This document shows, in pieces, positions 1-64,000 of a DNA stretch of 64,000 nt (the first letter of the stretch is position 1; each line of letters begins with the position of its first letter). The DNA lies in contig JAYPEY010000005.1 in NCBI GenBank assembly GCA_038126035.1, forward strand, positions 60,753-124,752, written 5' to 3'. The DNA comes from Verrucomicrobiales bacterium. GTDB lineage: Bacteria > Verrucomicrobiota > Verrucomicrobiia > Limisphaerales > JAYPEY01. The notes below the pieces were generated by a model that saw only the letters and a list, made by a program, of their open reading frames with translations, was not told the DNA's origin and searched no databases. Position numbers and translations under genes: made by a program.

Positions 1-2844
1 GCTTTCCGCGGCCTTTTCAACGCCCCGGCGAATATTCTCGAATTCCTCACGAACCTTGGCTTCCTCATCGCGGGCCTCGTCGAGAAAGTTGCGACTGAGC
101 AGGAGATGGGTGTTGTCGAGCGTCTCCTCGGGTTTGCGTTGATCCGTCTTGCGCAGGGTGTCGTAGAGGTGGCGGGAGAGGATGGGTTCGGATACCTCGG
201 CGATCTCCGAGACCTCGCGCATGTCCTTGAGCAGGTTGTCGAGTTTCTCCTGCTGGCCTTCCAACTTCTTCTCGAGCTTCCCGCGTTCGCCGTCGTCGGC
301 CAGGGTCTTGCGGCGACTTTCGTCGAGGTTTTTCATCCGTTCGCCGATCTCTTTCTGGGTATCGGCGAGGTCGCGGGCCTCGGTGCGCATTTCGCGCATC
401 TCCTCAGCGAATTCGTTGGAGGTTTTCTTGCGGAAATCCTCCTTCAGGTCCTTGAGATTCTCCTCGGCCCGGGCGCCGGCGGCGAGGGCCTGCGAGGCCT
501 TGCCCTCCTTCAGGTCCTCCTCGGCGCGACGGATGTTCTCGCGCGCCTGCTCGAGTTGTTCGCGCGCCTCGGCCATTTCGGTGCGGTTCCGGGGTTCGTC
601 CATCCGCTGCTTGAGCTCATCCAGATCCTCGCGGAGGCGCTGCTGCTCCTCGCGAAGGCGCTTGAGCTGCTTGCGGAGCTCCTCCTTCTCCTTCTCGGAC
701 TCGGCCTCCTGGAGCGCGGTCTGGATGTCCTTGATGCGCTTGTTGAGGTCCTCCTGCCGCTGGGCGAGTTCACGAAGGCGGTTCAGGACCTGGAGTTGCT
801 CGCGTCGCTGGGGATTCTCCTGATCCTGGTTGACAGCCTCGCGCTGCGTCTCGTAGCGCTCCTCCTCCTCCTTCATCTCCATCTGGCTGAGCTGGCGCTG
901 CTGGCGGCTCTGGCGACCGCTGCTGCTTTGCTGCCGGTTGCGCTGACGGTTCACCTGAAACTCACGTGACTGCAGCTTGAGCAGCGATTGAAAGGCGGCG
1001 CGCTCCGCGGTCATGGCGGGATTCAAACCCTCGAGCTTCTCGTCCTTCTCAGCCTTCTCGAGTGCGCGGGCGGCCTCGCCCATGTGGCTGCGGGCCTTCT
1101 CGAGGTGTTGAAGCATCTCGGGATCCTGGATCTCCTGGGCCTTGGCGGCCGCCTGTTCCATGGCGATCTCCTGCGACTCTCGCACCACCTTGACATCGGG
1201 TTGAATCTCCGCGGCCTTCTCGGAGCCCTGACGCCGCATCAGCTTCCAGGTGGCGATCATGATCTGTTTCTGGAGTTCGATCAACTCCCCGGCCTGCCCG
1301 CGCTGTTGTTGTTGCTGCTGCTGTTGTTGCTGCTGCTGCTGTTGCTGTTGCTGGCCCTGGCGGAAGATCTGGTCGAAGGGACGCACCTCGGCGAAGAACA
1401 TGTCGCTGTAGGTCCGGCGGGACTCGCCGTCAGGTCCGATATCGTCCGCCCAGACGAAGTAGCTGACGAGTTCGTCAGGTTTGGCGTTGAGGGCTTCCAT
1501 GGCCAGGAGGTGGCCCACGGTCTTCTTCTCGTTGGCGCGGGTGGAGTCGCCCAGTTCGATGAACTTGGGATCGTCAGCCCCGAGGCTGTAGGCGAAACCG
1601 AACTTCTGCAGGCCGAAGTCATCGGAGATCTCGGCTTCGAGGGCCATCTCCTCCAGCGGCGAGACATCCATGTCGCGACTGGGAAACTTCAGCTTCATCT
1701 TCGCGGCCTCGTTCTGGTGGACGCGGATGCGGATCGCGGGAGGCAGCTTGTTCTCGCGGCCGGCGTCATCAGCGAGGCGAAGCTCAAACTTCCGGCTTTC
1801 GGTCAGGGTCATACGGGCGATGTAGAGATTGGGGTTCTCCGCGTCGGGCGTGAGTTCGACAATCTCATCGTCAGGCCCCGCGAGTTCGGCCTTGGCGACC
1901 GGTTTGTTGAGGTGGAAATGATATTCCAGCTCCGTGCCTTCGACGGCGGTGATGCGGCGCGTGTCTTCGAGGCGTTTGTGGCCCTGTCCGGTATATTCCG
2001 GGTAGTCGAGTTCCGCGTCCGCGCGCTCCAACCGGGGATGCTCGAAGACATTCAGCCGGAAATCGCGGGTGCGGCCGTCGTCGAACTCAATCCGGTAGAA
2101 GACGTCGTCCTGCACATCGCGCAGCGTGCCGCCAAACACGGGGTCGCTCAGATTCTTGACCAGCTGGATGCTCTCGGCGGCATTGGTGGTCGCGCCGAAG
2201 ATGAGACGGGCCTTGGCAGGCATGGGCTCCTCAAACCGGGCCAGCACGACCACCGAGGATCCCTTTTCTATCTCAGCGTCGCCGGGCGTCACCTCGACCC
2301 CGACGAACCCCGGGCCGATGACGTTGTCCGCCTCCGGTTTCGCGGGCGTGAGAAAACCGAGCCCGGTCATCGCGCCGAGGAAGAGGATCAACGCGGAGTG
2401 GTGCGCAAACTTGGCGAAGAACAGCTCCTCCACATTGCGCTGAGCCCAGGGACTGCGGTCATTGTGTTCGATCGCCTCCCGGATGACCCGGAACTGAAGG
2501 TAGTTGAACCTGCCGGTTTCGGGATCGGGCTGCTGCTCCAACGCGGCGAGCAGGAGGGAGTTGAGCTGCGGATCGCGTCGCTCGATCTGCCGGGCGACAT
2601 CCTCGAAATCGACCTTGAAGGTCCGGCTCCGCAGCCAGGCCCAAAGCGAGGAGAGCAGACCGGCGGAAAGCAGGACAAGGAAGGTGTCGGGCGACCACCA
2701 TCCGGCGAGATAGAACGCCGCGATGAAACCAAGGCCGAGCACGCCGACGGAGGCCCAGCAGGCGGCGAGCCCGCGCCACAGGCGGCTCTGCCGGTGCGCC
2801 GCCGCAATGGGCTCAAGTTCGTGACGCAGGAGGGGGGAGATCAT
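1..2844 (-). CDS. large membrane-anchored coiled-coil protein; C-terminus lies beyond the left window edge; DUF4175-like architecture (tentative)
   Basis: Not in the ORF track because it has no stop inside the window. The reverse frame, in register with the + shadow ORFs 106..969 and 988..2934, is open from ATG 2844..2842 to base 1; I checked the in-register + codons and found no TTA, CTA or TCA. The translation MISPLLRHELEPIAAAHRQSRLWRGLAACWASVGVLGLGFIAAFYLAGWW... gives two N-terminal hydrophobic helices. These are followed by a globular middle, a 17-Gln run and a long E/K/R/Q-rich coiled-coil-like tail (EKEKEELRKQLKRLREEQQRLREDLDELKQRMDE). The family name is from memory only. Confidence 0.75.
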   Translation of the reverse strand, partial: MISPLLRHELEPIAAAHRQSRLWRGLAACWASVGVLGLGFIAAFYLAGWWSPDTFLVLLSAGLLSSLWAWLRSRTFKVDFEDVARQIERRDPQLNSLLLAALEQQPDPETGRFNYLQFRVIREAIEHNDRSPWAQRNVEELFFAKFAHHSALILFLGAMTGLGFLTPAKPEADNVIGPGFVGVEVTPGDAEIEKGSSVVVLARFEEPMPAKARLIFGATTNAAESIQLVKNLSDPVFGGTLRDVQDDVFYRIEFDDGRTRDFRLNVFEHPRLERADAELDYPEYTGQGHKRLEDTRRITAVEGTELEYHFHLNKPVAKAELAGPDDEIVELTPDAENPNLYIARMTLTESRKFELRLADDAGRENKLPPAIRIRVHQNEAAKMKLKFPSRDMDVSPLEEMALEAEISDDFGLQKFGFAYSLGADDPKFIELGDSTRANEKKTVGHLLAMEALNAKPDELVSYFVWADDIGPDGESRRTYSDMFFAEVRPFDQIFRQGQQQQQQQQQQQQQQQQQRGQAGELIELQKQIMIATWKLMRRQGSEKAAEIQPDVKVVRESQEIAMEQAAAKAQEIQDPEMLQHLEKARSHMGEAARALEKAEKDEKLEGLNPAMTAERAAFQSLLKLQSREFQVNRQRNRQQSSSGRQSRQQRQLSQMEMKEEEERYETQREAVNQDQENPQRREQLQVLNRLRELAQRQEDLNKRIKDIQTALQEAESEKEKEELRKQLKRLREEQQRLREDLDELKQRMDEPRNRTEMAEAREQLEQARENIRRAEEDLKEGKASQALAAGARAEENLKDLKEDFRKKTSNEFAEEMREMRTEARDLADTQKEIGERMKNLDESRRKTLADDGERGKLEKKLEGQQEKLDNLLKDMREVSEIAEVSEPILSRHLYDTLRKTDQRKPEETLDNTHLLLSRNFLDEARDEEAKVREEFENIRRGVEKAAES
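1303..1353 (-). repeat. imperfect (CAG/CAA)17 tract encoding a poly-Gln run inside the 1..2844 gene
   Basis: The + strand reads ctgttgttgttgctgctgctgttgttgctgctgctgctgttgctgttgctg. The reverse frame gives QGQQQQQQQQQQQQQQQQQR. Confidence 0.9.
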
Positions 2845-2935
2845 GACATTGCTTTCTCAGTCAAACGAACGACCCGTCAGCGGGGTTACAGGACCCTGAA
2901 AGAACTAACCTATTCAGAATTCCGGCGCAACTGAT

Positions 2936-5900
2936 TCAATTCCCGGAAAGGCGGAAGCGGTAGAAGCGGCGCGTGAGTTTTCCCAGCCGGGTTTCCTGCC
3001 AGGCGGCGGCTCCGGAGGCGTCCGTGGTCACGGTTTCCAGCGTGACCCAATTGATGAGGTCGTCCGAGATCTGCAGGTCGTATGCGGCGTTGGGACGGCC
3101 GGCGTGATTGAGGTTGATCACGTTCCCCGCGTCCGGCGGCGCAATCGTCGCCAGTTCGTCATCGTTCAGGATGGCTCCGGCGATGGAGACCGCGGCGATA
3201 TCCTCGCCGCCGGACGCTCCGGGAAGGGCCGCCATCTCCAGGTCCACGGCCGAGCCGGATGTCCTCAATTGTCCCCAGTAGGCTTCCGTGGCGAGCCGGC
3301 CGTCGAGCGAGACAACCTGCCCCTCGGAAGAGGGGGCGATCCAATCGCTGAGATTCCCGAAGACCCCCCCCGCAGTGGCGGCGGCCGGGGTGGCGGCGTT
3401 GAAGGCGAAGAGCAACACCCGGGTCCAGTCGGCGGAGGGCGCAATCGAGGCCGTGCCGTTGTAGGCGCCCGCGTGCCCGTTGGAGGCATCCACAGCGAAC
3501 CGCGCCAGTTCGACGAGCTGCCCCGAGGCGATGAGCGAATCGTAGTTTTCCAGCGCCGCGCCGCTTTGGAGCTGCGGGTATAAGGTCGCCGGATTCGCGC
3601 CGGCGCCCGGCGCCGCCAGGACGACCGCGTGATTGTCGGCCGCCGCCGATGCGTCGGGCAACAGGATGCGTCCGGAACCATCGAGACCGCCGGACGCCCC
3701 GATGGTCGCCGTTCCGGACTGCTTGGCAACCATTCCCGGGGACGATGCCGGCGTGGTCGATATTTGAGCCATCGCGCCCCCAGAAGCGGAGACGGTCACC
3801 TGAAAGGCCTCCCTCGGCTCGAAATCGTAGTCCCCGTTGGCGGTGACGATCAGACTGGCGGAGGTATGGCCGGCGGAGATGGTGATCACGCCTGAATCGG
3901 CGACGAAATCAGAAGCCGAGGCCGGATTGTCTCCGATGCCCGTGACGGCCCAGTCCAGGTCCAGATCAGCCGTCCGGGCCGACGAGACGGAAACCGTGTA
4001 GGTGAAGGAGCCGCCCTGCCCGCCGCCTTCCACGGCCTCCGCCGGACCGCCCGAGATCGCAATGGAAATGTCGTCGTCCCGGATCGACACGGAGGTCAGC
4101 GATTGCGCGGCGCTGATGTCGCGCCCACCCGCATTGATCTGGTCGATGCGCACCTGAAACACTTCGAAGGCGAGTTCCGACCGGACGTCGCTGTTCACCG
4201 TAAAAGCCACCGGCAGAAAGGTCTGGCCCGCGGGGATTGTCACGGTTGCGCCGCTTCTGGGAACGTAATCGCTGTCGGCGACGGTGGCGGTGAAGTCCGC
4301 CGTGGAAATGACGACATCGACATCGGCGTCCACGATGGCGCTGAGGGTCAATCCAGTGACCGCCGAGCGGGAGCCCGCCTGTCCTTCCCGGACCAGCAGG
4401 GCGCTGCTCCCGAAACCGAGGGACAGCGCGGCGGCGTCGTCGTTGCGGATCACGCCTCGCGCGACGCGTTCCAACGCCACGGCCCGCCCGGTGGCCGACA
4501 CGATCGCCAGATCGTAGCCTTCATCCGTTTCGACCACGCCGTCGCCGGCCGTGGTCAGACTGATCGATTGGACCGTCTCGCCGGCATTGAAGGTGACGGA
4601 GCCCGAGGGAAACGCGCCGCCGAAGTCCTCCAGGTCGGCCTCGTCGCCCATGACCGCCCAGTCCACCGTGACCGGCGCGTCCAGGTTGCCGCCGCGGGTG
4701 ATTTCAAATGAATGTGTCACGGATCCTGAATCGCCCTCAGCCTTGTCGGCATCAACGGCTCCGACGGACAGCAACGGAGCCACGGCGGTGGAGGCGAGAA
4801 AACTGTCGAATGTCACATCGACGGCAGTCGCGCCAAAAGGGGGCCGCGAACTGGCGTAAATGCCGACGATTGAATTGGAATAACGGTCGTCCGAGGCGGC
4901 GACTGTGACAAGCGGGACGGCCAGGTTGTCGCCGGAAAAGATCTTCCCTTCCATGGCGTCGCCCTCCCCGGTGAATTCAAACCAGTATTGGCCGGACGAA
5001 CTCAGGCTGACCGCGGCCGAGGCCAGCGTCTTGGGATACTCATTGTCGAAGCGCACGATCCGGGCCTCGGCGACGTTGGGAAGGTAGAGGAAGGCGTAAC
5101 CTTCGGGCAGGTTGTCGCCAAAGCCGCCGGCGCGCGCGATCAGGCCGAACCCCAGATCCAAGGCCGGATCCCAGGCGCTGACCTCGACGCCAAGCACGAA
5201 GTCGCTGTCCGTATGATCCTGCCGAAGCGCCGCCGCCCGACCGGGGCGATAAAGGGAGGGCTGCGGGGAGGGACCGGCCTGCAAGCGGTATTCGCCGCCT
5301 GTCACGGTGAACGTCGCGGACTGCAGCGGGTCGTAGCGATACCAGCCGTCATCCAGGTTGTCCTCGAAATCGTCGAAGAGCGCCGCGTCGGAATCGACAA
5401 TCGTGCCCGTCGCGACGTTCTGGTCGAAAAGAAGCCGTTTGGGATCGGCCGCGGTCAGGGTGAGGGTGAAGGATTCGTTGTCTTCGACGAGATCGTCCTC
5501 GTTGATGGCGACGGAGACCGTCCGGGTCGTGGACCCGCCGGCGGCAAAGAGAAAGGCTTCGTCGGCCAACGCGACGAAATCCGAGCCGCCGAACGCCGTC
5601 CCGTCGGCCGTGGTCGCCAGCACAGAGACGTCCTGCCCCGGCGGTCCGCTCAGATTCACGGTGAAGTCCATCTGTTTCGTTCCGCTCCCCGGCTCGGTGG
5701 CCTGGGCGGCGACGATTGTCGCCCGGGGGACGAGACAACCTTCGACCTTCAACATGAAGTAACGGTTCGCGACATTGGAATCCGTCCAGGTGATCCCGTT
5801 GTCGGTCGATATCGCCTCCTCGTCGAGGATACCTGAGGCCGAGGCGGCGCGGGTCGCCCAGTCCAGTTCCCCCTGCACGTTGCGCACCACGATCCAATAG

Positions 5901-6292
5901 CGCGTGTTCGGCTGGAGCGAGACATCGCCGGGCGGCAGGAATTCATAATCCTTCAACTGATCGGGCGTGACGTTCCATTGATTCAGCGACGCCAGGACCG
6001 CGCCGGGCAGCCCCGCGTTGTCGACATGGATCAGGACCTCGGCCTGCGCGTCAAAGACCGCGGCTCCCAGATGCGCGGTGACCTTGTCCAGAAGGTAGGT
6101 TTCGTCTCCGGTTTCAAAGGCCTGCGCCACCTGCTCGTCAAAATCGATCCGGACGCTCGAAACGGGGCTGGTCAGATTGCCGACCAGAACGGAGCTGACC
6201 GTGCCGCCAAATGCGGACGCGGCGACAACGGCCGACACGACGCCCGCCGCGACAAGCCGCCAGGGTCCGCCAATCTGTGAATGATGCGCCAT
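2936..6292 (-). CDS. secreted multi-domain protein with Calx-beta repeats and a central LamG/jelly-roll-like segment
   Basis: 1118-aa ORF with an N-terminal hydrophobic leader (WRLVAAGVVSAVVAASAFG). It has Calx-beta-like modules (GSDFVALADEAFLFAAGGSTTRTVSVAINEDDLVEDNESFTLTL; DSDYVPRSGATVTIPAGQTFLPVAFTVNSD). The C-terminal tail is ...LTRRFYRFRLSGN. The opposite-strand ORFs are R/G-rich shadows. Confidence 0.85.
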   Translation of the reverse strand: MAHHSQIGGPWRLVAAGVVSAVVAASAFGGTVSSVLVGNLTSPVSSVRIDFDEQVAQAFETGDETYLLDKVTAHLGAAVFDAQAEVLIHVDNAGLPGAVLASLNQWNVTPDQLKDYEFLPPGDVSLQPNTRYWIVVRNVQGELDWATRAASASGILDEEAISTDNGITWTDSNVANRYFMLKVEGCLVPRATIVAAQATEPGSGTKQMDFTVNLSGPPGQDVSVLATTADGTAFGGSDFVALADEAFLFAAGGSTTRTVSVAINEDDLVEDNESFTLTLTAADPKRLLFDQNVATGTIVDSDAALFDDFEDNLDDGWYRYDPLQSATFTVTGGEYRLQAGPSPQPSLYRPGRAAALRQDHTDSDFVLGVEVSAWDPALDLGFGLIARAGGFGDNLPEGYAFLYLPNVAEARIVRFDNEYPKTLASAAVSLSSSGQYWFEFTGEGDAMEGKIFSGDNLAVPLVTVAASDDRYSNSIVGIYASSRPPFGATAVDVTFDSFLASTAVAPLLSVGAVDADKAEGDSGSVTHSFEITRGGNLDAPVTVDWAVMGDEADLEDFGGAFPSGSVTFNAGETVQSISLTTAGDGVVETDEGYDLAIVSATGRAVALERVARGVIRNDDAAALSLGFGSSALLVREGQAGSRSAVTGLTLSAIVDADVDVVISTADFTATVADSDYVPRSGATVTIPAGQTFLPVAFTVNSDVRSELAFEVFQVRIDQINAGGRDISAAQSLTSVSIRDDDISIAISGGPAEAVEGGGQGGSFTYTVSVSSARTADLDLDWAVTGIGDNPASASDFVADSGVITISAGHTSASLIVTANGDYDFEPREAFQVTVSASGGAMAQISTTPASSPGMVAKQSGTATIGASGGLDGSGRILLPDASAAADNHAVVLAAPGAGANPATLYPQLQSGAALENYDSLIASGQLVELARFAVDASNGHAGAYNGTASIAPSADWTRVLLFAFNAATPAAATAGGVFGNLSDWIAPSSEGQVVSLDGRLATEAYWGQLRTSGSAVDLEMAALPGASGGEDIAAVSIAGAILNDDELATIAPPDAGNVINLNHAGRPNAAYDLQISDDLINWVTLETVTTDASGAAAWQETRLGKLTRRFYRFRLSGN

Positions 6293-6381
6293 GGAGCCGG
6301 TTCGAAACGCGGGAAGTTAGCTCCGCTTGCCGCTCCACACAAGGGCGGGAGGCGGGTGGTGAGCGGTCGGCAATCGGTGTC

Positions 6382-6440
6382 CAGTATTCAGTGTTCAGTA
6401 TTCAGACCTCTGACCTCTGACCTCTGACCTCTGACTTCAG
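6382..6440. repeat. compound intergenic microsatellite: 8-mer repeats followed by 4 x ACCTCTG heptamer
   Basis: cagtattcagtgttcagtattcag (6382..6405), then acctctg x4 (6406..6433), then a degenerate acttcag. It abuts the stop codon 6437..6439 of the upstream gene and lies about 90 nt 5' of the Calx-beta gene start. Confidence 0.9.
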
Positions 6441-7366
6441 AGCAGGCTCTCGAGATAGCCGCGCGCGCGATTGATCTCGGCGGTGACCTCGGTCGCGGTC
6501 GACAGGATCGGAATGCCGCGGGGCACGGGATGCATGAAGATCTCGGTAAAGCCGTCGTAATCGATCTTCTTCAACGCTTCCACGATGGGTTTGAAATCCA
6601 GTTTGCCGCGACCGGGCATCTGAAGGAGTTCCTGTTCATTGGGCAGTTTCTTGTGGCAGCCCATGCCGTGCTGCCAGGCGTAGAACATCGGCATGCGCCC
6701 CTTGAGATCCACGATGAGTTTCGCCAGATCATCGGCGTTCAGCCCCAGGTTCTCCAGGTGATAGGGGGCCAGCGCCACGCCAATGTGCTTCGACGGCGCC
6801 AACTCGATCAGCCAAAGCAGCGAATCCGGCGAGTCCATCAGGTTGTTGCCGTGGTTCTCCACGCCAATGACCATGTTCGTCTCCTCGGCGACCGCGATGT
6901 GCGGCTTCATCTGCTCGGCGAATTTCTTCACGGCGGCCTTGAGTTCGGCGCCCTTGAGCTTCTTGGGGCCGCTGCCGCCGCAGATCACCACCTTGTTGCC
7001 AAACTTCTGACCGACACGCATGTCCTTCTGCAGCTTGAACGGCCCGAGGTCGTAGTGGGTCAGACAGCCCAGCTTCACCTGGTTGCGCTCCAGCATCGCC
7101 GCGAACTTCTCGTGGCCCATCTCCTCCACCTGCTCGCGCTGGTTGCCATGCACGCGCGGCCAGATGTCGATATGGGCCGCGCCGGTCCGACGCACGTCCG
7201 GCAGGATCTCGGACAATGGCAGTTCGCCATACATCGACGAGCCGACAATGTAGTTGAACTTGAAGGAGGAAGCCTTCGCCTCGGCCGTCAAGGCGGCGCT
7301 GGTTGCGGCGGCGCCGAAGGCAAGGCGTTTGGTGAAGGCGCGGCGGGTTTGTGGGATTCTAATCAT
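6437..7366 (-). CDS. sugar phosphate isomerase/epimerase (xylose-isomerase-like TIM barrel) with a Tat signal
   Basis: The ORF is 6437..7507; I prefer the internal ATG at 7366, which gives MIRIPQTRRAFTKRLAFGAAATSAALTAEA (twin-arginine leader). The body is typical of the AP-endonuclease-2/xylose-isomerase-like fold (HIDIWP..., VIGVENHGN..., ALAPYHLENLG). Confidence 0.85.
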   Translation of the reverse strand: MIRIPQTRRAFTKRLAFGAAATSAALTAEAKASSFKFNYIVGSSMYGELPLSEILPDVRRTGAAHIDIWPRVHGNQREQVEEMGHEKFAAMLERNQVKLGCLTHYDLGPFKLQKDMRVGQKFGNKVVICGGSGPKKLKGAELKAAVKKFAEQMKPHIAVAEETNMVIGVENHGNNLMDSPDSLLWLIELAPSKHIGVALAPYHLENLGLNADDLAKLIVDLKGRMPMFYAWQHGMGCHKKLPNEQELLQMPGRGKLDFKPIVEALKKIDYDGFTEIFMHPVPRGIPILSTATEVTAEINRARGYLESLL

Positions 7367-8135
7367 GACGGTTGGAGATTTGCCGAAGAATGTCGTCACA
7401 CCGAGAAAGCACGGTGTTTTGCGGGGTAAACCTGGCCTTGGTCGGTTGCGCTTGAGCGGCGATTCTGGATTTGAGTTGTCGAACGGGCGCAGTCGAGCGC
7501 CTGCCAAAGGAAATCAGCAAGTCTTCGGCAGCTTGAGCTTTCAAAGGCGTCTCATGTCGCTCCAAGATTCTTATGCACAATCTGACGGCATCGTCCTGAG
7601 ACAGATTGCGGAACTGATGGGCAAGCGCCGTGAATTGCGCGCCGTATGTCTGAACGGATTCCAATCGTTCCTGAATCTCAGCGCCGGAGTATCGGCTCAA
7701 CTCCTTTCCGGCCCGATCGATCACTGAGGGCGGATACTGCTTAGCCGCCGCAGTGGCCACATCGAGCAACGCTTTCTGTTCGAGTTCGTCACCTTCGTTC
7801 TCGATCAAGATCAATGCCACGCGGAACTCCCCGGATTCCGCGCACGCAAAACGGCAGTAGAACTGGTTCAGGCGTTCGAGTTCTTCGATGGCGCTCTTGG
7901 CATTCAACCGGCCCAGTTTGATCGCCACATCCGCCTGCACAAACAGATGTGACGCTTTCAGCATGTCGATCAAGCCCTCCACATCCTTGTTGTTGAACAA
8001 ACGGTCGGCCTTGGCCTTGGCTTGTCTGAGTTCCGCCGGATCGATCATCTGCAGGTCGGAGGTTGCTGCACCGACGCCGACAAGCATGAGCGCGGCGACA
8101 AGGGCGGCAAAGAACGATGATATTTGACGTGTCAT
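7359..8135 (-). CDS. hypothetical exported/membrane-anchored protein with a HEAT-like repeat
   Basis: The ORF is 7359..8189; I prefer ATG 8135 (MTRQISSFFAALVAALMLVGVGAA hydrophobic leader). It has a HEAT/PBS-lyase-like segment (LIDMLKASHLFVQADVAIKLGRLNAKSAIEELERL). It sits in a patch visibly less GC-rich than its surroundings. Confidence 0.6.
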   Translation of the reverse strand: MTRQISSFFAALVAALMLVGVGAATSDLQMIDPAELRQAKAKADRLFNNKDVEGLIDMLKASHLFVQADVAIKLGRLNAKSAIEELERLNQFYCRFACAESGEFRVALILIENEGDELEQKALLDVATAAAKQYPPSVIDRAGKELSRYSGAEIQERLESVQTYGAQFTALAHQFRNLSQDDAVRLCIRILERHETPLKAQAAEDLLISFGRRSTAPVRQLKSRIAAQAQPTKARFTPQNTVLSRCDDILRQISNRHD

Positions 8136-8176
8136 GTCTTCGTTGTGGCCCGATCCGGCAAACGCGAACAGACGGT

Positions 8177-8354
8177 TCACCTTCCGCACTTGAGAACATC
8201 CAGTCCGATCACACGTTCAAGATGTTCGTCACTTGTGGCGAGACACATTCCGCATTCCAACGCAACCGGCACAATCCAAATGTTGGCGGATATCGATCCT
8301 TCCCCGCAGGTGCGCGATGATCACGCTGGTATCAAGGAGGGTGTCGCGGCTCAT
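8177..8354 (-). pseudogene. vapC: degraded PIN-domain (VapC-type) toxin remnant
   Basis: The ATG at 8354 overlaps the antitoxin stop (ATGA). Frame A gives MSRDTLLDTSVIIAHLRGRIDIRQHL..., a PIN N-terminus with the first acidic residue, and stops after 41 codons. The +1 frame continues SANIWIVPVALECGMCLATSDEHLERVIGLDVLKCGR*, a typical PIN C-terminus. The central roughly 60-70 residues of a normal ~130-aa VapC are missing. Confidence 0.55.
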
Positions 8355-8560
8355 GAATCGGAAATGTGCCTGCTTTCCGCCAGAGCGTCCTCGAAAACCC
8401 GCGCGGTTTCGTCATCCAGACAACCAAACGATTTCCCCAGCGCCTCCCGTTGACGGCGCGACGCTTCAGGGACGAGCTCACGCACCATGCGGGCCACCTC
8501 GACGAGCTTGGAGTTGGGAAGCTCCCGCAGATCGTTGGTGATGGATTCGACGAGTGTCAT
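8351..8560 (-). CDS. type II antitoxin-like small protein (DUF2281-like N-terminus)
   Basis: 69-aa ORF, MTLVESITNDLRELPNSKLVEVARMVRELV.... It has a 4-nt ATGA overlap with the downstream PIN remnant, the classic toxin-antitoxin arrangement. Confidence 0.6.
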   Translation of the reverse strand: MTLVESITNDLRELPNSKLVEVARMVRELVPEASRRQREALGKSFGCLDDETARVFEDALAESRHISDS

Positions 8561-8605
8561 ACGCTTGAGTTTAGCGCCTGAATGACGGATGGAAAGGGTG
8601 TGTTT

Positions 8606-9769
8606 TCACCACAATCGCTCCGAAGCCTGCCTGGCGCCTTCGGCGAGGTTTTTGAACTTGGCCCAGACAATACTCGGGTGGATCTCCTGCTCGGTCGCGG
8701 CGAAGGAGGCGAAACCGCAATCGCTCCCGCCCATGACGTTCTCGCGGCCGACGACCTCGGCGAAGCGGACGAGGCGTTGGGCAATCAATTCCGGATGCTC
8801 GACCAGCGGCGTGGAGTGGGAGATCACGCCCGGCACGAGTGACTTGCCTTCCGGGACCTTGACGTCCTTCCAGACGGTCCATTCGTGTTCGTGACGCGGA
8901 TTGCCGGCCTCGAAGAGATAGGCGCCGGCGTTGACCTTGAGCATGATGTCCACGATGTCGGCGAGGTTCATCTCGTGCACGCGGGGGCCGATGTTGATGC
9001 CGTAGCAGGTGTGGAAGCGGACGCGGTCCTCGGGCAGCCCCTTGAGCGCGTGGTTCAAGGCCTCAACGCGAAGTTCGGCCCATTTGCGGCAGTCCGCCAC
9101 GCTGAGATCGGGGCGGGAAATGTAGTAGGTCAGCAGCCGCGGATCGTCGATCTGCAGCACGATGCCGGAATCCACGATCGCCTTGTATTCCTCGTGCATC
9201 GCGTTGGCGATCGCCTCCAGGTAGGCCTCCTCGGAATCGTAATACTCATTCGGCTGCTGCCCTTCGACGTCGGAGGGCGACACGGCGGTCATGAAGACCT
9301 CCTCGGCTCCCTGCGCTTCGGCCGCGGCCTTGACGTTGGCGATGTCGCGCTGCAGCACCTCATGGCCGCAGTATTCGACCGGCCCGGTGCAGACAAGCTT
9401 GACCGGCTTGGCGACCAGGCCCTCGCGCGCCTTGCGATGGGCGTCGTAGAATTCCGGAAAGGCGATCGTCTCGCGCGATTCCACCCACAGGTCCTCTCCC
9501 TGTTTCTCGCTTGGCGAAAAGCCCTTCAAGCGCTCGGCGATGTAGGTGAGGAAGCTGGACTTGCTCTGCTCGCCGTCGCAGACGATGTCGATGCCGGCGT
9601 CCACCTGCCCGCGAACGATGTCGGTCACGGCGTCCTTGACCGAGGATTCAAAGACGTCCCTGTCGTAGTTCTCCCCCCGCTCCTTGGTCCAGAGGAGGTC
9701 GAGGACGTTGCGGGGACGGGCGAGGCTGCCGACGTGGGTGGTGAGAATGCGGTCTGTGCTTCGTTTCAT
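8606..9769 (-). CDS. cobalamin-independent methionine synthase (MetE C-terminal domain) family protein
   Basis: The ORF is 8606..9799 (TTG start); I prefer ATG 9769 (MKRSTDRILTTHVGSLARPRNV...). Other blocks: DIVCDGEQSKSSFLTYI, LQIDDPRL, FHTCYGI, GGSDCGF. Confidence 0.85.
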   Translation of the reverse strand: MKRSTDRILTTHVGSLARPRNVLDLLWTKERGENYDRDVFESSVKDAVTDIVRGQVDAGIDIVCDGEQSKSSFLTYIAERLKGFSPSEKQGEDLWVESRETIAFPEFYDAHRKAREGLVAKPVKLVCTGPVEYCGHEVLQRDIANVKAAAEAQGAEEVFMTAVSPSDVEGQQPNEYYDSEEAYLEAIANAMHEEYKAIVDSGIVLQIDDPRLLTYYISRPDLSVADCRKWAELRVEALNHALKGLPEDRVRFHTCYGINIGPRVHEMNLADIVDIMLKVNAGAYLFEAGNPRHEHEWTVWKDVKVPEGKSLVPGVISHSTPLVEHPELIAQRLVRFAEVVGRENVMGGSDCGFASFAATEQEIHPSIVWAKFKNLAEGARQASERLW

Positions 9770-9807
9770 TTTGGAATTAGGAGCGACATTTTGGCACAAA
9801 AGCCGGG

Positions 9808-10701
9808 TCAGGCGCCAGCCTTATTGGGCTCCGGCTCTGCGGGCGGTTCGGGGCTCATCACGAGATAATCATCCACGCGTTCCTTGGCGATCAGCGCATC
9901 CCCCAGGGCGAAGCGGCTTTGGAAGCGTCGATTGCGTTGCGGTCCGAAACGATAAAACTGAGCGAGCGAATCCAGGTCCGCCTCGTGCAGGCCGCGCTGA
10001 AAGGCGGAGAGGTCCGGGATTTCAAGCAACCGCGCGACGAACCAGTCCAGCAAGGCCGCCGAACGCCCTTCGAACCAGTCCAACAACATCGAGGCGATGG
10101 CGTCGGCCTGGCCCCGGTCGAGCAGTTCAAACCCACAGGATTCCGGAGGGCGGGAACGTGTCAGCTCCAGGGGCAGTTCGTGAAAGGACCGGCCGGGGCA
10201 TTCGGCAAACCAAAAGCAACGCAGCAGGGCCTGGAACACGCCGCGAGCGCGGGTGATGCCTTTGAAGGCGCCGAACAACCGTTCGCCAGCGAAGGGCTCG
10301 GGGGACTTGGTCAATCGCAGCGCCAGAGAATCGTCCTTCACGGTCGCCCCAAAGAACGCGTAATGCTCCGGCCGAGTGTTCATGACATTCCAGCGCGGCT
10401 TGTGCTCGCGCAGCAGTTCGTTCTCACGCAGCCGCGCCTGCTCGTCGTCTTTGCAGACCTCCCAGACGATGCGCCGGATCTCCGCCACGAGGCGCAGTGT
10501 CTTGCGCGAATCGCGATCCGGATGGACGTAGCGGTAGGATCCGACGCGCTGACGGAGATTCACGGACTTGCCGACATAGATGATGCGATCCTGCTCGTCG
10601 TGCATCAGGTAGACGCCCGGCTCCTTGGGAATGGCCCGAAAGAACGCGGCATCAAAGCGTTCCTTCAGCGGTCGCGGCGGATCGAACAGGCGGAGTTGCA
10701 T
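9808..10701 (-). CDS. GIY-YIG nuclease domain protein (UvrC N-terminal-like)
   Basis: I prefer ATG 10701 (MQLRLFDPPRP...). The GIY-YIG core is PGVYLMHDEQDRIIYVGKSVNLRQRVGSY...RIVWEVCKDDEQARLRENELLREHKPRWN. The remaining ~190 aa are uncharacterised. Confidence 0.8.
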   Translation of the reverse strand: MQLRLFDPPRPLKERFDAAFFRAIPKEPGVYLMHDEQDRIIYVGKSVNLRQRVGSYRYVHPDRDSRKTLRLVAEIRRIVWEVCKDDEQARLRENELLREHKPRWNVMNTRPEHYAFFGATVKDDSLALRLTKSPEPFAGERLFGAFKGITRARGVFQALLRCFWFAECPGRSFHELPLELTRSRPPESCGFELLDRGQADAIASMLLDWFEGRSAALLDWFVARLLEIPDLSAFQRGLHEADLDSLAQFYRFGPQRNRRFQSRFALGDALIAKERVDDYLVMSPEPPAEPEPNKAGA

Positions 10702-10838
10702 GGCGGTTCGGACGGACGGGATTGAACCACGGAGACGCCCGCGGCTCAACCGCGCAGCGCCCTCGCTCCCAGAACAGGACGACACAGGCAATTTCCACGC
10801 TGCAAAAAAACGATGATCTGGTAGAAACCGAACGTCGG

Positions 10839-13316
10839 ATGTCAGCTCTCATGTCGGATACTCGTCTCAAGTTCACCAAGTGGCCCCTCCTCGCGGCCGC
10901 AGTTGCCTGCGCGTCTCCATCACCAGCATCGGAGTTCACAAGCGACGCGCGCCCGATTCTTGCGGAGTTTTGTTTCAACTGTCACGGACCAGACAAACAG
11001 AAGGGGGACCTGCGGATGGACCGGCTCGATCCGGACATGGTCAAGGGCCGCGATGCGGAGACCTGGCACGACGCGTTGAATCAGCTGAACCTCGGCGAGA
11101 TGCCGCCAACCAAGGCCGACCAACCCACGCCCGCCGAACGCAGGATCCTGGCGGACTGGATGACGGGCGAACTGCAGCGCGCCGCCGAAGCCAAACGTTT
11201 CGCCGACGGCCGTGTCACGATGCGCCGACTCACCCGCTACGAATACCGGAACACCCTGCGCGATCTGCTGGGCGTGGATCGCGACTTCTCCAAGGAGCTT
11301 CCGCCAGAGCCGCTTTCCCCCGACGGGTTCCTGAACAATGGCGCCACGCTCGAGATGTCGCCGACACAGATCGAGACCTACCTGACCGCGGCGCGTCGGG
11401 CGATGGAGATCGCCATTGTGGAGGGCGACAGGCATGAGGTTCATCGCTACGTCAGGACGAACACTGTCACCGCCAAGCTTCCGACCAAGAAGGTCGCCGG
11501 GCACATCCCGGTGAATCCCGAGTTCGCATTGGACGTGACAAGGTATCCGCGCAGCGGACCGTTCCGGATGAAGCTGACCGCGCGGGCGGCGATCCCGGCC
11601 GGCGCGGGTTTGCCGCGGATCCGCATCTCGCTGGGCCATGTGCCCGGCATCGTCCATGTGCCGCACCGGGTCGTGGGCGAGGTGGAATTGACGTCGGAGG
11701 AGCCGCAGACATTTGAGTACACCGGTTGGATGGAGGACTACCCGCAGGCGGGCGACGTGGCCTTCGGCAATACCGGCATCACGGGAATGATCCTGTTTCT
11801 GGATTACCTCGACGCCGACGGGAAGGAACTGCGTTATCCCGACCGCAAATATGTCCGTCCGCCGGCCAAACCCAGGAAGGGACAGAAAGCCAAGCCGCGC
11901 CCCGAGCCGCCGGCCTTCGGGACGCGGCTCGAAATCCAGGTAGAGTCATTGGAGTTCGAAACCCCGTTCCATGCCCAATGGCCGCCTGAGAGCCATCGAC
12001 GCCTGATCGGCGAACGGGCTGAAGGCGAATCGGAATCCGAGCATGCGCGCGCGGCATTGAAACAGTTTCTCAGTCGCGCCTTTCGCCGGTCGGTGAAGAG
12101 CCGGGAGCTGAAGCCGTTTCAAACCGTCTTCGCGAGAACACGGCAGGCGGGACATTCCTTTGAGGAAGCGATGCGCGAGGCCTGCGCGGCGGCCCTCGTC
12201 TCCCCGCATTTTCTCTATCGCGTCGAGGCGCGGAAGCCCGGCTCGAACAAACCGCAGCCCCTGACGGATCATGAACTGGCTTCGCGCCTGTCCTATTTCC
12301 TCTGGAGCACAATGCCCGACGCGCAACTGACCAGGCTGGCTTCACAGAGACGATTGCATGATCCCGGAGTTCTTGCGGCCGAGGTGAAACGGATGTTGGC
12401 GAGCCCGCGGTCGGACGAATTCTCCAGAAACTTTGCGAATCAATGGTTTGATCTCGAGGCGCTGGACCGCGTGGCGGTGAACCCGGAGTTTTATCCCGAC
12501 TTCGACAACGATTTGAAGGAGGCGATGCGACGCGAGACAATCGGTTTCTATGATCAACTGCTGCGCCATGACCTGAGTTGCCTTGATGTTTTGGACAGCG
12601 ACTGGTCCATGATCAATCGCGATCTCGCGCGTCACTACGGGCTCAAGCCATTGCCGCGTTCGAATCGATTCGCGCGGGTCCCGCTGCCGGCGGAAAGCCG
12701 TCGCGGCGGCGTCTTGGGGCAGGCCTCGTTCCTGCTGAGCCAGTCCGGCGGTGAATTCGCGCACCCGATCAAGCGGGCGGTCTGGATTCTCGATCGCCTG
12801 CTCGATTCGCCGCCTCCGCCGCCTCCGCCGGATGTGCCGGAACTCGACAGCGAGAGCCCCGACCTCGCCGGACTGACGGTAAAACAGCAACTCGCCCTTC
12901 ATCGCGAGCGCGAGGCCTGCGCCAATTGTCATCAGGGCATCGATCCATGGGGGCTGCCGCTGCAGCATTACAACGCCATCGGTCAATGGGGTGAAACGGC
13001 GCCCGTCCGAATCGGAAAGAAGAAGGCCAAACCCGCCAAACCGACGCCCGTGGATCCAACCACGACGCTGCCCGATGGATCGCCCATCGATGGCGCCGCG
13101 GCGCTGAAGCGTTATCTGAAAACCGAGCGCAGGGAGCAGTTTGCCCGCGCCGTGGTCAAACGAATGCTGGCCTACGCCCTGGGGCGTTCACTCGATTTCG
13201 GCGATCGCGAAACCGTCGAACAGCTCACCAATGATTTCATTGAAGCCGACTTCCGATTGCGTAAACTGATCCTTGCGCTCGTCAATTCAGACGCCTTTCA
13301 ATCGAGACAGCGATGA
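10839..13316 (+). CDS. DUF1592/DUF1588/DUF1585-type multidomain protein with an N-terminal Planctomycete-cytochrome-C-like domain
   Basis: The ORF is 10722..13316; I prefer ATG 10839 (signal-like WPLLAAAVACASPSPA). It has a CFNCH haem motif (ILAEFCFNCHGPDKQKGDLRMD). Later family blocks are SPHFLYRVE, HPIKRAVWILDRLL, PPPPPPPDVPELD and CANCHQGIDPWGLPLQHY. Confidence 0.9.
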   Translation: MSALMSDTRLKFTKWPLLAAAVACASPSPASEFTSDARPILAEFCFNCHGPDKQKGDLRMDRLDPDMVKGRDAETWHDALNQLNLGEMPPTKADQPTPAERRILADWMTGELQRAAEAKRFADGRVTMRRLTRYEYRNTLRDLLGVDRDFSKELPPEPLSPDGFLNNGATLEMSPTQIETYLTAARRAMEIAIVEGDRHEVHRYVRTNTVTAKLPTKKVAGHIPVNPEFALDVTRYPRSGPFRMKLTARAAIPAGAGLPRIRISLGHVPGIVHVPHRVVGEVELTSEEPQTFEYTGWMEDYPQAGDVAFGNTGITGMILFLDYLDADGKELRYPDRKYVRPPAKPRKGQKAKPRPEPPAFGTRLEIQVESLEFETPFHAQWPPESHRRLIGERAEGESESEHARAALKQFLSRAFRRSVKSRELKPFQTVFARTRQAGHSFEEAMREACAAALVSPHFLYRVEARKPGSNKPQPLTDHELASRLSYFLWSTMPDAQLTRLASQRRLHDPGVLAAEVKRMLASPRSDEFSRNFANQWFDLEALDRVAVNPEFYPDFDNDLKEAMRRETIGFYDQLLRHDLSCLDVLDSDWSMINRDLARHYGLKPLPRSNRFARVPLPAESRRGGVLGQASFLLSQSGGEFAHPIKRAVWILDRLLDSPPPPPPPDVPELDSESPDLAGLTVKQQLALHREREACANCHQGIDPWGLPLQHYNAIGQWGETAPVRIGKKKAKPAKPTPVDPTTTLPDGSPIDGAAALKRYLKTERREQFARAVVKRMLAYALGRSLDFGDRETVEQLTNDFIEADFRLRKLILALVNSDAFQSRQR

Positions 13317-14641
13317 CCTTTCGAGAGATCAACCGACGGACCGCGCTCAAGGGAGCCAGCGTCACCCTTGCCCTCCCCTGGTTGGAGGCGATGTCATTCG
13401 GCGCGCCCAGGCAGTCCCCGAAGCGCCCGGCGCGCCGGCTGTGCTCCGTCATGTTTCCCTATGGCATTGCCGTGCCGAAGGACGATCATCCCGAGCGCGA
13501 CTGGGGCTGGTTTCCCCGCGGCGAAGGCCGCGACTACAAGCTGACCCATGTGCTCAAGCCTTTGGAGCCGTTGATGGACGACGTCTCCATCTTTGGCGGG
13601 CTGTCGCATCCGGACTGCCGCGCCATGAACGGCCACGACACCGGCGACACCTTTCTCACCGGCAGCCGTCTGACCGACGGCGTCTATAAGAATACGGTCT
13701 CCCTCGACCAGATCGCGGCGCAACATCTGGGCCATCTGACGCGTCACCCTTCGCTGACGCTGTCCACGGACGGCGGCGTCGGTCCGCGCACCCGCTCGAC
13801 CACGCTTTCCTATTCGCCCAAGGGGCAGCCCATCCCCGCCCTGTCCGATCCGAAGCAGATCTTCAACCGCCTGTTCGGCAATGATGACGCCAGTCGCAGC
13901 GACCGGGCGCGTTTGGAAGGCACGGGCAGCATTCTGGATCTTGTGCTCGATCAATCGAAAGGGTTGCGTCGCCATCTCGGATCCGCCGATCGCCGCAAGC
14001 TGGATGAATTCGAAACCTCGGTCCGCGATGTGGAGCTCCGGGTCGAACGTTCGAGGGCCTGGCTTGACGTTCCGTTGCCCGAAGTGGACGCGGGCTCCAT
14101 CGCGCTGGACGCCAATCCCGAGGGCGCCAAGGACTACATCGCCGCGATCTACGACCTGATGTTCCTCGCTCTACAGACGGATCTGACGCGGATCACGACC
14201 TACCAGATCGGCAGCTACGGACCGACCGTGGCCCGGACCTTTCCCGCCGCGATCGGACTGGAGCCGAACTGGCACAGCCTCGCGCACAAGGCGGGAAAAA
14301 AGGGGCAGGCCACGATCCTCGGCAGGTTCGATCAGTTTCTCGCGCAAAACCTCGCGCGATTCGTGCAACGCCTGAAGGATTCGCCGGATGGCGACACCGG
14401 CCAGAGCCTGCTCGACAACACCCTGATCCTCTACGGCAGCGCCAACAGCCGGACCCATGTGAATCGCAACTACCCCCTTCTCCTCGCAGGCGGCGGCAAG
14501 TTGGGACTCAGGCACAACCACTATCTGCGCTTCAGCGAGACGACCCCGATGAGCAATCTCTTCGTCACCATGCTCCAGGCCATGGGAGTCGAAGCCGACC
14601 GCTTCGGCGACAGCACGGGAACGCTCAACGGTCTGACCTAG
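13313..14641 (+). CDS. DUF1552 domain protein (Tat leader)
   Basis: ATGA overlap with the upstream DUF1592 gene. Leader MTFREINRRTALKGASVTLALPWLEAM. Other blocks: GHDTGDTFLTG, WHSLAHKAG, NRNYPLLLAGGG. Confidence 0.9.
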   Translation: MTFREINRRTALKGASVTLALPWLEAMSFGAPRQSPKRPARRLCSVMFPYGIAVPKDDHPERDWGWFPRGEGRDYKLTHVLKPLEPLMDDVSIFGGLSHPDCRAMNGHDTGDTFLTGSRLTDGVYKNTVSLDQIAAQHLGHLTRHPSLTLSTDGGVGPRTRSTTLSYSPKGQPIPALSDPKQIFNRLFGNDDASRSDRARLEGTGSILDLVLDQSKGLRRHLGSADRRKLDEFETSVRDVELRVERSRAWLDVPLPEVDAGSIALDANPEGAKDYIAAIYDLMFLALQTDLTRITTYQIGSYGPTVARTFPAAIGLEPNWHSLAHKAGKKGQATILGRFDQFLAQNLARFVQRLKDSPDGDTGQSLLDNTLILYGSANSRTHVNRNYPLLLAGGGKLGLRHNHYLRFSETTPMSNLFVTMLQAMGVEADRFGDSTGTLNGLT

Positions 14642-14817
14642 GCGGGCCTTGGGCGCAATGCGATCTGCGCGAAGGCCGGATCGAACGAGGCGAGACGCTG
14701 TTCATCAAACCGGAGATGGAGGTGGGGCGATGGACAGGCATGGCTGGCCCTCGAGCGGGACAGGCAGTTTTCGATGGTCGTCAAAATCGCCGTTGGAACC
14801 ACGACAACGAACAAGAC

Positions 14818-15927
14818 ATGAACACAAGAACGCCATCCTCATTCCGCCTGACGTTGGCGGTTGCAGCCTTCACCATCATTGTTCCCGCAGGTTCTTCCGC
14901 CGCGGACAAGGGAGACTTGAAGACCCTGGATCTTGGCAGCGGGGTCAAACTGGAACTGCTCCATATTCCGCCCGGCAGATTCATGATGGGCAGCACGGCG
15001 AAGGAAAAGGAGTGGGCGACCGGCATTGAGGGGGGAGCCCAACCGGGAACCGTGCGTGAGCAGTATGAAGGCGAACCCAGACCGATGCGGGTCCGACAGG
15101 GATTCTGGATGGGTCGCACGGAAGTCACGCGCGGACAGTTTCGGCAGTTCGTGGTGGAAACCGGCCACGTCACCGACGCCGAGAAGCCGGGCGGAAGGAC
15201 CCAGGTCTTCAATCACGATTGGGATCGCTACCATCACCCGGATGGGATCAGACATCCGTGGAAATCGGCGGCGGACAAGAGTTGGCGCGACCCCGGATTC
15301 GGAATTCCGATGAAGGACAGCTTCCCGGTTGTCTGCGTCAGCTACCAGGACATGAAGGCCTTTTGCCGTTGGCTGACCGGGCGCGAACGCAAGGCGGGAC
15401 GCTTGCCCGGCAATCTGGAGATCCGCCTGCCAACCGAAGCCGAATGGGCCTACGCCTGCCGCGGAGGGAGTCAGGAAAGCCATTACTTTTGGTGGGGCAA
15501 TGATCTGATGGAAGGCAAGGGACGCCTCAACATTTCCGCCGTCGACTTCCTGCCCGGCCGCGACATGGTCTGGCCGCTCGCGAATGCGCCGTGGAGCGAT
15601 GGCTTTGCATATCTGTCACCCGTGGATCACTACGGTGAGAAGGGGCGCAACGGATTCGGCCTGGCAGACATGTGCGGCGGGGTCTGGGAATTCGCGCTCG
15701 ACCACTTCGATCCCGAGGGCGGCCACGAGGAGATTCACTTTCTCGACCGGGAGCAACGAAGCGTTTCTCGTCCCGTTTGTCGCGGCGGCAATTACTTCGA
15801 CGTCCCGGGCAATGCCCGTTGCGCGGTCCGCCTCGGCATCAAGGATGTCACGTATTCCGATTCGCGGGACGGTTTCCGCATCTGCCTGGGCGTTCCATAC
15901 AGGACGAAACCCGTGCCGCGGAAGTGA
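14818..15927 (+). CDS. formylglycine-generating-enzyme (SUMF1/FGE-sulfatase) family protein, secreted
   Basis: I prefer ATG 14818 (MNTRTPSSFRLTLAVAAFTIIVPAGSSAA). Motifs: GRFMMGS, VRQGFWMGRTEVTRGQF, PVVCVSYQDMKAFCRWL, RLPTEAEWAYACRGG, GLADMCGGVWEF, VCRGGNY. Confidence 0.9.
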   Translation: MNTRTPSSFRLTLAVAAFTIIVPAGSSAADKGDLKTLDLGSGVKLELLHIPPGRFMMGSTAKEKEWATGIEGGAQPGTVREQYEGEPRPMRVRQGFWMGRTEVTRGQFRQFVVETGHVTDAEKPGGRTQVFNHDWDRYHHPDGIRHPWKSAADKSWRDPGFGIPMKDSFPVVCVSYQDMKAFCRWLTGRERKAGRLPGNLEIRLPTEAEWAYACRGGSQESHYFWWGNDLMEGKGRLNISAVDFLPGRDMVWPLANAPWSDGFAYLSPVDHYGEKGRNGFGLADMCGGVWEFALDHFDPEGGHEEIHFLDREQRSVSRPVCRGGNYFDVPGNARCAVRLGIKDVTYSDSRDGFRICLGVPYRTKPVPRK

Positions 15928-15982
15928 GGGTCGTTTTCCGGTTGAATAATCGGCCCGTCATGCTCGTAATCGTGGGAATCGT

Positions 15983-17281
15983 ATGAAACGCGCATCCAAG
16001 TCCCCGCAGCTCGATCGTCGTCGATTTGTCCTTCGTTCCCTGGGAGCCTCCCTGGCGCTGCCATGGCTGCCGTCGTTGTCGCCGAATGCCATCGGCAAAG
16101 GCGCGGCCGTGCAGGCCGCCAAAGGAGCTGGCGATGGCGCGCGTCGCTTCGTCGCGGTGGGCAACCTGCTGGGCTTTCAGCAGAAGTGTTTCTTCCCGGC
16201 AACCCCGGGCGAGGCCTATGAATTGACGCCGCTCCTGAAACCACTGGAGGCCAACCGCAATCACATGACCGTCTATCGCGGCCTTGATCATGGAATCCGC
16301 GGCGGCCACTTTGCGGTTCATACCTTTCTGTCCGGCGTGTTGCATCATCAGGCCCGGGACATGCCGGACGGCAACGTCACCATCGACCAGTTCATCGCGG
16401 ACGAGATCGGTCGGCAGACGCGTTTCCCCTCGCTGACGGTGGGTTCCGAAGGCGGCATTCACGGCGGATGTCAGATCGCCTGGACGCGTTCGGGCGTGCG
16501 AGTGCCGCCCATCACCGGCCCGGCGGAGCTGTTTGAGAAACTTTTCATCGAGGACTCTCGGGAACAACAGGCCCGGAAAGTCCGACAAAACCGGCTGCAG
16601 GGCTCCATTCTTGACGCCGTGCTGGAGGACGCCAACGGACTTGCCGGGAGGGTGAATGTCGAGGACCGCGCCAAGCTGGACGAGTATTTCACCTCCGTGC
16701 GCGATGTGGAGAAGCGTCTGGAAATGCGGGAACGCTGGGCCGAGCAACCCAAGCCGAAGGCCCCCTTCGAGAAACCGGCCGACCGGAACACCGTCGATGA
16801 TCTTCCGCTGTTGTATGAGTTGATCGCCCTGGCCCTGCAGACCGACTCCACCCGGGTCGCGACGCTGGAGATTGGCGGCAGTTTCCTGCCGCAGCATCTG
16901 GGCATCGAACGGAGCTACCACAGCATGTCGCATCATGGGAACGACGAGGCGACGATCGCGAATCTCATCCAACTGGAGACCTACCAGATCGAACATTTCG
17001 GGAAGTTCCTGACGCGCCTCGCCGACATCCCGGACGGGGATGGCTCCCTGCTGGATTCAACCGCCGTCCTGTTTGGCAGCGGCATGGGCAACGGCCACTC
17101 CCACACCAACACCGATCTGCCGATCGTCCTCGCCGGCGGCGGCTACCAGCACGGCGAATTCAAGAAGGTCGCCCGCGAGGGAGGCCGCAAGGTTCCGCTG
17201 TGCAACCTGTATCTCGACATCGCTCAGCGCATGGGCCTGGAGGCGGACGCCTTCGGAACCAGCACGGGTGCCTTCAGCTGA
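15983..17281 (+). CDS. DUF1552 domain protein (second copy, Tat leader)
   Basis: MKRASKSPQLDRRRFVLRSLGASLALPWLPSL; YHSMSHHGN; HTNTDLPIVLAGGG. It is a divergent paralogue of 13313..14641. Confidence 0.9.
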   Translation: MKRASKSPQLDRRRFVLRSLGASLALPWLPSLSPNAIGKGAAVQAAKGAGDGARRFVAVGNLLGFQQKCFFPATPGEAYELTPLLKPLEANRNHMTVYRGLDHGIRGGHFAVHTFLSGVLHHQARDMPDGNVTIDQFIADEIGRQTRFPSLTVGSEGGIHGGCQIAWTRSGVRVPPITGPAELFEKLFIEDSREQQARKVRQNRLQGSILDAVLEDANGLAGRVNVEDRAKLDEYFTSVRDVEKRLEMRERWAEQPKPKAPFEKPADRNTVDDLPLLYELIALALQTDSTRVATLEIGGSFLPQHLGIERSYHSMSHHGNDEATIANLIQLETYQIEHFGKFLTRLADIPDGDGSLLDSTAVLFGSGMGNGHSHTNTDLPIVLAGGGYQHGEFKKVAREGGRKVPLCNLYLDIAQRMGLEADAFGTSTGAFS

Positions 17282-17294
17282 GCGGGGAACGCGG

Positions 17295-19829
17295 ATGTTC
17301 GGAGTGATGGAGAAGTGGAGTCTTGGAATGGTTGCGGCGCTCCGAAGAGCGTCGACCTGCTTGTCGCTGCGTTTGCCTTGCTTGGTCGCATTGCTTTTGA
17401 CGTCGGGATTGTCCGTGAGCGCCAAGGATGTTCAGGACTTCCTGGTCAAATACTGCCACGACTGTCATGACTCGTCCGTTCAGAAGGGGGATCGGGAGTT
17501 TGAGAGCTTTCGGCTGCCGTTGGAGAAGCCCGAGGATCTGATTGCGGCCAAAGAGATCGTCGATCAGATCACCCTCAAGGAGATGCCTCCCAAGAAGTCG
17601 GATCAACCGACGGACGACGAGCGCCTTTTCCTGGTTCGTGAACTTCGCTCGGCCATCCGCGACGCGCGGGAGCGTCTCGGCGGGGGCGGCGGGCGCACGG
17701 TGATGCGACGCCTGTCAAATCGCGAATACGAGATCACGCTCGAAACCTTGTTTGGCCGGCGTCTGGACACCCTGGGCCTGACCGAGGAGTTCCCCAAGGA
17801 GAAGACCAGCCGCCACATGGACAATATCGGCGAGAGCCTGGTGACCTCCGGCTTCCTGCTGGACCAGTATTTCCAGGCGGCGGACCGGCTGGTGGAGTTG
17901 CGCCTGAACCGACCGGCCATGGAGCCGAAGTCCTGGCATTTCAAGGGCAACTTCCGGCAATACGAGGAACTGTCCGGCCCCCACAGGGCCGCCTTCAATT
18001 ATCGCCACCTCTGCATCTACGAGCAGCCCAACACCGACACGCGGCAGGGCGGCTACGGTCACATCGAGGACTTTCTCGAAGGCGTCCCTGTTTCCGGGCT
18101 CTACCAGGTCGCAGCGCTGGCGCAGGCGATGCATCGCGACACTCACTACGATCCGAAGATTCTCGGCATGGATTTCTCAGAGCCGTTTCTGCTGGGGATT
18201 GTGCCGGGCGATGTTCGCAAGGGACATATCCACTATCCGCAACGCGTCGAACCCCGGCTCGCGGATCCCGTGGCCCTGCCCGACGACGAACCGGAATGGC
18301 AGACCTTCCGCGTCTGGCTGGAAAAAGGCCAGACGCCGCGCTTCATCTTCCCGAACGGGGCCTACGAATCACGCGCCTCGGTCATCCAGCTCAACAAGCG
18401 CTACCAGGAGGAACTGGGTCGCAGAAAAAGCGGCGACGTCAGCCGCACGGAACTCCTGCGCAAGGGCAAGCTTCCGCACATCCGCATTTCAGAAATCAAG
18501 ATCCAGGGGCCCCTGCCCGAACCCGACGGCGGCGCCGAAGAGGTCAGTGTCTTTGGCGGCAAGGGGTTTCAGGAAGAACAGGCGGTGACGCAACTCCATG
18601 CCTTTGGCAGCCGGGCCTTTCGACGTCCTTTGACAAAAGCCGACAAGAACCGGATCCGCAAAACCTATGAACTCGGTCTTGCCGGGGAAGCGACGCCGAG
18701 GCAGGCCGCGTTGGACACGATCAAGATGATCCTGTGCTCCCCGTCCTTTCTATACCTGAGCGAGGTCACTCCGAAGGATGAAACGCGCCTGCGCCCCTAC
18801 GATCTGGCGGCCCGCCTTTCCTACGCCCTTTGGTCGGCTCCGCCGGATGAAGCCCTGTCGAGGTCGGCTGCCAGCGGCGCATTGGTCCGTGACGAGATTC
18901 TGCTGCAGCAGGTCGACCGGTTGCTCAAGGATTCCCGCTCGCAACGCTTTGTGGAGGGCTTTCTGGACAGTTGGCTCGGCCTCCGCGAACTGGGAAGCCA
19001 ACCGCCTCCCCGCCGGGCCGCGCGCGCCTACTATTCCGAGGACCTGCCCGCTTCCATGAAGGGCGAGGCGCGACTCTTCTTTGACCACCTCCTGCGATCC
19101 GACGGTCCCGTGACCGATTTTCTCGACGCCGACTACACCTTCGTCGACAAGAAACTGGCGAAGCACTACGGCCTGCCGGAGAGCGGGAAACTCCGTCTGG
19201 CGGACGGCTTTCAACGCGTCTCCCTTGCCGGGAACCAACGGCGCGGGGGCGTGCTCGGCATGGCCGGCGTGCTCACCGTCAGCGCCAACGGCGTGGACAC
19301 CTCCCCGGTCACACGCGGCGTCTGGATCGCGGAGAACATTCTCGGAACCCCTCCCCCGCCCCCGCCGGATGTGGTTCCCGCATTTGATACGGACGTGCGC
19401 GGCGCGACGACGCTTCGTGAGCGACTCAAGAAGCACAGCGATTCGCAGACCTGTCGCGAGTGTCATCGACGCATCGATCCGCTGGGTTTCCCGTTGGAGA
19501 ACTTCGGGCCGATCGGCCGTTGGCGCGACAGCTACCCACGACCGAACAGCAAGGCGCCCAAGCTCAAGGTCGATCCCGCGGGCGAGCTTCCGTCCGGCGA
19601 GAAATTCGGCGACTTCGAGGAATTCAAGAAGGTCCTGTCAACCCATCGCGACGGCCCCTTCACCCGCCACCTGATATCGCAGGTTCTCACCTACGCCACG
19701 GGGCGCCACATGGAGGCCCTCGATCAGTTCGAAATCGATGAGATTCTGGAAAAAGTCCGAAAGGAAGACCTCGGCCTTCGCTCCCTCATCCGCGTCTGCC
19801 TGACCAGCGAGATCTTCCGCTCCCGTTGA
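17295..19829 (+). CDS. DUF1592/DUF1588/DUF1585-type multidomain protein (second copy)
   Basis: The ORF is 17040..19829; its first 85 codons overlap the DUF1552 gene, so I prefer ATG 17295 (MFGVMEKWSLGMVAALRR...). Blocks: CHDCH haem motif (FLVKYCHDCHDSSVQKGDREF), SPSFLYLSE, SPVTRGVWIAENILG, PPPPPPDVVP, CRECHRRIDPLGFPLENF. Confidence 0.9.
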   Translation: MFGVMEKWSLGMVAALRRASTCLSLRLPCLVALLLTSGLSVSAKDVQDFLVKYCHDCHDSSVQKGDREFESFRLPLEKPEDLIAAKEIVDQITLKEMPPKKSDQPTDDERLFLVRELRSAIRDARERLGGGGGRTVMRRLSNREYEITLETLFGRRLDTLGLTEEFPKEKTSRHMDNIGESLVTSGFLLDQYFQAADRLVELRLNRPAMEPKSWHFKGNFRQYEELSGPHRAAFNYRHLCIYEQPNTDTRQGGYGHIEDFLEGVPVSGLYQVAALAQAMHRDTHYDPKILGMDFSEPFLLGIVPGDVRKGHIHYPQRVEPRLADPVALPDDEPEWQTFRVWLEKGQTPRFIFPNGAYESRASVIQLNKRYQEELGRRKSGDVSRTELLRKGKLPHIRISEIKIQGPLPEPDGGAEEVSVFGGKGFQEEQAVTQLHAFGSRAFRRPLTKADKNRIRKTYELGLAGEATPRQAALDTIKMILCSPSFLYLSEVTPKDETRLRPYDLAARLSYALWSAPPDEALSRSAASGALVRDEILLQQVDRLLKDSRSQRFVEGFLDSWLGLRELGSQPPPRRAARAYYSEDLPASMKGEARLFFDHLLRSDGPVTDFLDADYTFVDKKLAKHYGLPESGKLRLADGFQRVSLAGNQRRGGVLGMAGVLTVSANGVDTSPVTRGVWIAENILGTPPPPPPDVVPAFDTDVRGATTLRERLKKHSDSQTCRECHRRIDPLGFPLENFGPIGRWRDSYPRPNSKAPKLKVDPAGELPSGEKFGDFEEFKKVLSTHRDGPFTRHLISQVLTYATGRHMEALDQFEIDEILEKVRKEDLGLRSLIRVCLTSEIFRSR

Positions 19830-19936
19830 GCAATTCCCGGCCGCTTTCACTCATTTCGTGGCCGTAGTCCCGCGGGACTGCGCCGCGCCGGGCGCGACTC
19901 ATGAAATCGCGCGCCAGTCTGCCGCGTCGAACGATG

Positions 19937-19954
19937 CGCAACCTGAAGGTTGCG
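19937..19954 (+). terminator. candidate stem-loop between convergent genes
   Basis: CGCAACC-TGAA-GGTTGCG, a 7-bp stem followed by gctacagtgtttctt. A second palindrome, AGTCCCGCGGGACT, lies at 19866..19879. The U-tract is weak. Confidence 0.3.
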
Positions 19955-20012
19955 GCTACAGTGTTTCTTGAGCCTCTCTGGTCGCCGGAATTCGGGGGTG
20001 GCCGAGCCCGGA

Positions 20013-21389
20013 TCAGTCCCGCGCCAGATGCCAGTCGGCGCCGTCGACCATGACGCTCGCGTTGATCTTCAGCAGTTTGGCTTTAAGCCTGCGCAGAAGT
20101 TCCGGTTTTTCCGAGGCAAGATCCTTCGTCTGGCCCGGATCGTTCTTCAGGTCAAAGAGCTGGAAGTTGGTGTAGCCTCCCCCCTTGATCTTCGGAATCC
20201 ACGCTTCCTGGAACATGTTGTTCTTGGAGAGTTCGTAGTCGGCGTCCGCCAGGAGCGACCAGTTTCCGTCCCGCATGGCCACGATGCGGGGGGACTTTTG
20301 CAGATGCCAGAACAAGGGTTGATGTCGCACGAATGTCCCGGATTCGGGCAGGAGAAGGTTGGAAAGATCACTGCCGTCGAGGTGAACGCCCGCCGGCTTC
20401 GGCAGGTCGAGCAGTCCGCAGACGGTCGGCAGCACGTCCACCAGTCCGGCCGGCGTGTCCGACACGCGGTTGGCCGCCAGCTTCCCCGGCCAATGGAAGA
20501 TGCCGGGCACGCGGATGCCGCCTTCCCAGTTGCTGCCCTTGGATCCCTTCAGATTGCCGACCCGGTCCCTGCGATAGCTGCCATTGTCCGAGGCGTAGAT
20601 GATCAGCGTGTCTTCCGGCGCGGCGACCTCCCGCAACTTTGTCAACAGACGCCCGATCGCCCGGTCCTCGTTGTCGATCGTGCCGGAGTAGATGGCGCCC
20701 TTGTCCTTCAATCTGCCGTAGTCGGCCACGATGCTGTCAGGGGCGGCGATCGGGGCGTGCGGTTCGTGAAACCAGACGTTCAGGAAGAACGGCTTGTCCC
20801 GGTCGCGACCGCGGTCCAGCCAGTCGATGGCTTCGTCCACGACCAGTTGGCAGGAGTAGCCCTTCAACCCGCCCACGGGTTTGCCGTTGCGGATGAAATT
20901 GTCGGGATTCCTGTGGGATGGCGATGCGTTGTTGCCGGTGGCGAACCAATGGTCGAAGCCGTGTTGATCCGGCGTCGGCTTGTCAAACTTCCCACCGGGC
21001 AGGCCCAGATGCCATTTGCCGACGTGGGCGGTGGCGTAGCCGGCCTGTTTCAGGACCTCCGCCAGCGTTGTCTCACGAAGCAGCAGGTGCGAACGCTGGC
21101 TCGCGTCGTGAATCCAACTGTAGACGCCCGCGCGGATGTGATGCCGTCCGGTCATCAGAGTCGCCCGCGACGGGGAGCAGACCGCGCAACCCGAGTAGAA
21201 GGCGCTGAATCGCGTTCCGCCCGCGGCCAATCGGTCGAGATTCGGCGTCTGGACGGGGCCGCCGTAGCAACCGATGTCCTTCCAGCCGAGATCGTCGGAC
21301 AGCAGCATGACAACGTTCGGCCTGGCCGCCGTAGCCGTGGCGGTCGCAGCCAGCAGAACCATCGAAAGAAAAAGGATCGCGCGTTTCAT
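20013..21389 (-). CDS. sulfatase (arylsulfatase A family), secreted
   Basis: Signal peptide MKRAILFLSMVLLAATATATA. Blocks: RPNVVMLLSDDLGWKD, the C-x-P-x-R formylglycine signature in SGCAVCSPSRATLMTGR, and GKWHLG. Confidence 0.92.
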   Translation of the reverse strand: MKRAILFLSMVLLAATATATAARPNVVMLLSDDLGWKDIGCYGGPVQTPNLDRLAAGGTRFSAFYSGCAVCSPSRATLMTGRHHIRAGVYSWIHDASQRSHLLLRETTLAEVLKQAGYATAHVGKWHLGLPGGKFDKPTPDQHGFDHWFATGNNASPSHRNPDNFIRNGKPVGGLKGYSCQLVVDEAIDWLDRGRDRDKPFFLNVWFHEPHAPIAAPDSIVADYGRLKDKGAIYSGTIDNEDRAIGRLLTKLREVAAPEDTLIIYASDNGSYRRDRVGNLKGSKGSNWEGGIRVPGIFHWPGKLAANRVSDTPAGLVDVLPTVCGLLDLPKPAGVHLDGSDLSNLLLPESGTFVRHQPLFWHLQKSPRIVAMRDGNWSLLADADYELSKNNMFQEAWIPKIKGGGYTNFQLFDLKNDPGQTKDLASEKPELLRRLKAKLLKINASVMVDGADWHLARD

Positions 21390-21539
21390 GGGAGGATATT
21401 GGGAAAGCCCCGCGCCGAAGTCACCACCGCTTTTCCGGGCGGATCTGAGCGATTGAATGGGGGGGGAACTGGTTCAACCAAGAAAACGCGCGGCCCAATC
21501 GGGTGTGTCTCCCTCTCCGGAACGAACCGGATCCCCGCA

Positions 21540-21731
21540 ACGAAACTCGGCCAGAAATCGATGCGGCGACAGCGACTCAAACACAACGTGGCCGTCGCCA
21601 ACCTCGCTCTCATTCGCAACCTCAACCTCAAGCTGCTTCACTGGGACAACCAGTCCGACTGGTTGCCGGCCAAGCGCGAGCGGCTGGCAGCCGAGCCATC
21701 CTTGGCTTTGGAACTTCTGCTCCGCAAATGA
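21540..21731 (+). pseudogene. C-terminal remnant of a DDE transposase (ISAs1/IS4-like tail)
   Basis: The tail of the frame-0 translation, ...QRLKHNVAVANLALIRNLNLKLLHWDNQSDWLPAKRERLAAEPSLALELLLRK*, matches the remembered C-terminal consensus of ISAs1-type transposases (R.R.gNa.eNla.lRr.alnLLk....KR.raa.d..yl..lL). No upstream catalytic part is present. Confidence 0.4.
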
Positions 21732-22086
21732 TCCTCATAACCAAAAGCCCTGGCGCCTCCAGGTTGATCGCGGTGAGCTCGGGGAACTCATTAAGGCGTG
21801 CGAGGTCGGCGTCGTTGACGCCGGGTTTCTCCCCGGTCTGCCTGGTCAGGGCCTGATGATTGATCAGGATCAATCCGGTGATGTTGCCTTTCTCGTCTTT
21901 CCAGACTTCCGCCCGATGGACCTTGGCAGCCATTCGGGCGGCCAGGGCCTGTTGCTTCTCCGGCAGGAGTTGGCCGTGGGCGAGCAGCGGCAGGAGCGCA
22001 AGAAGGATGACGGCCATGGATCCAATGGCTCTGAACACGGCGTCATACATCTCCATTCGAAGCGGACTCTTTTCGATGGCTGTCAT
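21628..22086 (-). pseudogene. truncated leucine-rich-repeat (PVC-type) exported protein
   Basis: It has a signal-like segment (AIGSMAVILLALLPLLAHG) and one LRR-like unit (VNDADLARLNEFPELTAINLE). From about 21750 the translation turns into R/P/A-rich nonsense, next to the transposase remnant. Confidence 0.45.
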
Positions 22087-22167
22087 GTTCTATGCGTTTT
22101 GGGGCGTTCGGAATCTTGATCGATTTTGCGTCGTTCGCCTCTCTCCTCCGGGCGAACCGGGCAACTC

Positions 22168-25100
22168 TCAATTCCGGATGATTCTCAATCTGACAAAGCG
22201 TTGCGATCCTGCGCCTTTGGGAACGGTGGCGGTGACTGTTTGCACAGAGCCATTGTCGGATTCGACCGCCTCCGTTACCCCGGCGTTGCTCCAGGCGCCG
22301 GGTAGGGCGTCGCTCCAATCCGCCATGAAAGTCAGTTTCTCGGAAGCAGCCTCGACGTTTCTTGGAAACGTGAACTTCAGGTTGCGGCCGTCGATGCTGA
22401 ATTGGGCGGACATGCGCGTTGCGGATTTGGGGTCCTGCCCGGTGACGAACTCAAGCAGGTTGCTTTCGCCGTCCGAGTTCGGGTCGGCGTCATCCGCGGC
22501 GTTCCCTGAATTGCAGGCGGTTCCGAAATGCAGCATGCGCCAATCGCGCAGGGGATTGGATTCGATTCGGGTGAATGAAATCCTTGGCCGCGTGTCCAGC
22601 GGTTGAGTCTGCCCGCCCTCCGACATGGTCAGGGTCGCCCGATCGATGCTGTCCCGATTGGCCGCGGTGTTGAGGCGGATAAACACGAACTGACCGGCCC
22701 CCGCTCCGGAGGCGTATTGGGCGTTCAGGTAGTCGCGCAGGGCGCTGCTTCCGGAGGGCGAGGTGTTGATCAATCCCAACGGGGTTGCGTCGGTCAGGAT
22801 GTCGGTTTCAAGCAGAGTGGCGTCGGAAGCGTCCACAGCGCTCGTCTTGCCGTGGTAGTCGGAACCCAATACGGCAGGGCTGGCCCGGCGTCCGAGGCCG
22901 TAGAGATCGTTGGCGTGAAGAGTTCCCTGCTTGCCGGCATATTCGAAGGTGAGGGAAGCGGTGACAAAGGGGGCGGCGATCGGTCCCAGGTCGGGCAGTT
23001 GAAACACATAGATCGTGCAACGATCCACCCGGGGACTGCTGCCGACTGTCCCCAGCAGCGTCGTCGTTTTGGCCGCGTCAACGACCGCGAGGTTCTCCTT
23101 GATGCCGGCGTCCTGGGCGGCGGACAGAAGGAATTCGGTTGGTCCGGAGACGGTCAGGGTGAACGTCTCCTGCGTCACTGCGGCGCCGTCAGCCACGCTT
23201 ATGGTGACGCTGGCGATCCCGGTTTTTCCGGCGGCCGGTGAGAGTTGGATGGTTCGGTTCTTGCCGGAGCCGCCGAGGGCGACCCCGGACTGTGGCAACA
23301 GGAGGGTGTTTGATGACTGTGCGCTGACCTGCAGACTGTCGGGATCCGTGATGTCGTCGTCGATGACGAAGACCAGCGCCGGCAACGACGCGTCGCGAGT
23401 GATGGTTTGATCGTCAATTCGGGAGATTGTCGGGGCCTGATTCGCCAATGTCCGTGTGAAGGAGATTCTGGGCCGCGTGTCGGTCGGAGAGGTCTGTCCT
23501 CCTTCGGACATTGTGAGGGTTGCGCGGTCGATGGCGTCGCGTTTGCCTGCTGTGTTGAGGCGGAGAAAGACGTATTCACCGATGCCCGCCCCGGAGGCAT
23601 ACTGTGCATTGAGGTAATCGCGCAGGGCGCCTTGTCCTGCGGACGAAGGGCTGATCAATCCGAATGCGGTTCCGTCGTTCAGGATATTGCGTTGGAGCAG
23701 CGTGGCGTCGGTGGGGTCCAACGCGGTCGTCTGACCATGGTAGTCGCCGGCCACAACCGTGGGGCTGGATCGGCGCCCCAGGCCGTAGAGATCATTGGCC
23801 TGCAACGTTCCCGTCTTGGCGGAATAGTTGAAGGTGAAGGATACGGCCGCAAACGGCTCTGAAGTCGCGCCCAGGTCCGGCAGTTGGAACACAAACACCA
23901 CGCTGCGATCGATCCGTGGACTGTTGCCGCCCGTGCCTACGTAGGTGGTCGTCTTGGACGCATCCACGGGCGCCGGAGTCTCCTTGATGCCGGCGTCCGC
24001 GGTGGTGGACAGAATCAATTCGAGCGGACCGGTGACGCTGACGGAGAAATGTTCCTCCGTTGCTCTTGCTCCGTCGCTCACCCGGATCGAAACAATGCCG
24101 ACACCGGTCTGTCCGACCGCGGGTGTCACCTGGACAGTCCGATCTGCTCCGGAGCCGCCGAGGGTGATTCCCGATTCCGGCAGCAGGACCGGGTTCGACG
24201 AACGCGCGGTGACCTGTAGGCCTGCGACGGCTGTGCTGTCATCCCCGATGGTGAAGGCCAGCGCCGGCAGCGCGGTGTCGCGCGCAGTGGTCTGATTGGC
24301 GATCCCGGTGATGGTCGGAGCGAAATTGCCGGGCGTGGAAAAACTCCAGATGAGTCCCAGATTCACAGCGCCGCTGCCATCCACCTCATCGATCCGCCAG
24401 TAATAGCGCGTTCCCTCATGCAACGGGTGGGCGGGCGTGAATTGCGTCGTTGACTGCTGGCCGACATATTCCGGCGAAGCAGTGGTCGCGTCGCGCACGA
24501 CCGCGAAATCCGCTCCGAGATACACACGATGAGAAACGGCTCCGATGCCGGCGGTCCATTGCAGCGAGGTGGATTCGGCGACGTCGGTGAGTTCGTGCGC
24601 GGGCACAGGAAGAACAGCCTTCGCCGAAACCTGATAGTCGTAGACATGCAGCGGTGTGGGATCGCCCGCCGCGTTCGGCGATTCCTGTCCGTAGACCGAG
24701 AGGATCCGATCCGACTCCCAGCGTTCGTAGTCCAACTGTCCGTCGCCGCCTTCCGTGGCGTCGGACTGGATGTGGGCAACCGACCATGTCCATGCCGTTT
24801 GGGAAGCGTTGGGAACGCCTTTGGCCACCCTTATTCGCCCGCCCGACTTGTAGACCAGGAACAGGGTCCGATCATCATCGCCGGCCATTTTCGGACGGGA
24901 ACCGCTGAAGGGCAGGGCTTCGAACGACCATGCGCCCGCTGAGTTGCGCCAGTAGTGATGATAACGCGTGGAGGTCGTGCCCGACTCATGGTGGCTCACC
25001 ATCACGTGGATGCTGCCATCGTCATATTCATATTGGGTGTAGGCGTTGGACAGGCCGATGTTCTGCGGGATCGGGGCGACGAGCAGGCCCGAGGAATTGA

Positions 25101-26016
25101 TGGAGATGGACGAACTGCCGGCGTTGCCGATCACGGCCCCGGCGTTGTTACGCCAGGTGCGGCCGTGGTCGTCGCTGTAGGCGTAGTTCAGATCATGATT
25201 GTATTTCGCTCCGGCCGAACTCTCCCGCCAACCCCAGGAAGCATGCAGGCGATCGCCGCCGTAGGAGATTCCGTTGAGGTAAGGATTCCGGGTCGTGCTG
25301 TTGGACGACAACGCGCCGTTGTAGGTTCCGCTGCGCGAAATGAACTGCCCCAGGCCCGCGGTTCAGTTGTGGGTCGAACCGTCGTACTCGTAGATGATTC
25401 CGTCGCCGCTGCCCGATCCGCCGTTGCGGTAATAAAACAAGAGGTTGCCGTTGGGCGCCGGAACGAACGTCGGATAGGTGAGATCCTTGATCGCCCCGAG
25501 CGGACCCAACGTGTCCGTGACCGAACTGAACAAACTGGTCGACCAGGCAACCGATTCCGGATTCGAAGCGACCCCGATACTGGAGACCCGGTAGTGCAGC
25601 GGGTCCTTGTGGTGATCGAAGGCAAGGTGAATGGTCCCATCCAGCGCGCAGATCCCGAGCGTCGCGGTGTTGTGCGAATCGTTGTTCGTGATCGTGTAGT
25701 CGGCAAACCGGATGATCTCCCAGTTGCCAGTCGGCAGCTTGCGGCGGCCGAGAGCCACGTTTCGGTTGCTGTCGTAGTAGGTGATGTACTGGTAGCCCCG
25801 AAAAGTCGAGATGGGGAAACGCTGGTGCGTCCGCCCGTTGACGTTCTGGCCGAAATTGACGTCGGCGGCCGCGAAGTTCAGGGCGGAGGCGTCGACCGTG
25901 GTGTCCTGCAACACATTCAACTCGGCGGCCGAAAGCGGGGCGCACAACAAAAACGGCAGGAGTCGGCTCCATCGTAGAACCGACGCCAATTTGTTGCGTC
26001 TCGCGCCAGCTGTCAT
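22168..26016 (-). pseudogene. giant secreted BNR_4-like beta-propeller protein with tandem 290-aa modules; interrupted by one in-frame TGA (25363..25365)
   Basis: ORFs 25363..26016 and 22168..25311 are in the same frame and are separated only by TGA plus 17 sense codons (...YEYDGSTHN*TAGLGQFISRSGTYNGALSSNSTT...). The 'M' at 25311 is an internal TTG. The propeller blocks span the stop (YQYITYYD, HLAFDHH, LLFYYRNGGSGSGD | RLHASWGWRE, Asp-box YSDDHGRTW). The C-terminus has DADPNSDGESNLLEFVTGQDP and the tail ...QRFVRLRIIRN. Confidence 0.8.
22567..24324 (-). repeat. tandem duplication of a ~870-nt (about 290-aa) module inside the BNR gene
   Basis: Unit 1 is 23452..24324 (APTITGIANQTT...RPRISFTR). 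Unit 2 is 22567..23436 (APTISRIDDQTI...RPRISFTR). They are collinear over the full length, with shared blocks VFQLPDLG, ANDLYGLGRR, LRDYLNAQYASGAG and IDRATLTMSEGGQT. Confidence 0.85.
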
Positions 26017-26145
26017 GTCCCGAACACTTCCTTCTTCAAGTTTTGCATGTCAATCCCATACCCCGTGATGGAATATCCGGGCTGGAAACCGGACGACCTC
26101 GAAAAGGCGGCCCGATCAGGCCCGAGAACGAAAATTACAACACCC

Positions 26146-27531
26146 ATGAAATTCAGCGTCTTCAAAAGCTTCGCCATCTTGCTGAGCAGTTGCATGTGCG
26201 GCTCCATTGCCGACAGCGCTTCAGCCAAGAAGAAGCTCAAGGTTTTCATTCTGGCCGGGCAATCCAACACGGTCGGGCACGCTCGAGGCCACACGATCGC
26301 GACCCTGTACAAATCCGACAAACCGGGAGACCGGGCACTGATTGAGATGGTGTTCGGGGACGCTGATATCGGCGCCGCAATTGATGAACAGCTTGTCAGG
26401 GCTCGAAAGATCGATGAACTGAGCGGCGGCATCTCCATGGACAAGATCAAGGAGATGGCTGACGGCCCCGAGAAGAAGGCGCTGCAGGCGCGGGTCGACA
26501 AGCTGTTGGAGGCGCACAATGCCTACAAACAGTCTGTCATCGACGCCTGTGCGGTCTCCGATCGCGTCCATATCTCCTCGATCGCCGATCGCAACGTCCG
26601 GGACGGCAGGCTCGGTGTCGGTTACGGCGCCGACAAACTCAAGATCGGCACGGAATACGGCTTTGGGCTGCGGATCGCCGAGAAAGTTGACGGTCCGATT
26701 CTGCTGATCAAGACCTCGTGGGGCGGCAAGTCGATCATGTACGACTTCCGTCCGCCGTCCGCGGTCGATTTCAAAACCACCAAGGCCTATGCCGACGCGA
26801 AAGTGAAAGCCGCGGAAAACGAGAAACGCTACGAGGAAGCCGTGAAGAACTTCCCTGAAGCAGAGAGGAAGTACGCCTCAGATCTGGCCGCCTACAAGGA
26901 GAGAATAAAAACGGCGGACGAGAAGGCGAAGAAGAAACTCCGGGAACCGCGTAAGCCCAAACTGCGGCGCAAGCCCAAGCCGTCGATGGACGACGCGGGG
27001 CGCTTTTGGCGCGAGATGGTGGCTCACGTCAATGAAGTCCTTGCGGATCCGGGCAGGTATCATCCCGCCTACGACGCGGCGGCGGGATTCGAGGTCGCCG
27101 GCTTCGTCTGGTTCCAGGGCTTCAACGATCAGTTCAATCCCGAGTATCGGAGCAATTATGCCGAGAACATGCGCCTGTTCATCAACGACATCCGCGAAGA
27201 GTTGAAGGCGCCGAAGATGCCGTTTGTGATCGGCGTGCTGGGAACGCCGATGACGAAGGAGAAGGTCGACGAGAACGAAGTGTCGCAGGCTCAGCGCAGG
27301 GCGGCGCAGTTTCCTGAGTTCGCGGGGAACGTCCGGGCGGTCGAAAGCTACACGCAGTATTCCCACTACTCGCACGAGGTTTTCCAGAAGGGCTGGCCGG
27401 CCCACTATCACGAATGGAGCACGGTCGGCAGCGACCGGCCGTACCACTATCTCGGCAGCGGCGCCTTCTTCGTCAGGCTTGGAAACTCCTTTGCCGAGAA
27501 CATGGCCGAGTTGATGGGGGCGGGGAAGTAA
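26146..27531 (+). CDS. sialate O-acetylesterase-like (SASA/DUF303) carbohydrate esterase, secreted
   Basis: I prefer ATG 26146 (MKFSVFKSFAILLSSCMCGS...). Blocks: LKVFILAGQSNTVGH, LLIKTSWGGKSI, GFVWFQGFNDQ. It carries a K/E-rich insertion (KAAENEKRYEEAVKNFPEAERKY...KKKLREPRKPKLRRKPKP). Confidence 0.85.
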   Translation: MKFSVFKSFAILLSSCMCGSIADSASAKKKLKVFILAGQSNTVGHARGHTIATLYKSDKPGDRALIEMVFGDADIGAAIDEQLVRARKIDELSGGISMDKIKEMADGPEKKALQARVDKLLEAHNAYKQSVIDACAVSDRVHISSIADRNVRDGRLGVGYGADKLKIGTEYGFGLRIAEKVDGPILLIKTSWGGKSIMYDFRPPSAVDFKTTKAYADAKVKAAENEKRYEEAVKNFPEAERKYASDLAAYKERIKTADEKAKKKLREPRKPKLRRKPKPSMDDAGRFWREMVAHVNEVLADPGRYHPAYDAAAGFEVAGFVWFQGFNDQFNPEYRSNYAENMRLFINDIREELKAPKMPFVIGVLGTPMTKEKVDENEVSQAQRRAAQFPEFAGNVRAVESYTQYSHYSHEVFQKGWPAHYHEWSTVGSDRPYHYLGSGAFFVRLGNSFAENMAELMGAGK

Positions 27532-27583
27532 CGGTTGCGAAGACTCTTGCGATCTGCGGTTGGCCCCTTCAGTACAAAAAAAT

Positions 27584-27659
<76 letters not shown>

Positions 27660-27737
27660 ACCGAAGGAGGCGGAATATAGACATCTCGAATGAGATGTCA
27701 ACCCCATCGATTGACATTCTTCAGGCGAGGGGCGGAC

Positions 27738-30152
27738 TCAGTTGCCCAACTGCTGCAGCAGGCCTCTCGCCGGGCCGTAATTCGGCGCGATCTGCAGGGC
27801 GCGCCGGGCGGCGTCGATCGCGTCCTGCCGCCGTTCGATCGAGAGCAGCACAGTCGCGCGGGCGTAGGGAATTTCGGGATCGTTCGGCTCCGCGGCCTCG
27901 GCCCGCTCCAGCGCGTAGACCGCCGCGTCGGGTTGCTGCATCTGGTTGCGCATGAGGCCGAGATTGTACCAGGCGCGGGCGTGCCGCGGATTCAATCGCA
28001 CGGCCTCCTCGAGCGACGCCAGCGTGCCCTGCGGTTGGCCGACCTCATGAAACGCCAGCCCCAGCTTGTAGTGGTATTCCGCTTCGTCCGGATCCAGGCG
28101 GATCGCCTCGCGCAGGGCGGCGATCGCATCCTGCCCGCGTCCCATCATGCTCAGCACGATGGCGTGTTCGTGTCGCAACGGAGCCGAATACCCGTCCAGC
28201 TTGATGGCCCATTCGACATATTTCAGCGCCTTGTCCGTCTCGCGTCGGTCGAGATGAAACACGCCCTTCTGCAGGGCTCCGGTCGGCATATCGAGGCTGA
28301 ATTCCAACGACCGGAGAAGATCCGCGGCCGCCTCGGAATCGAGGCTCACCCGATCGCGCAACGCCCACGCGGCGTCCACACGGACCTTTCGGACAGGATC
28401 CTCCAACAACTTGCGCAGTCCGCCTTCCACCCGGGCGGGACCGTCGCGCACGAGCGGCCCCAGGGTCAGCGCCGCCGTGCCGCGCAGCAGGGCATTGGTC
28501 GAGGACAACTCCTTCAACAGCGCCTCGCCCACTTCTGAATCGTAGACCCATGGGTCCAGCAGTTCGGCGGCGACCGCGCGCCAGAAGGGCATCGGCTCCG
28601 TGCGCAACATCTGCAGGAGGTTGTTCCGCGTTCCCGGATCGCCCGCGCGCGCGCCGGCGATCCAGCGCGCGCGGGTCCGCGTCGGACGGTCCATTTTCGG
28701 GCCATACCATTGGTCCATGGCGGCGACGGCCCAATCGACGTCCTTGTCCGCATGGCAACGGTTGCAGGCGTTTGGGATGCCATGTTCCTTCGTCAGCAAC
28801 GGGTCCGGGATGGTGAAGCCATGATCCCGCCGCGGATCACGCTGCATGTAGGTGGTCTCGGGCATGTGGCAGTTCACGCATTGGCCGCCCTCGCCCGTGA
28901 TCTGATGATGCGAGTGTCCGGCGGGATCGATGACCGGGCTGTTGGGAAATTCCGGCGTCGGCGCGGCGTGGCATCTCATGCAGAGGACGTTGCCCGGCAG
29001 CAGCGTCTTGCCGGTGTGGGGCTGATGGCAGTCCACGCAGCGCACGCCGGCGTGGTGCATCCTGCTGCTGAGAAAGGAGGTGAACACGTAGTTCTCATCG
29101 CGGACCTGCCCGTCGGCATGGTAGATGTCCGTTTCGTTCGGAATGACATGGGAGTAATGATCGAGGTAATTGTCTCCCGGCACGAAGTCCCCGGTCAGTT
29201 CCGTCCGCCGCGAATGGCACATGCCGCAGGTGTCGATCCACTGGTCGCGGTCCATCTTCCTGTAGGTCGGGTCCGGCTCCTTCGTGTCGGGGTGTTTCCT
29301 CCGCCATTCGACGTGCGCCTTCATGGGGCCGTGGCAGGCCTCGCAGCCGACGCTCATTTCGGCCATGGAGGTCTTGTAGGTGTCGGTCGCGTGGTCGTAA
29401 TTCTTGCGCAACCGGGTGTTGTGGCAGGAGGCGCACTGCGTGTTCCAACTCATGCCCCGCCCCGTCCAGTGTCCCCACTCGCCCGGTTGCCGATCCTCTT
29501 CGCCGTAGACATTGAACCACTCATTCGCGCGCGGATCGTAGCTGGCGTCCAGGGTCTGCAGGCGACCGTTGGGAAAGGGGATCAAATACTGGCGCAGCGG
29601 CGTCTCGCCGATGACGCGCGCGACCGAGAACGGCTCCTTCTCCCCGCTCAATCCCTTGGTCAACACCTGGTAGGCTCCGTTGGTGGAGAGAATCTGCGTC
29701 TTCTGGTCGGCATGTTTATATTCGCGCGGCGGATCAAACGCCGTTCCATCCAGCGTCGCGTCGGGCAGGCGCTCGGCCAATTGGTGGTCCGACCCGGTCC
29801 AGTCGGCGAAGGCCTCGGCATGGCACTCCCTGCAGCTTTGAGACCCAGCATATTTCGCGAACGCCTCCGCCTCCGGTTCCGGCCGCCAATGGTTGATCGC
29901 CGGTTTTTCCCCAGGAACCTGATCCGTCGGCGGCCCGGCAGCCTTGCCGCCGCTTCCTTTCGCGACCTTGCCTGAATCGGAAGGAACGTCCTCCCGAAGC
30001 AGGAAGAAGGCGCCCGCGACAACGACGATCAAGATGATCGCCCAGCGCGGGAATCCGCCGCCCGATCCCGCAGCGTGACTGGCGATGGGGCCCCGAGGGG
30101 CTCCGGAACCCGAGCCGCCGGGACGGGATTTCTTTTTCTTCTGATGCGACAC
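27738..30152 (-). CDS. membrane-anchored octahaem c-type cytochrome fused to HEAT/TPR repeats
   Basis: It has one TM helix (WAIILIVVVAGAFFLL) and eight CxxCH motifs (CRECH, CASCH, CEACH, CGMCH, CVDCH, CMRCH, CVNCH, CNRCH). The C-terminal ~300 aa are HEAT-like then TPR (AEYHYKLGLAFHEVGQ, ARAWYNLGLM, PEIPYARATVLL). Confidence 0.9.
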   Translation of the reverse strand: MSHQKKKKSRPGGSGSGAPRGPIASHAAGSGGGFPRWAIILIVVVAGAFFLLREDVPSDSGKVAKGSGGKAAGPPTDQVPGEKPAINHWRPEPEAEAFAKYAGSQSCRECHAEAFADWTGSDHQLAERLPDATLDGTAFDPPREYKHADQKTQILSTNGAYQVLTKGLSGEKEPFSVARVIGETPLRQYLIPFPNGRLQTLDASYDPRANEWFNVYGEEDRQPGEWGHWTGRGMSWNTQCASCHNTRLRKNYDHATDTYKTSMAEMSVGCEACHGPMKAHVEWRRKHPDTKEPDPTYRKMDRDQWIDTCGMCHSRRTELTGDFVPGDNYLDHYSHVIPNETDIYHADGQVRDENYVFTSFLSSRMHHAGVRCVDCHQPHTGKTLLPGNVLCMRCHAAPTPEFPNSPVIDPAGHSHHQITGEGGQCVNCHMPETTYMQRDPRRDHGFTIPDPLLTKEHGIPNACNRCHADKDVDWAVAAMDQWYGPKMDRPTRTRARWIAGARAGDPGTRNNLLQMLRTEPMPFWRAVAAELLDPWVYDSEVGEALLKELSSTNALLRGTAALTLGPLVRDGPARVEGGLRKLLEDPVRKVRVDAAWALRDRVSLDSEAAADLLRSLEFSLDMPTGALQKGVFHLDRRETDKALKYVEWAIKLDGYSAPLRHEHAIVLSMMGRGQDAIAALREAIRLDPDEAEYHYKLGLAFHEVGQPQGTLASLEEAVRLNPRHARAWYNLGLMRNQMQQPDAAVYALERAEAAEPNDPEIPYARATVLLSIERRQDAIDAARRALQIAPNYGPARGLLQQLGN

Positions 30153-30200
30153 GAGCGCGCAGTGTGGCTGGATTTGCCCCCGGCTTCAATGCCGTTCCAG

Positions 30201-30242
30201 TTCGCGGTTCGCGGTTCGCGGTTCGCAGTTCGCGGTTCGCAA
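30201..30242. repeat. 6 x TTCGCGG heptamer microsatellite
   Basis: ttcgcgg ttcgcgg ttcgcgg ttcgcag ttcgcgg ttcgcaa. It lies in the 130-nt spacer between the ArsR-family gene stop (30283) and the cytochrome gene start (30152). Confidence 0.92.
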
Positions 30243-30282
30243 CGGCGAACAGGGAACGCCGGACCGGGAACAGCGTTGACGT

Positions 30283-30717
30283 TCAAAGCAACTTGGCGAT
30301 CTCGTCCTCCTCGGGATCCCAGACCATGGGCTCCGGCTTCGGCTGGGGTTGAGGCCGATGCGCGGCCTTCGGGCGGTCCCGCTTTTTCCGGGCTCCGGCG
30401 GAAGGCCGCGGCGTCCCCGGAACCGGGGAATCCGCCGCAGCTTCACCCAGTTCCCCAAGAAATTCCTTCACGGATTTCAAGGGCCCGGGATTCAGCGCGA
30501 TGCCGTGGAAAGTCCCATGGCGCGTTCGCCGGATGAGATCGGCGGCCTCCAGAATCCGCAGATGCCGGGACACCGCCGGCGCCGACATCGCAAACAGCTC
30601 ATTCAATTCACCAACCATCGCAGGCCCGGCGACAAGCTTCCGCAACATCGACCGCCGCGCCGGGTTGTCCAAGGCCTGCAGCGCGCGGTCCAGTTCTTCC
30701 GGCTCATGGTTTGCCAT
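30283..30717 (-). CDS. ArsR/SmtB family transcriptional regulator with a basic/Pro-rich C-terminal extension
   Basis: Winged HTH: LDNPARRSMLRKLVAGPAMVGELNELFAMSAPAVSRHLRILEAADLIRRTRHG. Confidence 0.88.
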   Translation of the reverse strand: MANHEPEELDRALQALDNPARRSMLRKLVAGPAMVGELNELFAMSAPAVSRHLRILEAADLIRRTRHGTFHGIALNPGPLKSVKEFLGELGEAAADSPVPGTPRPSAGARKKRDRPKAAHRPQPQPKPEPMVWDPEEDEIAKLL

Positions 30718-30761
30718 CAGGCCAATGAATGGTGAATTCCCGCCCGCTCGTCAACATTTTC

Positions 30762-30781
30762 TATTAACTTTCTGGTTAATA
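30762..30781. promoter_or_regulatory. candidate ArsR-family operator: perfect 7-bp inverted repeat TATTAAC-N6-GTTAATA
   Basis: tattaac tttctg gttaata sits in a short AT-rich island of the divergent spacer between 30717 (ArsR start) and 30877. Confidence 0.4.
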
Positions 30782-30876
30782 ATCAATCTCGATGGTTTGT
30801 CGCCTTCCCGCGGGGCCAACGCGGGACTTGGGTATTTGCGAAATCGGCCCTAGTCTGGCCTCATCGAAGCAGAGAA

Positions 30877-31254
30877 ATGAGCGCACAGATCACAGTCACC
30901 CAACGGGAGATCCGCGAGGCGGATCCGGTCGAGGTTTCGCATGAGTTTGTGGAGGCGGATTTCGCGGAGGCAAAGCGCACGCCGACGATTTTCACCCTTT
31001 GGCAGTTGAGCCGGAAGTTCGACCTGGCCGTGCAGCACGCGAATGCCGACCTGAAGGCGGGCGGCAATGGGATTCCCAAGCACACGACAAACTCGGTTTT
31101 CAGCGCCCGGATCACAATCACGGACAACGGGGTCGCGGACACGACAGTGGAGCTTCCGCAAGCGACCGGCCAGGAGGGCGAGGACTACGCAGATCTCTTC
31201 CTGAACTCGATCCGCAAGGCCATATCCGAGGCCAAGGAGGCCGCGCAGGCATGA
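30877..31254 (+). CDS. hypothetical protein (125 aa)
   Basis: The translation looks like a real protein (MSAQITVTQREIREADPVEVSHEFVEADFAEAKRTPTIF...). It has an ATGA overlap with the downstream CoA-binding gene. The opposite-strand ORF 30850..31284 is R/L/C-rich shadow. Confidence 0.6.
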   Translation: MSAQITVTQREIREADPVEVSHEFVEADFAEAKRTPTIFTLWQLSRKFDLAVQHANADLKAGGNGIPKHTTNSVFSARITITDNGVADTTVELPQATGQEGEDYADLFLNSIRKAISEAKEAAQA

Positions 31255-31619
31255 AGACCGTCGCTGTTCTCGGGGCCTCGACAAATCGGGCCAAGTTTGG
31301 AAACAAGGCCGTGCGAGCCTTCGTTCAACAGGGCTATGAGGTTTATCCGGTCAATCCGCGCGCCACGGAGATTGAGGGCGTTCAGGCATACGGCTCGATT
31401 TCCGAAATTCCGGTCCGCCCGGACATGGTCAGCGTCTATCTCCCGCCGGCGATCCTGTTGGCCGGGCTCGGGGAGATCGCGGAAAAGGGCTGCGGGGAAC
31501 TTTGGTTGAATCCGGGCGCCGATTCCCCGGAGGCGGTCTCCGCGGCGGAAGAACTGGGGCTCAAGGTCGTCTGCGACTGCAGCCTCCTGCGCATCGGCGT
31601 GTCTCCCGCAGCGTTGTGA
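31251..31619 (+). CDS. CoA-binding domain protein (YccU/CoA_binding_2-like)
   Basis: MKTVAVLGASTNRAKFGNKAVRAFVQQGYEVYPVNPRATEIEGVQAY...VSVYLPP. Confidence 0.85.
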   Translation: MKTVAVLGASTNRAKFGNKAVRAFVQQGYEVYPVNPRATEIEGVQAYGSISEIPVRPDMVSVYLPPAILLAGLGEIAEKGCGELWLNPGADSPEAVSAAEELGLKVVCDCSLLRIGVSPAAL

Positions 31620-31644
31620 TGCGGTTCGACTCTGGCCGGCCGGC

Positions 31645-32184
31645 CTACCACAGTTCGGGTTTGCGCAGGGCGACGACGCAGTCCAACGCTCCGATCGGCG
31701 GATCAAGCTTGCCTTGTCCGAAACCGAGAGCCAGCCAGCCGTTGGGATACTTGAGCGGATAAGGCGCTTCAAACGCCTGAGCCCGGTCGGCGATGAAGCC
31801 GAAACGTCCGTAGTAGGCGGGATCCCCGTATACGAAAACCATGCGGACGCCCGTGCGCTCCGATTCCCGCAGGCCTTCGTGAACGAGGGCCGATCCGATG
31901 CCGCCATTCTGATGTTCCGGTCGCACCGCAAGCGGGGCCAGGATGCGGCCGACGAAGCGTCCGCCCCCATTCATCCAGACGGCGCTGAAGGCGACATGGC
32001 CCACGAGGACGCCCCTCGCCTCCGCCACCAGGGAAATCGTTGGCGGGGAGGCGGTCTCCTCCAGCAGGTCAACGGCGAGGTCGGCAACCAGCGCGCTCTC
32101 CGAATCGTCAAATGCCTCCCGGCAGACCCCGCGGATGCCGTCGCGATCAGCGATCGTCGCTGTTCTGATCGTCAGGTCCGGCAT
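31645..32184 (-). CDS. GNAT family N-acetyltransferase
   Basis: I prefer ATG 32184 (MPDLTIRTATIADRDGIRGV...). Acetyl-CoA motif LAVRPEHQNGGIGSALV. The upstream part of ORF 31645..32595 overlaps the propeller gene and is S/R-rich. Confidence 0.85.
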   Translation of the reverse strand: MPDLTIRTATIADRDGIRGVCREAFDDSESALVADLAVDLLEETASPPTISLVAEARGVLVGHVAFSAVWMNGGGRFVGRILAPLAVRPEHQNGGIGSALVHEGLRESERTGVRMVFVYGDPAYYGRFGFIADRAQAFEAPYPLKYPNGWLALGFGQGKLDPPIGALDCVVALRKPELW

Positions 32185-32242
32185 CTGCGCATCCAGAGCG
32201 TTCACGCGCGCTTCCAAGTCGCCCAGGAAACACCGCCCCTCC

Positions 32243-33553
32243 TCAATCGGGGCTGCGCGAGGAAAGCGCCGCGCTTCGTTTCGGGCCGCCGATGCAGAAG
32301 AGGTGTTTGTATCCCCGGATGAAGAGGTCGCCGTTTGAGACGGCGATCGATCCGATGACCTTTTCCCCCATCGGATTGACGCTGATGAACTCATACTTGG
32401 GGCTGGCTTTGAGGACGAAGGCGTCGCCGCCCTGGTTGACCGCGTAGAGCCGGCCGTCCGCGAGGACCATGGACGACCAGTTCTGCCGGTTCTTTCCCGG
32501 GCCCTGAAGCTTCTCCTGCCAGACAATGGCGCCGGTCTGAAGGTCGATGCACTGCGCCTCGCCGGGGTCGTTGAGGATGTAGATGCGCCCCTCATGAATG
32601 ACGCCGGAGCCGATCCGCTGCAGCGTTCGCTTGTTCTGCCAGACGCGGTGGCTTGCGGTCACATCACCTCGACCGCCGAGCCGCACGGCGATGGTATCGC
32701 CGCGGAAACCGCCCATGCCGACCGCGATCCCACCGGCATGAATCGGCGAGGTGTACACGAGTTGATTGACGCCGCCGCTGGTCCAGACCTCTTTTCCGGT
32801 CCTGGGATCGAAGGCGAACATGCGTTCGGGAAAGGTCATCAACATCAGGGTCTTCCCGTCCTGCTGGAAGGGGACGGGATCGCTCCAGGATCCCCGCCAG
32901 CCGGCACGACCGTTCTCACCGGGTTTGAGATCCTTGCCGCTGCGGCCGCCCGGTTCATCATTCCGCCAGACGGTCTCGCCCGTGAGTTTGTCCATGGCGA
33001 TGAGAAAGGTCTGCGGGCCGGGGCCGAAGTTGAGGATGACGAGATCGTCGTGCAGGACGGGCGAGGCGCCGTTGCCCCAGATGTGGTCCTGCCGACCGAG
33101 GTCGCGCCGCCAGATCATCGCGCCGTCCATGTCGAAGCAATACATGCCCGCCGAGGCGAAGGAGACGTAGACGCGCTCGCCGTCGGTGGCGGGCGAGGCG
33201 GAACATTGGGGGTTGGTCTTGTGGGTCGTCTCCTTCTCCCGAAAGGTGACGCCGCTGTTCCACAGGCGTTTGCCGGTCCGTCGGTCGAAACACTGCAGGG
33301 CCCGGCGTTGCCCGTCAGGCCCGCTGGCTTGCGCGAGAAAGACCTTGTCCCCCCAGACAATGGGCGTGGAGTTCCCCGGCCCCGGCAGCGCGACCTTCCA
33401 GCGCACGTTCCTGGAATCGCTCCATTGCGTGGGCAGTCCGGTTTCCGAGGAGACGCCCTGGCCGGTCGCGCCGCGCCAGGCGGGCCAGTTCCCGGCGGAA
33501 ACGGTGAAAACCGACAGGACCATCAGGCCGGCGAGGAGGAGGGATCGCTTCAT
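32243..33553 (-). CDS. PQQ-like beta-propeller repeat protein, secreted
   Basis: I prefer ATG 33553 (MKRSLLLAGLMVLSVFTVSAGNWPAWRGATGQGVS). It has repeated GD.V(Y/F)... propeller blades (PIVWGDKVFL, DGERVYVSF, HEGRIYIL, ADGRLYAV, SNGDLFIRG). Confidence 0.88.
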   Translation of the reverse strand: MKRSLLLAGLMVLSVFTVSAGNWPAWRGATGQGVSSETGLPTQWSDSRNVRWKVALPGPGNSTPIVWGDKVFLAQASGPDGQRRALQCFDRRTGKRLWNSGVTFREKETTHKTNPQCSASPATDGERVYVSFASAGMYCFDMDGAMIWRRDLGRQDHIWGNGASPVLHDDLVILNFGPGPQTFLIAMDKLTGETVWRNDEPGGRSGKDLKPGENGRAGWRGSWSDPVPFQQDGKTLMLMTFPERMFAFDPRTGKEVWTSGGVNQLVYTSPIHAGGIAVGMGGFRGDTIAVRLGGRGDVTASHRVWQNKRTLQRIGSGVIHEGRIYILNDPGEAQCIDLQTGAIVWQEKLQGPGKNRQNWSSMVLADGRLYAVNQGGDAFVLKASPKYEFISVNPMGEKVIGSIAVSNGDLFIRGYKHLFCIGGPKRSAALSSRSPD

Positions 33554-33620
33554 TCCCCCGATAAAAGCGACGATCCAGGCATTGTCAAGCGGGGCGCGGC
33601 GCCGCAGAGTCCGGGCACAG

Positions 33621-34028
33621 ATGGAATCCGAAATCAAAGATCCGCCGATCGTCGAGAAGACGAAGGAACTGTGCGCTACCCTGCTGGAGCAGCCCGAAAC
33701 CGCGGCTTTTCTCGCGGACATGAACGCCTTCCTCGCCAACGAGGAGCTGCGCAGCCGCTACGACGTGCTCACCATGCAGGGCGAGGCCCTGGCCCAGCGC
33801 CAGCAACTCGGCCTCCCGATCGAGCCTGCAGAATTCGAAAAGTTTGAGAAGGACCGCGACGAGTGGATGGCCAATGAACTGTCCCAGAAATTCCTCGAGG
33901 CGCAGAAGCGCATGCAGGGACTTCAGGATCAGATCCATCAATACATCTCCAAGACCTTCGAACTCGGCCGCGTCCCCGAGTCCTACGACATCGACTACTG
34001 CTGCAACGACTGCGACTGCGGCGGGTGA
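33621..34028 (+). CDS. YlbF/YmcA-like helical protein with a Cys-rich C-terminus
   Basis: I prefer ATG 33621 (MESEIKDPPIVEKTKELCATLLEQPETAAFLADMNAFLANEE...). The tail is YDIDYCCNDCDCGG. The family call is tentative. Confidence 0.55.
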   Translation: MESEIKDPPIVEKTKELCATLLEQPETAAFLADMNAFLANEELRSRYDVLTMQGEALAQRQQLGLPIEPAEFEKFEKDRDEWMANELSQKFLEAQKRMQGLQDQIHQYISKTFELGRVPESYDIDYCCNDCDCGG

Positions 34029-34083
34029 GCGGCGGGACAATTTCAGGTCTCCAGAATCCCTGCGACAACCCACGCGGGGCGGT

Positions 34084-34707
34084 TCATTGATGCTCCGGCT
34101 TCCTCCGCCGTTCCGAAAGGCCCGACCAGATCAGCCAGACGTGGATTGCGATGCCGCCGGGGAGCATCAACGCCAGCAGCCATGACGGTCTTGCGCCGGC
34201 GTCGATGATCACAAAATCCTCATCGAGGCGCGGATGCAGCGCGAGCAGTTCCTCCCGGTTGTCCGCCACGTTCTCCCAACCAAAGCGGATCAGGCCCTCG
34301 ATGTCCCGGGCAACAGCCAGCGGTTCGGAATTGGTGGCGAGAAAGGCGTTCATGCTGTGCGTCACCTCGGCGAGGCCGATCGCGTCGACCCGCAGGCGGA
34401 ACTCGTCCTCCAGGCCGGCGACGAGCGCGTGAATCGGCGCGTTGGTCGCCCCGGACGATTTCAGCGGCACGAGAAACTCGGCCGCGTGGTCGGACTCGAT
34501 GTAATTGAAGCGGCGGGCGTTCAGCAGATCGAGTTCACCCCCGCCGAGCCGCACCCATTTGTTCTCCGGTTGACGCCGCTGAAAATCCGCGAGCGAAATC
34601 CCCAGGGGGGCGCGTTCGCGGAAGACCAGAAGCGACCCCTGCCCACCCACGACGATCATGCAGATGCCGACCAGGGTCAGGATTCCTCTGAAGGCGTTGG
34701 CGTTCAA
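34084..34707 (-). CDS. hypothetical membrane protein (TM helix at each end)
   Basis: N-terminal ILTLVGICMIVVGG and C-terminal WLLALMLPGGIAIHVWLIW. It has a 4-nt overlap with the upstream MBL-fold gene. Confidence 0.65.
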   Translation of the reverse strand: MNANAFRGILTLVGICMIVVGGQGSLLVFRERAPLGISLADFQRRQPENKWVRLGGGELDLLNARRFNYIESDHAAEFLVPLKSSGATNAPIHALVAGLEDEFRLRVDAIGLAEVTHSMNAFLATNSEPLAVARDIEGLIRFGWENVADNREELLALHPRLDEDFVIIDAGARPSWLLALMLPGGIAIHVWLIWSGLSERRRKPEHQ

Positions 34708-35528
34708 AGCGGCAACAGGGCCTGCCCCCCGACGGGCGTGACCTCCTGCAATACGTAGGTGGGACTCGGCGAATCCTGGGTCGTCGATTCGATCTCCACA
34801 TGCGCCGCATCCGCCCGGCGAAGCCCGGCCTCGATGGCGCGGCGCGCATGCTCCGGCGAGTTGCAGTCGCGGCTCAGATGCACGAGATAGACGCGTCGAA
34901 GCTCCGGCGTGGCGACCTGTTCCAGCAGTCCGGCGGCGGCGTCATTGGACAGGTGGCCGTGACGGCTGAGGATCCGTTGCTTGATGCTCCACGGCCGCTT
35001 CGTGTCGCGCTCCAGCAGTTCCTGGTCGTAGTTGCATTCCAGCAGCAGCACATTGGCCCGCCGCGCGCGTTCGACAACCAGCTGCGTCGCGTGGCCCAGG
35101 TCAGTCAGAACGCCGATGACGCCCACGTGCGTCCGCAAGAGGAAGCCCACCGGATCGTGGGCGTCGTGCGGCACGCTGAAATTCTCCACCTCGATGTCGC
35201 CAATCTCAAAATTGGCGCCCTCGTTGAAGATGCGGAAATCGAGCGGCTCCTTCACCTGGTCCTCGATAGCCTCCTTCGTCAGGCGGTTGCAGTAGACAGG
35301 GATCCCCAGTTTCGCGGCGATGGTCCCCAAACCCTGGGTGTGGTCGCTGTGCTCGTGCGAGATGAGAATGCCGTCGAGCCGCTCGGGCGTGCGGCCGATG
35401 GATTCCAGTCGCTTCCGGATCTGGCGACCGCTGAAGCCGGCGTCGATCAGGACGCGGGTCTCGTCGGTTTCCAGATAGGAGCAGTTTCCAGAGGAACCGC
35501 TGCCGAGAACGGTGAAGCGGACAGACAT
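34704..35528 (-). CDS. MBL-fold metallo-hydrolase
   Basis: FTVLGSGSSGNCSYLETDETRVLIDAG, and the HxHxDH motif in ILISHEHSDHTQGL. Confidence 0.9.
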   Translation of the reverse strand: MSVRFTVLGSGSSGNCSYLETDETRVLIDAGFSGRQIRKRLESIGRTPERLDGILISHEHSDHTQGLGTIAAKLGIPVYCNRLTKEAIEDQVKEPLDFRIFNEGANFEIGDIEVENFSVPHDAHDPVGFLLRTHVGVIGVLTDLGHATQLVVERARRANVLLLECNYDQELLERDTKRPWSIKQRILSRHGHLSNDAAAGLLEQVATPELRRVYLVHLSRDCNSPEHARRAIEAGLRRADAAHVEIESTTQDSPSPTYVLQEVTPVGGQALLPL

Positions 35529-35728
35529 CGCCCGACGTTATTCGCGGGACAAAACCGCCGCAACCGTTTTCGGGATCACACGACGACATTCCCGGTCACC
35601 GCGCGCGCGACCAAAAAACAAATTGCCTGCCGGACGGGGTTTCCCTTTAATTCGCAGCCTTTCCGCAAAACCAGGAACACCGGCGGGGCGTTTACAGCCG
35701 GGGATTTCAAACAAACCACAGAACCATC

Positions 35729-36880
35729 ATGGCCAAGAAAAAACTCAGAGTAGGACTCATCGGATACGGCTTCATGGGCCGCACGCACTCCAACGCCTTC
35801 CGCAAGGTGAACAACTTCTTCGATCTCAAGTACGACATCGAGATGAAGGCCTGCTGCGCCCGCAATGAGGGACGCATCAAGGATTTCGCCGACAACTGGG
35901 GCTGGCAGTCCTATGAGACGGACTGGCGCAAGCTCGTCGAGCGCGACGACATCGACCTGATCGACATCGGCAGCCCTAACAACACACACTACGAGATGGC
36001 CATCGCCGCCGCCGAGGCCGGCAAGATGATCATGTGCGAGAAGCCGCTGTCCATGGACGGCAAGGAAGGCGAGAAGATGGTCAAGATCGTCGAGAAGGCC
36101 GGCGTCCCGAACATGGTCTGGTACAACTACCGCCGCGTCCCCGCCGTCACTCTCGCCAAGCAGATCATCGACAGCGGCAAACTCGGCCGCATCTTCCACT
36201 ACCGCGCGCAGTTCCTGCAGGACTGGACGATCTCCAAGGAGCTCCCGCAGGGCGGCGAAGGCCTCTGGCGCCTCGACGCGGCGGTCGCCGGCTCCGGCGT
36301 CACGGGCGACCTGCTCGCCCACTGCATCGACACCGCGCTCTGGCTCAACGGCCCGATGAACGAGGTCTCCGCGATGACCGAGACCTTCATCAAGGAGCGC
36401 GTCCACACCGCCACCGGCAAGAAGCACAAGGTCACCATCGACGACGCCTGCGCCTTCCTGGCCCGCTTCAAGAACGGCTCGCTCGCGATCTTCGAATCGA
36501 CCCGTTACGCACGCGGCCACAAGGCCCTCTACACCTTTGAGATCAACGGCGAGAACGCCTCCATCCGCTGGGACCTGCACGACCTGCACCGCCTGGAATA
36601 CTTCGACCACGCGGACGACTCCAAGACCCGCGGCTGGCGCTCGGTTCACATCACCGACGGCGACCACCCCTACATGGGCAACTGGTGGGTTCCCGGTCTG
36701 CAGATCGGCTACGAGCACACCTTCGTTCACCAGGTGGCCGACTTCGTCAACGGCATCTCCTCGCGCAAGAAGCGGGCGATCCGCCCCGACTTCCGCGACG
36801 GCCTCGAAACCCAGTATGTCTGCGACGCCGTCCTCGCGTCCGGCAAGACCGGCCGCTGGACGAAGTGCAAACAGGTGTGA
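35729..36880 (+). CDS. Gfo/Idh/MocA family oxidoreductase
   Basis: Rossmann start [19 protein letters not shown]. Other blocks: MCEKPL and the C-terminal alpha/beta domain. Confidence 0.92.
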
Positions 36881-36945
36881 ATTTCCGGTCCGGAACGACC
36901 GTCACTACCCACTGACACACACACAAACGAATCCAACACACACGT

Positions 36946-37359
36946 ATGAAACTGAAAGTTCTCATCGCCACCATCGCGTTCGGCTTTGCGGCCGGAACGG
37001 CGGTCGCCGAACTCGGCGACGAAAGCAAGGTGCCCGCGGGCTCCAAGAAGCGCGTCAGCTATCAGAAGGACATCAAACCCGTGTTTGAGAAGTCCTGCCT
37101 GAAATGCCACAGCGGCAGCCGACCAAAGGCCAAGTACCTCATGGACACCGTCGCCAACATCGTCAAGGGCGGCAGCAGCGACGAGGCGGCCATCATCCCG
37201 GGCAACGCCAGGAAATCCCCGATCGTCCACTATTGCCTGGACCTCGTGGAAGACCTGGAAATGCCGCCGACCAGCAAGCGGGAGAAATATCCGGCCATGA
37301 CCAAGGCGCAGATCGCCGACATGATCGCCTGGATCGATCAGGGCGCGAAGGACAACTGA
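36946..37359 (+). CDS. small secreted c-type cytochrome domain protein (Planctomycete cytochrome C-like)
   Basis: Signal peptide MKLKVLIATIAFGFAAGTAVA. Haem motif in IKPVFEKSCLKCHSG. Also EMPP...IADMIAWIDQGA. Confidence 0.8.
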   Translation: MKLKVLIATIAFGFAAGTAVAELGDESKVPAGSKKRVSYQKDIKPVFEKSCLKCHSGSRPKAKYLMDTVANIVKGGSSDEAAIIPGNARKSPIVHYCLDLVEDLEMPPTSKREKYPAMTKAQIADMIAWIDQGAKDN

Positions 37360-37372
37360 TCCGCTTGCCCGA

Positions 37373-37897
37373 TCAGATCGAAAGATCTTCCAGATCAAAC
37401 CCATCGTCCTCTTCGGACGGTGGGTTTTTTTGTCGGTTCAAACCGTCGAGCAGGGCTCCCTGGAAGAAGCCGCAAAGCTGCATCGCGGCGAGGAGCGGCG
37501 CCAGTTTCGGATTGGCGCGCATCATTTCCTCCCCGCCCTCGGAGGGCGATCCCGCGCGCGCCCAGCAGCCGATGCGGACGTCGTTGAGCGCCTGCAGCAG
37601 GAGATCCACCTCCTCCGTGGTCAGCCGCATCAGCAGGAAGCCCTCGGTCTCCTCGAAGCGACTCTCGTCCGACAACAGCTTCAGAATGCGCTTGCGGACC
37701 TCCGCCTGCTCCTCGCGCAGGGACTGATCCGCCACCTCGCGTCCGTCGGGCAGCTCTTCCTCGTTCATGGTGCGGCAGAGTTCGAAGTAGGAGACCTTGA
37801 GCGCCGGATACTTCAGGCAGAGCTGCCGGAGGACCTTCCGACCGCGCGGCTCAATGAGGAAAACCAGCGTGTCGTCGTTGGCTTCGAGAAAATTCAC
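37373..37897 (-). CDS. DUF2017-like protein, translationally coupled to clpS
   Basis: ATGA overlap with clpS (37894..37897). The helical acidic protein has blocks that recall actinobacterial DUF2017 (EEVDLLLQALNDVRIGCW...; LCGFFQGALLDGL). The family call is from memory. Confidence 0.6.
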   Translation of the reverse strand: MNFLEANDDTLVFLIEPRGRKVLRQLCLKYPALKVSYFELCRTMNEEELPDGREVADQSLREEQAEVRKRILKLLSDESRFEETEGFLLMRLTTEEVDLLLQALNDVRIGCWARAGSPSEGGEEMMRANPKLAPLLAAMQLCGFFQGALLDGLNRQKNPPSEEDDGFDLEDLSI

Positions 37898-38205
37898 GAC
37901 CCGTCGCGCTCCATGGTCGCGTGCAGGCTGTACTTGTGCAGCTGATGAACGTAGTGCTCCGCCTTTTCCATGGTCTCGCGGACCAGAATGCTCTTGCCCT
38001 GCTTGTGCACCTGCATCATGTGACGTTCCGCCCGCGCCTTCGTCCAGCCGAACACGACCTGGAAGACGTGGGTGACATAATCCATGAGATTCACCGGATC
38101 GTCCCAGCAGATCACCACATAACCCGGATCGAGCTCCTCCTGCTCGCGGGTCTTCGTGTCCTGGTCCGGCCTCGGCAGGACCTGCGGTGTCGCGCTGTCA
38201 TCCAC
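37894..38205 (-). CDS. clpS: ATP-dependent Clp protease adaptor ClpS
   Basis: PGYVVICWDDPVNLMDYVTHVFQVVFGWTKARAERHMMQVHKQGKSILVRETMEKAEHYVHQLH. Confidence 0.92.
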   Translation of the reverse strand: MDDSATPQVLPRPDQDTKTREQEELDPGYVVICWDDPVNLMDYVTHVFQVVFGWTKARAERHMMQVHKQGKSILVRETMEKAEHYVHQLHKYSLHATMERDGS

Positions 38206-38271
38206 GACGCGAGCTTAGCAAATGCGGGGGACTTGTCCAGTTGGGCGCCAGGCGCTGGTTTCACGCCGGTA

Positions 38272-38424
38272 TCACAATGAGATATTCGCGGGGGAAACAT
38301 CGGTCTGAATGACTCCGGCGGCCTTCAACTCATCCAAAGCGGCTTCTATCAACAACCAGTCCTCAGCCCCGAACTGGTCGATCTTCTCCGCTTCCCCGAA
38401 TAATCTCTTTGAGATGTCTCCCAT
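38272..38424 (-). CDS. possible 50-aa small protein (below the ORF-track cutoff)
   Basis: ATG 38424 to TGA 38274..38272: MGDISKRLFGEAEKIDQFGAEDWLLIEAALDELKAAGVIQTDVSPANISL. It looks more protein-like than the S/N-rich N-terminal part of the overlapping + ORF 38309..38692. Confidence 0.3.
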   Translation of the reverse strand: MGDISKRLFGEAEKIDQFGAEDWLLIEAALDELKAAGVIQTDVSPANISL

Positions 38425-38455
38425 CGCTCAAAGCAGTCGATCTCCCGTCGTTTCC

Positions 38456-38692
38456 ATGGAGCTTGTTGCGGACGGCCGAAGATTCAAGGTCGCAAAGTCC
38501 AATTCAAACAACCTCTTGCTTGCCGAACCGGCGCAGATTTCCCCGGGGCCGGCCGAATTGACTGTGATCATCGAAGATCAAACCGCCAAGTTCCGGTTTT
38601 TCATCGCGGCCCAGGTTGATGGGAGACGCGTGGAGTTGCGCGTGGAGGAGGCGCTGGCTGGAGCAACAGTGGCCAACGGAGACGCAAACTGA
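38456..38692 (+). CDS. hypothetical small protein (78 aa)
   Basis: Internal ATG of ORF 38309..38692: MELVADGRRFKVAKSNSNNLLLAEPAQISPGPAELTVIIEDQTAKFRFFIAAQVDGRRVELRVEEA.... It is in a lower-GC patch and ends 13 nt before the left REP. Confidence 0.35.
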   Translation: MELVADGRRFKVAKSNSNNLLLAEPAQISPGPAELTVIIEDQTAKFRFFIAAQVDGRRVELRVEEALAGATVANGDAN

Positions 38693-38705
38693 CGTGGATT
38701 GTTGG

Positions 38706-39669
38706 CCGGACCGCGGGTCTGTGACCCGCAGCAACGCCCGAACTATCCTGGCAGCTTCAGCATGCCAACCGAATCGCGAAATCGGGCGCTGCTCCACGGC
38801 CAGTCCGCCGGATCCAGAACCAGTTTTGCTTTGGTTGGATTGTGTTCGATGTAGCGAACCGTCCTTCGTTCATGCTGCGCGTCACGCATATAGGTGTCAA
38901 AGTAGTCCTCCGCCCAGAAGGAGCCGTGTTTCTTCAGAACACGGTTTGCCAGACGTCCCGTATGCTTTTTCCAGGCGCCGACGATATCCGCCATGGATGC
39001 GCCACCCACCTTGAAAAGGACATGAACGTGATTCGGCATGATGCACCATGAGCGCAATTCGTACCGATACTCAATTGGATCGTCGCAAGCGCTATCGCGG
39101 CCTGGCCGCTTCGCGGATGCAGAGAATCCTGAATGGTTCAATATGTTGCTCTCGACCAACCCGGCGATTTCGGACTGCCTCAAACAGCATTCGCCACTGC
39201 CGCGATCGAGGTAAGCTTCCAGTTCAATCCGGCGTTGCTTGTCATCCTCAATTCTCCACAGGTGTTCCCATTCAGATCGAAGCGCGTTCGGAAAGGTGTC
39301 CGCGAGACGGAAGGTGACAAACTGCGTCAATTCCGGCTCATCACGATGAGGCAGGTATCCGCGTTCGTGCCAGCCGCGGAACCTGCGGCTGGCGGCATCC
39401 TTGTCCTTCTTGGAGGACCATTGTTGTTTTCCCGCAACCAGGTTCCGCACCCCCGGGTTGTATGGCGGACTGGGTTGCGGTCGCTCCTTCGATTGACTCA
39501 CGACGGTATTTGGCCATGGCGGCGGCAGCCGCGCAAGTTCCGACGTTGCTGTGGCTTCAGCGGACCGCGGCTTCGTGTGCCGCAGCGACTTGGGAGAACG
39601 CGACGCCTCGGATTGGTTGGACGCCCCGGAACTCCGGGGGTTGCTGCGGGTCACAGACCCGCGGTCCGG
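38706..39669 (-). mobile_element. REPtron: RAYT (IS200/IS605-like Y1 transposase) flanked by two inverted REP copies
   Basis: ccggaccgcgggtctgtgacccgcagcaac (38706..38735) is the exact reverse complement of gttgctgcgggtcacagacccgcggtccgg (39640..39669). Each copy contains the hairpin GCGGGTC-nnn-GACCCGC. Confidence 0.8.
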
Positions 39670-39675
39670 GCGCAC
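38743..39675 (-). CDS. REP-associated tyrosine transposase (RAYT, Y1_Tnp family)
   Basis: RGYLPHRDEPELTQFVTFRLADTFP, the HUH motif in WCIMPNHVHVLF, WKKHTG, and the catalytic Tyr block VRYIEHNPTKAKLV. This is the maximal ORF; its first ~10 codons overlap the right REP, so the true start is probably an internal GTG/CTG (for example 39501 or 39450). Confidence 0.85.
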   Translation of the reverse strand: MRPDRGSVTRSNPRSSGASNQSEASRSPKSLRHTKPRSAEATATSELARLPPPWPNTVVSQSKERPQPSPPYNPGVRNLVAGKQQWSSKKDKDAASRRFRGWHERGYLPHRDEPELTQFVTFRLADTFPNALRSEWEHLWRIEDDKQRRIELEAYLDRGSGECCLRQSEIAGLVESNILNHSGFSASAKRPGRDSACDDPIEYRYELRSWCIMPNHVHVLFKVGGASMADIVGAWKKHTGRLANRVLKKHGSFWAEDYFDTYMRDAQHERRTVRYIEHNPTKAKLVLDPADWPWSSARFRDSVGMLKLPG

Positions 39676-39693
39676 GTCCTCCGGACGCGCCCG

Positions 39694-40341
39694 TCACTCC
39701 CCAAAAAACCCACACTCCATTTCCACGGCGTCCGCAAGCCGTTCCAGATACTCGTCGCGGGAAATATGTCTCGCGCCCAACTGTTCGGTGATCGGCGTCA
39801 ACATCTGGACGTCGAACAGCGCATAGCCCTGCTCATTCAGCCGCCCGACCAGGTGATGCAGCGCGACCTTGGACGCCTCCGACTCGCGATGAAACATCGA
39901 CTCACCCGCGAACAGGCCGCCGACCGACACGCCGTAGACACCGCCGACCAACCTGCCATCCCGCCAGCATTCCACACTGTGCGCGTGTCCGGCCTCGTGC
40001 AGCGCGGTGTAGGCATCGATGAACTCCGGACCGATCCAGTTGCCGTCCTTGCGCGCCGTGGCGCAGCCTTCCATCACCTCGACAAAGGCCTCGTCCGTGG
40101 TGATCTCAAAGGGCTCCCGTCGCAGGGTCTTGGCGAAGCTTTTGGAAATGTGGAATTCGTCCAGCTCGAGGATCGCGCGCGGATCAGGCGACCACCAGGT
40201 GATCGGATCGCAGCTCCAGGGGAAGATCCCGCTCCGGTAGGCGAGCAGCAACCGATCGACCTGCAGATCGCCGCCGATGGCGACCAGGCCGTCGGAGTTC
40301 GCCTCGCGCGGATCGGGGAACCAGAGAGGCGCGTCGGACAT
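39694..40341 (-). CDS. aat: leucyl/phenylalanyl-tRNA--protein transferase
   Basis: LLLAYRSGIFPWSCDPITWWSPDPRAIL, HSVECWRDGRLVGGVYGVSVGGLFAGESMF, ALFDVQMLTP. Confidence 0.92.
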   Translation of the reverse strand: MSDAPLWFPDPREANSDGLVAIGGDLQVDRLLLAYRSGIFPWSCDPITWWSPDPRAILELDEFHISKSFAKTLRREPFEITTDEAFVEVMEGCATARKDGNWIGPEFIDAYTALHEAGHAHSVECWRDGRLVGGVYGVSVGGLFAGESMFHRESEASKVALHHLVGRLNEQGYALFDVQMLTPITEQLGARHISRDEYLERLADAVEMECGFFGE

Positions 40342-40359
40342 GATTCGGCGCGCCTCCCT

Positions 40360-41838
40360 TCACCAACCGCCGCCCAATGCCTGGATCAGATTCACGCCGG
40401 CTGCCCGCTGCATGCCGCGGAGCGCGTTCTCAGCCAGCTGCGCCTGGAGTCGATCGCGCTCGGAATCCATGACCTCGAAGTAGTCCGCCAATCCGCTTTC
40501 ATGTCGAGCCCTGGCGGCTTCGGCGGCCTGGTCCGCCGCGCCGACGGCTTCCTTTCGAGCCACGGCTTCACGGGAAAGACTCTTCAAATCCAACAGGGCG
40601 TCATCCACCTCGCGGACGGCGGCCAGCAGGGTTCCGCGATAGCTGGCGGCGGCTTCCCGCCACTGCGCCTTGACCTCGGCGACCGAGGATTTGCGGCGAC
40701 CGGATTGAAAGACGGGCACATCAATCTGCGGCCCGATATCGAAGAATCCGCTGCCGCTGTCGAAGAGGTTGCTGGTCCTGAGGCTGGCCACGCCGCCGCT
40801 GCCGTTGAGCGTGATGCGGGGGAGAAAGTCCGCCTTCCGGATGCCGACCTGCGCCGCCGCCGCGCGGAGGCTTCGATCCGCGGCGCGCAGATCGGAACGA
40901 CGAACCAACAACTCCGAAGGCACGCCGGCGGGAATCTTGACCTGTTCGATGGAGTTCCCGCCGGCGCCGGTTGAGAGCTTCGCGTCAAAATCCGCGGGAG
41001 CCTGCCCGATCAACGCCGCAATGGCGTGGCGGATTCGGCCGAGGTTTCGGGCGGCCGCCTCCTCGGACGCGCGGGCGTTGCTCAACTCGACCTTGGCCCG
41101 CGCAACATCGATCTCCACGCCGCTTCCGAGGTCGAGGCGCGACTGCTGCAGTGCCAGGCGTTCCTCACGCAGACGTGCTGCATCGCGAAGAATCGTCAAA
41201 TCGTCGGTCGCCGTGCGCCAGGCGAAGTATTGCCGGGCCAGTTCGCCCTGCATCGAGAGCAGGGCCGCGCGGTATTCCAGTTCAGCCGCCTCGGCGCGGA
41301 GGCTGTCGCGCTTGACGGCGCCGCGCACACGTCCCCAGAGGTCCAGCTCCCAACTCGCGCTCATGCCGAGGCGGTAGCGCTCGTATTCGGGCATGGCGAT
41401 GGGAAACAAGAGGTTGTTCACCGAATCGCGGCGACGCCCGGCGGCGGCGTCCGCTGTGACCGTCGGCAGCAGCGGCCCGCGGCTGATGCCCAAGACGGCA
41501 AAGCTCTGGTCCACCCTCGCCAGGGCCGCCTCCAGGTCTGGGTTGGCGGCCTCGAGCTGTTGCATGAGCAAATCCAGGGACGGGTCGCCGAAGACCCGCC
41601 ACCAATTGCCTGATTCGGCCGGGGGTGTGGGTCTTGCCGATTCGTCAGCGTGGGCGAACCTGGCCGGAGCGGTTGGCAGGCCCTCGCCTTCTTCCGGGCT
41701 GCGTTGTGAAACGTAGGAGGCGCAGCCCGTGAGCAGCAGGAGGGCGGCGAGCGCGGAGGAAAAACGTAGGATCGTGGCGCAACTGTTATTCGAAATCCAT
41801 TGCAACGACGGGCGAACCCACCCCGATTCCATTCTCAT
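40360..41838 (-). CDS. RND efflux outer-membrane factor lipoprotein (NodT family)
   Basis: Lipobox ALLLLTGCAS. Two TolC-like repeats (WWRVFGDPSLDLLM..., LPRITLNGSGG...). Candidate start ATGs at 41838 and 41832 lie inside a repeat unit, so the start is uncertain. Confidence 0.88.
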   Translation of the reverse strand: MRMESGWVRPSLQWISNNSCATILRFSSALAALLLLTGCASYVSQRSPEEGEGLPTAPARFAHADESARPTPPAESGNWWRVFGDPSLDLLMQQLEAANPDLEAALARVDQSFAVLGISRGPLLPTVTADAAAGRRRDSVNNLLFPIAMPEYERYRLGMSASWELDLWGRVRGAVKRDSLRAEAAELEYRAALLSMQGELARQYFAWRTATDDLTILRDAARLREERLALQQSRLDLGSGVEIDVARAKVELSNARASEEAAARNLGRIRHAIAALIGQAPADFDAKLSTGAGGNSIEQVKIPAGVPSELLVRRSDLRAADRSLRAAAAQVGIRKADFLPRITLNGSGGVASLRTSNLFDSGSGFFDIGPQIDVPVFQSGRRKSSVAEVKAQWREAAASYRGTLLAAVREVDDALLDLKSLSREAVARKEAVGAADQAAEAARARHESGLADYFEVMDSERDRLQAQLAENALRGMQRAAGVNLIQALGGGW

Positions 41839-41881
41839 TTTCGGCTTCGCCGGAGAATGGAATATCCCCTCCCGAGAGGGG
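41809..41881 (-). repeat. structured ~75-nt repeat, unit 1 (hairpin CCCCTC-N4-GAGGGG ... GGGGTGGGTTCGC)
   Basis: The reverse strand reads cccctctcgggaggggatattccattctccggcgaagccgaaaatgagaatggaatcggggtgggttcgcccg. It is related to units 2 and 3, with indels. Confidence 0.7.
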
Positions 41882-41910
41882 ACCAACGCAAGAAAGCGCC
41901 ACACGCCAGG

Positions 41911-41986
41911 CCCCCTCCTGGGAGGGGATATTCTTCTCCGCCGACGTAGTCGGTTTGGAGGAGCAGAATTGGGGTGGGTTCGCGCG
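41911..41986 (+). repeat. structured ~75-nt repeat, unit 2
   Basis: ccccctcctgggaggggatattcttctccgccgacgtagtcggtttggaggagcagaattggggtgggttcgcgcg. By manual alignment about 60 of 76 positions are identical to unit 3. It is inverted relative to unit 1, with a 29-nt spacer. Confidence 0.8.
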
Positions 41987-42005
41987 TTGAACATAGGGCT
42001 GTTTC

Positions 42006-45000
42006 CTAAATCGCCGGGACATCCTCCAACTCACCCGCGGCTTCATCCTCGCCCCCGGTCAGGCGCTTGCGCGGATCCAGCGTCGCATAGACCACGCTCA
42101 ACACGGCCGGCACCAGGACCAATGTGAAGATCGTCGACACCAGCAACCCGCCGACCACCACCGCGCCCAGGCCGCGGTACAATTCCGAACCCGCGCCCGG
42201 CAGCAGCACGAGCGGGATCATGCCGCCGACCGAGGTCAGCGAGCCCATCAGGATCGGACGCACGCGTGATTTCACCGACTCGACGATCGCCTCCTGCGGC
42301 GTGTGCGCAATCTCAGGATGATTGAGGAAGTTCAGGGTCTGATGAATGATCAGGATGGCGTTGTTCACCACCACGCCGGCGAGCAGCACAAATCCCAGAA
42401 TACTCAGCATGTCGAGGTTTTGAATCGGCATGTAGCGGTCCGTCACGCTCCACAGGTGCACGGCGAACAGCCCCAGGAATCCGCCCAAGGTCGCCAGGGG
42501 AACGGTCAACATGATCACCACCGGCGAGCTCCAACTCTGGAACAGGACCACCAACACGAGGTAGACCACGAGAAAGGCCAGGAACAGGGAGCTCGAAACC
42601 GTCCCCAGCAGGCCGCCGGCCCCGAGCAACGCGGTCTTGATCTCATTCAACTTGCCCGCCGATCCCGCGAGCCCGACCTCCATGCCCGGCGCGATCACGC
42701 CGCCCTGCTTCAACTGCCCCACCATCGCGTTGACGTCGTCAATCGCCGTTTCCAAGGGCATGCCTGTCGGCGGCGTGAACTGCAGGGTCACCGCGCGCGA
42801 ACGATCGACGTGCCGTATCTCGTTCGGTCCGCGCACCCGGTCCACCTGCGCCAGCGTCCGCAGGTCCACAATGGCGCCCGTGCGTGTGGCGATGGGCGCG
42901 TTGAGGATGCCGTCGACTGGATTGTCGCCCGACGCGTCCTTGCTGATCACCTTGAGGTCGCGCAATTCGCCGTTCTGTTCGTAGTCGCGGAAGAAAAGGA
43001 TGCCGTCGCCGCTCGCCTGCGCCGCCAAGCCGACGTCGCGACGGTTCAGTCCGACCTTGAGCAGCGCGCGATCGTCGGGAACAACGCGCAACTCCGTCGA
43101 AGGCATGGAGAAATTGGCCGGGTCGGGATTCACGCTGTAAGGTCCAAACTTCTCCATCAGTCCGAACATCAGGGCCTGCGTCGCGGCGATGACCTGGTCG
43201 AGATCGCGTCCCTTCAGATCGATCTTGATGGCCGAGCCCGTGTTCCCTCCCACTCGGAAAAGCGGCATCTGAAACGCAAAGGATATGGCGTCGGGCGCGT
43301 TGTGCCCGCCCGCCGATTGGTTCAGCAGCGGGATCAGATCGACGACCTTCTCCTTCTCCGCGGAGATCGCGCCGTGAAACATCCGGCCCTCGAAGCTGAC
43401 GAGAAAGTAATTGTCGATGGGCGGGGGCATGACCTCCATCTGGGAGCCGTCCGGCGTCCGTTGAACAACCGGCGTGCGCCGGTCCTCCTTGGGCTCGTCG
43501 CCGCGGGCGACCGCCTCCACGGCGAACTGATCCGGGGCCGCGTCCCAGGCGGGCTTGATCACCCTCTCAATGCGTTCGCCCATCTGGGTGAGCTGGTCGA
43601 GGTTGTATCCCGGCGGCGGTATGATCATGCCGAAGACAATGTTGCGGTTGCCCTTGGGCAGGTAATCGAGCGGCGGGGTCAGCCACCTGATGCCGACCAC
43701 CGTCCCGAGTGTAAAGACGACGATGACCAGGATCCGCGCCGCCCAACTCCGGTTCACGGCGGCCACCAGGCGCGCGACCAGGGCGGGGAAGGAATTCAGG
43801 ACCCGATGGAGAAAGTCCAAGGGATGAAAGCCGCGTCGCTTGACGTTCTCATGCTCCGGATGCCCCTCGCCCGAATGCAGCAACCTGGCGGCCGCAGCGG
43901 GAATCACGGTCAGGGAAACGACCAGGCTCAAGGCCACCGCCGCCATGATCGCGTAGGCGATGTCCTTGAACAACTGTCCTGCCGTCTCCTGGATCAGCAG
44001 GATCGGGAAGAAGACCGCCATCGTCGTGACGGTCGACGCCAATACGGCCCCAGCGACCTCGCTGGCCCCGTCGTTCGCCGCGCGCCAGGGCGACTTGCCC
44101 ATCTCCAGATGGCGATAGATGTTCTCGATCACCACGATGGCATTGTCCACGACCATGCCGACCGCAAAGGCCATGCCCGCCAGCGAGATGATGTTCACCG
44201 TTCGCCCCAGAGCGACCAGCACAACGATCGCGCCGACGACCGAGATCGGAATCGCCATGGCGATGATGCCGACAGCGCGGTAGGAGCGCAGGAAGAACAA
44301 CAGTGTCAGGGTCGCCAGGACGCCGCCGATCACGATGTTGTTCTGCACGAGCTGGATGGCGTCCTGCACGTAGGTTGTGGCGTCGTAGACCTGGACGAGC
44401 TCGAGCTTTCCATTGAGTCCCAGTTCACGCGCGCGCTCCTCGAGCAGGCCTCCCGGCGCGTTCATCGCGGCGATCTCGGCCTTGATGCGGTCCATCGTGG
44501 CGATGAGGTTGCCGCCGCGCTGGAGCAGGAAATTGAAGAAGGGCATCTGATGTCCGCGCGCCCGGGCCCAGTCGGTCTTCTCCTTGTGCGTCATCACCAC
44601 CTCGGCGACGTCGCGGAGATAGACCGGACCGGAGGCGTCGCGGCGGATGAGCGTGTTCAGCATGGACTCCGCGGTTTCGAATCGACCGACAGACCGCACC
44701 CGGATGTCGCGCTTGCCCTCCACCACCTTGCCGGCGGAATAGTTCTGATTTGAGACGCGGATGACGTCGCTCAACTGCGCCCAGGTCACGCCGCGCTCAG
44801 CCAGGTCCCGGGCATCAACGCGGATCTGCATTTCGGCCTGCCGCCCCCCGCGCACGCCGACCTGCGACACGCCTTCCAGCCGCTCGAAGCGGGGCTTCAT
44901 CCGTCGCTCCATGAAGTCGTAGAGCGTGGTTGTGTCGAAGTCGGGATCCGTGGAGGAAAGTCCGACCCAGGCAATGAAATCGACAGACTCGGGGTCGATG

Positions 45001-45386
45001 TCCTCAACCACGGGTTGCAGCACGGCCTCGGGATAACCTGGAACTTCGTCGAGTTTCTGCAGGACCTCCGCCTTGGCGGCTTCGAGATCCGTGCCGGTGG
45101 CGAATTCCAGACGCACCGTACCCTGCCCCGCCTGGCTGTTGCTGGTCATGGAGACGAGATTCTTCGTCTCGCCCAGGACCTTCTCCTGCTCCTCGACGAT
45201 GTCGCTCTCAATCTCCTCGGCCGATGCGCTCTCCCATCGGGTGGTGACGGAGATCACGACCGAATCCACCTCCGGCTTCATCTGCACCGGCACGCGCGTG
45301 AAGGCCATCAGGCCGCCCAGCAGGCAGAGCCCGACGCCGACGCCCACCGAAATCGGCTGCCGGATGCAGTAATCGACCAGTTTCAT
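42006..45386 (-). CDS. RND efflux transporter permease (AcrB/HAE1-like)
   Basis: 1126 aa with a 12-TM architecture. N-terminus MKLVDYCIRQPISVGVGVGLCLLGGLMAF. Also typical: VDNAIVVIENI. Confidence 0.95.
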   Translation of the reverse strand: MKLVDYCIRQPISVGVGVGLCLLGGLMAFTRVPVQMKPEVDSVVISVTTRWESASAEEIESDIVEEQEKVLGETKNLVSMTSNSQAGQGTVRLEFATGTDLEAAKAEVLQKLDEVPGYPEAVLQPVVEDIDPESVDFIAWVGLSSTDPDFDTTTLYDFMERRMKPRFERLEGVSQVGVRGGRQAEMQIRVDARDLAERGVTWAQLSDVIRVSNQNYSAGKVVEGKRDIRVRSVGRFETAESMLNTLIRRDASGPVYLRDVAEVVMTHKEKTDWARARGHQMPFFNFLLQRGGNLIATMDRIKAEIAAMNAPGGLLEERARELGLNGKLELVQVYDATTYVQDAIQLVQNNIVIGGVLATLTLLFFLRSYRAVGIIAMAIPISVVGAIVVLVALGRTVNIISLAGMAFAVGMVVDNAIVVIENIYRHLEMGKSPWRAANDGASEVAGAVLASTVTTMAVFFPILLIQETAGQLFKDIAYAIMAAVALSLVVSLTVIPAAAARLLHSGEGHPEHENVKRRGFHPLDFLHRVLNSFPALVARLVAAVNRSWAARILVIVVFTLGTVVGIRWLTPPLDYLPKGNRNIVFGMIIPPPGYNLDQLTQMGERIERVIKPAWDAAPDQFAVEAVARGDEPKEDRRTPVVQRTPDGSQMEVMPPPIDNYFLVSFEGRMFHGAISAEKEKVVDLIPLLNQSAGGHNAPDAISFAFQMPLFRVGGNTGSAIKIDLKGRDLDQVIAATQALMFGLMEKFGPYSVNPDPANFSMPSTELRVVPDDRALLKVGLNRRDVGLAAQASGDGILFFRDYEQNGELRDLKVISKDASGDNPVDGILNAPIATRTGAIVDLRTLAQVDRVRGPNEIRHVDRSRAVTLQFTPPTGMPLETAIDDVNAMVGQLKQGGVIAPGMEVGLAGSAGKLNEIKTALLGAGGLLGTVSSSLFLAFLVVYLVLVVLFQSWSSPVVIMLTVPLATLGGFLGLFAVHLWSVTDRYMPIQNLDMLSILGFVLLAGVVVNNAILIIHQTLNFLNHPEIAHTPQEAIVESVKSRVRPILMGSLTSVGGMIPLVLLPGAGSELYRGLGAVVVGGLLVSTIFTLVLVPAVLSVVYATLDPRKRLTGGEDEAAGELEDVPAI

Positions 45387-46615
45387 TGGGCGAAACTCTG
45401 GATCATCAAACCCTGGCCCGGCATCAGGCGCTCGTTGCCTTCGACAATGACCTGGGCGCCTTCAGCGAACGCCTCGGGATCGGCGATGTAGACCCTGCCT
45501 CCGCGCTCGAAGGCGATGTTGACCATGGTCCGCATTCCGGTCGGCATTTCGCCCTCCTTGGCCGGCGGTTGAACGACGTAGACGAAATCGCCGGCCGCGG
45601 AGCGGATGAGCGCGTCGGTCGGAAACACCCAATGCGGGCCGCGCCTGCCGACCGGGACAATCCCGGTCACGGACTCGCCCGGAGCCAGCCTGCGATCACC
45701 GTTCGGCAGTGTCGCCACAACCGTGAACAGCTGGCTGTTGGGATCGACATCGGGGACCAGCTTCACGGAAGCGGGCTTGAGCAGTTCGCCGGTGGCAGAA
45801 CGACGCACGCGAAAACCCTCGCTGTTGCCGCGCAGATCATCGAGGTGACGCGCGGGAACGCGCAGCCAGGCCTCGATCGGATCGACTGTGACCAGACTCG
45901 CGACCACCGCGCCGGCGGACGCCCATTCACCCGGCTCGATGCTGCGGCGCACGATCACGCCGTCAAACGAGGCCTTGATGGTCAGGTCGGCAAGCTGCGC
46001 CTTGAGGAAGGCGATGCGGCTCTCGGCCTCGGCGATGCCGTCGCGCGCCACGTCGCTTTGGGCGTCGGCGACCGCGAGCGCGCGCTCGGCGTCGAGGACG
46101 TCGCTTTCCGACACCGCCTTGCGCGCCAGCAGTCCGCGCTTCATGTCGAAGTCCCGCTTCGCGCGAGCCAGTTCCGCCTGCCGTTGTTTCGCCATGCTGT
46201 GGGCGGATTTCAGGGCGGCCTCGACTTCCGCCAATTGCGCCTTGATCCGACGATCATCCAGTCTGGCGATGATGTCGCCCTCTTTTACGACGCTGCCTTC
46301 GTCCACGAGGACCTCGATGACAGCGCCCGGTTCGCGCGCCGCAATGTCCGCCTGGGAGACTCCGCGCAACTCGCCGGTGACGACGGCTTCGGCCCGGGTC
46401 GTTTCCTGCGCGACAACCTCCACATAGACCGCTGCCGGCGGCATGGCCATGGGACCGCCCCCGGGGCCGCCCGCGCCCGCGACGGGGGCCTCGCGCATGA
46501 CCTTGATGGCGACAAAGGCGGCGGCGACAGCCAACACGGCCAGCGCGAGGATCACGCCGTTGCGCGCTCCCGCCCCGTTGTTGGTTGCATTTGGTTGGAA
46601 TTCGGAATCAGCCAT
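45383..46615 (-). CDS. RND efflux periplasmic adaptor (membrane fusion protein)
   Basis: It has an N-terminal TM helix, a coiled-coil hairpin (AQLAEVEAALKSAHSMAKQRQAELARAKRD) and beta-barrel blocks. It overlaps the permease gene by 4 nt. Confidence 0.9.
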   Translation of the reverse strand: MADSEFQPNATNNGAGARNGVILALAVLAVAAAFVAIKVMREAPVAGAGGPGGGPMAMPPAAVYVEVVAQETTRAEAVVTGELRGVSQADIAAREPGAVIEVLVDEGSVVKEGDIIARLDDRRIKAQLAEVEAALKSAHSMAKQRQAELARAKRDFDMKRGLLARKAVSESDVLDAERALAVADAQSDVARDGIAEAESRIAFLKAQLADLTIKASFDGVIVRRSIEPGEWASAGAVVASLVTVDPIEAWLRVPARHLDDLRGNSEGFRVRRSATGELLKPASVKLVPDVDPNSQLFTVVATLPNGDRRLAPGESVTGIVPVGRRGPHWVFPTDALIRSAAGDFVYVVQPPAKEGEMPTGMRTMVNIAFERGGRVYIADPEAFAEGAQVIVEGNERLMPGQGLMIQSFAQ

Positions 46616-46731
46616 GAATGATCAGGTCCGCTTGTGTTCCACGCGGTTGCCCACATCACAAGGAAAAAAGGACATCCGCGTGACGTCTTCGGGATTGCCT
46701 TGTCCGATCGGTGTTGGCATCACCCCTTGAA

Positions 46732-47286
46732 ATGGCGGAACTCGAATCATCCGGCGAATCCGACGCGACCACCGCGCCGGACTGGCAGTCCCCGGAGCAC
46801 GCCGCCATTTACGAGGAGCATTCCCGGTCGATCTACTACCTCGCCCTGCGCATGCTCAGCGATCCGGCGCAGGCCGAGGACGCGGCGCATGATGTGTTCC
46901 TGAAGGCCTTTCGCAAGCTCGACACCTTTCGCGGCGACGCCGGTTTGCGGACCTGGCCGTATCGGATCGCGATCAATCACTGCAAGAACCTCCTCCAGAC
47001 CTGGCACCGCCGCACCATGGTGAACAACGTGGACGACGCCGTCTGGCAAACCACGCCCTCCTCGTCCGAATCGCCGTTGCGGGCCCTGGAAACCAAGGAG
47101 CTCGGGGAACGCATCCAACGGACACTCGACTGCCTGCCCGAGGAATACAGCCTGCTTCTCCTGCTGGTCGCCGACGAAAAACTCAGCTATGAGGAGGTCG
47201 GTGAATTGACCGAGCAGTCCGCCGACGCCGTCCGCGGCAAGCTCCATCGCGCCCGCAAGGCCTTCCGCGCCGCCTTCGAAAAATGA
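46732..47286 (+). CDS. ECF-type RNA polymerase sigma-70 family factor
   Basis: Region 2: IYYLALRMLSDPAQAEDAAHDVFLKAFRKLDTFRGDAGLRTWPYRIAINHCKN. Region 4: LPEEYSLLLLLVADEKLSYEEVGELTEQSADAVRGKLHRARKAF. An alternative GTG start is at 46711. Confidence 0.9.
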   Translation: MAELESSGESDATTAPDWQSPEHAAIYEEHSRSIYYLALRMLSDPAQAEDAAHDVFLKAFRKLDTFRGDAGLRTWPYRIAINHCKNLLQTWHRRTMVNNVDDAVWQTTPSSSESPLRALETKELGERIQRTLDCLPEEYSLLLLLVADEKLSYEEVGELTEQSADAVRGKLHRARKAFRAAFEK

Positions 47287-47289
47287 GTC

Positions 47290-47532
47290 ATGGAACCTGA
47301 ATCCGAACAATTCAAACAGCGCTCTCGCGAGGAAGAGGACATCGCTTCGCGCCAGGCCGAACAGTCAGGCGCGCAACCGGCGGAATTTGAGACGCCGGAG
47401 GAACTGATCCGCCACGACGCGGCGCGGACCGAGGTCCCCGCCTCGGTGGAAGCCCGGCTCAAGGACTCCCTGGCCAACGAACCCAAGCCCAAACCGGGCA
47501 TCTGGAAACGCCTGTTCGGCGGCGGGGATTGA
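47290..47532 (+). CDS. small acidic protein following the ECF sigma gene (possible partner or anti-sigma; no TM helix)
   Basis: 80 aa, MEPESEQFKQRSREEEDIASRQ...ELIRHDAARTEVPASVEARLKDSL.... The ATG is 3 nt after the sigma stop. Confidence 0.5.
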   Translation: MEPESEQFKQRSREEEDIASRQAEQSGAQPAEFETPEELIRHDAARTEVPASVEARLKDSLANEPKPKPGIWKRLFGGGD

Positions 47533-47593
47533 TCGTTGCCTCCCACTGGCAATTCAGGCAAACGGCTGCTACTTTCCCTTGGTCTCAACCGCC

Positions 47594-49109
47594 ATGGAAA
47601 CCTCCCCCATTGAAGAGATCGAAACGCTCATCCGGGCGCGGTATCCAATCCTGTATGTGCTCTCGGGCGAGGAGGCTCGCGTGACGGAAGCCCTGGTCGA
47701 GATTGGAACGCGTCGCAAGAAATCGATCATCGAATGGAGCTGCAACACCGGCCTGGTCCCCGCCGGCGTGTCCCTGCAGTCCAGACAGTCGCGCGACCCG
47801 CAGACCACCGATCCCGTGGCCGCCTTGAACCGCGCCATTGAGCAGGTGGATCCTGCGATCTTCGTCTTCAAGGATTTCCACCCCTGCCTCGGCCGAAATC
47901 ATCCGGAGACCATCCGCCGTCTGAAGGAGATCGCGGTCCATCTGAAGAACAGCTACAAGACCATCGTGCTGGTGTCGCCTGTGCTCGAGATCCCGACCGA
48001 GTTGGAGAAGGAGATCACGGTCGTGAATTCTCCGCTGCCCGGGCGCGAAGAACTGGCCATCCTGCTGGATGAAATCGTCGAGGAGATCAGCGGCTTCAAC
48101 AACGTGTCCGTGAATCTCGACGCCGATGGGAGGGAACGGCTGCTGCAGGCGGCGTTGGGACTGACGCTGAGCGAGGCGGAAAATGTCTTCGCGCGCATCG
48201 TGGTGAAGCACGAGAGCCTCAGCGGCGATCACGTGCATGAGGTGTTTGCCGAGAAGCAACAGATCATCCGCAAGAGCGGCCTGTTGGAATACTGCTCGCC
48301 GGAGGAGGACTTCTCACAGGTGGGAGGTCTGGCGGGCTTGAAGGACTGGCTGCGGAAGCGCGCGGCGGCCTTCACCGACGAGGCGCGATCCTTCGGGTTG
48401 CCATCGCCCAAGGGCATCCTGCTGCTCGGCGTGCAGGGCTGCGGCAAGAGTCTCTGCGCCAAGGCGGTCGCAAGCCTCTGGCGACTGCCGCTGTTTCGCT
48501 TTCACATGGGGCGAATGTTCGGCAGTTACGTCGGCTCTTCCGAGGAGAACGTGCGCAAGGCGATCGCGGTCGCGGAATCGGTCGCTCCGGCGATCCTCTG
48601 GGTGGACGAGAGACAAGGCCTTCGCCGGGACCCGCGGCTCCGGCGCCAACGACAGCGGCACCACGGCGCGGGTGTTCGGAACCCTGCTCACCTGGATGTC
48701 CGAGAAGACCGCGCCGGTGTTCGTCGTCGCCACCGCCAACGATATTTCCGGTCTGCCGGCCGAACTGCTGCGCAAGGGACGCCTGGACGAGATCTTCTTC
48801 GTCGATCTGCCCGGCGAAGAGGAACGCGCGGACATCGTCCGGATCCACCTGACCAAACGCGGACGCGACCCGGCGGCGTTCGACGCGCCGGGACTGGCAT
48901 CCGTGTGCGAAGACTTCAGCGGGGCGGAGATCGAGGAGGCCGTCGTAAGCGGACTCTACGATGCATTCAGCGAGGGCGACGATTTGACCACGGAACATGT
49001 CGCGCGGGCCATGAGCCAGACCGTGCCGCTCGCGCGAACCATGGCGGAACAGATGAATGAACTCCGCGGCTGGAGCGAAGGTCGCGCGCGCCCCGCGAAC
49101 CAGATCTGA
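47594..49109 (+). pseudogene. Ycf46-like AAA+ ATPase; reading frame broken by a 2-nt gap at 48611 (frameshift or assembly error)
   Basis: ORF 47579..49060 carries the N-terminal domain (METSPIEEIETLIRARYPILYVLSGEEARV...), Walker A (GVQGCGKS) and Walker B up to ILWVDE. The frame then degenerates to R-rich text. Frame +1 (ORF 48672..49109, extendable back to 48612) reads [67 protein letters not shown].... Confidence 0.85.
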
Positions 49110-49131
49110 CCACTCCCCCAACCAGCAAACC

Positions 49132-49905
49132 ATGAGCCGATTTGTCAAACTGGAGTTCGATGACGAAGCGCAGGACCCCGGTCAGCGGGAGGCCCCGTTG
49201 TCGGACGAGGAGCGCTTTCTCAGCGAGGCCGACAAGGCGATGGGCTCCGGCGATTTCGAACGCGCGCTCAAGTTCTTCGCCAAGACGCTGGAAGGCGCGC
49301 CGTCCAGCCATGAAGCCTGGATCGGGCAGGCCCGCGCATTGATCGAGCAGGAAGATCTCGAACGCGCCCGCCAATGGATCGACAAGGCGATCGAAAAGCT
49401 CGGCGAGGAACCGGACCTGTTGGCCGCCAAGGCGATCGTGCTCTCGCGACTCGGGGACCATGAGGCGGCAATGGCCTTCTCCGACGCGGCGATCGAGAAC
49501 GGCCCCGATCGCGCCTACCCGTGGATCGCCCGGGGCGACGCATTGCTGGCGCTCGACGAGAAGCAGGCGGATTACTGCTTCGGCAAGGGTCTGCAATGCG
49601 AGCCTGATCTCTGGTTCTGGCAATGGCTGGTCGCCCGCATCTACGCGTATTACGGGAAGTTCTCCCTGGCGATGAAGCACGCGCAGGAGGCGTTGGCCCT
49701 GGATGCCAGTCATTGCGCGGTCTGGCTGCAGGCGGGCTGTTGCCAACGGGCGCTCGGCCTGGCCGACCTTGCCGCGTCCTCGTTCGAACGGGCTCGGGAA
49801 TTGAACCCCACGTGTGACGAAGCGCGCGCAGCCTTGTCCGAGCTTTCGCGAACGGGCGTCGGCGGCAGGCTGCGCAACTGGTCGCGAAGACTGTTTTCCC
49901 GGTAA
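49132..49905 (+). CDS. soluble TPR repeat protein
   Basis: I prefer ATG 49132 (MSRFVKLEFDDEAQ...). It has five to six TPR-like units (HEAWIGQARALIEQEDLERARQWIDKAI, AYPWIARGDALLAL, CAVWLQAGCCQRALGL). It has a basic amphipathic tail. Confidence 0.85.
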   Translation: MSRFVKLEFDDEAQDPGQREAPLSDEERFLSEADKAMGSGDFERALKFFAKTLEGAPSSHEAWIGQARALIEQEDLERARQWIDKAIEKLGEEPDLLAAKAIVLSRLGDHEAAMAFSDAAIENGPDRAYPWIARGDALLALDEKQADYCFGKGLQCEPDLWFWQWLVARIYAYYGKFSLAMKHAQEALALDASHCAVWLQAGCCQRALGLADLAASSFERARELNPTCDEARAALSELSRTGVGGRLRNWSRRLFSR

Positions 49906-49906
49906 A

Positions 49907-50983
49907 ATGAAAGCGCTCGATCTCGATCTGCTGCTCGGCAGCGCCAACGAACTCAAGGCCTCGGACCTGCACCTCGTGGTCGGCTCGCCTCCGGCCTACC
50001 GGATCAATGGCGAGGTCATCCTGGCCGAGGAGGACTCCATCACCCCCGAGGAGGCCAAGGCCGCAGCGGACGAGTTGCTGAACGATGGACAGAAAAGGAA
50101 ATTCGAGGAGGATTGGGAGTTGTGCGTGTCGCTGTTGCATCCCAAGGCCGGCCGCGTCCGGGTCACGTTCTACCGCCGCAACGGCATTCCGGAGATGAGC
50201 TTCCGCTTCTGCGGCGACTGCATTCCGGAGCGGGCCGAACTGGGGCTGCCCGAAAAGGTCGATGAAATCGCGGCGCGGCCCAATGGGTTGTTTCTCATCA
50301 CCGGCCCGACCGGCTCGGGCAAGACCACCACGCTCAACTACCTGGTCGATCTCATCAACCGCGAGCGTCGCTGCAAGATTGTCACCATCGAGGACCCGAT
50401 CGAATACGTGCACCGGAACCGGCGCGCCATCGTGGTGCAGCAGGAGGTGCTCACGGACACCAAGTCGTTCAACCGCGCGCTCATCCACGCCCTGCGGCAG
50501 GATCCGGATGTCATCGTCATGGGCGAAGTCCGGGACCAGGAGGCGATCGCGACGGCCCTGACCGCAGCGGAGACGGGCCATCTGGTCCTGGCCACGATGC
50601 ATTCGCCCAATGTCGCCCACGCAATGGAGCGCATCATCGGCGTGTTCGAGGGCAGCGCGCAAAGCCAGGTGATCATGCAACTGGCGGCGGGATTGATCGG
50701 CGTGCTTTCGCAGCAACTGCTCCCCTCGGTCGATCGTTCCGGGCGCGCGCTGGCCTACGAGTTGTTGCTGGCCAACAACGCCGTGCGCAATCTGATCCGC
50801 GAATACAACCTGCACCAACTCGAGAACATCATGCAGATGGGCGCGCGGGACGGCATGGCCCTGATGGACGACACGCTTCACCGGCTGTATTCCCGTTGCG
50901 AAATCAGCTTCGACACGGCGATCACCCACGCCCGCGAACCGGACAAGATCAAGTCCCGCATGGGCAAGCAGCAGAACGGGTGA
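49907..50983 (+). CDS. pilT: PilT-family (type IV pilus retraction-type) hexameric ATPase, orphan
   Basis: The ATG is 1 nt after the TPR gene stop. Motifs: Walker A GPTGSGKTTT, Asp box IVTIEDPIEY, Walker B DPDVIVMGEVRD, His box TGHLVLATMHS, and the PilT signature AVRNLIRE. Confidence 0.92.
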   Translation: MKALDLDLLLGSANELKASDLHLVVGSPPAYRINGEVILAEEDSITPEEAKAAADELLNDGQKRKFEEDWELCVSLLHPKAGRVRVTFYRRNGIPEMSFRFCGDCIPERAELGLPEKVDEIAARPNGLFLITGPTGSGKTTTLNYLVDLINRERRCKIVTIEDPIEYVHRNRRAIVVQQEVLTDTKSFNRALIHALRQDPDVIVMGEVRDQEAIATALTAAETGHLVLATMHSPNVAHAMERIIGVFEGSAQSQVIMQLAAGLIGVLSQQLLPSVDRSGRALAYELLLANNAVRNLIREYNLHQLENIMQMGARDGMALMDDTLHRLYSRCEISFDTAITHAREPDKIKSRMGKQQNG

Positions 50984-51227
50984 AGGTCGCCACATGAACG
51001 CAACTGACGAACCAGGCTGATGGCGAGTGTGCCGCATCTTGGCCGCCGTTGCCAACGGGTGTCCCTACCACGACAGTGCAGGTTCCTTTGAACACAGAGA
51101 ACACCGAAAACACGGTTGCCGCCGTCAGCTTGCGTTGAACCTGTCGCGAAAACCGCCGCCTGAATTTCCTGTTCCGCCAACGCAATCCACCGGTTAGCCT
51201 GCAACCAAATCAACCGCCCTTCTGACC

Positions 51228-52472
51228 ATGAATGACGCCGGATCGATCGACTGGGACAAGGTCTGGACGATCGCCAGGTTCACCGTGTGGGCTCTGGTCA
51301 ACGTCGGGGTCCTGATCTGGCTCACGGTCCGCAAGTTCAAGATGGCGCACGGCGACGAGTTCGGGTTCGCCGTCTTCCGCTGGATGCTTTCCATCGACGG
51401 TCTGCTGGCGTTGATCTGGGTGGTCGTGCCCTACACCTTCAGTTCCGGGCCTTTCGGGGTGATCATTGGCGTGGCGGGCATGGCGTTCTGCGGCATCCTG
51501 ATGTCCATGGCGATCACACCGGCGCTGATCGGGCCGTTGGTCGGCGCGTTTACGGGCGAGCTGGACGGCGGCAACGCGGGCTCGAAGAAGGAGCCGCTCT
51601 ACAGCATGGCCCTGGCGCTGCGCAACCGCAGCGAACCCCACAAGGCCATCGAGGCCATCGCCGAACAACTGGAGGAATTCCCCTACGACTTCGAGGGCAT
51701 GATGCTGATGGCCGAGATCGAGGCGCACGATCTCAAGAGCATGCCCGCCGCGCGCGAGACCCTGGAGGAACTGTTGGAGAAAGGCAGTTTCCCCAAGGGC
51801 CGGAAATCCTATATCCTGACGACGCTCGCCGATTGGGAGCTGGAACTGGCCAGGGACGCCGAACGCGCGCGCGCTGCCTTCCTGAGAATCGTCAACATGT
51901 TTCCCGGCTCCGAGATCGCGCGGAAGGCCGAGAAACGTCTGATGCGTCTGCCCTCCAACTCGGCGTTGGCGGACAGGGACGTGACGCACATTCACATGCT
52001 CCCCAGCCAACGCAGCGCCGCCGATCAGGCCGCGATGTCCGCTGCCGGCGCCGCCGATTTCGAGGCTGAAGCCGCAAACCTGACCCGGCGGTTGACGGAA
52101 CAGCCGGGCGATGACGAGGCCCGCGAACGCCTGGCCGAGATCTACGCCCGACACTACCAGCGCGTGGACATGGCCGCCGATCAGCTCGAGCAGTTGATTC
52201 GCGATCCGCGCCAACCGCGCGAGGACACGGTGCGCCGGCTGAACCAACTGGCCCGCTACTACATCAACCATGCGCTGGACGGCGACGCAGCGAAGGTCTG
52301 CCTGCATCGGATCGTGAACATGTTTCCCGGGACCTCATCTGCGGAGCTCGCGCATGTGGAACTGCAGACCATCCCCTCCACCGAGACATTGCGCCGGAAG
52401 CCGGAGGCCATCCCGATGGTCGAGGCGGAGAAGGACCTCGGGCTCAAACGAAGGCCGCCCGGATGGAGCTGA
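51228..52472 (+). CDS. membrane protein: 3-4 N-terminal TM helices plus two TPR/YbgF-like modules
   Basis: TM helices: FTVWALVNVGVLIWLTV, MLSIDGLLALIWVVVPY, VIIGVAGMAFCGILMSMAI. The soluble part has repeated ...IVNMFPGSEIARKAEKRL... and ...IVNMFPGTSSAELAHVEL... modules. Confidence 0.75.
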   Translation: MNDAGSIDWDKVWTIARFTVWALVNVGVLIWLTVRKFKMAHGDEFGFAVFRWMLSIDGLLALIWVVVPYTFSSGPFGVIIGVAGMAFCGILMSMAITPALIGPLVGAFTGELDGGNAGSKKEPLYSMALALRNRSEPHKAIEAIAEQLEEFPYDFEGMMLMAEIEAHDLKSMPAARETLEELLEKGSFPKGRKSYILTTLADWELELARDAERARAAFLRIVNMFPGSEIARKAEKRLMRLPSNSALADRDVTHIHMLPSQRSAADQAAMSAAGAADFEAEAANLTRRLTEQPGDDEARERLAEIYARHYQRVDMAADQLEQLIRDPRQPREDTVRRLNQLARYYINHALDGDAAKVCLHRIVNMFPGTSSAELAHVELQTIPSTETLRRKPEAIPMVEAEKDLGLKRRPPGWS

Positions 52473-53338
52473 TCACGGAACATCTTCAGGGACTGATCCT
52501 GTTCACAGCGGCGTTGTTGACCCTGGGCCTGCTCTCCTTCCGCGCCCTGAAACGCAACACCGACTCCCCCGGCCGCCTCGTCGCGAATTGGGCCATCACC
52601 GGCGCCATCGGCTACGGCTATGTTTTCCACCTGAAACCCATGTCGGGCGCGGGCGGACAATCCGCCCTGTTCGCCGTGATGATGGCGACGGTCGTCGGGG
52701 CGCTCCTCGCGGTCATGTGGGTTCCGGCCATCTTGAACATCATCACCGGCCCGATCATGGAGTGGTTTGCAGGAGGCTGGTTCGCCGACGATTCGAAACC
52801 GTACTACGCCTTTGCCAAGGGACTGCGCAAACGCGGCAAGGCTGAGTCCGCCCTGGAGGAGATCGACCTGCAGTTGGAGAAGTTTCCCGACGACATCGAG
52901 GGGCGGCTGCTCAAGGCGGAGATTCAGGCGGAGGATCTGGAGGAGGTCGACGGCGCTTCGCGATTGTTGGACGAGGTCATCGCTTTCAACGAGGAGGACA
53001 AGAAGGTCGTGCCCGACGCCCTGAAAAAACTGGCCGACTGGTGCCTGCGGATCGACGGCAGTCCCGAACGGGCCGAAGCGGCCCTGCAACGATTGATCGG
53101 GCTCTTTCCGGAGAGCCGGATTGCGGCCGAGGCGGGACGGTTGATCAAACGGATCCCGGATCGCAGACGACTGCTGCAGGATCCAGCGTCGCGCCATGTC
53201 CTGAATCCAAAGCAGCGGGGCTCCCGCATCCGGGTGACCTCCGCCTACAAGGCTTCAAAGGCCGAATCGCGGGAAAAGTCCGGGAAGACCGCTGATGGGG
53301 GGCTCGACAAGGCCAGGGTGAAGACCCGCGAGGACTGA
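52463..53338 (+). CDS. membrane protein paralogous to 51228..52472 (3 TM helices plus one TPR/YbgF-like module)
   Basis: 10-nt overlap with the upstream paralogue. It is collinear with it: KPYYAFAKGLRKRGKAESALEEIDLQLEKFPDDIEGRLLKAEIQAEDL versus EPLYSMALALRNRSEPHKAIEAIAEQLEEFPYDFEGMMLMAEIEAHDL. Also LIGLFPESRIAAEAGRLI. Confidence 0.75.
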   Translation: MELITEHLQGLILFTAALLTLGLLSFRALKRNTDSPGRLVANWAITGAIGYGYVFHLKPMSGAGGQSALFAVMMATVVGALLAVMWVPAILNIITGPIMEWFAGGWFADDSKPYYAFAKGLRKRGKAESALEEIDLQLEKFPDDIEGRLLKAEIQAEDLEEVDGASRLLDEVIAFNEEDKKVVPDALKKLADWCLRIDGSPERAEAALQRLIGLFPESRIAAEAGRLIKRIPDRRRLLQDPASRHVLNPKQRGSRIRVTSAYKASKAESREKSGKTADGGLDKARVKTRED

Positions 53339-53373
53339 GCCGGCGAAGCGATCGACCGAACCTGGCGGCGGGA

Positions 53374-53392
53374 CGCAGCCGGGACGGCTGCG
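53374..53392. terminator. candidate bidirectional stem-loop between convergent genes
   Basis: CGCAGCCG-GGA-CGGCTGCG, an 8-bp perfect stem directly abutting the stop codon 53393..53395. There is no clear U-tract. Confidence 0.3.
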
Positions 53393-54211
53393 CTACTTTG
53401 CGGAATCCTTCGGCTTGGCCTTCTTCTTGGCCTTCTCCTTCTCCTGTTGGGCCTTCCGGCGCGCCACGATGCCGTCGAGCTTCTTCTTCTCGGCGGCCAG
53501 GACATCGGGGGTGATGTCAGCGGGGGTGACGTCCGTGCGGTCGAGCTTCTCCTTCCCGGAGAGTTCACGGAGGCGGACGCCGCGGTACCAGACCGGATCG
53601 CCGTGATCCTGCAGGCTGAGATCGCCGCCGCGCGCCTTGAGATCGCCGCCGCGGGCATTGAGCAGATCGACATTGAACTTCCACTTCTTGTCCGCGTAGT
53701 CGAAGTCCACGACCTTCAAACCATTGAGCCAATGTTGCACGACCGGGCCCTGACAGACGATGCGGCCGTGGTTCCATTCGCCGACGGACCGGGTCATGTC
53801 GTGCGAGGGCTGCATGCAGAAGTAGAGCGACGCCGCGCTGGTGCGGGGATTCTTGCCGTCCCGATGCCGGGAGTTGTCGAGGACCTGATACTCATACTGC
53901 CCCGGACGGTAGTAGACGCCGCTGTTGGCTGCCGGGCCCACCTTCCACTGGAAGCGCAGCTCGAAGTTGTCCGGGATCTTCCTGACCGTGTAGACAAGCC
54001 CGCCGCCGCCCTTCGCGCGAAACATGGCGCCGTCGTCAATGATCCAGTTGCCGTTGTTCTTCCAGCCCTTGAAATCCTTCCCGTTGAAGATGAGTTGGAA
54101 ACCCAGTTGCTTCTCGTCGTCGGTGAGCGAATTGGGGTTGTCCGCGGCCGGAGCCGACAAGGCAATGAAGGAGGCAACGGCGGCAATGAGGACGATCAGG
54201 TTCTTTTTCAT
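53393..54211 (-). CDS. DUF1080 (3-keto-disaccharide hydrolase-like) domain protein with a K/E-rich tail
   Basis: I prefer ATG 54211 (MKKNLIVLIAAVASFIALSAPA). Blocks: FNGKDFKGWK, NSGVYYR, EYQVLDN, WNHGRIVCQG, LQDHGDPVWYRGVRL. Confidence 0.88.
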   Translation of the reverse strand: MKKNLIVLIAAVASFIALSAPAADNPNSLTDDEKQLGFQLIFNGKDFKGWKNNGNWIIDDGAMFRAKGGGGLVYTVRKIPDNFELRFQWKVGPAANSGVYYRPGQYEYQVLDNSRHRDGKNPRTSAASLYFCMQPSHDMTRSVGEWNHGRIVCQGPVVQHWLNGLKVVDFDYADKKWKFNVDLLNARGGDLKARGGDLSLQDHGDPVWYRGVRLRELSGKEKLDRTDVTPADITPDVLAAEKKKLDGIVARRKAQQEKEKAKKKAKPKDSAK

Positions 54212-54373
54212 AAGGCGATCAAAGGGAATCGGGTTTTGCGCGCGATGGCAAGGGCGGAAGCCGTGCAGTAAAGCGTCGCCGCGCCTGAAAAGACGTAGCC
54301 GCGCCCGCGAGAACGTGGCCGCGTCCGCGAGTTCCACCTTCCTGCGAAGGCGGCTACGGATCCGCAAGGGCCG

Positions 54374-54901
54374 CTACACATCGATGATGGGCGGGCCGTC
54401 GTTGTCGTCCTTGTCGCGGTCGTTGTCCAACCGGTCCCGTCGGGACGAGGAAGGATGACGATTGACGCTGGCCTGAACGCGGAAGGAGCCGCGCATCGGG
54501 CTGACCTGGGCGCCGGTGAGCGACGCGACAATCAGGGCGACCAGGCTGATGACCAAACCGCCCCAGAACGCCGTCCAGAATCCATCGACATGAAACGTCT
54601 CCACCAAAGAGCCCACGAACATAAGCAGCAGGGCGTTCATCACAAAGGCGAAGACCCCGAGTGTGAGACAACCCAGCACGAGCTTGATCCGGCCGAAGAG
54701 CGCATTGAGGGCGCCCAGCAGGAGCGAGGCCACGAACAAACCGCCGACTGTGTCGTAGTTGATGCCGCGCAGGATGTTCGCCGCAACCAGGACCCCCAGC
54801 GTGGTGACCGCCCAACGTTGCACAAACAACTTGAGCGCCGCCCCGGAATCCCGGGGCGGCTGCGCGTCGGGTCGCGGAATGGGTTCGCCGTGATCGGTCA
54901 C
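54374..54901 (-). CDS. phage holin family IV (DUF360) membrane protein
   Basis: Four TM helices: VQRWAVTTLGVLVAANIL, GGLFVASLLLGALNALF, LGCLTLGVFAFVMNALLLMFV, FWGGLVISLVALIVASL. Confidence 0.8.
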   Translation of the reverse strand: MTDHGEPIPRPDAQPPRDSGAALKLFVQRWAVTTLGVLVAANILRGINYDTVGGLFVASLLLGALNALFGRIKLVLGCLTLGVFAFVMNALLLMFVGSLVETFHVDGFWTAFWGGLVISLVALIVASLTGAQVSPMRGSFRVQASVNRHPSSSRRDRLDNDRDKDDNDGPPIIDV

Positions 54902-54963
54902 GGGCTCAGAGTCGAACGAATCTCCGGTTGCGACAAGGGAGAATGAAAGGCGAGCGATGGGAC

Positions 54964-55093
54964 GGGGCGCAGCTGTGTCCCGTCTTCGGGATCAGCCGCA
55001 GCGTTTTGGGGAGGAAGGCCGCGTGGAGAGACTCCCTTGATCCCCGTCAGGCACACCGTTCCTGCGGCCGGCTCCCGGAACTCTTGTCGGCGA
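54964..55093 (+). repeat. MITE-like intergenic element, copy A
   Basis: ggggcgcagctgtgtcccgtcttcgggatcagccgcagcg is nearly identical over the first ~38 nt to copy B at 59287. Its 3' end (cctgcggccggctcccggaactcttgtcggcg) is an imperfect inverted copy of its 5' end. Confidence 0.6.
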
Positions 55094-55104
55094 CCGGTGC
55101 GACT

Positions 55105-56166
55105 TCAACAGCCGATGGCGTCCTCCGCGATTTCGGTCTCCTCCGGGTGAAACGCGGCGTCCAGTTCACGCTTCAGCTCTTCGGAGCGCGGGTCGTCGCC
55201 GAGATTGACCTGCAGGAATGCGGCGCCCCGATCCGCCTGCAGTTCGAAGGATTCCAGACCCGCCGGGATGATCGCAAATTGTCCCGGCGTCAATGGCGGC
55301 GGGGCGTGATCGGCGATGATCCGGATCTGCTTCTCAAGCGCCGCGATGATCCACATCCTGTCGCTTTCACAGGGGATGCTTCCGTTCTTCACAAACTCGA
55401 TCCGCTCGACCTCGAAATGCTCGTTGCTGGTGAGAAGCGTCGATGAGAAGAGCGGTCCCCGTTGCGGAAGCTCATCTGACAATGGCGGCTCAAAGTCGGC
55501 AAAGTCGATGGATTTCATCGCCTGGTCGACATGCAGTTCGCGCGGCCGGCCATCCAGACCCACGCGATTCCAGTCGAACACGCGGTAGGTGGTGTCGGAG
55601 TTCTGCTGGATCTCGAAGATGACGTTGCCGCCGCCGATGGCATGGAGCCGGCCGCTGGGCAGATAGATCGAATCGCCGGCCGCGGTTGGAATCCGGTGGA
55701 GACACCGGGCGACCGAGCCGTCGAGGAGGCTCCCTTCAAACTCACCGCGCGAGATCCCCTTCTTCAATCCGACGTAGATGTCGGCGTCCGGCGACGCATG
55801 GGTCACGTGCCACATTTCCGACTTGGGTTCGCCGCCCAGATCTTCGGCGACGCCGGCGGGCGGATGCACCTGCACGGAGAGTTTCTGTTCGGCGTCGAGA
55901 ATCTTGACCAACAGTGGGAAGCGGCCGCTCAGCGGCTTGGCCGACCCCAGCAACTCGGCGGCGTGATTCTCCATCAACCAACGCAGATCGCGACCGGCCA
56001 GGGGGCCGTCGGCGATGACGCTGACGCCTTCCGGCCGATCGGTGATCTCCCAGGACTCGCCGATCGGCACATCCGGCGGCAGGGGCTTGTCGTACAGCCG
56101 CTCGATGTTGCGGCCGCCCCAGACGCGCTCCTTGAAGATGGGCTTGAAGGTGAGTGGGTAGAGCAT
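55105..56166 (-). CDS. manA: class I mannose-6-phosphate isomerase
   Basis: I prefer ATG 56166 (MLYPLTFKPIFKERVWGGRNIERLY...). Blocks: IGESWEI, FPLLVKILDAEQKLSVQVHP, and cupin blocks. The upstream part of the ORF overlaps repeat unit 3. Confidence 0.85.
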   Translation of the reverse strand: MLYPLTFKPIFKERVWGGRNIERLYDKPLPPDVPIGESWEITDRPEGVSVIADGPLAGRDLRWLMENHAAELLGSAKPLSGRFPLLVKILDAEQKLSVQVHPPAGVAEDLGGEPKSEMWHVTHASPDADIYVGLKKGISRGEFEGSLLDGSVARCLHRIPTAAGDSIYLPSGRLHAIGGGNVIFEIQQNSDTTYRVFDWNRVGLDGRPRELHVDQAMKSIDFADFEPPLSDELPQRGPLFSSTLLTSNEHFEVERIEFVKNGSIPCESDRMWIIAALEKQIRIIADHAPPPLTPGQFAIIPAGLESFELQADRGAAFLQVNLGDDPRSEELKRELDAAFHPEETEIAEDAIGC

Positions 56167-56255
56167 GACGACAAGAGACAAATTGAAACCGCGCCGGTGG
56201 GGCGAAGCTCCCGCTGAGCCGGGCATTGCTCCGAGATCGAACGTCCGGCCGCCAT

Positions 56256-56331
56256 CGCGCGAACCCACCCCGATTTCACTCCTCGGATCCGGCTGCGCCG
56301 GCGGAGTGAAATATCCCCTCCCGAGAGGGGG
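56256..56331 (-). repeat. structured ~75-nt repeat, unit 3
   Basis: The reverse strand reads ccccctctcgggaggggatatttcactccgccggcgcagccggatccgaggagtgaaatcggggtgggttcgcgcg. It lies in the spacer between accA and the isomerase gene. Confidence 0.8.
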
Positions 56332-56340
56332 ACAGGTGAA

Positions 56341-57321
56341 TCACGCCGCCTTGCGACGGGCCTTTTCCTCGAAGTGGCCGAGGGCGCGGTATTTCTCGTA
56401 GCGTTGTTCCAGGCGTTTCTCGACGGAAAGCTTCTCCAGTTGCGCGAGGTTCCTCTCCAGGCTGGCGCCGAGGTTCGCAGCGGTGGTTTCGACATCGTTG
56501 TGCGCGCCGCCGAGCGGTTCGGAAATGATCTCATCGACGAGCCCCAGCCCCTTCAGATCCTGCGCGGTGATCTTCAACGCGGCGGCGGCCTGCGGCGCGG
56601 CGGCGCGGTCCTTCCACAGGATCGCGGCGCAGCCTTCCGGACTGATGACGGAGTAATAGGCGTTCTCGAGGACGAGAACCCGGTCCGCCACGCCGATGCC
56701 CAACGCGCCGCCGGATCCGCCTTCTCCGATGACGGCCGCGACAATTGGAACCTTGAAAAGCATCATTTCACGCAGGTTGACCGCAATGGCCTCGGCGATG
56801 TGCCGCTCCTCCGCGCCGATGCCCGGATACGCGCCGGCGGTGTCGATCAGGGTCACGATCGGCAGGCCGAACTTGTCGGCCATCTTCATCAGGCGAAGCG
56901 CCTTGCGATAGCCTTCGGGATGGGCTGAGCCAAAATTGCGGAGGATGTTCTCCTTGGTGTCGCGGCCCTTCTGGGTGGCGATGACCATGACCTTGCGTTC
57001 GCCGAGGTAGGCAAAGCCGCCCACGATGGCGCGGTCGTCCGAATAAAGACGATCGCCGTGAAGCTCGCTGAAGCCGGAAAACGTGGAATGGCAGTAATCC
57101 AGGGAGTAGGGCCGCTGCTGATGGCGGGCGAGTTGGATCCGCTGCCAGGGGGTGAGGTTCGTGTAGACCGTCCTGCGGGTCTCCTCGAGCTTCTTCTCAA
57201 TCCGGCCGATCTCCTCCTGGAAATCAATGCCCAAGGAGGCCTTGTCCGGATGGTTCTTCAACTCATCCAGCTTCTGCTGCAATTCAATGATCGGCTTCTC
57301 GAATTCGAGCGGGGTCTTCAT
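56341..57321 (-). CDS. accA: acetyl-CoA carboxylase carboxyltransferase subunit alpha
   Basis: MKTPLEFEKPIIELQQKLDELK..., TPWQRIQLARHQQRPY, PIVTLIDTAGAYPGIGAEERH, VIGEGGSGGALG. Confidence 0.95.
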   Translation of the reverse strand: MKTPLEFEKPIIELQQKLDELKNHPDKASLGIDFQEEIGRIEKKLEETRRTVYTNLTPWQRIQLARHQQRPYSLDYCHSTFSGFSELHGDRLYSDDRAIVGGFAYLGERKVMVIATQKGRDTKENILRNFGSAHPEGYRKALRLMKMADKFGLPIVTLIDTAGAYPGIGAEERHIAEAIAVNLREMMLFKVPIVAAVIGEGGSGGALGIGVADRVLVLENAYYSVISPEGCAAILWKDRAAAPQAAAALKITAQDLKGLGLVDEIISEPLGGAHNDVETTAANLGASLERNLAQLEKLSVEKRLEQRYEKYRALGHFEEKARRKAA

Positions 57322-57349
57322 TTGGCTTGGAGCGGACTGTAAAGAGGCG

Positions 57350-57949
57350 TCAGGACGCGCGCAACGGGGAATTGTCGACGCGTTTCAGGATCTCGAAAAG
57401 GCTGTCGCCATGCTTGAGGGTCTTCACCTCCGCCCACGGCGACGGGATCTCCAGTGTGTCGCGTTTGGTGTGCCCCAGGACCAGCAATCCGTCCTCCTTC
57501 AACAAGGCGGGCAGAAGCTCATCGTCCAACAGTTTCTGCGAAAAGGAGGTTGAGCGCCGGTTGATGTTCTTCTCGCCGAAGGGCGGGTCGGCGAGAATGA
57601 GATCGAAAGCCCGGCCCGTCTCGGCGAGCTGGCGAATCCCCACGAAGGCGTCCTTGACCCGGATGTCGTAATTCCCGTCGCCGAGTCTTGCCGCGCGGGC
57701 GTTCTGCCGGATGAACTGCGCGTGCTTGCCCGCCTTTTCAATGCAGACCGCGCGTTTGGAGCCGCGGCTGAGGCATTCGAGACTCAATGCGCCCGTGCCG
57801 CCAAACAGCTCCAGAACCTCGGCCTCCACCACCGCCCCGGCGAGACTGTTGAAGATCGCCTGCCGCACGAGATCCGGCGTGGGCCGGACATCGTAGCCCT
57901 TCGGAACCTTCAGGATCGTCCCCGCCGCTGTGCCGCCGATGATGCGCAT
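57350..57949 (-). CDS. rsmD: 16S rRNA (guanine966-N2)-methyltransferase RsmD
   Basis: MRIIGGTAAGTILKVPKGYDVRPTPDLVRQAIFNSL, LELFGGTGALSLECLSRG, and the DPPF motif in LILADPPF. Confidence 0.9.
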   Translation of the reverse strand: MRIIGGTAAGTILKVPKGYDVRPTPDLVRQAIFNSLAGAVVEAEVLELFGGTGALSLECLSRGSKRAVCIEKAGKHAQFIRQNARAARLGDGNYDIRVKDAFVGIRQLAETGRAFDLILADPPFGEKNINRRSTSFSQKLLDDELLPALLKEDGLLVLGHTKRDTLEIPSPWAEVKTLKHGDSLFEILKRVDNSPLRAS

Positions 57950-57957
57950 CAGAGTTC

Positions 57958-58140
57958 CAAATTCGAAATCCGAATCCCGAAATCCGAAACAACATCGAAA
58001 TGCGAAGTCTCAAACCCCGAAACGAAGACACGCGCGAACGTGCCCGGGGTCACGTTTCGAGTCTTCGAATTTGTTTCCGCCTTCACTGGGTTTCGTCGCG
58101 ACAAGTCGGATTTCGACATTCGAGTTTCGGATTTCCGAAC
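57958..58140. repeat. low-complexity spacer built from AAATCCG-type heptamers in both orientations
   Basis: The left side reads aaattcg aaatccg aatcccg aaatccg aaac. The right side reads gtcggatttcgacattcgagtttcggatttccgaac. The segment cccgaaatccgaaac (left) is complementary to gtttcggatttc (right). It fills the whole rlmB-rsmD spacer. Confidence 0.75.
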
Positions 58141-58141
58141 C

Positions 58142-58906
58142 TCAGTTCGGCTTCACGGCCTTCGCCATCGTGTGCATGGCGATTCCGGCGGCCACCGAGG
58201 CGTTCAATGAATTGATCCGCCCGACCTGCGGGATGCGCAGGATGATCTGCGCCTCATTCAGGATGAACTGCCCGACCGACTTGTCCTCGCCGCCGATGAC
58301 CAGCAGAAGTTTGTCGATGGATCCCGGTTTGATGTCGTCGAGCGAGGTCTCGCCCTTGGCGTCGAGGGCGGCGATCGTGAACCCCTCCTCCAGGGCGCGC
58401 TTCACGTATTGGTTCGCCGAACGCGACCGGGCGATCTGCATGAATTCCGACGCGCCCGCCGAGACCTTGACGATGGAGGGATAAACCTCGGGCACACCCT
58501 TGTGCGGCAGGAAGACGCTGTTGAAGCCGAAGATCTCCGCGCTGCGGAGGATGCCGCCGACGTTGTGCGGGTCCTCCACATTGTCCAACAACAACACGCG
58601 CGAATCGGCGTAGAGCGGCTCGTAGTCCACATACCAATAGGGCGACGTCTTGATCACCGCGCCCTGGTTCTCCCGGCTTTTCGACAGATCGATCAGGCGC
58701 CCCTTCTCCACCCAGTTCACCGGGATCTCCTTGCGCTCCAGCAGGGTCACCAGCTTCTTCAGGCGCGGGTTGTTGCGCGTGGCCTGGTTGAGGTAGGCCT
58801 CGTAGACCTTGCGCCGCCCGGCGCGGACGACCTCAAAGCACGGGTTGATTCCGTAAATGTATTCTCGGCTTGGCTTGCTCACGGTGGGATTCGGAAAGGG
58901 AAACAA
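58142..58906 (-). CDS. rlmB: 23S rRNA (guanosine-2'-O)-methyltransferase RlmB (SpoU/TrmH family)
   Basis: IYGINPCFEVV, LLLDNVEDPHNVGGILRSAEIFG, LLLVIGGEDKSVG, RIPQVGRINSLNASVAAGIAMH. Confidence 0.88.
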   Translation of the reverse strand: MFPFPNPTVSKPSREYIYGINPCFEVVRAGRRKVYEAYLNQATRNNPRLKKLVTLLERKEIPVNWVEKGRLIDLSKSRENQGAVIKTSPYWYVDYEPLYADSRVLLLDNVEDPHNVGGILRSAEIFGFNSVFLPHKGVPEVYPSIVKVSAGASEFMQIARSRSANQYVKRALEEGFTIAALDAKGETSLDDIKPGSIDKLLLVIGGEDKSVGQFILNEAQIILRIPQVGRINSLNASVAAGIAMHTMAKAVKPN

Positions 58907-58909
58907 CTG

Positions 58910-59164
58910 TCACTGTTCAGTGAGTGGGTCAATGCCCATACGCTTCAAATGGGCTTTTTGTTTGTCGTCAAGCGTCTCGCCAAACGTTGAAACAAACCGG
59001 GCGAAATCCTCGCGCACAACCTGCTGACAGGCAAACAGGAGAGCTTGTCCGGCAAGCTTCAAGGCCGATCTTTCGGGGGAATCGGATGGGCAACCAATCG
59101 CGATACGACCCAACACCTCGGCGGAGCGTTCGTAAACTTCGTCGTTCATTTCCATTTCATTCAT
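58910..59164 (-). CDS. hypothetical small protein (84 aa)
   Basis: MNEMEMNDEVYERSAEVLGRIAIGCPSDSPERSALKLAGQALLFACQQVVREDFARF.... Its stop is 3 nt before the rlmB start. It is in a lower-GC patch. Confidence 0.5.
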   Translation of the reverse strand: MNEMEMNDEVYERSAEVLGRIAIGCPSDSPERSALKLAGQALLFACQQVVREDFARFVSTFGETLDDKQKAHLKRMGIDPLTEQ

Positions 59165-59286
59165 CCTATGTGCAAGTCCACAGGGGTCACAATGCCGGAG
59201 GCGTCACCGTCGCTCTCTTATTACGTGTAAACCACGCACATCCCCACGGATGGCAAAGCCGACCCACGGATGAGATTCAACCGCCC

Positions 59287-59414
59287 GGGGCGCGGCTGTG
59301 TCCCGTCTTCGGGATCAGCCGCAGCGACCAGGGAGAAGATGTCGCGTGGAACAACCCCTCGCGTCGTTTGCGACCGACGTTGCTGCGGCTGGTCTTCGAC
59401 ACAACCGCGCTCCG
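59287..59414 (+). repeat. MITE-like intergenic element, copy B
   Basis: The 5' end is ggggcgcggctgtgtcccgtcttcgggatcagccgcagcg. The 3' end, gttgctgcggctggtcttcgacacaaccgcgctccg, is an inverted partial copy of the 5' end. It begins with the same GTTGCTGCGG as the RAYT-flanking REP. Confidence 0.6.
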
Positions 59415-59449
59415 AACGCGTGGCGCCCGTTCAGGCCTGAAAGGGCGGG

Positions 59450-62400
59450 TTACGCCGGTTGCGCCTCGGCCTGCAGCCGTTCCTCCAACTCCTCGAGCTT
59501 CAGTTCCGCGACGATCACCATCAGCGCGGGAATGAAGGTCATGACCACCACCGCGGAAACCACCGTGCCCATTCCCAGGGAAATGGCCATCGGCACGAGG
59601 AACTGGGCCTGGATACTGGTCTCGAAAATCATCGGCAGCAGGCCGAGGAAGGTGGTGATCGCGGTCAGGAGAATCGGCCGGAAGCGCCGTTGCGCCGCGC
59701 GAACGATGGCCTCGCGGGCCGGAACGCCCTCGCGCAGGTAATCGTTCCGGGTGACAGCGAGGACGAAGGCGCCATTCACGACCATGCCGCACAGGGCGAT
59801 CATGCCGAAGATGCTGAACACGCTCAGGTCAAAGCCCATCAACACGTGGCCCATGACCGCGCCGGCCAGGCTCCACGGGATCATCAACAAGACAACCAAC
59901 GCCTGCAGGTAGCTCCGCAGCAGCGACGCCATCAGCGCGTAGACCGCGAACAGCGAACCCAACAGTCCCCACGAAAGATTGACCAGCGATTCGCGTTGTT
60001 CCCGTTGTTCGCCCTCGAAGCGGAAACGCAACGCCGGATACTTCTGCTGGATGGCCGGCATCTCCGCGCGGCTGAAGGCGGACAGGACCTTGTTGCCCGT
60101 CGTCTGGCCGGGAATGACATTGGCCGTGACGTTGTGGACGCGCGAACCATCCAGTCGTTCGATGCGCGTGGGCGCGGAGGTCGGGATCACCCGGGCCGCC
60201 TGGCGCAGCGGAATCTCGCCGCCGCCTGGGACGCGGATCAGCATGTCCTCCAGGCTGCCGCGGGAGCGTCGTTCGTGCTCCGGAAACTGCACCATCACGC
60301 GCAGTTCATCGCGTTCGCGCGGTTGGCGCAAAGCCTCGGCCCCGACGAAGGCATGCCGGATCTGCTGGCCCAGTTCGCGCGCGGTCAGGCCCAGGCTGCG
60401 GCCCTCCGGCGTGATCTCGAAATTGAACTGCGGCATCTCGCGGCCGAAGCCTTTCCTCACGTCCTCCACGCCGGGATACTTGCCGATGGCTTCGGCCACC
60501 TCGGTCGCCGCCTTCCGCAGCGTCTCCACGTCCGGATGGGAAATCTGGATGTCGATCTCGGCCGAACCGCCGGGGCCGATCAGGTAGTCAAAAAACACGG
60601 ACTCCAGGTCCGGAATGTCCGGAATCTCCTTGCGCCACACATCCGCAAACTGAGACCCGGTGATCTTGCGCTGGCTCTGCGACACCAACCGCACCGACAC
60701 CTCGCAATCACTGGAACTGCGTTCCGCCACCGAGGTTGAGATGCCGACCAGGATGTCCTTCTCGCCGGTCTTCTCAAGCGCCCGCCGCGCCGCGCGCTCA
60801 ATTTCGAACGCCACCTCGCGGGTTCGGTTCACCGGCGTGCCGGAGGGCAGTTCGATCTCCGCCTGCACAAAGGGCGTTTCAATCGAGGGTCGGAACGCGA
60901 AGTTGATCCGGCCGCTGAAGATGTAGCCGCAGGCCAGCAGCAGGACGCCCGCGAACGCGCCCACCGTCAACCAGCGATACCGGACAGCCCCGTGCACGAT
61001 CGGGCTGTACCATCGGTCGATCGCGTCGTCGATCTTCACGCGGAGCCGTGTCTGCCAGCGTTGGAAGGGATCGAACCATCGCAGCCACTTCGATTTGCTT
61101 TGAAAGGCAAGATGCGCCGGGAGAATCAGCAGGCACTCGATCAATGAAACCGTGAACACCGCGATCACCACCGCCGGCAGCACATAGAAGAAACGTCCCG
61201 TCTCGCCCGGCACGAACAGCAACGGCAGGAAGGCGATGATGTTGGTCGACACCGCGAACACCACCGGCACGGACATCGCCTTCGCCCCGGCGATCGCGGC
61301 CTCCAGCCGACTCATGCCCTCGGACATCTTGTGGAAGATGTCCTCGCCCACCACCACGGCATCATCGACCACGATGCCCAGGGTCACGATGAAGCCGAAC
61401 AGCGAGATCATGTTGATGCTGGCGTCCATCGCCGGCAACAGGAACAGCGAGCCGAGGATCGAGACCGGAATGCCGGCCGCGGTCCAGAAGGCGACGCGCA
61501 GTTCGAGAAAGAGCCCCAGGGCAAGGATCACCAGCATCAGGCCGAGGGCACCGTTGGTCATCAGCATGTCGATGCGTTCCTTGTAGGAGTTCGTCCGGTT
61601 GTAGGTGACCTTCATCCCCACGCTCGGCGGCAGGTTGGCCTGTTCACGTTGGATGAACTTCTCCACCGCGTTGGCCACCGTGATCGGGGATTGGGTCTCG
61701 GTGCTGTAGACCGCGAGCCAGATCGAGGGGCGGCCGTCGAAGTAGTTCTCCCGCTGCGCCTCCTCGAATCCGTCCTTCACCTCGGCGATGTCGCGCAACA
61801 GGACCTTGGATCCGTCGGTCCGGCTGATGACCGCGATCTCGTCGAATTCGCGGGCAAAGCTCTTGCGCTCCGAGGTTTTCAACAACACATCGCCGCTCGG
61901 GCTCTTGATCGAACCGGCCGGGACATCAAGAGCCGATTCGTCGATGGCCTCGGCAATGTCGTCCAGACGCAGGCCGAGCGAACGCAGCTTGTCCCGCGGG
62001 ATCACCACATGAATCTCCGGCCGCCGCATGCCCCGGACCTCGACGGAGGAAACTTCCGGTTCGGAAAGCAGGCCCGCCTCGATCTGCCGGGCAAATTTGA
62101 CGAGGCCCTGTTCGTCGAGGTCGCCGTAGATGGACAGGTACAACACGCCGCGTCGCCAACCGCCGTCCAGCGACACCTCCGGCGCCTCGGCCTCGGCGGG
62201 AAACAACCGGATACGTTGCACCGCGGCGGTGATCTCCTGCAGCCCCCGGTTGCGATCGACCCCCGGTGCCAGTTCGGCCCGGATGTCCGCGTCGCCCTCC
62301 CGCGCGATGGAGGTCACCTTGCGGATGAGGTCCAGCCCGCGCAGTTCGGCTTCAATGGGCAGGATGATCGACTGCTCCACCTCCTCCGGACTCGCGCCGG

Positions 62401-62584
62401 GATACTCCATCTCGATTTCAACGACATCGAGCGTGAAGGTGGGGTAGATCTCCTGGCGGATCCCGCGCGCGACGATGAGTCCGACCGCCACGACGGCGAA
62501 CATGAGCAGGTTCGCGGCGACGTGATTGCGCGCGAACCAGGTCAGAATGCCGGCCGGAGCGGGCGTTTGGGGACGCGCCTTCAT
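59450..62584 (-). CDS. RND efflux transporter permease (second system)
   Basis: 1044 aa with an AcrB-like 12-TM layout: FARNHVAANLLMFAVVAVGLI, VVDDAVVVGEDI. Confidence 0.95.
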   Translation of the reverse strand: MKARPQTPAPAGILTWFARNHVAANLLMFAVVAVGLIVARGIRQEIYPTFTLDVVEIEMEYPGASPEEVEQSIILPIEAELRGLDLIRKVTSIAREGDADIRAELAPGVDRNRGLQEITAAVQRIRLFPAEAEAPEVSLDGGWRRGVLYLSIYGDLDEQGLVKFARQIEAGLLSEPEVSSVEVRGMRRPEIHVVIPRDKLRSLGLRLDDIAEAIDESALDVPAGSIKSPSGDVLLKTSERKSFAREFDEIAVISRTDGSKVLLRDIAEVKDGFEEAQRENYFDGRPSIWLAVYSTETQSPITVANAVEKFIQREQANLPPSVGMKVTYNRTNSYKERIDMLMTNGALGLMLVILALGLFLELRVAFWTAAGIPVSILGSLFLLPAMDASINMISLFGFIVTLGIVVDDAVVVGEDIFHKMSEGMSRLEAAIAGAKAMSVPVVFAVSTNIIAFLPLLFVPGETGRFFYVLPAVVIAVFTVSLIECLLILPAHLAFQSKSKWLRWFDPFQRWQTRLRVKIDDAIDRWYSPIVHGAVRYRWLTVGAFAGVLLLACGYIFSGRINFAFRPSIETPFVQAEIELPSGTPVNRTREVAFEIERAARRALEKTGEKDILVGISTSVAERSSSDCEVSVRLVSQSQRKITGSQFADVWRKEIPDIPDLESVFFDYLIGPGGSAEIDIQISHPDVETLRKAATEVAEAIGKYPGVEDVRKGFGREMPQFNFEITPEGRSLGLTARELGQQIRHAFVGAEALRQPRERDELRVMVQFPEHERRSRGSLEDMLIRVPGGGEIPLRQAARVIPTSAPTRIERLDGSRVHNVTANVIPGQTTGNKVLSAFSRAEMPAIQQKYPALRFRFEGEQREQRESLVNLSWGLLGSLFAVYALMASLLRSYLQALVVLLMIPWSLAGAVMGHVLMGFDLSVFSIFGMIALCGMVVNGAFVLAVTRNDYLREGVPAREAIVRAAQRRFRPILLTAITTFLGLLPMIFETSIQAQFLVPMAISLGMGTVVSAVVVMTFIPALMVIVAELKLEELEERLQAEAQPA

Positions 62585-63783
62585 CCTCCTGAATCCGATT
62601 CGCCGCCGGGCGCAGGGGCCGCGTCCTGGACGTCCACTTTCATCCCTGGCAACGCGACCTTGAGCGGGCTGACGATCAGCCGTTCACCGGCGCCCAGGAC
62701 AGACCTGATGTAGATGGTCTCGTCCTCGCGCCAGAGAACCTCGGCGTCCTTGATCTGAAGCTCGTTGTTCTCATCGGCGACCCAGATCCGATTGCCATCG
62801 CGCAGTGCCGATCGATCGATGGCCAGAACGTTCTCCAAGACGCCTGCGTCAATCTCCACCCGCACGTAACTGCCAATCAGAAAAGGCGTCGTGTCGCCGC
62901 CCGGATTCAAGCCCAGGGGATCATTCACGCTGACCAGAACGCGGGCCATCCGTCCGGTGCGCTCCATTTCGCCCAGCAGACGGACAACGCGTCCCTTGCG
63001 GGTCGCCTGCTTGCCGTCGCCGGTCTCCAGTTCGATCCTCACCGAGGCGCCCGGTTGGTCGTCCTTGGGCAGGCGAACGTGCGGCAGACGGTCGATGGGC
63101 AGCGCCGCGCGAACCCAGAATTCATCCGTGCCGGCCAGGGTGGCTGCGGCCAGGCCGGGATCCACGCGCTGGCCGATCTCCAGCGACTCCTCCAGAATCA
63201 ACGCATTGAACGGCGCCTTGATCACGTGGCGACGGAGCAGTTCCTCGGCGCGGCTTTGCGCGGCCTTCAGACGCTGCAGGTCGGCGATCTCGGTTTCCAG
63301 GTCGGCCTCCAATGCGGCCAGTTCGGTCTTGGAAAGCAGGGTCTCGTCGGCGAGCTTGCGGGCCTCGTCGCGCTTGCGTTGCGCCTCCTTCAACTCGGCT
63401 TCCGACCGCGCAACCGCGGCTTTGGCCTCCACCAGCGTGAGTTCCGCCAGGGTCGTGTCGATCGCCAGCAGTTCCTCGCCCGCCCTCACCACGCCGCCGG
63501 GAACGAGCGATTCGTGCAGACGCACAACCGGCCCCGTAACCTCCGGCTCAATGATCAGCTCACGCGCCGCGATCACCGAACCGTGGGCCGCGACCGTGAT
63601 CCGATGCGACTCCGGCTTCAGCGCCGACGCCTTGACGATCTTGGGCGCGCGGACCTCTTCGGTGGGCTGTGTCCTCGGTCCGGACTTGAGCAGCAGCCAG
63701 CCCCCGCCAGTCGCCACGGCCACCACGACCAGCGCAAACACCCCGGACTTCCATCCGCCATCGTTGTCTTCTTCTGTCGGCAT
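62581..63783 (-). CDS. RND efflux periplasmic adaptor (second system)
   Basis: It has an N-terminal TM helix (VFALVVVAVATGGGWLLL) and a coiled-coil hairpin (EAKAAVARSEAELKEAQRKRDEARKLADE...LQRLKAAQSRAEELL). It overlaps the permease gene by 4 nt. Confidence 0.9.
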   Translation of the reverse strand: MPTEEDNDGGWKSGVFALVVVAVATGGGWLLLKSGPRTQPTEEVRAPKIVKASALKPESHRITVAAHGSVIAARELIIEPEVTGPVVRLHESLVPGGVVRAGEELLAIDTTLAELTLVEAKAAVARSEAELKEAQRKRDEARKLADETLLSKTELAALEADLETEIADLQRLKAAQSRAEELLRRHVIKAPFNALILEESLEIGQRVDPGLAAATLAGTDEFWVRAALPIDRLPHVRLPKDDQPGASVRIELETGDGKQATRKGRVVRLLGEMERTGRMARVLVSVNDPLGLNPGGDTTPFLIGSYVRVEIDAGVLENVLAIDRSALRDGNRIWVADENNELQIKDAEVLWREDETIYIRSVLGAGERLIVSPLKVALPGMKVDVQDAAPAPGGESDSGG

Positions 63784-64000
63784 CGAATCGAATCAAACTG
63801 AAACATTCCCGCCCCCAACGAGCGGGAACAGGCAAACGAGCATGATCCACATCAGGCGACCGCGTTGCAAGCCCCGGAAACGGAGGACGCCCCCCCTTGA
63901 CACGCGCGCGCCGGGATTCCAACTTTGCCCCTGTCCCAGCGACGTTTTCCCCGCACCAGATCCGGCTCCATGAACCTCCGCCAAGCGACGACCGCCGATG

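Follow-up and report, generated by a model that had tools for sequence, protein, structure and literature searches.

A short variant of an ECF sigma factor-associated module with Ycf46-like AAA+ and PilT-family ATPases in Verrucomicrobiota

Introduction

Several described systems share parts with the locus analyzed here. Among them are PilT, the retraction ATPase of type IV pili (T4P), whose genes often lie apart from the other pil genes; the E. coli sigmaE–RseA and alphaproteobacterial EcfG–NepR switches; Cdc48/p97; and LapB (YciM), a membrane-anchored cytoplasmic TPR adaptor of FtsH. Another example is Ycf46 (slr0374 / Synpcc7942_0417) of cyanobacteria and plastids, and expression of the cyanobacterial ycf46 operon has been reported to be induced by severe stress (bioRxiv 10.1101/2025.07.21.665879). 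The locus lies in a 64-kb window (the whole stretch of DNA that was analyzed) and encodes an ECF sigma factor, a small protein (p80), a Ycf46-like AAA+ ATPase, a soluble TPR protein, a PilT-family ATPase and two membrane/TPR proteins, M414 and M291 (Table 1). The best explanation is that the window holds a reduced, short variant of a larger Verrucomicrobiota module controlled by the ECF sigma factor. A preliminary description of this DNA could match the cluster to no described system, and no paper describing it was found in the literature search.

Organization of the Cluster and Its Interrupted AAA+ Gene

The seven genes are carried on one strand between 46711 and 53338, with gaps of 3, 61, 22, 1, and 244 nt followed by a 10-nt overlap. 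The ORFs, spacings, flanks and protein motifs listed in the preliminary description, including the AVRNLIRE motif, were all recovered as given, with one exception: the AAA+ gene does not form a single uninterrupted ORF. Its frame shifts just after ILWVDE, where the window reads GAG A GAC and relatives read GAG ATC GAC, with 2 nt missing at about 48611; a tblastn alignment with an intact orthologue breaks at 48610/48612, the uncorrected ORF continues out of frame to 49060, and the 22-nt gap to the TPR gene is valid only if the frameshift is bridged. The deletion is common to two Logan assemblies 99.97–99.99% identical to the window, and the AAA+ gene is intact in two JGI metagenome contigs that are 99.5% identical to it. 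The deletion is recent, and therefore the module is probably impaired in this strain; since the neighboring genes are retained, the AAA+ protein would be dispensable at least under some conditions.

Table 1. Features of the cluster and its flanks (window coordinates).
Feature	Position	Strand	Remarks
OEP–RND–MFP operon	40360-46615	-	Left flank, divergent
Promoter-like motif CGTGAC-N17-GTCCGA	46679..46707	+	Putative autoregulated operon promoter
ECF (group 4) sigma, RpoE-like	46711..47286	+	Pfam Sigma70_r2, Sigma70_r4_2; TIGR02937
p80 (80 aa), small soluble protein	47290..47532	+	Conserved directly after sigma gene
AAA+ ATPase, Ycf46-like architecture	47594..49109	+	Pfam AAA 5e-29; interrupted by 2-nt deletion
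Frameshift site in AAA+ gene	48609..48613	+	Window GACGAGAGACAAG vs intact allele GACGAGATCGACAAG (VDEIDK)
TPR protein, 257 aa, soluble	49132..49905	+	Multiple TPR Pfam matches
PilT/PilU-family hexameric ATPase	49907..50983	+	TIGR01420; no pilus machinery nearby
M414, 414 aa	51228..52472	+	Three N-terminal TM helices, then two TPR modules
M291, 291 aa	52463..53338	+	TM helices, one TPR module, basic tail; overlaps M414 end by 10 nt
DUF1080 (3-keto-disaccharide hydrolase) gene	53393-54367		Right flank, convergent

The AAA+ protein consists of a degenerate AAA-like N-half and a classic-clade AAA C-half that would be active by its sequence features (Walker A GVQGCGKS, Walker B ILWVDE, and pore loop SYVGSSE). 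For an orthologue with 81% identity, the AlphaFold model can be aligned with D1–D2 of p97/Cdc48 across about 550 columns (E = 7e-19); the predicted fold has two tiers like that of Cdc48, and its pore loop is intact.

Conservation and the Long Variant

With the AAA+ gene as anchor, synteny was surveyed across 80 Verrucomicrobiota genomes at species level; AAA+ orthologues are at least 67–72% identical across these 80 fetched genomes. In 62 of 64 genomes, the AAA+ gene is preceded by a sigma gene whose product is 60–80% identical to that of the window, and in 61 of 64 by p80; TPR–PilT follows downstream in 40 of 49, with PilT proteins 66–93% identical to that of the window; the remaining 9 of 49 have no PilT within 7 kb of the AAA+ gene. 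The order sigma, p80, AAA+, TPR, PilT is kept across many species with differing outer flanks, and the segment from AAA+ to TPR–PilT persists despite insertions and although the accessory block has been lost repeatedly. This conservation in other genomes shows that the arrangement did not arise by chance alone, and, judged by gene order, the cluster is a real module, undescribed in the literature found and kept in many Verrucomicrobia species. The neighborhood comparison that had been set beforehand as the means of refutation, spanning dozens of species-level genomes, thus leaves the proposal standing. The fetched examples of the sigma–AAA–TPR–PilT order are all from Verrucomicrobiota or from MAGs of unknown or doubtful label, and part of the synteny could therefore reflect shared ancestry.

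The seven genes had been proposed as the module itself; their synteny holds, but in most genomes a long variant additionally carries a radical-SAM enzyme, DUF1257 (Ycf35), DUF2997 and an S26-like membrane protein. In a relative with 56% AAA+ identity, the order is radical SAM, small ORF, AAA, DUF1257-like, DUF2997, membrane protein, TPR, PilT. The window variant has neither DUF1257 nor DUF2997, and this speaks against a very improbable reading in which the AAA+/DUF1257/DUF2997 triad forms the center of an anti-phage or conflict system. Such a role is suggested by distant AAA+ relatives that accompany DUF1257 and DUF2997 among small ORFs of phage-like character (STIV_B116-like, DUF3150) or adjoin a PD-(D/E)XK nuclease and a kinase–AAA fusion, and by the resemblance of the AAA domain to IetA/IteA. 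PADLOC, however, gave no system-level match to a defense system, its sole match being the generic AAA domain to IetA, and the module looks core-genome-like, with the above identity, a fixed place by the ECF sigma gene, housekeeping-type neighbors and no mobile-element signature. Genes for HSP20, Lon, and a LolA-like protein are found directly upstream of the cluster in about 10–13 genomes, and one M homologue sits after dnaK–groES–groEL.

The ECF Sigma Factor, Its Promoter-Like Motif, and p80

The sigma factor matches Sigma70_r2 (6e-15), Sigma70_r4_2 (1e-9), and TIGR02937 (91 bits; cut-off 42.9), and its best NCBIfam matches are RpoE-like, yet under their cut-offs. Candidate start codons are GTG at 46711 and TTG at 46714. 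The promoter-like motif in front of it occurs just once as an exact match in the 64-kb window, scoring 28 bits with the PWM, and its last base stands 3 nt 5′ of the sigma start codon. Upstream of sigma genes the motif takes the extended form GCGTGAC-N17-GTCYRA; with its strict 17-nt spacer it is present in 61 of 72 related loci, and an in-frame start codon follows exactly 6 nt past the −10 element in 44 of 61 loci. The motif ends only a few bases before the start codon and therefore the transcript looks leaderless; the sigma mRNA is probably leaderless or near-leaderless.

Exact copies of CGTGAC-N17-GTCYRA number 96 in 2.26 Mb of fetched loci, each directly upstream of a cluster gene. In the first locus set (1.49 Mb), the 77 copies precede sigma (62), DUF1257 (9), M (5), and AAA (1) genes, and in a separate set (0.77 Mb) the 19 copies precede sigma (11), M (7), and TPR (1) genes, with none elsewhere in either set. 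At 16 bits or more, the PWM flags 34 DUF1257 genes; in other genomes the same motif is found before some M genes and before the second gene block, which begins with DUF1257, and it stands 5′ of the block ending in TPR–PilT in at least 34 genomes. Control by the ECF sigma factor, as put forward in the preliminary description, is supported by this motif, with its strict spacing and its restriction to positions before cluster genes, and co-regulation of the cluster is, at the sequence level, well supported.

Of 64 genomes, 61 have the p80 gene directly 3′ of the sigma gene; the gap is between −10 and +20 nt in 77 of 87 pairs (median 8 nt). The protein shows a conserved core (EF..EELLRHDA..T.VP..V..RL) and an aromatic-basic C-terminal tail (IWKRLFGGGD) in the alignment; searches of Pfam, NCBIfam, and PADLOC gave no known domain, and those of Pfam and NCBIfam no match to a known anti-sigma domain. 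From its gene position, p80 is a candidate cognate anti-sigma factor. The tail motif is present in 44 of 77 p80 proteins, 29 of 56 TPR proteins, and 10 of 45 S26-like proteins but absent from all other families scored; among 10,210 ORFs scanned, 83 of 84 matches fall in these three families. Alternatively, the tail could be a membrane-binding amphipathic end unrelated to the AAA+ protein.

The TPR Protein and PilT

The PilT protein exceeds the TIGR01420 cut-off (385 against 319 bits) and aligns along its entire length with Aquifex PilT (2ewv; 283 bits). The preliminary description had noted the lack of T4P parts in the window, and indeed no pilin, PilB, PilC, PilM–Q, or secretin gene, nor any T2SS part, was found there; these pilus and secretin genes are equally missing from the Pfam-annotated related loci. 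The TPR protein has a conserved N-terminus (MSRFVKLEF), a C-terminal tail (NWSRRLFSR) like that of p80, and neither signal peptide nor lipobox. Its orthologue family is tight (511 matches of 255–292 aa, mostly 257–260), and its gene is immediately 5′ of PilT in 61 of 69 pairs with a median overlap of 4 nt. Gene order thus presents the TPR protein as a dedicated partner of PilT, the two genes being spaced as translationally coupled ones are.

These data bear on the explanation that independent functions lie side by side, that is, a sigma/anti-sigma pair with a stress AAA+ chaperone beside an ordinary T4P retraction PilT and a PilF/PilW-like TPR protein, with pilus genes elsewhere and the M proteins as unrelated envelope proteins. 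It is consistent with the retention of all PilT motifs and the passing of the PilT/PilU model, with the automated source names PilF or TadD of some TPR orthologues, with the appearance of PilF and PilW among the structural matches of M414 (see below), with the genomes in which PilT is distant from the AAA+ gene or M genes are elsewhere, and with the usual dispersal of pilT genes. It is nevertheless unlikely, given the AAA+ to TPR–PilT order kept in 40 of 49 species, the ECF motif before the block ending in TPR–PilT, the absence of pilus genes from the window and related loci, and a TPR protein that, unlike the outer-membrane lipoproteins PilF and PilW, has no export signal and shares its tail with p80.

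The Membrane/TPR Proteins M414 and M291

That the two membrane proteins are paralogous, as first proposed, was borne out by BLASTP (E = 8e-27, 30% identity), the TPR module occurring twice in M414. They had been described as proteins of 3–4 TM helices with YbgF/TPR modules: the TPR part holds, M414 has three TM helices, and its profile matches (TPR_14, TPR_6, YbgF) are weak. The YbgF-like label suggested a periplasmic TPR domain; by the positive-inside rule, however, the C-terminal TPR domains of both proteins are probably cytoplasmic, loop 1 of M414 being rich in K/R. Foldseek searches with the AlphaFold model of M414 (pLDDT 76) gave only generic TPR folds, LapB, PilF, and PilW among them. 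A PilC/GspF-type platform, checked as a possible identity of the pair, was rejected: Pfam, NCBIfam, and Foldseek gave only TPR, and no PilC-like features were seen.

Loci with M414 relatives include 23 with core cluster genes, 18 standalone, and 39 too short to judge; standalone genes thus make up 18 of 41 judgeable loci, and only one of the 18 has the motif. In some genomes M relatives adjoin the PilT or sigma gene, and the M–M pair with an overlap of 4–10 nt is kept in loci L001–L004, L095–L097, L099, and L100. In the window, the PWM scan found no recognizable ECF motif in front of M414, in the 244-nt gap. By this distribution, M414 and M291 are facultative members of the module.

Proposed Mechanism

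The best reading, which we hold to have about an even chance of being correct, is an ECF-driven stress module in which a Cdc48-like unfoldase and a TPR-coupled PilT act at the inner membrane. The stress link is drawn because of the HSP20, Lon, and LolA-like neighbors, the dnaK–groES–groEL genes by an M homologue, and the stress-induced cyanobacterial ycf46 operon. In the mechanism that we infer, p80 would be a small soluble anti-sigma factor of NepR size holding the sigma factor until a stress signal, and the released sigma would transcribe its own operon. The AAA+ hexamer would be a protein unfoldase engaging proteins with the aromatic-basic tail WW[RK][RQ]LF (p80 and the TPR protein), perhaps both stripping p80 off sigma in a positive feedback and recruiting the TPR–PilT complex. 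PilT would not be a pilus motor, but might exert ATP-driven force through its TPR adaptor on the cytoplasmic side of the inner membrane, with M414 and M291, as membrane-anchored cytoplasmic TPR proteins, serving as docking sites where present. The output would be stress-induced remodeling or extraction of membrane or envelope proteins, and it is in this sense that we infer an envelope-associated module. Several observations weigh against this reading: p80 resembles no known anti-sigma domain, PilT is distant from the AAA+ gene in some genomes, many M genes stand alone, M414 of the window has no recognizable ECF motif, and the AAA+ gene is inactivated in this strain; pilus genes could also be located elsewhere in the genome, and the synteny may in part reflect ancestry.

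Export of small proteins is a quite improbable alternative, less so than the anti-phage one. Here, the AAA+ unfoldase would prepare p80 (and, in the long variant, a 56–66-aa protein and DUF2997) and a secretion-type PilT would drive them across via polytopic partners, much as an AAA+ protein accompanies FtsK/SpoIIIE ATPases in type VII secretion. The many small proteins with a common C-terminal motif, a possible targeting signal, point to it, as do the PilT relatives GspE, DotB, and VirB11, which drive secretion systems, and a weak match of the TPR protein to the N-terminal TPR domain of EccA1 (E = 0.003). A full-length AAA+ homologue (cluster representative P0298, 45% identical to the query) is encoded in a Firmicute locus, right behind a pair of WXG100 genes and the gene of an FtsK/SpoIIIE ATPase of 935 aa, but this T7SS-like context is one distant locus. 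Moreover, the analysis turned up neither a channel-forming nor an outer-membrane component, the facultative M proteins span the membrane with only three helices, the p80 gene position fits an anti-sigma factor and not a cargo, and the short variant keeps AAA+, TPR, and PilT without most small proteins.

Comparison with Known Systems

The proposed stress module resembles several known systems in parts. Its PilT is like the T4P retraction ATPase (TIGR01420) in its full-length match above the curated cut-off, with solved PilT structures as best match, and in its Walker A/B, Asp and His boxes and AIRNLIRE-type motif; it differs in that its gene is translationally coupled to that of a cytoplasmic TPR protein (257 aa), shares an ECF-controlled operon with the gene of an AAA+ unfoldase, and has no PilB, PilC, pilin, PilM–Q, or secretin gene alongside in the window or the Pfam-annotated related loci. 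With E. coli sigmaE–RseA and alphaproteobacterial EcfG–NepR, the cluster shares a two-domain ECF sigma, a small co-translated partner and an autoregulatory promoter, whose −10 element (GTCTAA) presumably resembles the sigmaE type while the −35 GCGTGAC differs from GGAAC. It departs from them in that p80 has no TM helix or known anti-sigma domain and the sigma start looks leaderless, and from RpoE-type switches in that the regulon consists of two ATPases and not of periplasmic chaperones or proteases. As in LapB–FtsH, M414 and M291 are N-terminally membrane-anchored, with predicted cytoplasmic TPRs and genes near AAA-type ATPases; in contrast, their similarity to LapB is generic TPR only (E of about 1e-3, TM-score of about 0.25), they differ in having three TM helices and in lacking a rubredoxin domain, and the cluster encodes no protease domain, so the likeness reads as analogy, not homology. 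Ycf46, likened by architecture, has the same non-catalytic N-terminal domain and one C-terminal classic AAA domain. Its operon and the cluster both place the AAA+ protein under a stress regulator, although this is an ECF sigma here and RpaB/(p)ppGpp in cyanobacteria, for which the papers found report no TPR–PilT link; in the long variant and distant relatives the AAA+ gene goes with DUF1257 (Ycf35) and DUF2997, cyanobacterial/plastid "ycf-type" families. Finally, compared with Cdc48/p97, the AAA+ protein of about 505 aa has no Cdc48-type N domain and its N-half has lost the nucleotide-binding motifs, whereas its C-half is nearest to Cdc48 D2 by sequence and it shares the YVG pore loop and, in prediction, the two-tier fold.

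Gene content and surroundings of the cluster

The cluster is formed by seven genes read in the same direction, and the coordinates of these genes, of their flanks and of the sites and related loci used for comparison are collected in the first table. When the window was re-read, the spacings and sequence motifs quoted in the preliminary description were all found to be correct; its account was right otherwise, but a frameshift in the AAA+ gene had been overlooked. None of the accessory genes of the long variant of the module described below occurs anywhere in the window's 64 kb. In the cluster region, no Rfam element was matched at E <= 1, and terminator-like and sigma-70-like sites were not above shuffled expectation. 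Elsewhere in the window, two separate RND efflux sets (OEP-RND-MFP to the left and AcrB-HlyD-like to the right) and two PSD/PSCyt (DUF1592/1588/1585) genes, one of them followed by a DUF1552 gene, are typical for PVC genomes. A BNR_4-domain gene is broken by an in-frame TGA (...EYDGSTHN*TAGLGQF...) lying between two ORFs, with the Pfam domain running on past the stop. Together with the AAA+ frameshift, this makes two lesions in the window that inactivate a gene.

Coordinates of the cluster genes, flanking genes, putative sites and comparison loci (window positions, except where a fetched related locus, L, is named)
Feature	Position	Remarks
PSD/PSCyt genes	10722-14641; 17040-19829	
ORFs on either side of the BNR_4 stop	25363-26016; 22168-25311	
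In-frame TGA in BNR_4 gene	25363-25365	minus strand
OEP-RND-MFP efflux operon	40360-46615	left flank, divergent
Promoter-like motif, exact copy	46679-46707	3 nt ahead of GTG 46711
Candidate sigma starts	46707-46716	GTG at +3, TTG at +6
ECF sigma	46711-47286	
p80	47290-47532	80 aa
C-terminal tail of p80	47508-47532	WW[RK][RQ]LF; orthologues in L003-L089
AAA+ ATPase	47594-49109	2 nt absent at about 48611
TPR protein	49132-49905	257 aa
Near-match to the motif	49813-49841	TGTGAC-N17-GTCCGA, within TPR gene
C-terminal tail of TPR protein	49879-49905	WW[RK][RQ]LF; orthologues in L003-L089
PilT-family ATPase	49907-50983	
M414	51228-52472	membrane/TPR protein
M291	52463-53338	M414 paralogue
DUF1080 gene		right flank, convergent
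AcrB-HlyD-like RND set	59450-63783	
Long module, examples	L008 6974-11175; L010-L089; L176	
HSP20/Lon/LolA-like genes upstream, examples	L003 1622-5293; L007 1728-5348; L139 6152-9900	and others
127-aa putative lipoprotein	L003 12199-12582	minus; also most of L095-L174
Distant AAA+ with DUF1257 and DUF2997	L179 6280-10501; L178 1276-8295	
WXG100 genes, FtsK/SpoIIIE ATPase and AAA+ relative	L175 4069-9515	spore-forming Firmicute

Gene order across genomes

With the repaired AAA+ protein as anchor, one genome was scanned for each species; 490 relatives were recovered, and every component was scored by tblastn in the best 80 of these loci (67-72% identical), nearly all of the taxonomically labelled ones being Verrucomicrobiota MAGs. 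Conservation of the gene neighbourhood in related genomes, proposed earlier as a check on the module, was found: the sigma gene lies upstream of the AAA+ gene in 62 of the 64 loci with enough flank, p80 comes right after it in 61/64 genomes, and the TPR-PilT pair stands downstream of AAA+ in 40 of 49 loci, with outer flanks that vary from genome to genome. Most genomes carry a longer version, in the order sigma, p80, radical SAM (PflA/QueE-like), a small ORF of about 56 aa, AAA+, DUF1257 (Ycf35), DUF2997, an S26-like membrane protein (about 296 aa, four TM helices), TPR and PilT. Both flanks are covered in 43 loci, 27 of them long forms, 7 short forms of the window type and 9 without PilT nearby. 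The AAA+ gene separates the radical-SAM block from the DUF1257 block; no locus carrying PilT has one block without the other, and the short form is scattered over several separate clades of the AAA+ tree. The long order is kept, without the sigma gene, even in a relative at only 56% AAA+ identity. What the window carries is a reduced version of the module, and in this strain it is damaged. As a side observation, the genes immediately upstream of the cluster in about 10-13 genomes are HSP20, Lon and a LolA-like (TP_0789-like) gene.

The sigma factor, its putative promoter and p80

The sigma factor consists of sigma-2 and sigma-4 domains only (Sigma70_r2 at 6e-15, Sigma70_r4_2 at 1e-9), scores 91.2 bits against TIGR02937 (ECF superfamily, cut-off 42.9) and belongs to ECF group 4. 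The main text of the ECF reclassification paper does not mention Verrucomicrobia, AAA or PilT (PMC7826278). A promoter-like motif, CGTGAC-N17-GTC[TC][AG]A (consensus GCGTGACnT...TGTCTAATC), precedes the sigma gene in 61/72 loci, with a spacer of 17 nt without exception, and would provide the autoregulatory promoter ahead of its own gene that is characteristic of ECF factors. Both strands of the loci anchored on the AAA+ protein and of those anchored on the membrane proteins M414 and M291 were scanned (second table), and within these 2.26 Mb of fetched loci no copy was found outside the upstream regions of cluster genes; a PWM at >= 16 bits marked 34 DUF1257 genes. The window has a single exact copy. 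In 44 of the 61 loci the distance from the -10 element to an in-frame start codon is exactly 6 nt, which suggests that the sigma mRNA is leaderless. The sigma-p80 spacing is as tight as that of TPR and PilT. Taken at the level of sequence, the comparison argues strongly for a single transcription unit or regulon driven by the ECF factor from this putative promoter, and the motif is specific enough for regulon prediction in any Verrucomicrobial genome. Another possible ECF promoter, lying within the TPR gene and 66 nt ahead of PilT, was also considered; the site has one mismatch and shares CCTTGTCCGA with the sigma promoter, but it is probably due to chance, since a window of this size should contain about 1.5 sites of this kind at random and the closest relatives do not conserve it.

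Exact copies of the promoter-like motif, by the gene that they precede
Locus set	Sequence	Exact copies	Sigma	DUF1257	M	AAA+	TPR	Elsewhere
AAA+-anchored	1.49 Mb	77	62	9	5	1	0	0
M-anchored	0.77 Mb	19	11	0	7	0	1	0

No family in Pfam, NCBIfam or PADLOC was matched by p80, and no TM helix was found in it. The core of the protein is conserved, and its C-terminal WW[RK]RLFG is resembled by the C-terminus of the TPR protein (RGWWR[RQ]LF). This aromatic-basic tail is present in 44/77 p80, 29/56 TPR and 10/45 S26-like proteins and in none of the other families scored; among 10,210 ORFs, 83 of the 84 matches fall in the p80, TPR and S26-like families.

The AAA+ ATPase

The AAA+ frame breaks past ILWVDE. 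The frameshift is a strain-level inactivating allele and not a property of the module, because the gene is intact in two JGI contigs 99.5% identical to the window, which read GAG ATC GAC at this point, while two other assemblies (99.97-99.99% identical) carry the same 2-nt deletion. A one-off assembly error is rejected on the same grounds; the three concordant assemblies possibly come from one sample series and may share a technical cause. The broken and intact alleles, at 99.5% identity, offer a ready-made natural comparison, with the broken one in samples SRR26337523-25 and the intact one in JGI 3300064468 and 3300064344.

The Pfam AAA match spans residues 275-405 only, and solved structures are matched at the sequence level by the C-terminal half only. 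In the AlphaFold model of an 81%-identical orthologue, the N-terminal half is an alpha/beta domain with a helical lid and the C-terminal half a classic AAA module; Foldseek aligned about 550 columns of this model with the D1-D2 tiers of p97/Cdc48 (E = 7e-19). A pore-loop motif, SYVGSSE, is also present. From the model, we read the protein as a probable two-tier unfoldase with a degenerate first tier. Its layout, an N-terminal non-ATPase domain followed by one C-terminal classic AAA module in about 500 aa, is of the Ycf46 type and common to at least 150 full-length representatives (39-56% identity), within a large family of 5,427 representatives at E <= 1e-30. No Ycf46-specific model was among the matches in the libraries used, the source names of the relatives carry only the COG-level label 'SpoVK/Ycf46/Vps4 family', and cluster look-ups gave no informative names for the distant ones.

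PilT and its TPR partner

The PilT protein belongs to the PilT/PilU family (TIGR01420, 384.9 bits against a cut-off of 319.1, residues 6-346 of 358) and is matched full-length by solved PilT structures, among them Aquifex PilT 2ewv at 283 bits. GPTGSGKTTT, DPDVIVMGEVRD, TGHLVLATMHS and AVRNLIRE are readable in its translation, and the protein has a Walker A, an Asp box/Walker B, a His box and an AIRNLIRE-type motif. It could accordingly be an ordinary pilus retraction motor whose neighbourhood is historical, and this is the main rival explanation, which is considered unlikely. PilB, a PilC platform, pilins and PilM-Q were detected neither in the 64-kb window, as had been said from the sequence at first for all but PilB, nor in the Pfam-annotated related loci, and T2SS genes are likewise missing from the window. 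The median TPR-PilT gene pair has a 4-nt overlap, and 61/69 pairs lie within -10 to +20 nt.

The membrane proteins M414 and M291

M414 and M291 are 30% identical (E = 8e-27), and family searches with both gave only weak TPR-type matches at E <= 0.01. The AlphaFold model of M414 has three TM helices followed by TPR modules, and the first loop of the M proteins is K/R-rich, so that under the positive-inside rule the TPR modules are predicted to face the cytoplasm. As the Foldseek search with M414 returned generic TPR folds only (including PilF, BamD and LapB), no specific homologue can be named. Membership of these paralogues in a T4P/T2SS platform family, which would have tied the module to a known system, was rejected: profile and Foldseek searches gave TPR only, and three TM helices plus TPR modules do not make a PilC/GspF (T2SSF) platform. 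A small-protein export system, for which p80 and the small ORF of the long form might be invoked, is less likely than the retraction motor and quite doubtful.

With aligned M414 relatives as the query, metagenome contigs were scanned and 80 loci retained, of which 23 have core cluster genes, 18 are stand-alone and 39 are too short to tell; the ECF motif was found in 1/18 of the stand-alone copies. Even in fairly close relatives (59-72% M identity), the M-M pair lies away from PilT. The M proteins are facultative members. For the undescribed, ECF-controlled and ATP-driven module put forward in the preliminary description, there is support where the sigma-through-PilT core is concerned, and only loose support for including the two membrane proteins. 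A 244-nt gap precedes M414 in the window; an ECF promoter in it was rejected, with no PWM match above 12 bits, and the proximal 90 nt or so alone are conserved with the nearest relatives. The M genes are nearly always followed by a convergent gene for a domain-less putative lipoprotein of 127 aa, which is missing from the window, where the paralogue M291 and the DUF1080 gene are in its place. Stand-alone M loci often have a Lon/LolA-like pair 8-9 kb away on the other strand, and dnaK-groES-groEL precedes one distant M homologue.

Distant relatives and defence-system searches

Distant full-length AAA+ relatives are again found with DUF1257 and DUF2997. In one such locus small ORFs (STIV_B116-like, DUF3150) form a phage-like run, and at another distant AAA+ locus the neighbours are a PD-(D/E)XK nuclease, a kinase-AAA fusion and a further AAA+ gene. 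In the spore-forming Firmicute, two WXG100 genes and a 935-aa FtsK/SpoIIIE ATPase precede a full-length AAA+ relative (cluster representative 45% identical to the query, P0298), and this context is type VII secretion-like. PADLOC gave no system-level match for the cluster: IetA was matched by the generic AAA domain only, the TPR protein and PilT had weak partial matches (PDC-M16B, mad8, mad3), and nothing was returned for M414, M291, p80, radical SAM, DUF1257, DUF2997 or the S26-like protein. A conflict system is highly improbable, far more so than a retraction motor. The cyanobacterial ycf46 operon is a severe-stress, stringent-response-dependent unit (bioRxiv 10.1101/2025.07.21.665879), and DUF2997 and ycf35 have been tied to the ferredoxin fed7 in cyanobacteria. 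The Verrucomicrobial cluster is described in none of the papers returned by literature searches with Ycf46, DUF1257, DUF2997, PilT and Verrucomicrobia.

Proposed function and comparison with known systems

The leading interpretation, put forward tentatively, is an unrecognised ECF-switched inner-membrane machine of Verrucomicrobiota, in which a pilus-free PilT motor, a TPR adaptor and a Ycf46-type AAA+ unfoldase would be combined, the full version adding Ycf35/DUF1257, DUF2997 and a radical-SAM enzyme. To the gene order, the promoter-like motif, the coupled pairs, the shared C-terminal tail and the Cdc48-like AAA+ fold, all shown by comparison, a possible mechanism can be added. In such a mechanism, p80 would be a small soluble anti-sigma factor, and the AAA+ hexamer would act on tail-bearing proteins, by which the sigma factor would be freed and TPR-PilT recruited. 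PilT would then work through its TPR adaptor on the cytoplasmic side of the inner membrane, where the M proteins may serve as optional docks, and the output would be the remodelling, in response to stress, of membrane or envelope proteins.

The system matches no described kind, and its function is putative. Almost all that is understood of PilT-type ATPases concerns their role as motors of pilus retraction. A conserved PilT that is translated together with a cytoplasmic TPR protein and is controlled, along with an AAA+ unfoldase, by a dedicated ECF sigma factor would, if so, represent a novel role for such a motor. For decades, Ycf46, Ycf35 (DUF1257) and DUF2997 have been a puzzle in the biology of cyanobacteria and plastids. 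Here they appear as one set, co-regulated and co-lost, with identifiable partners, from which testable hypotheses can be drawn, and, if the proposed machine is real, the cluster would be the first genetic handle on the role of the enigmatic cyanobacterial and plastid Ycf46 and Ycf35.
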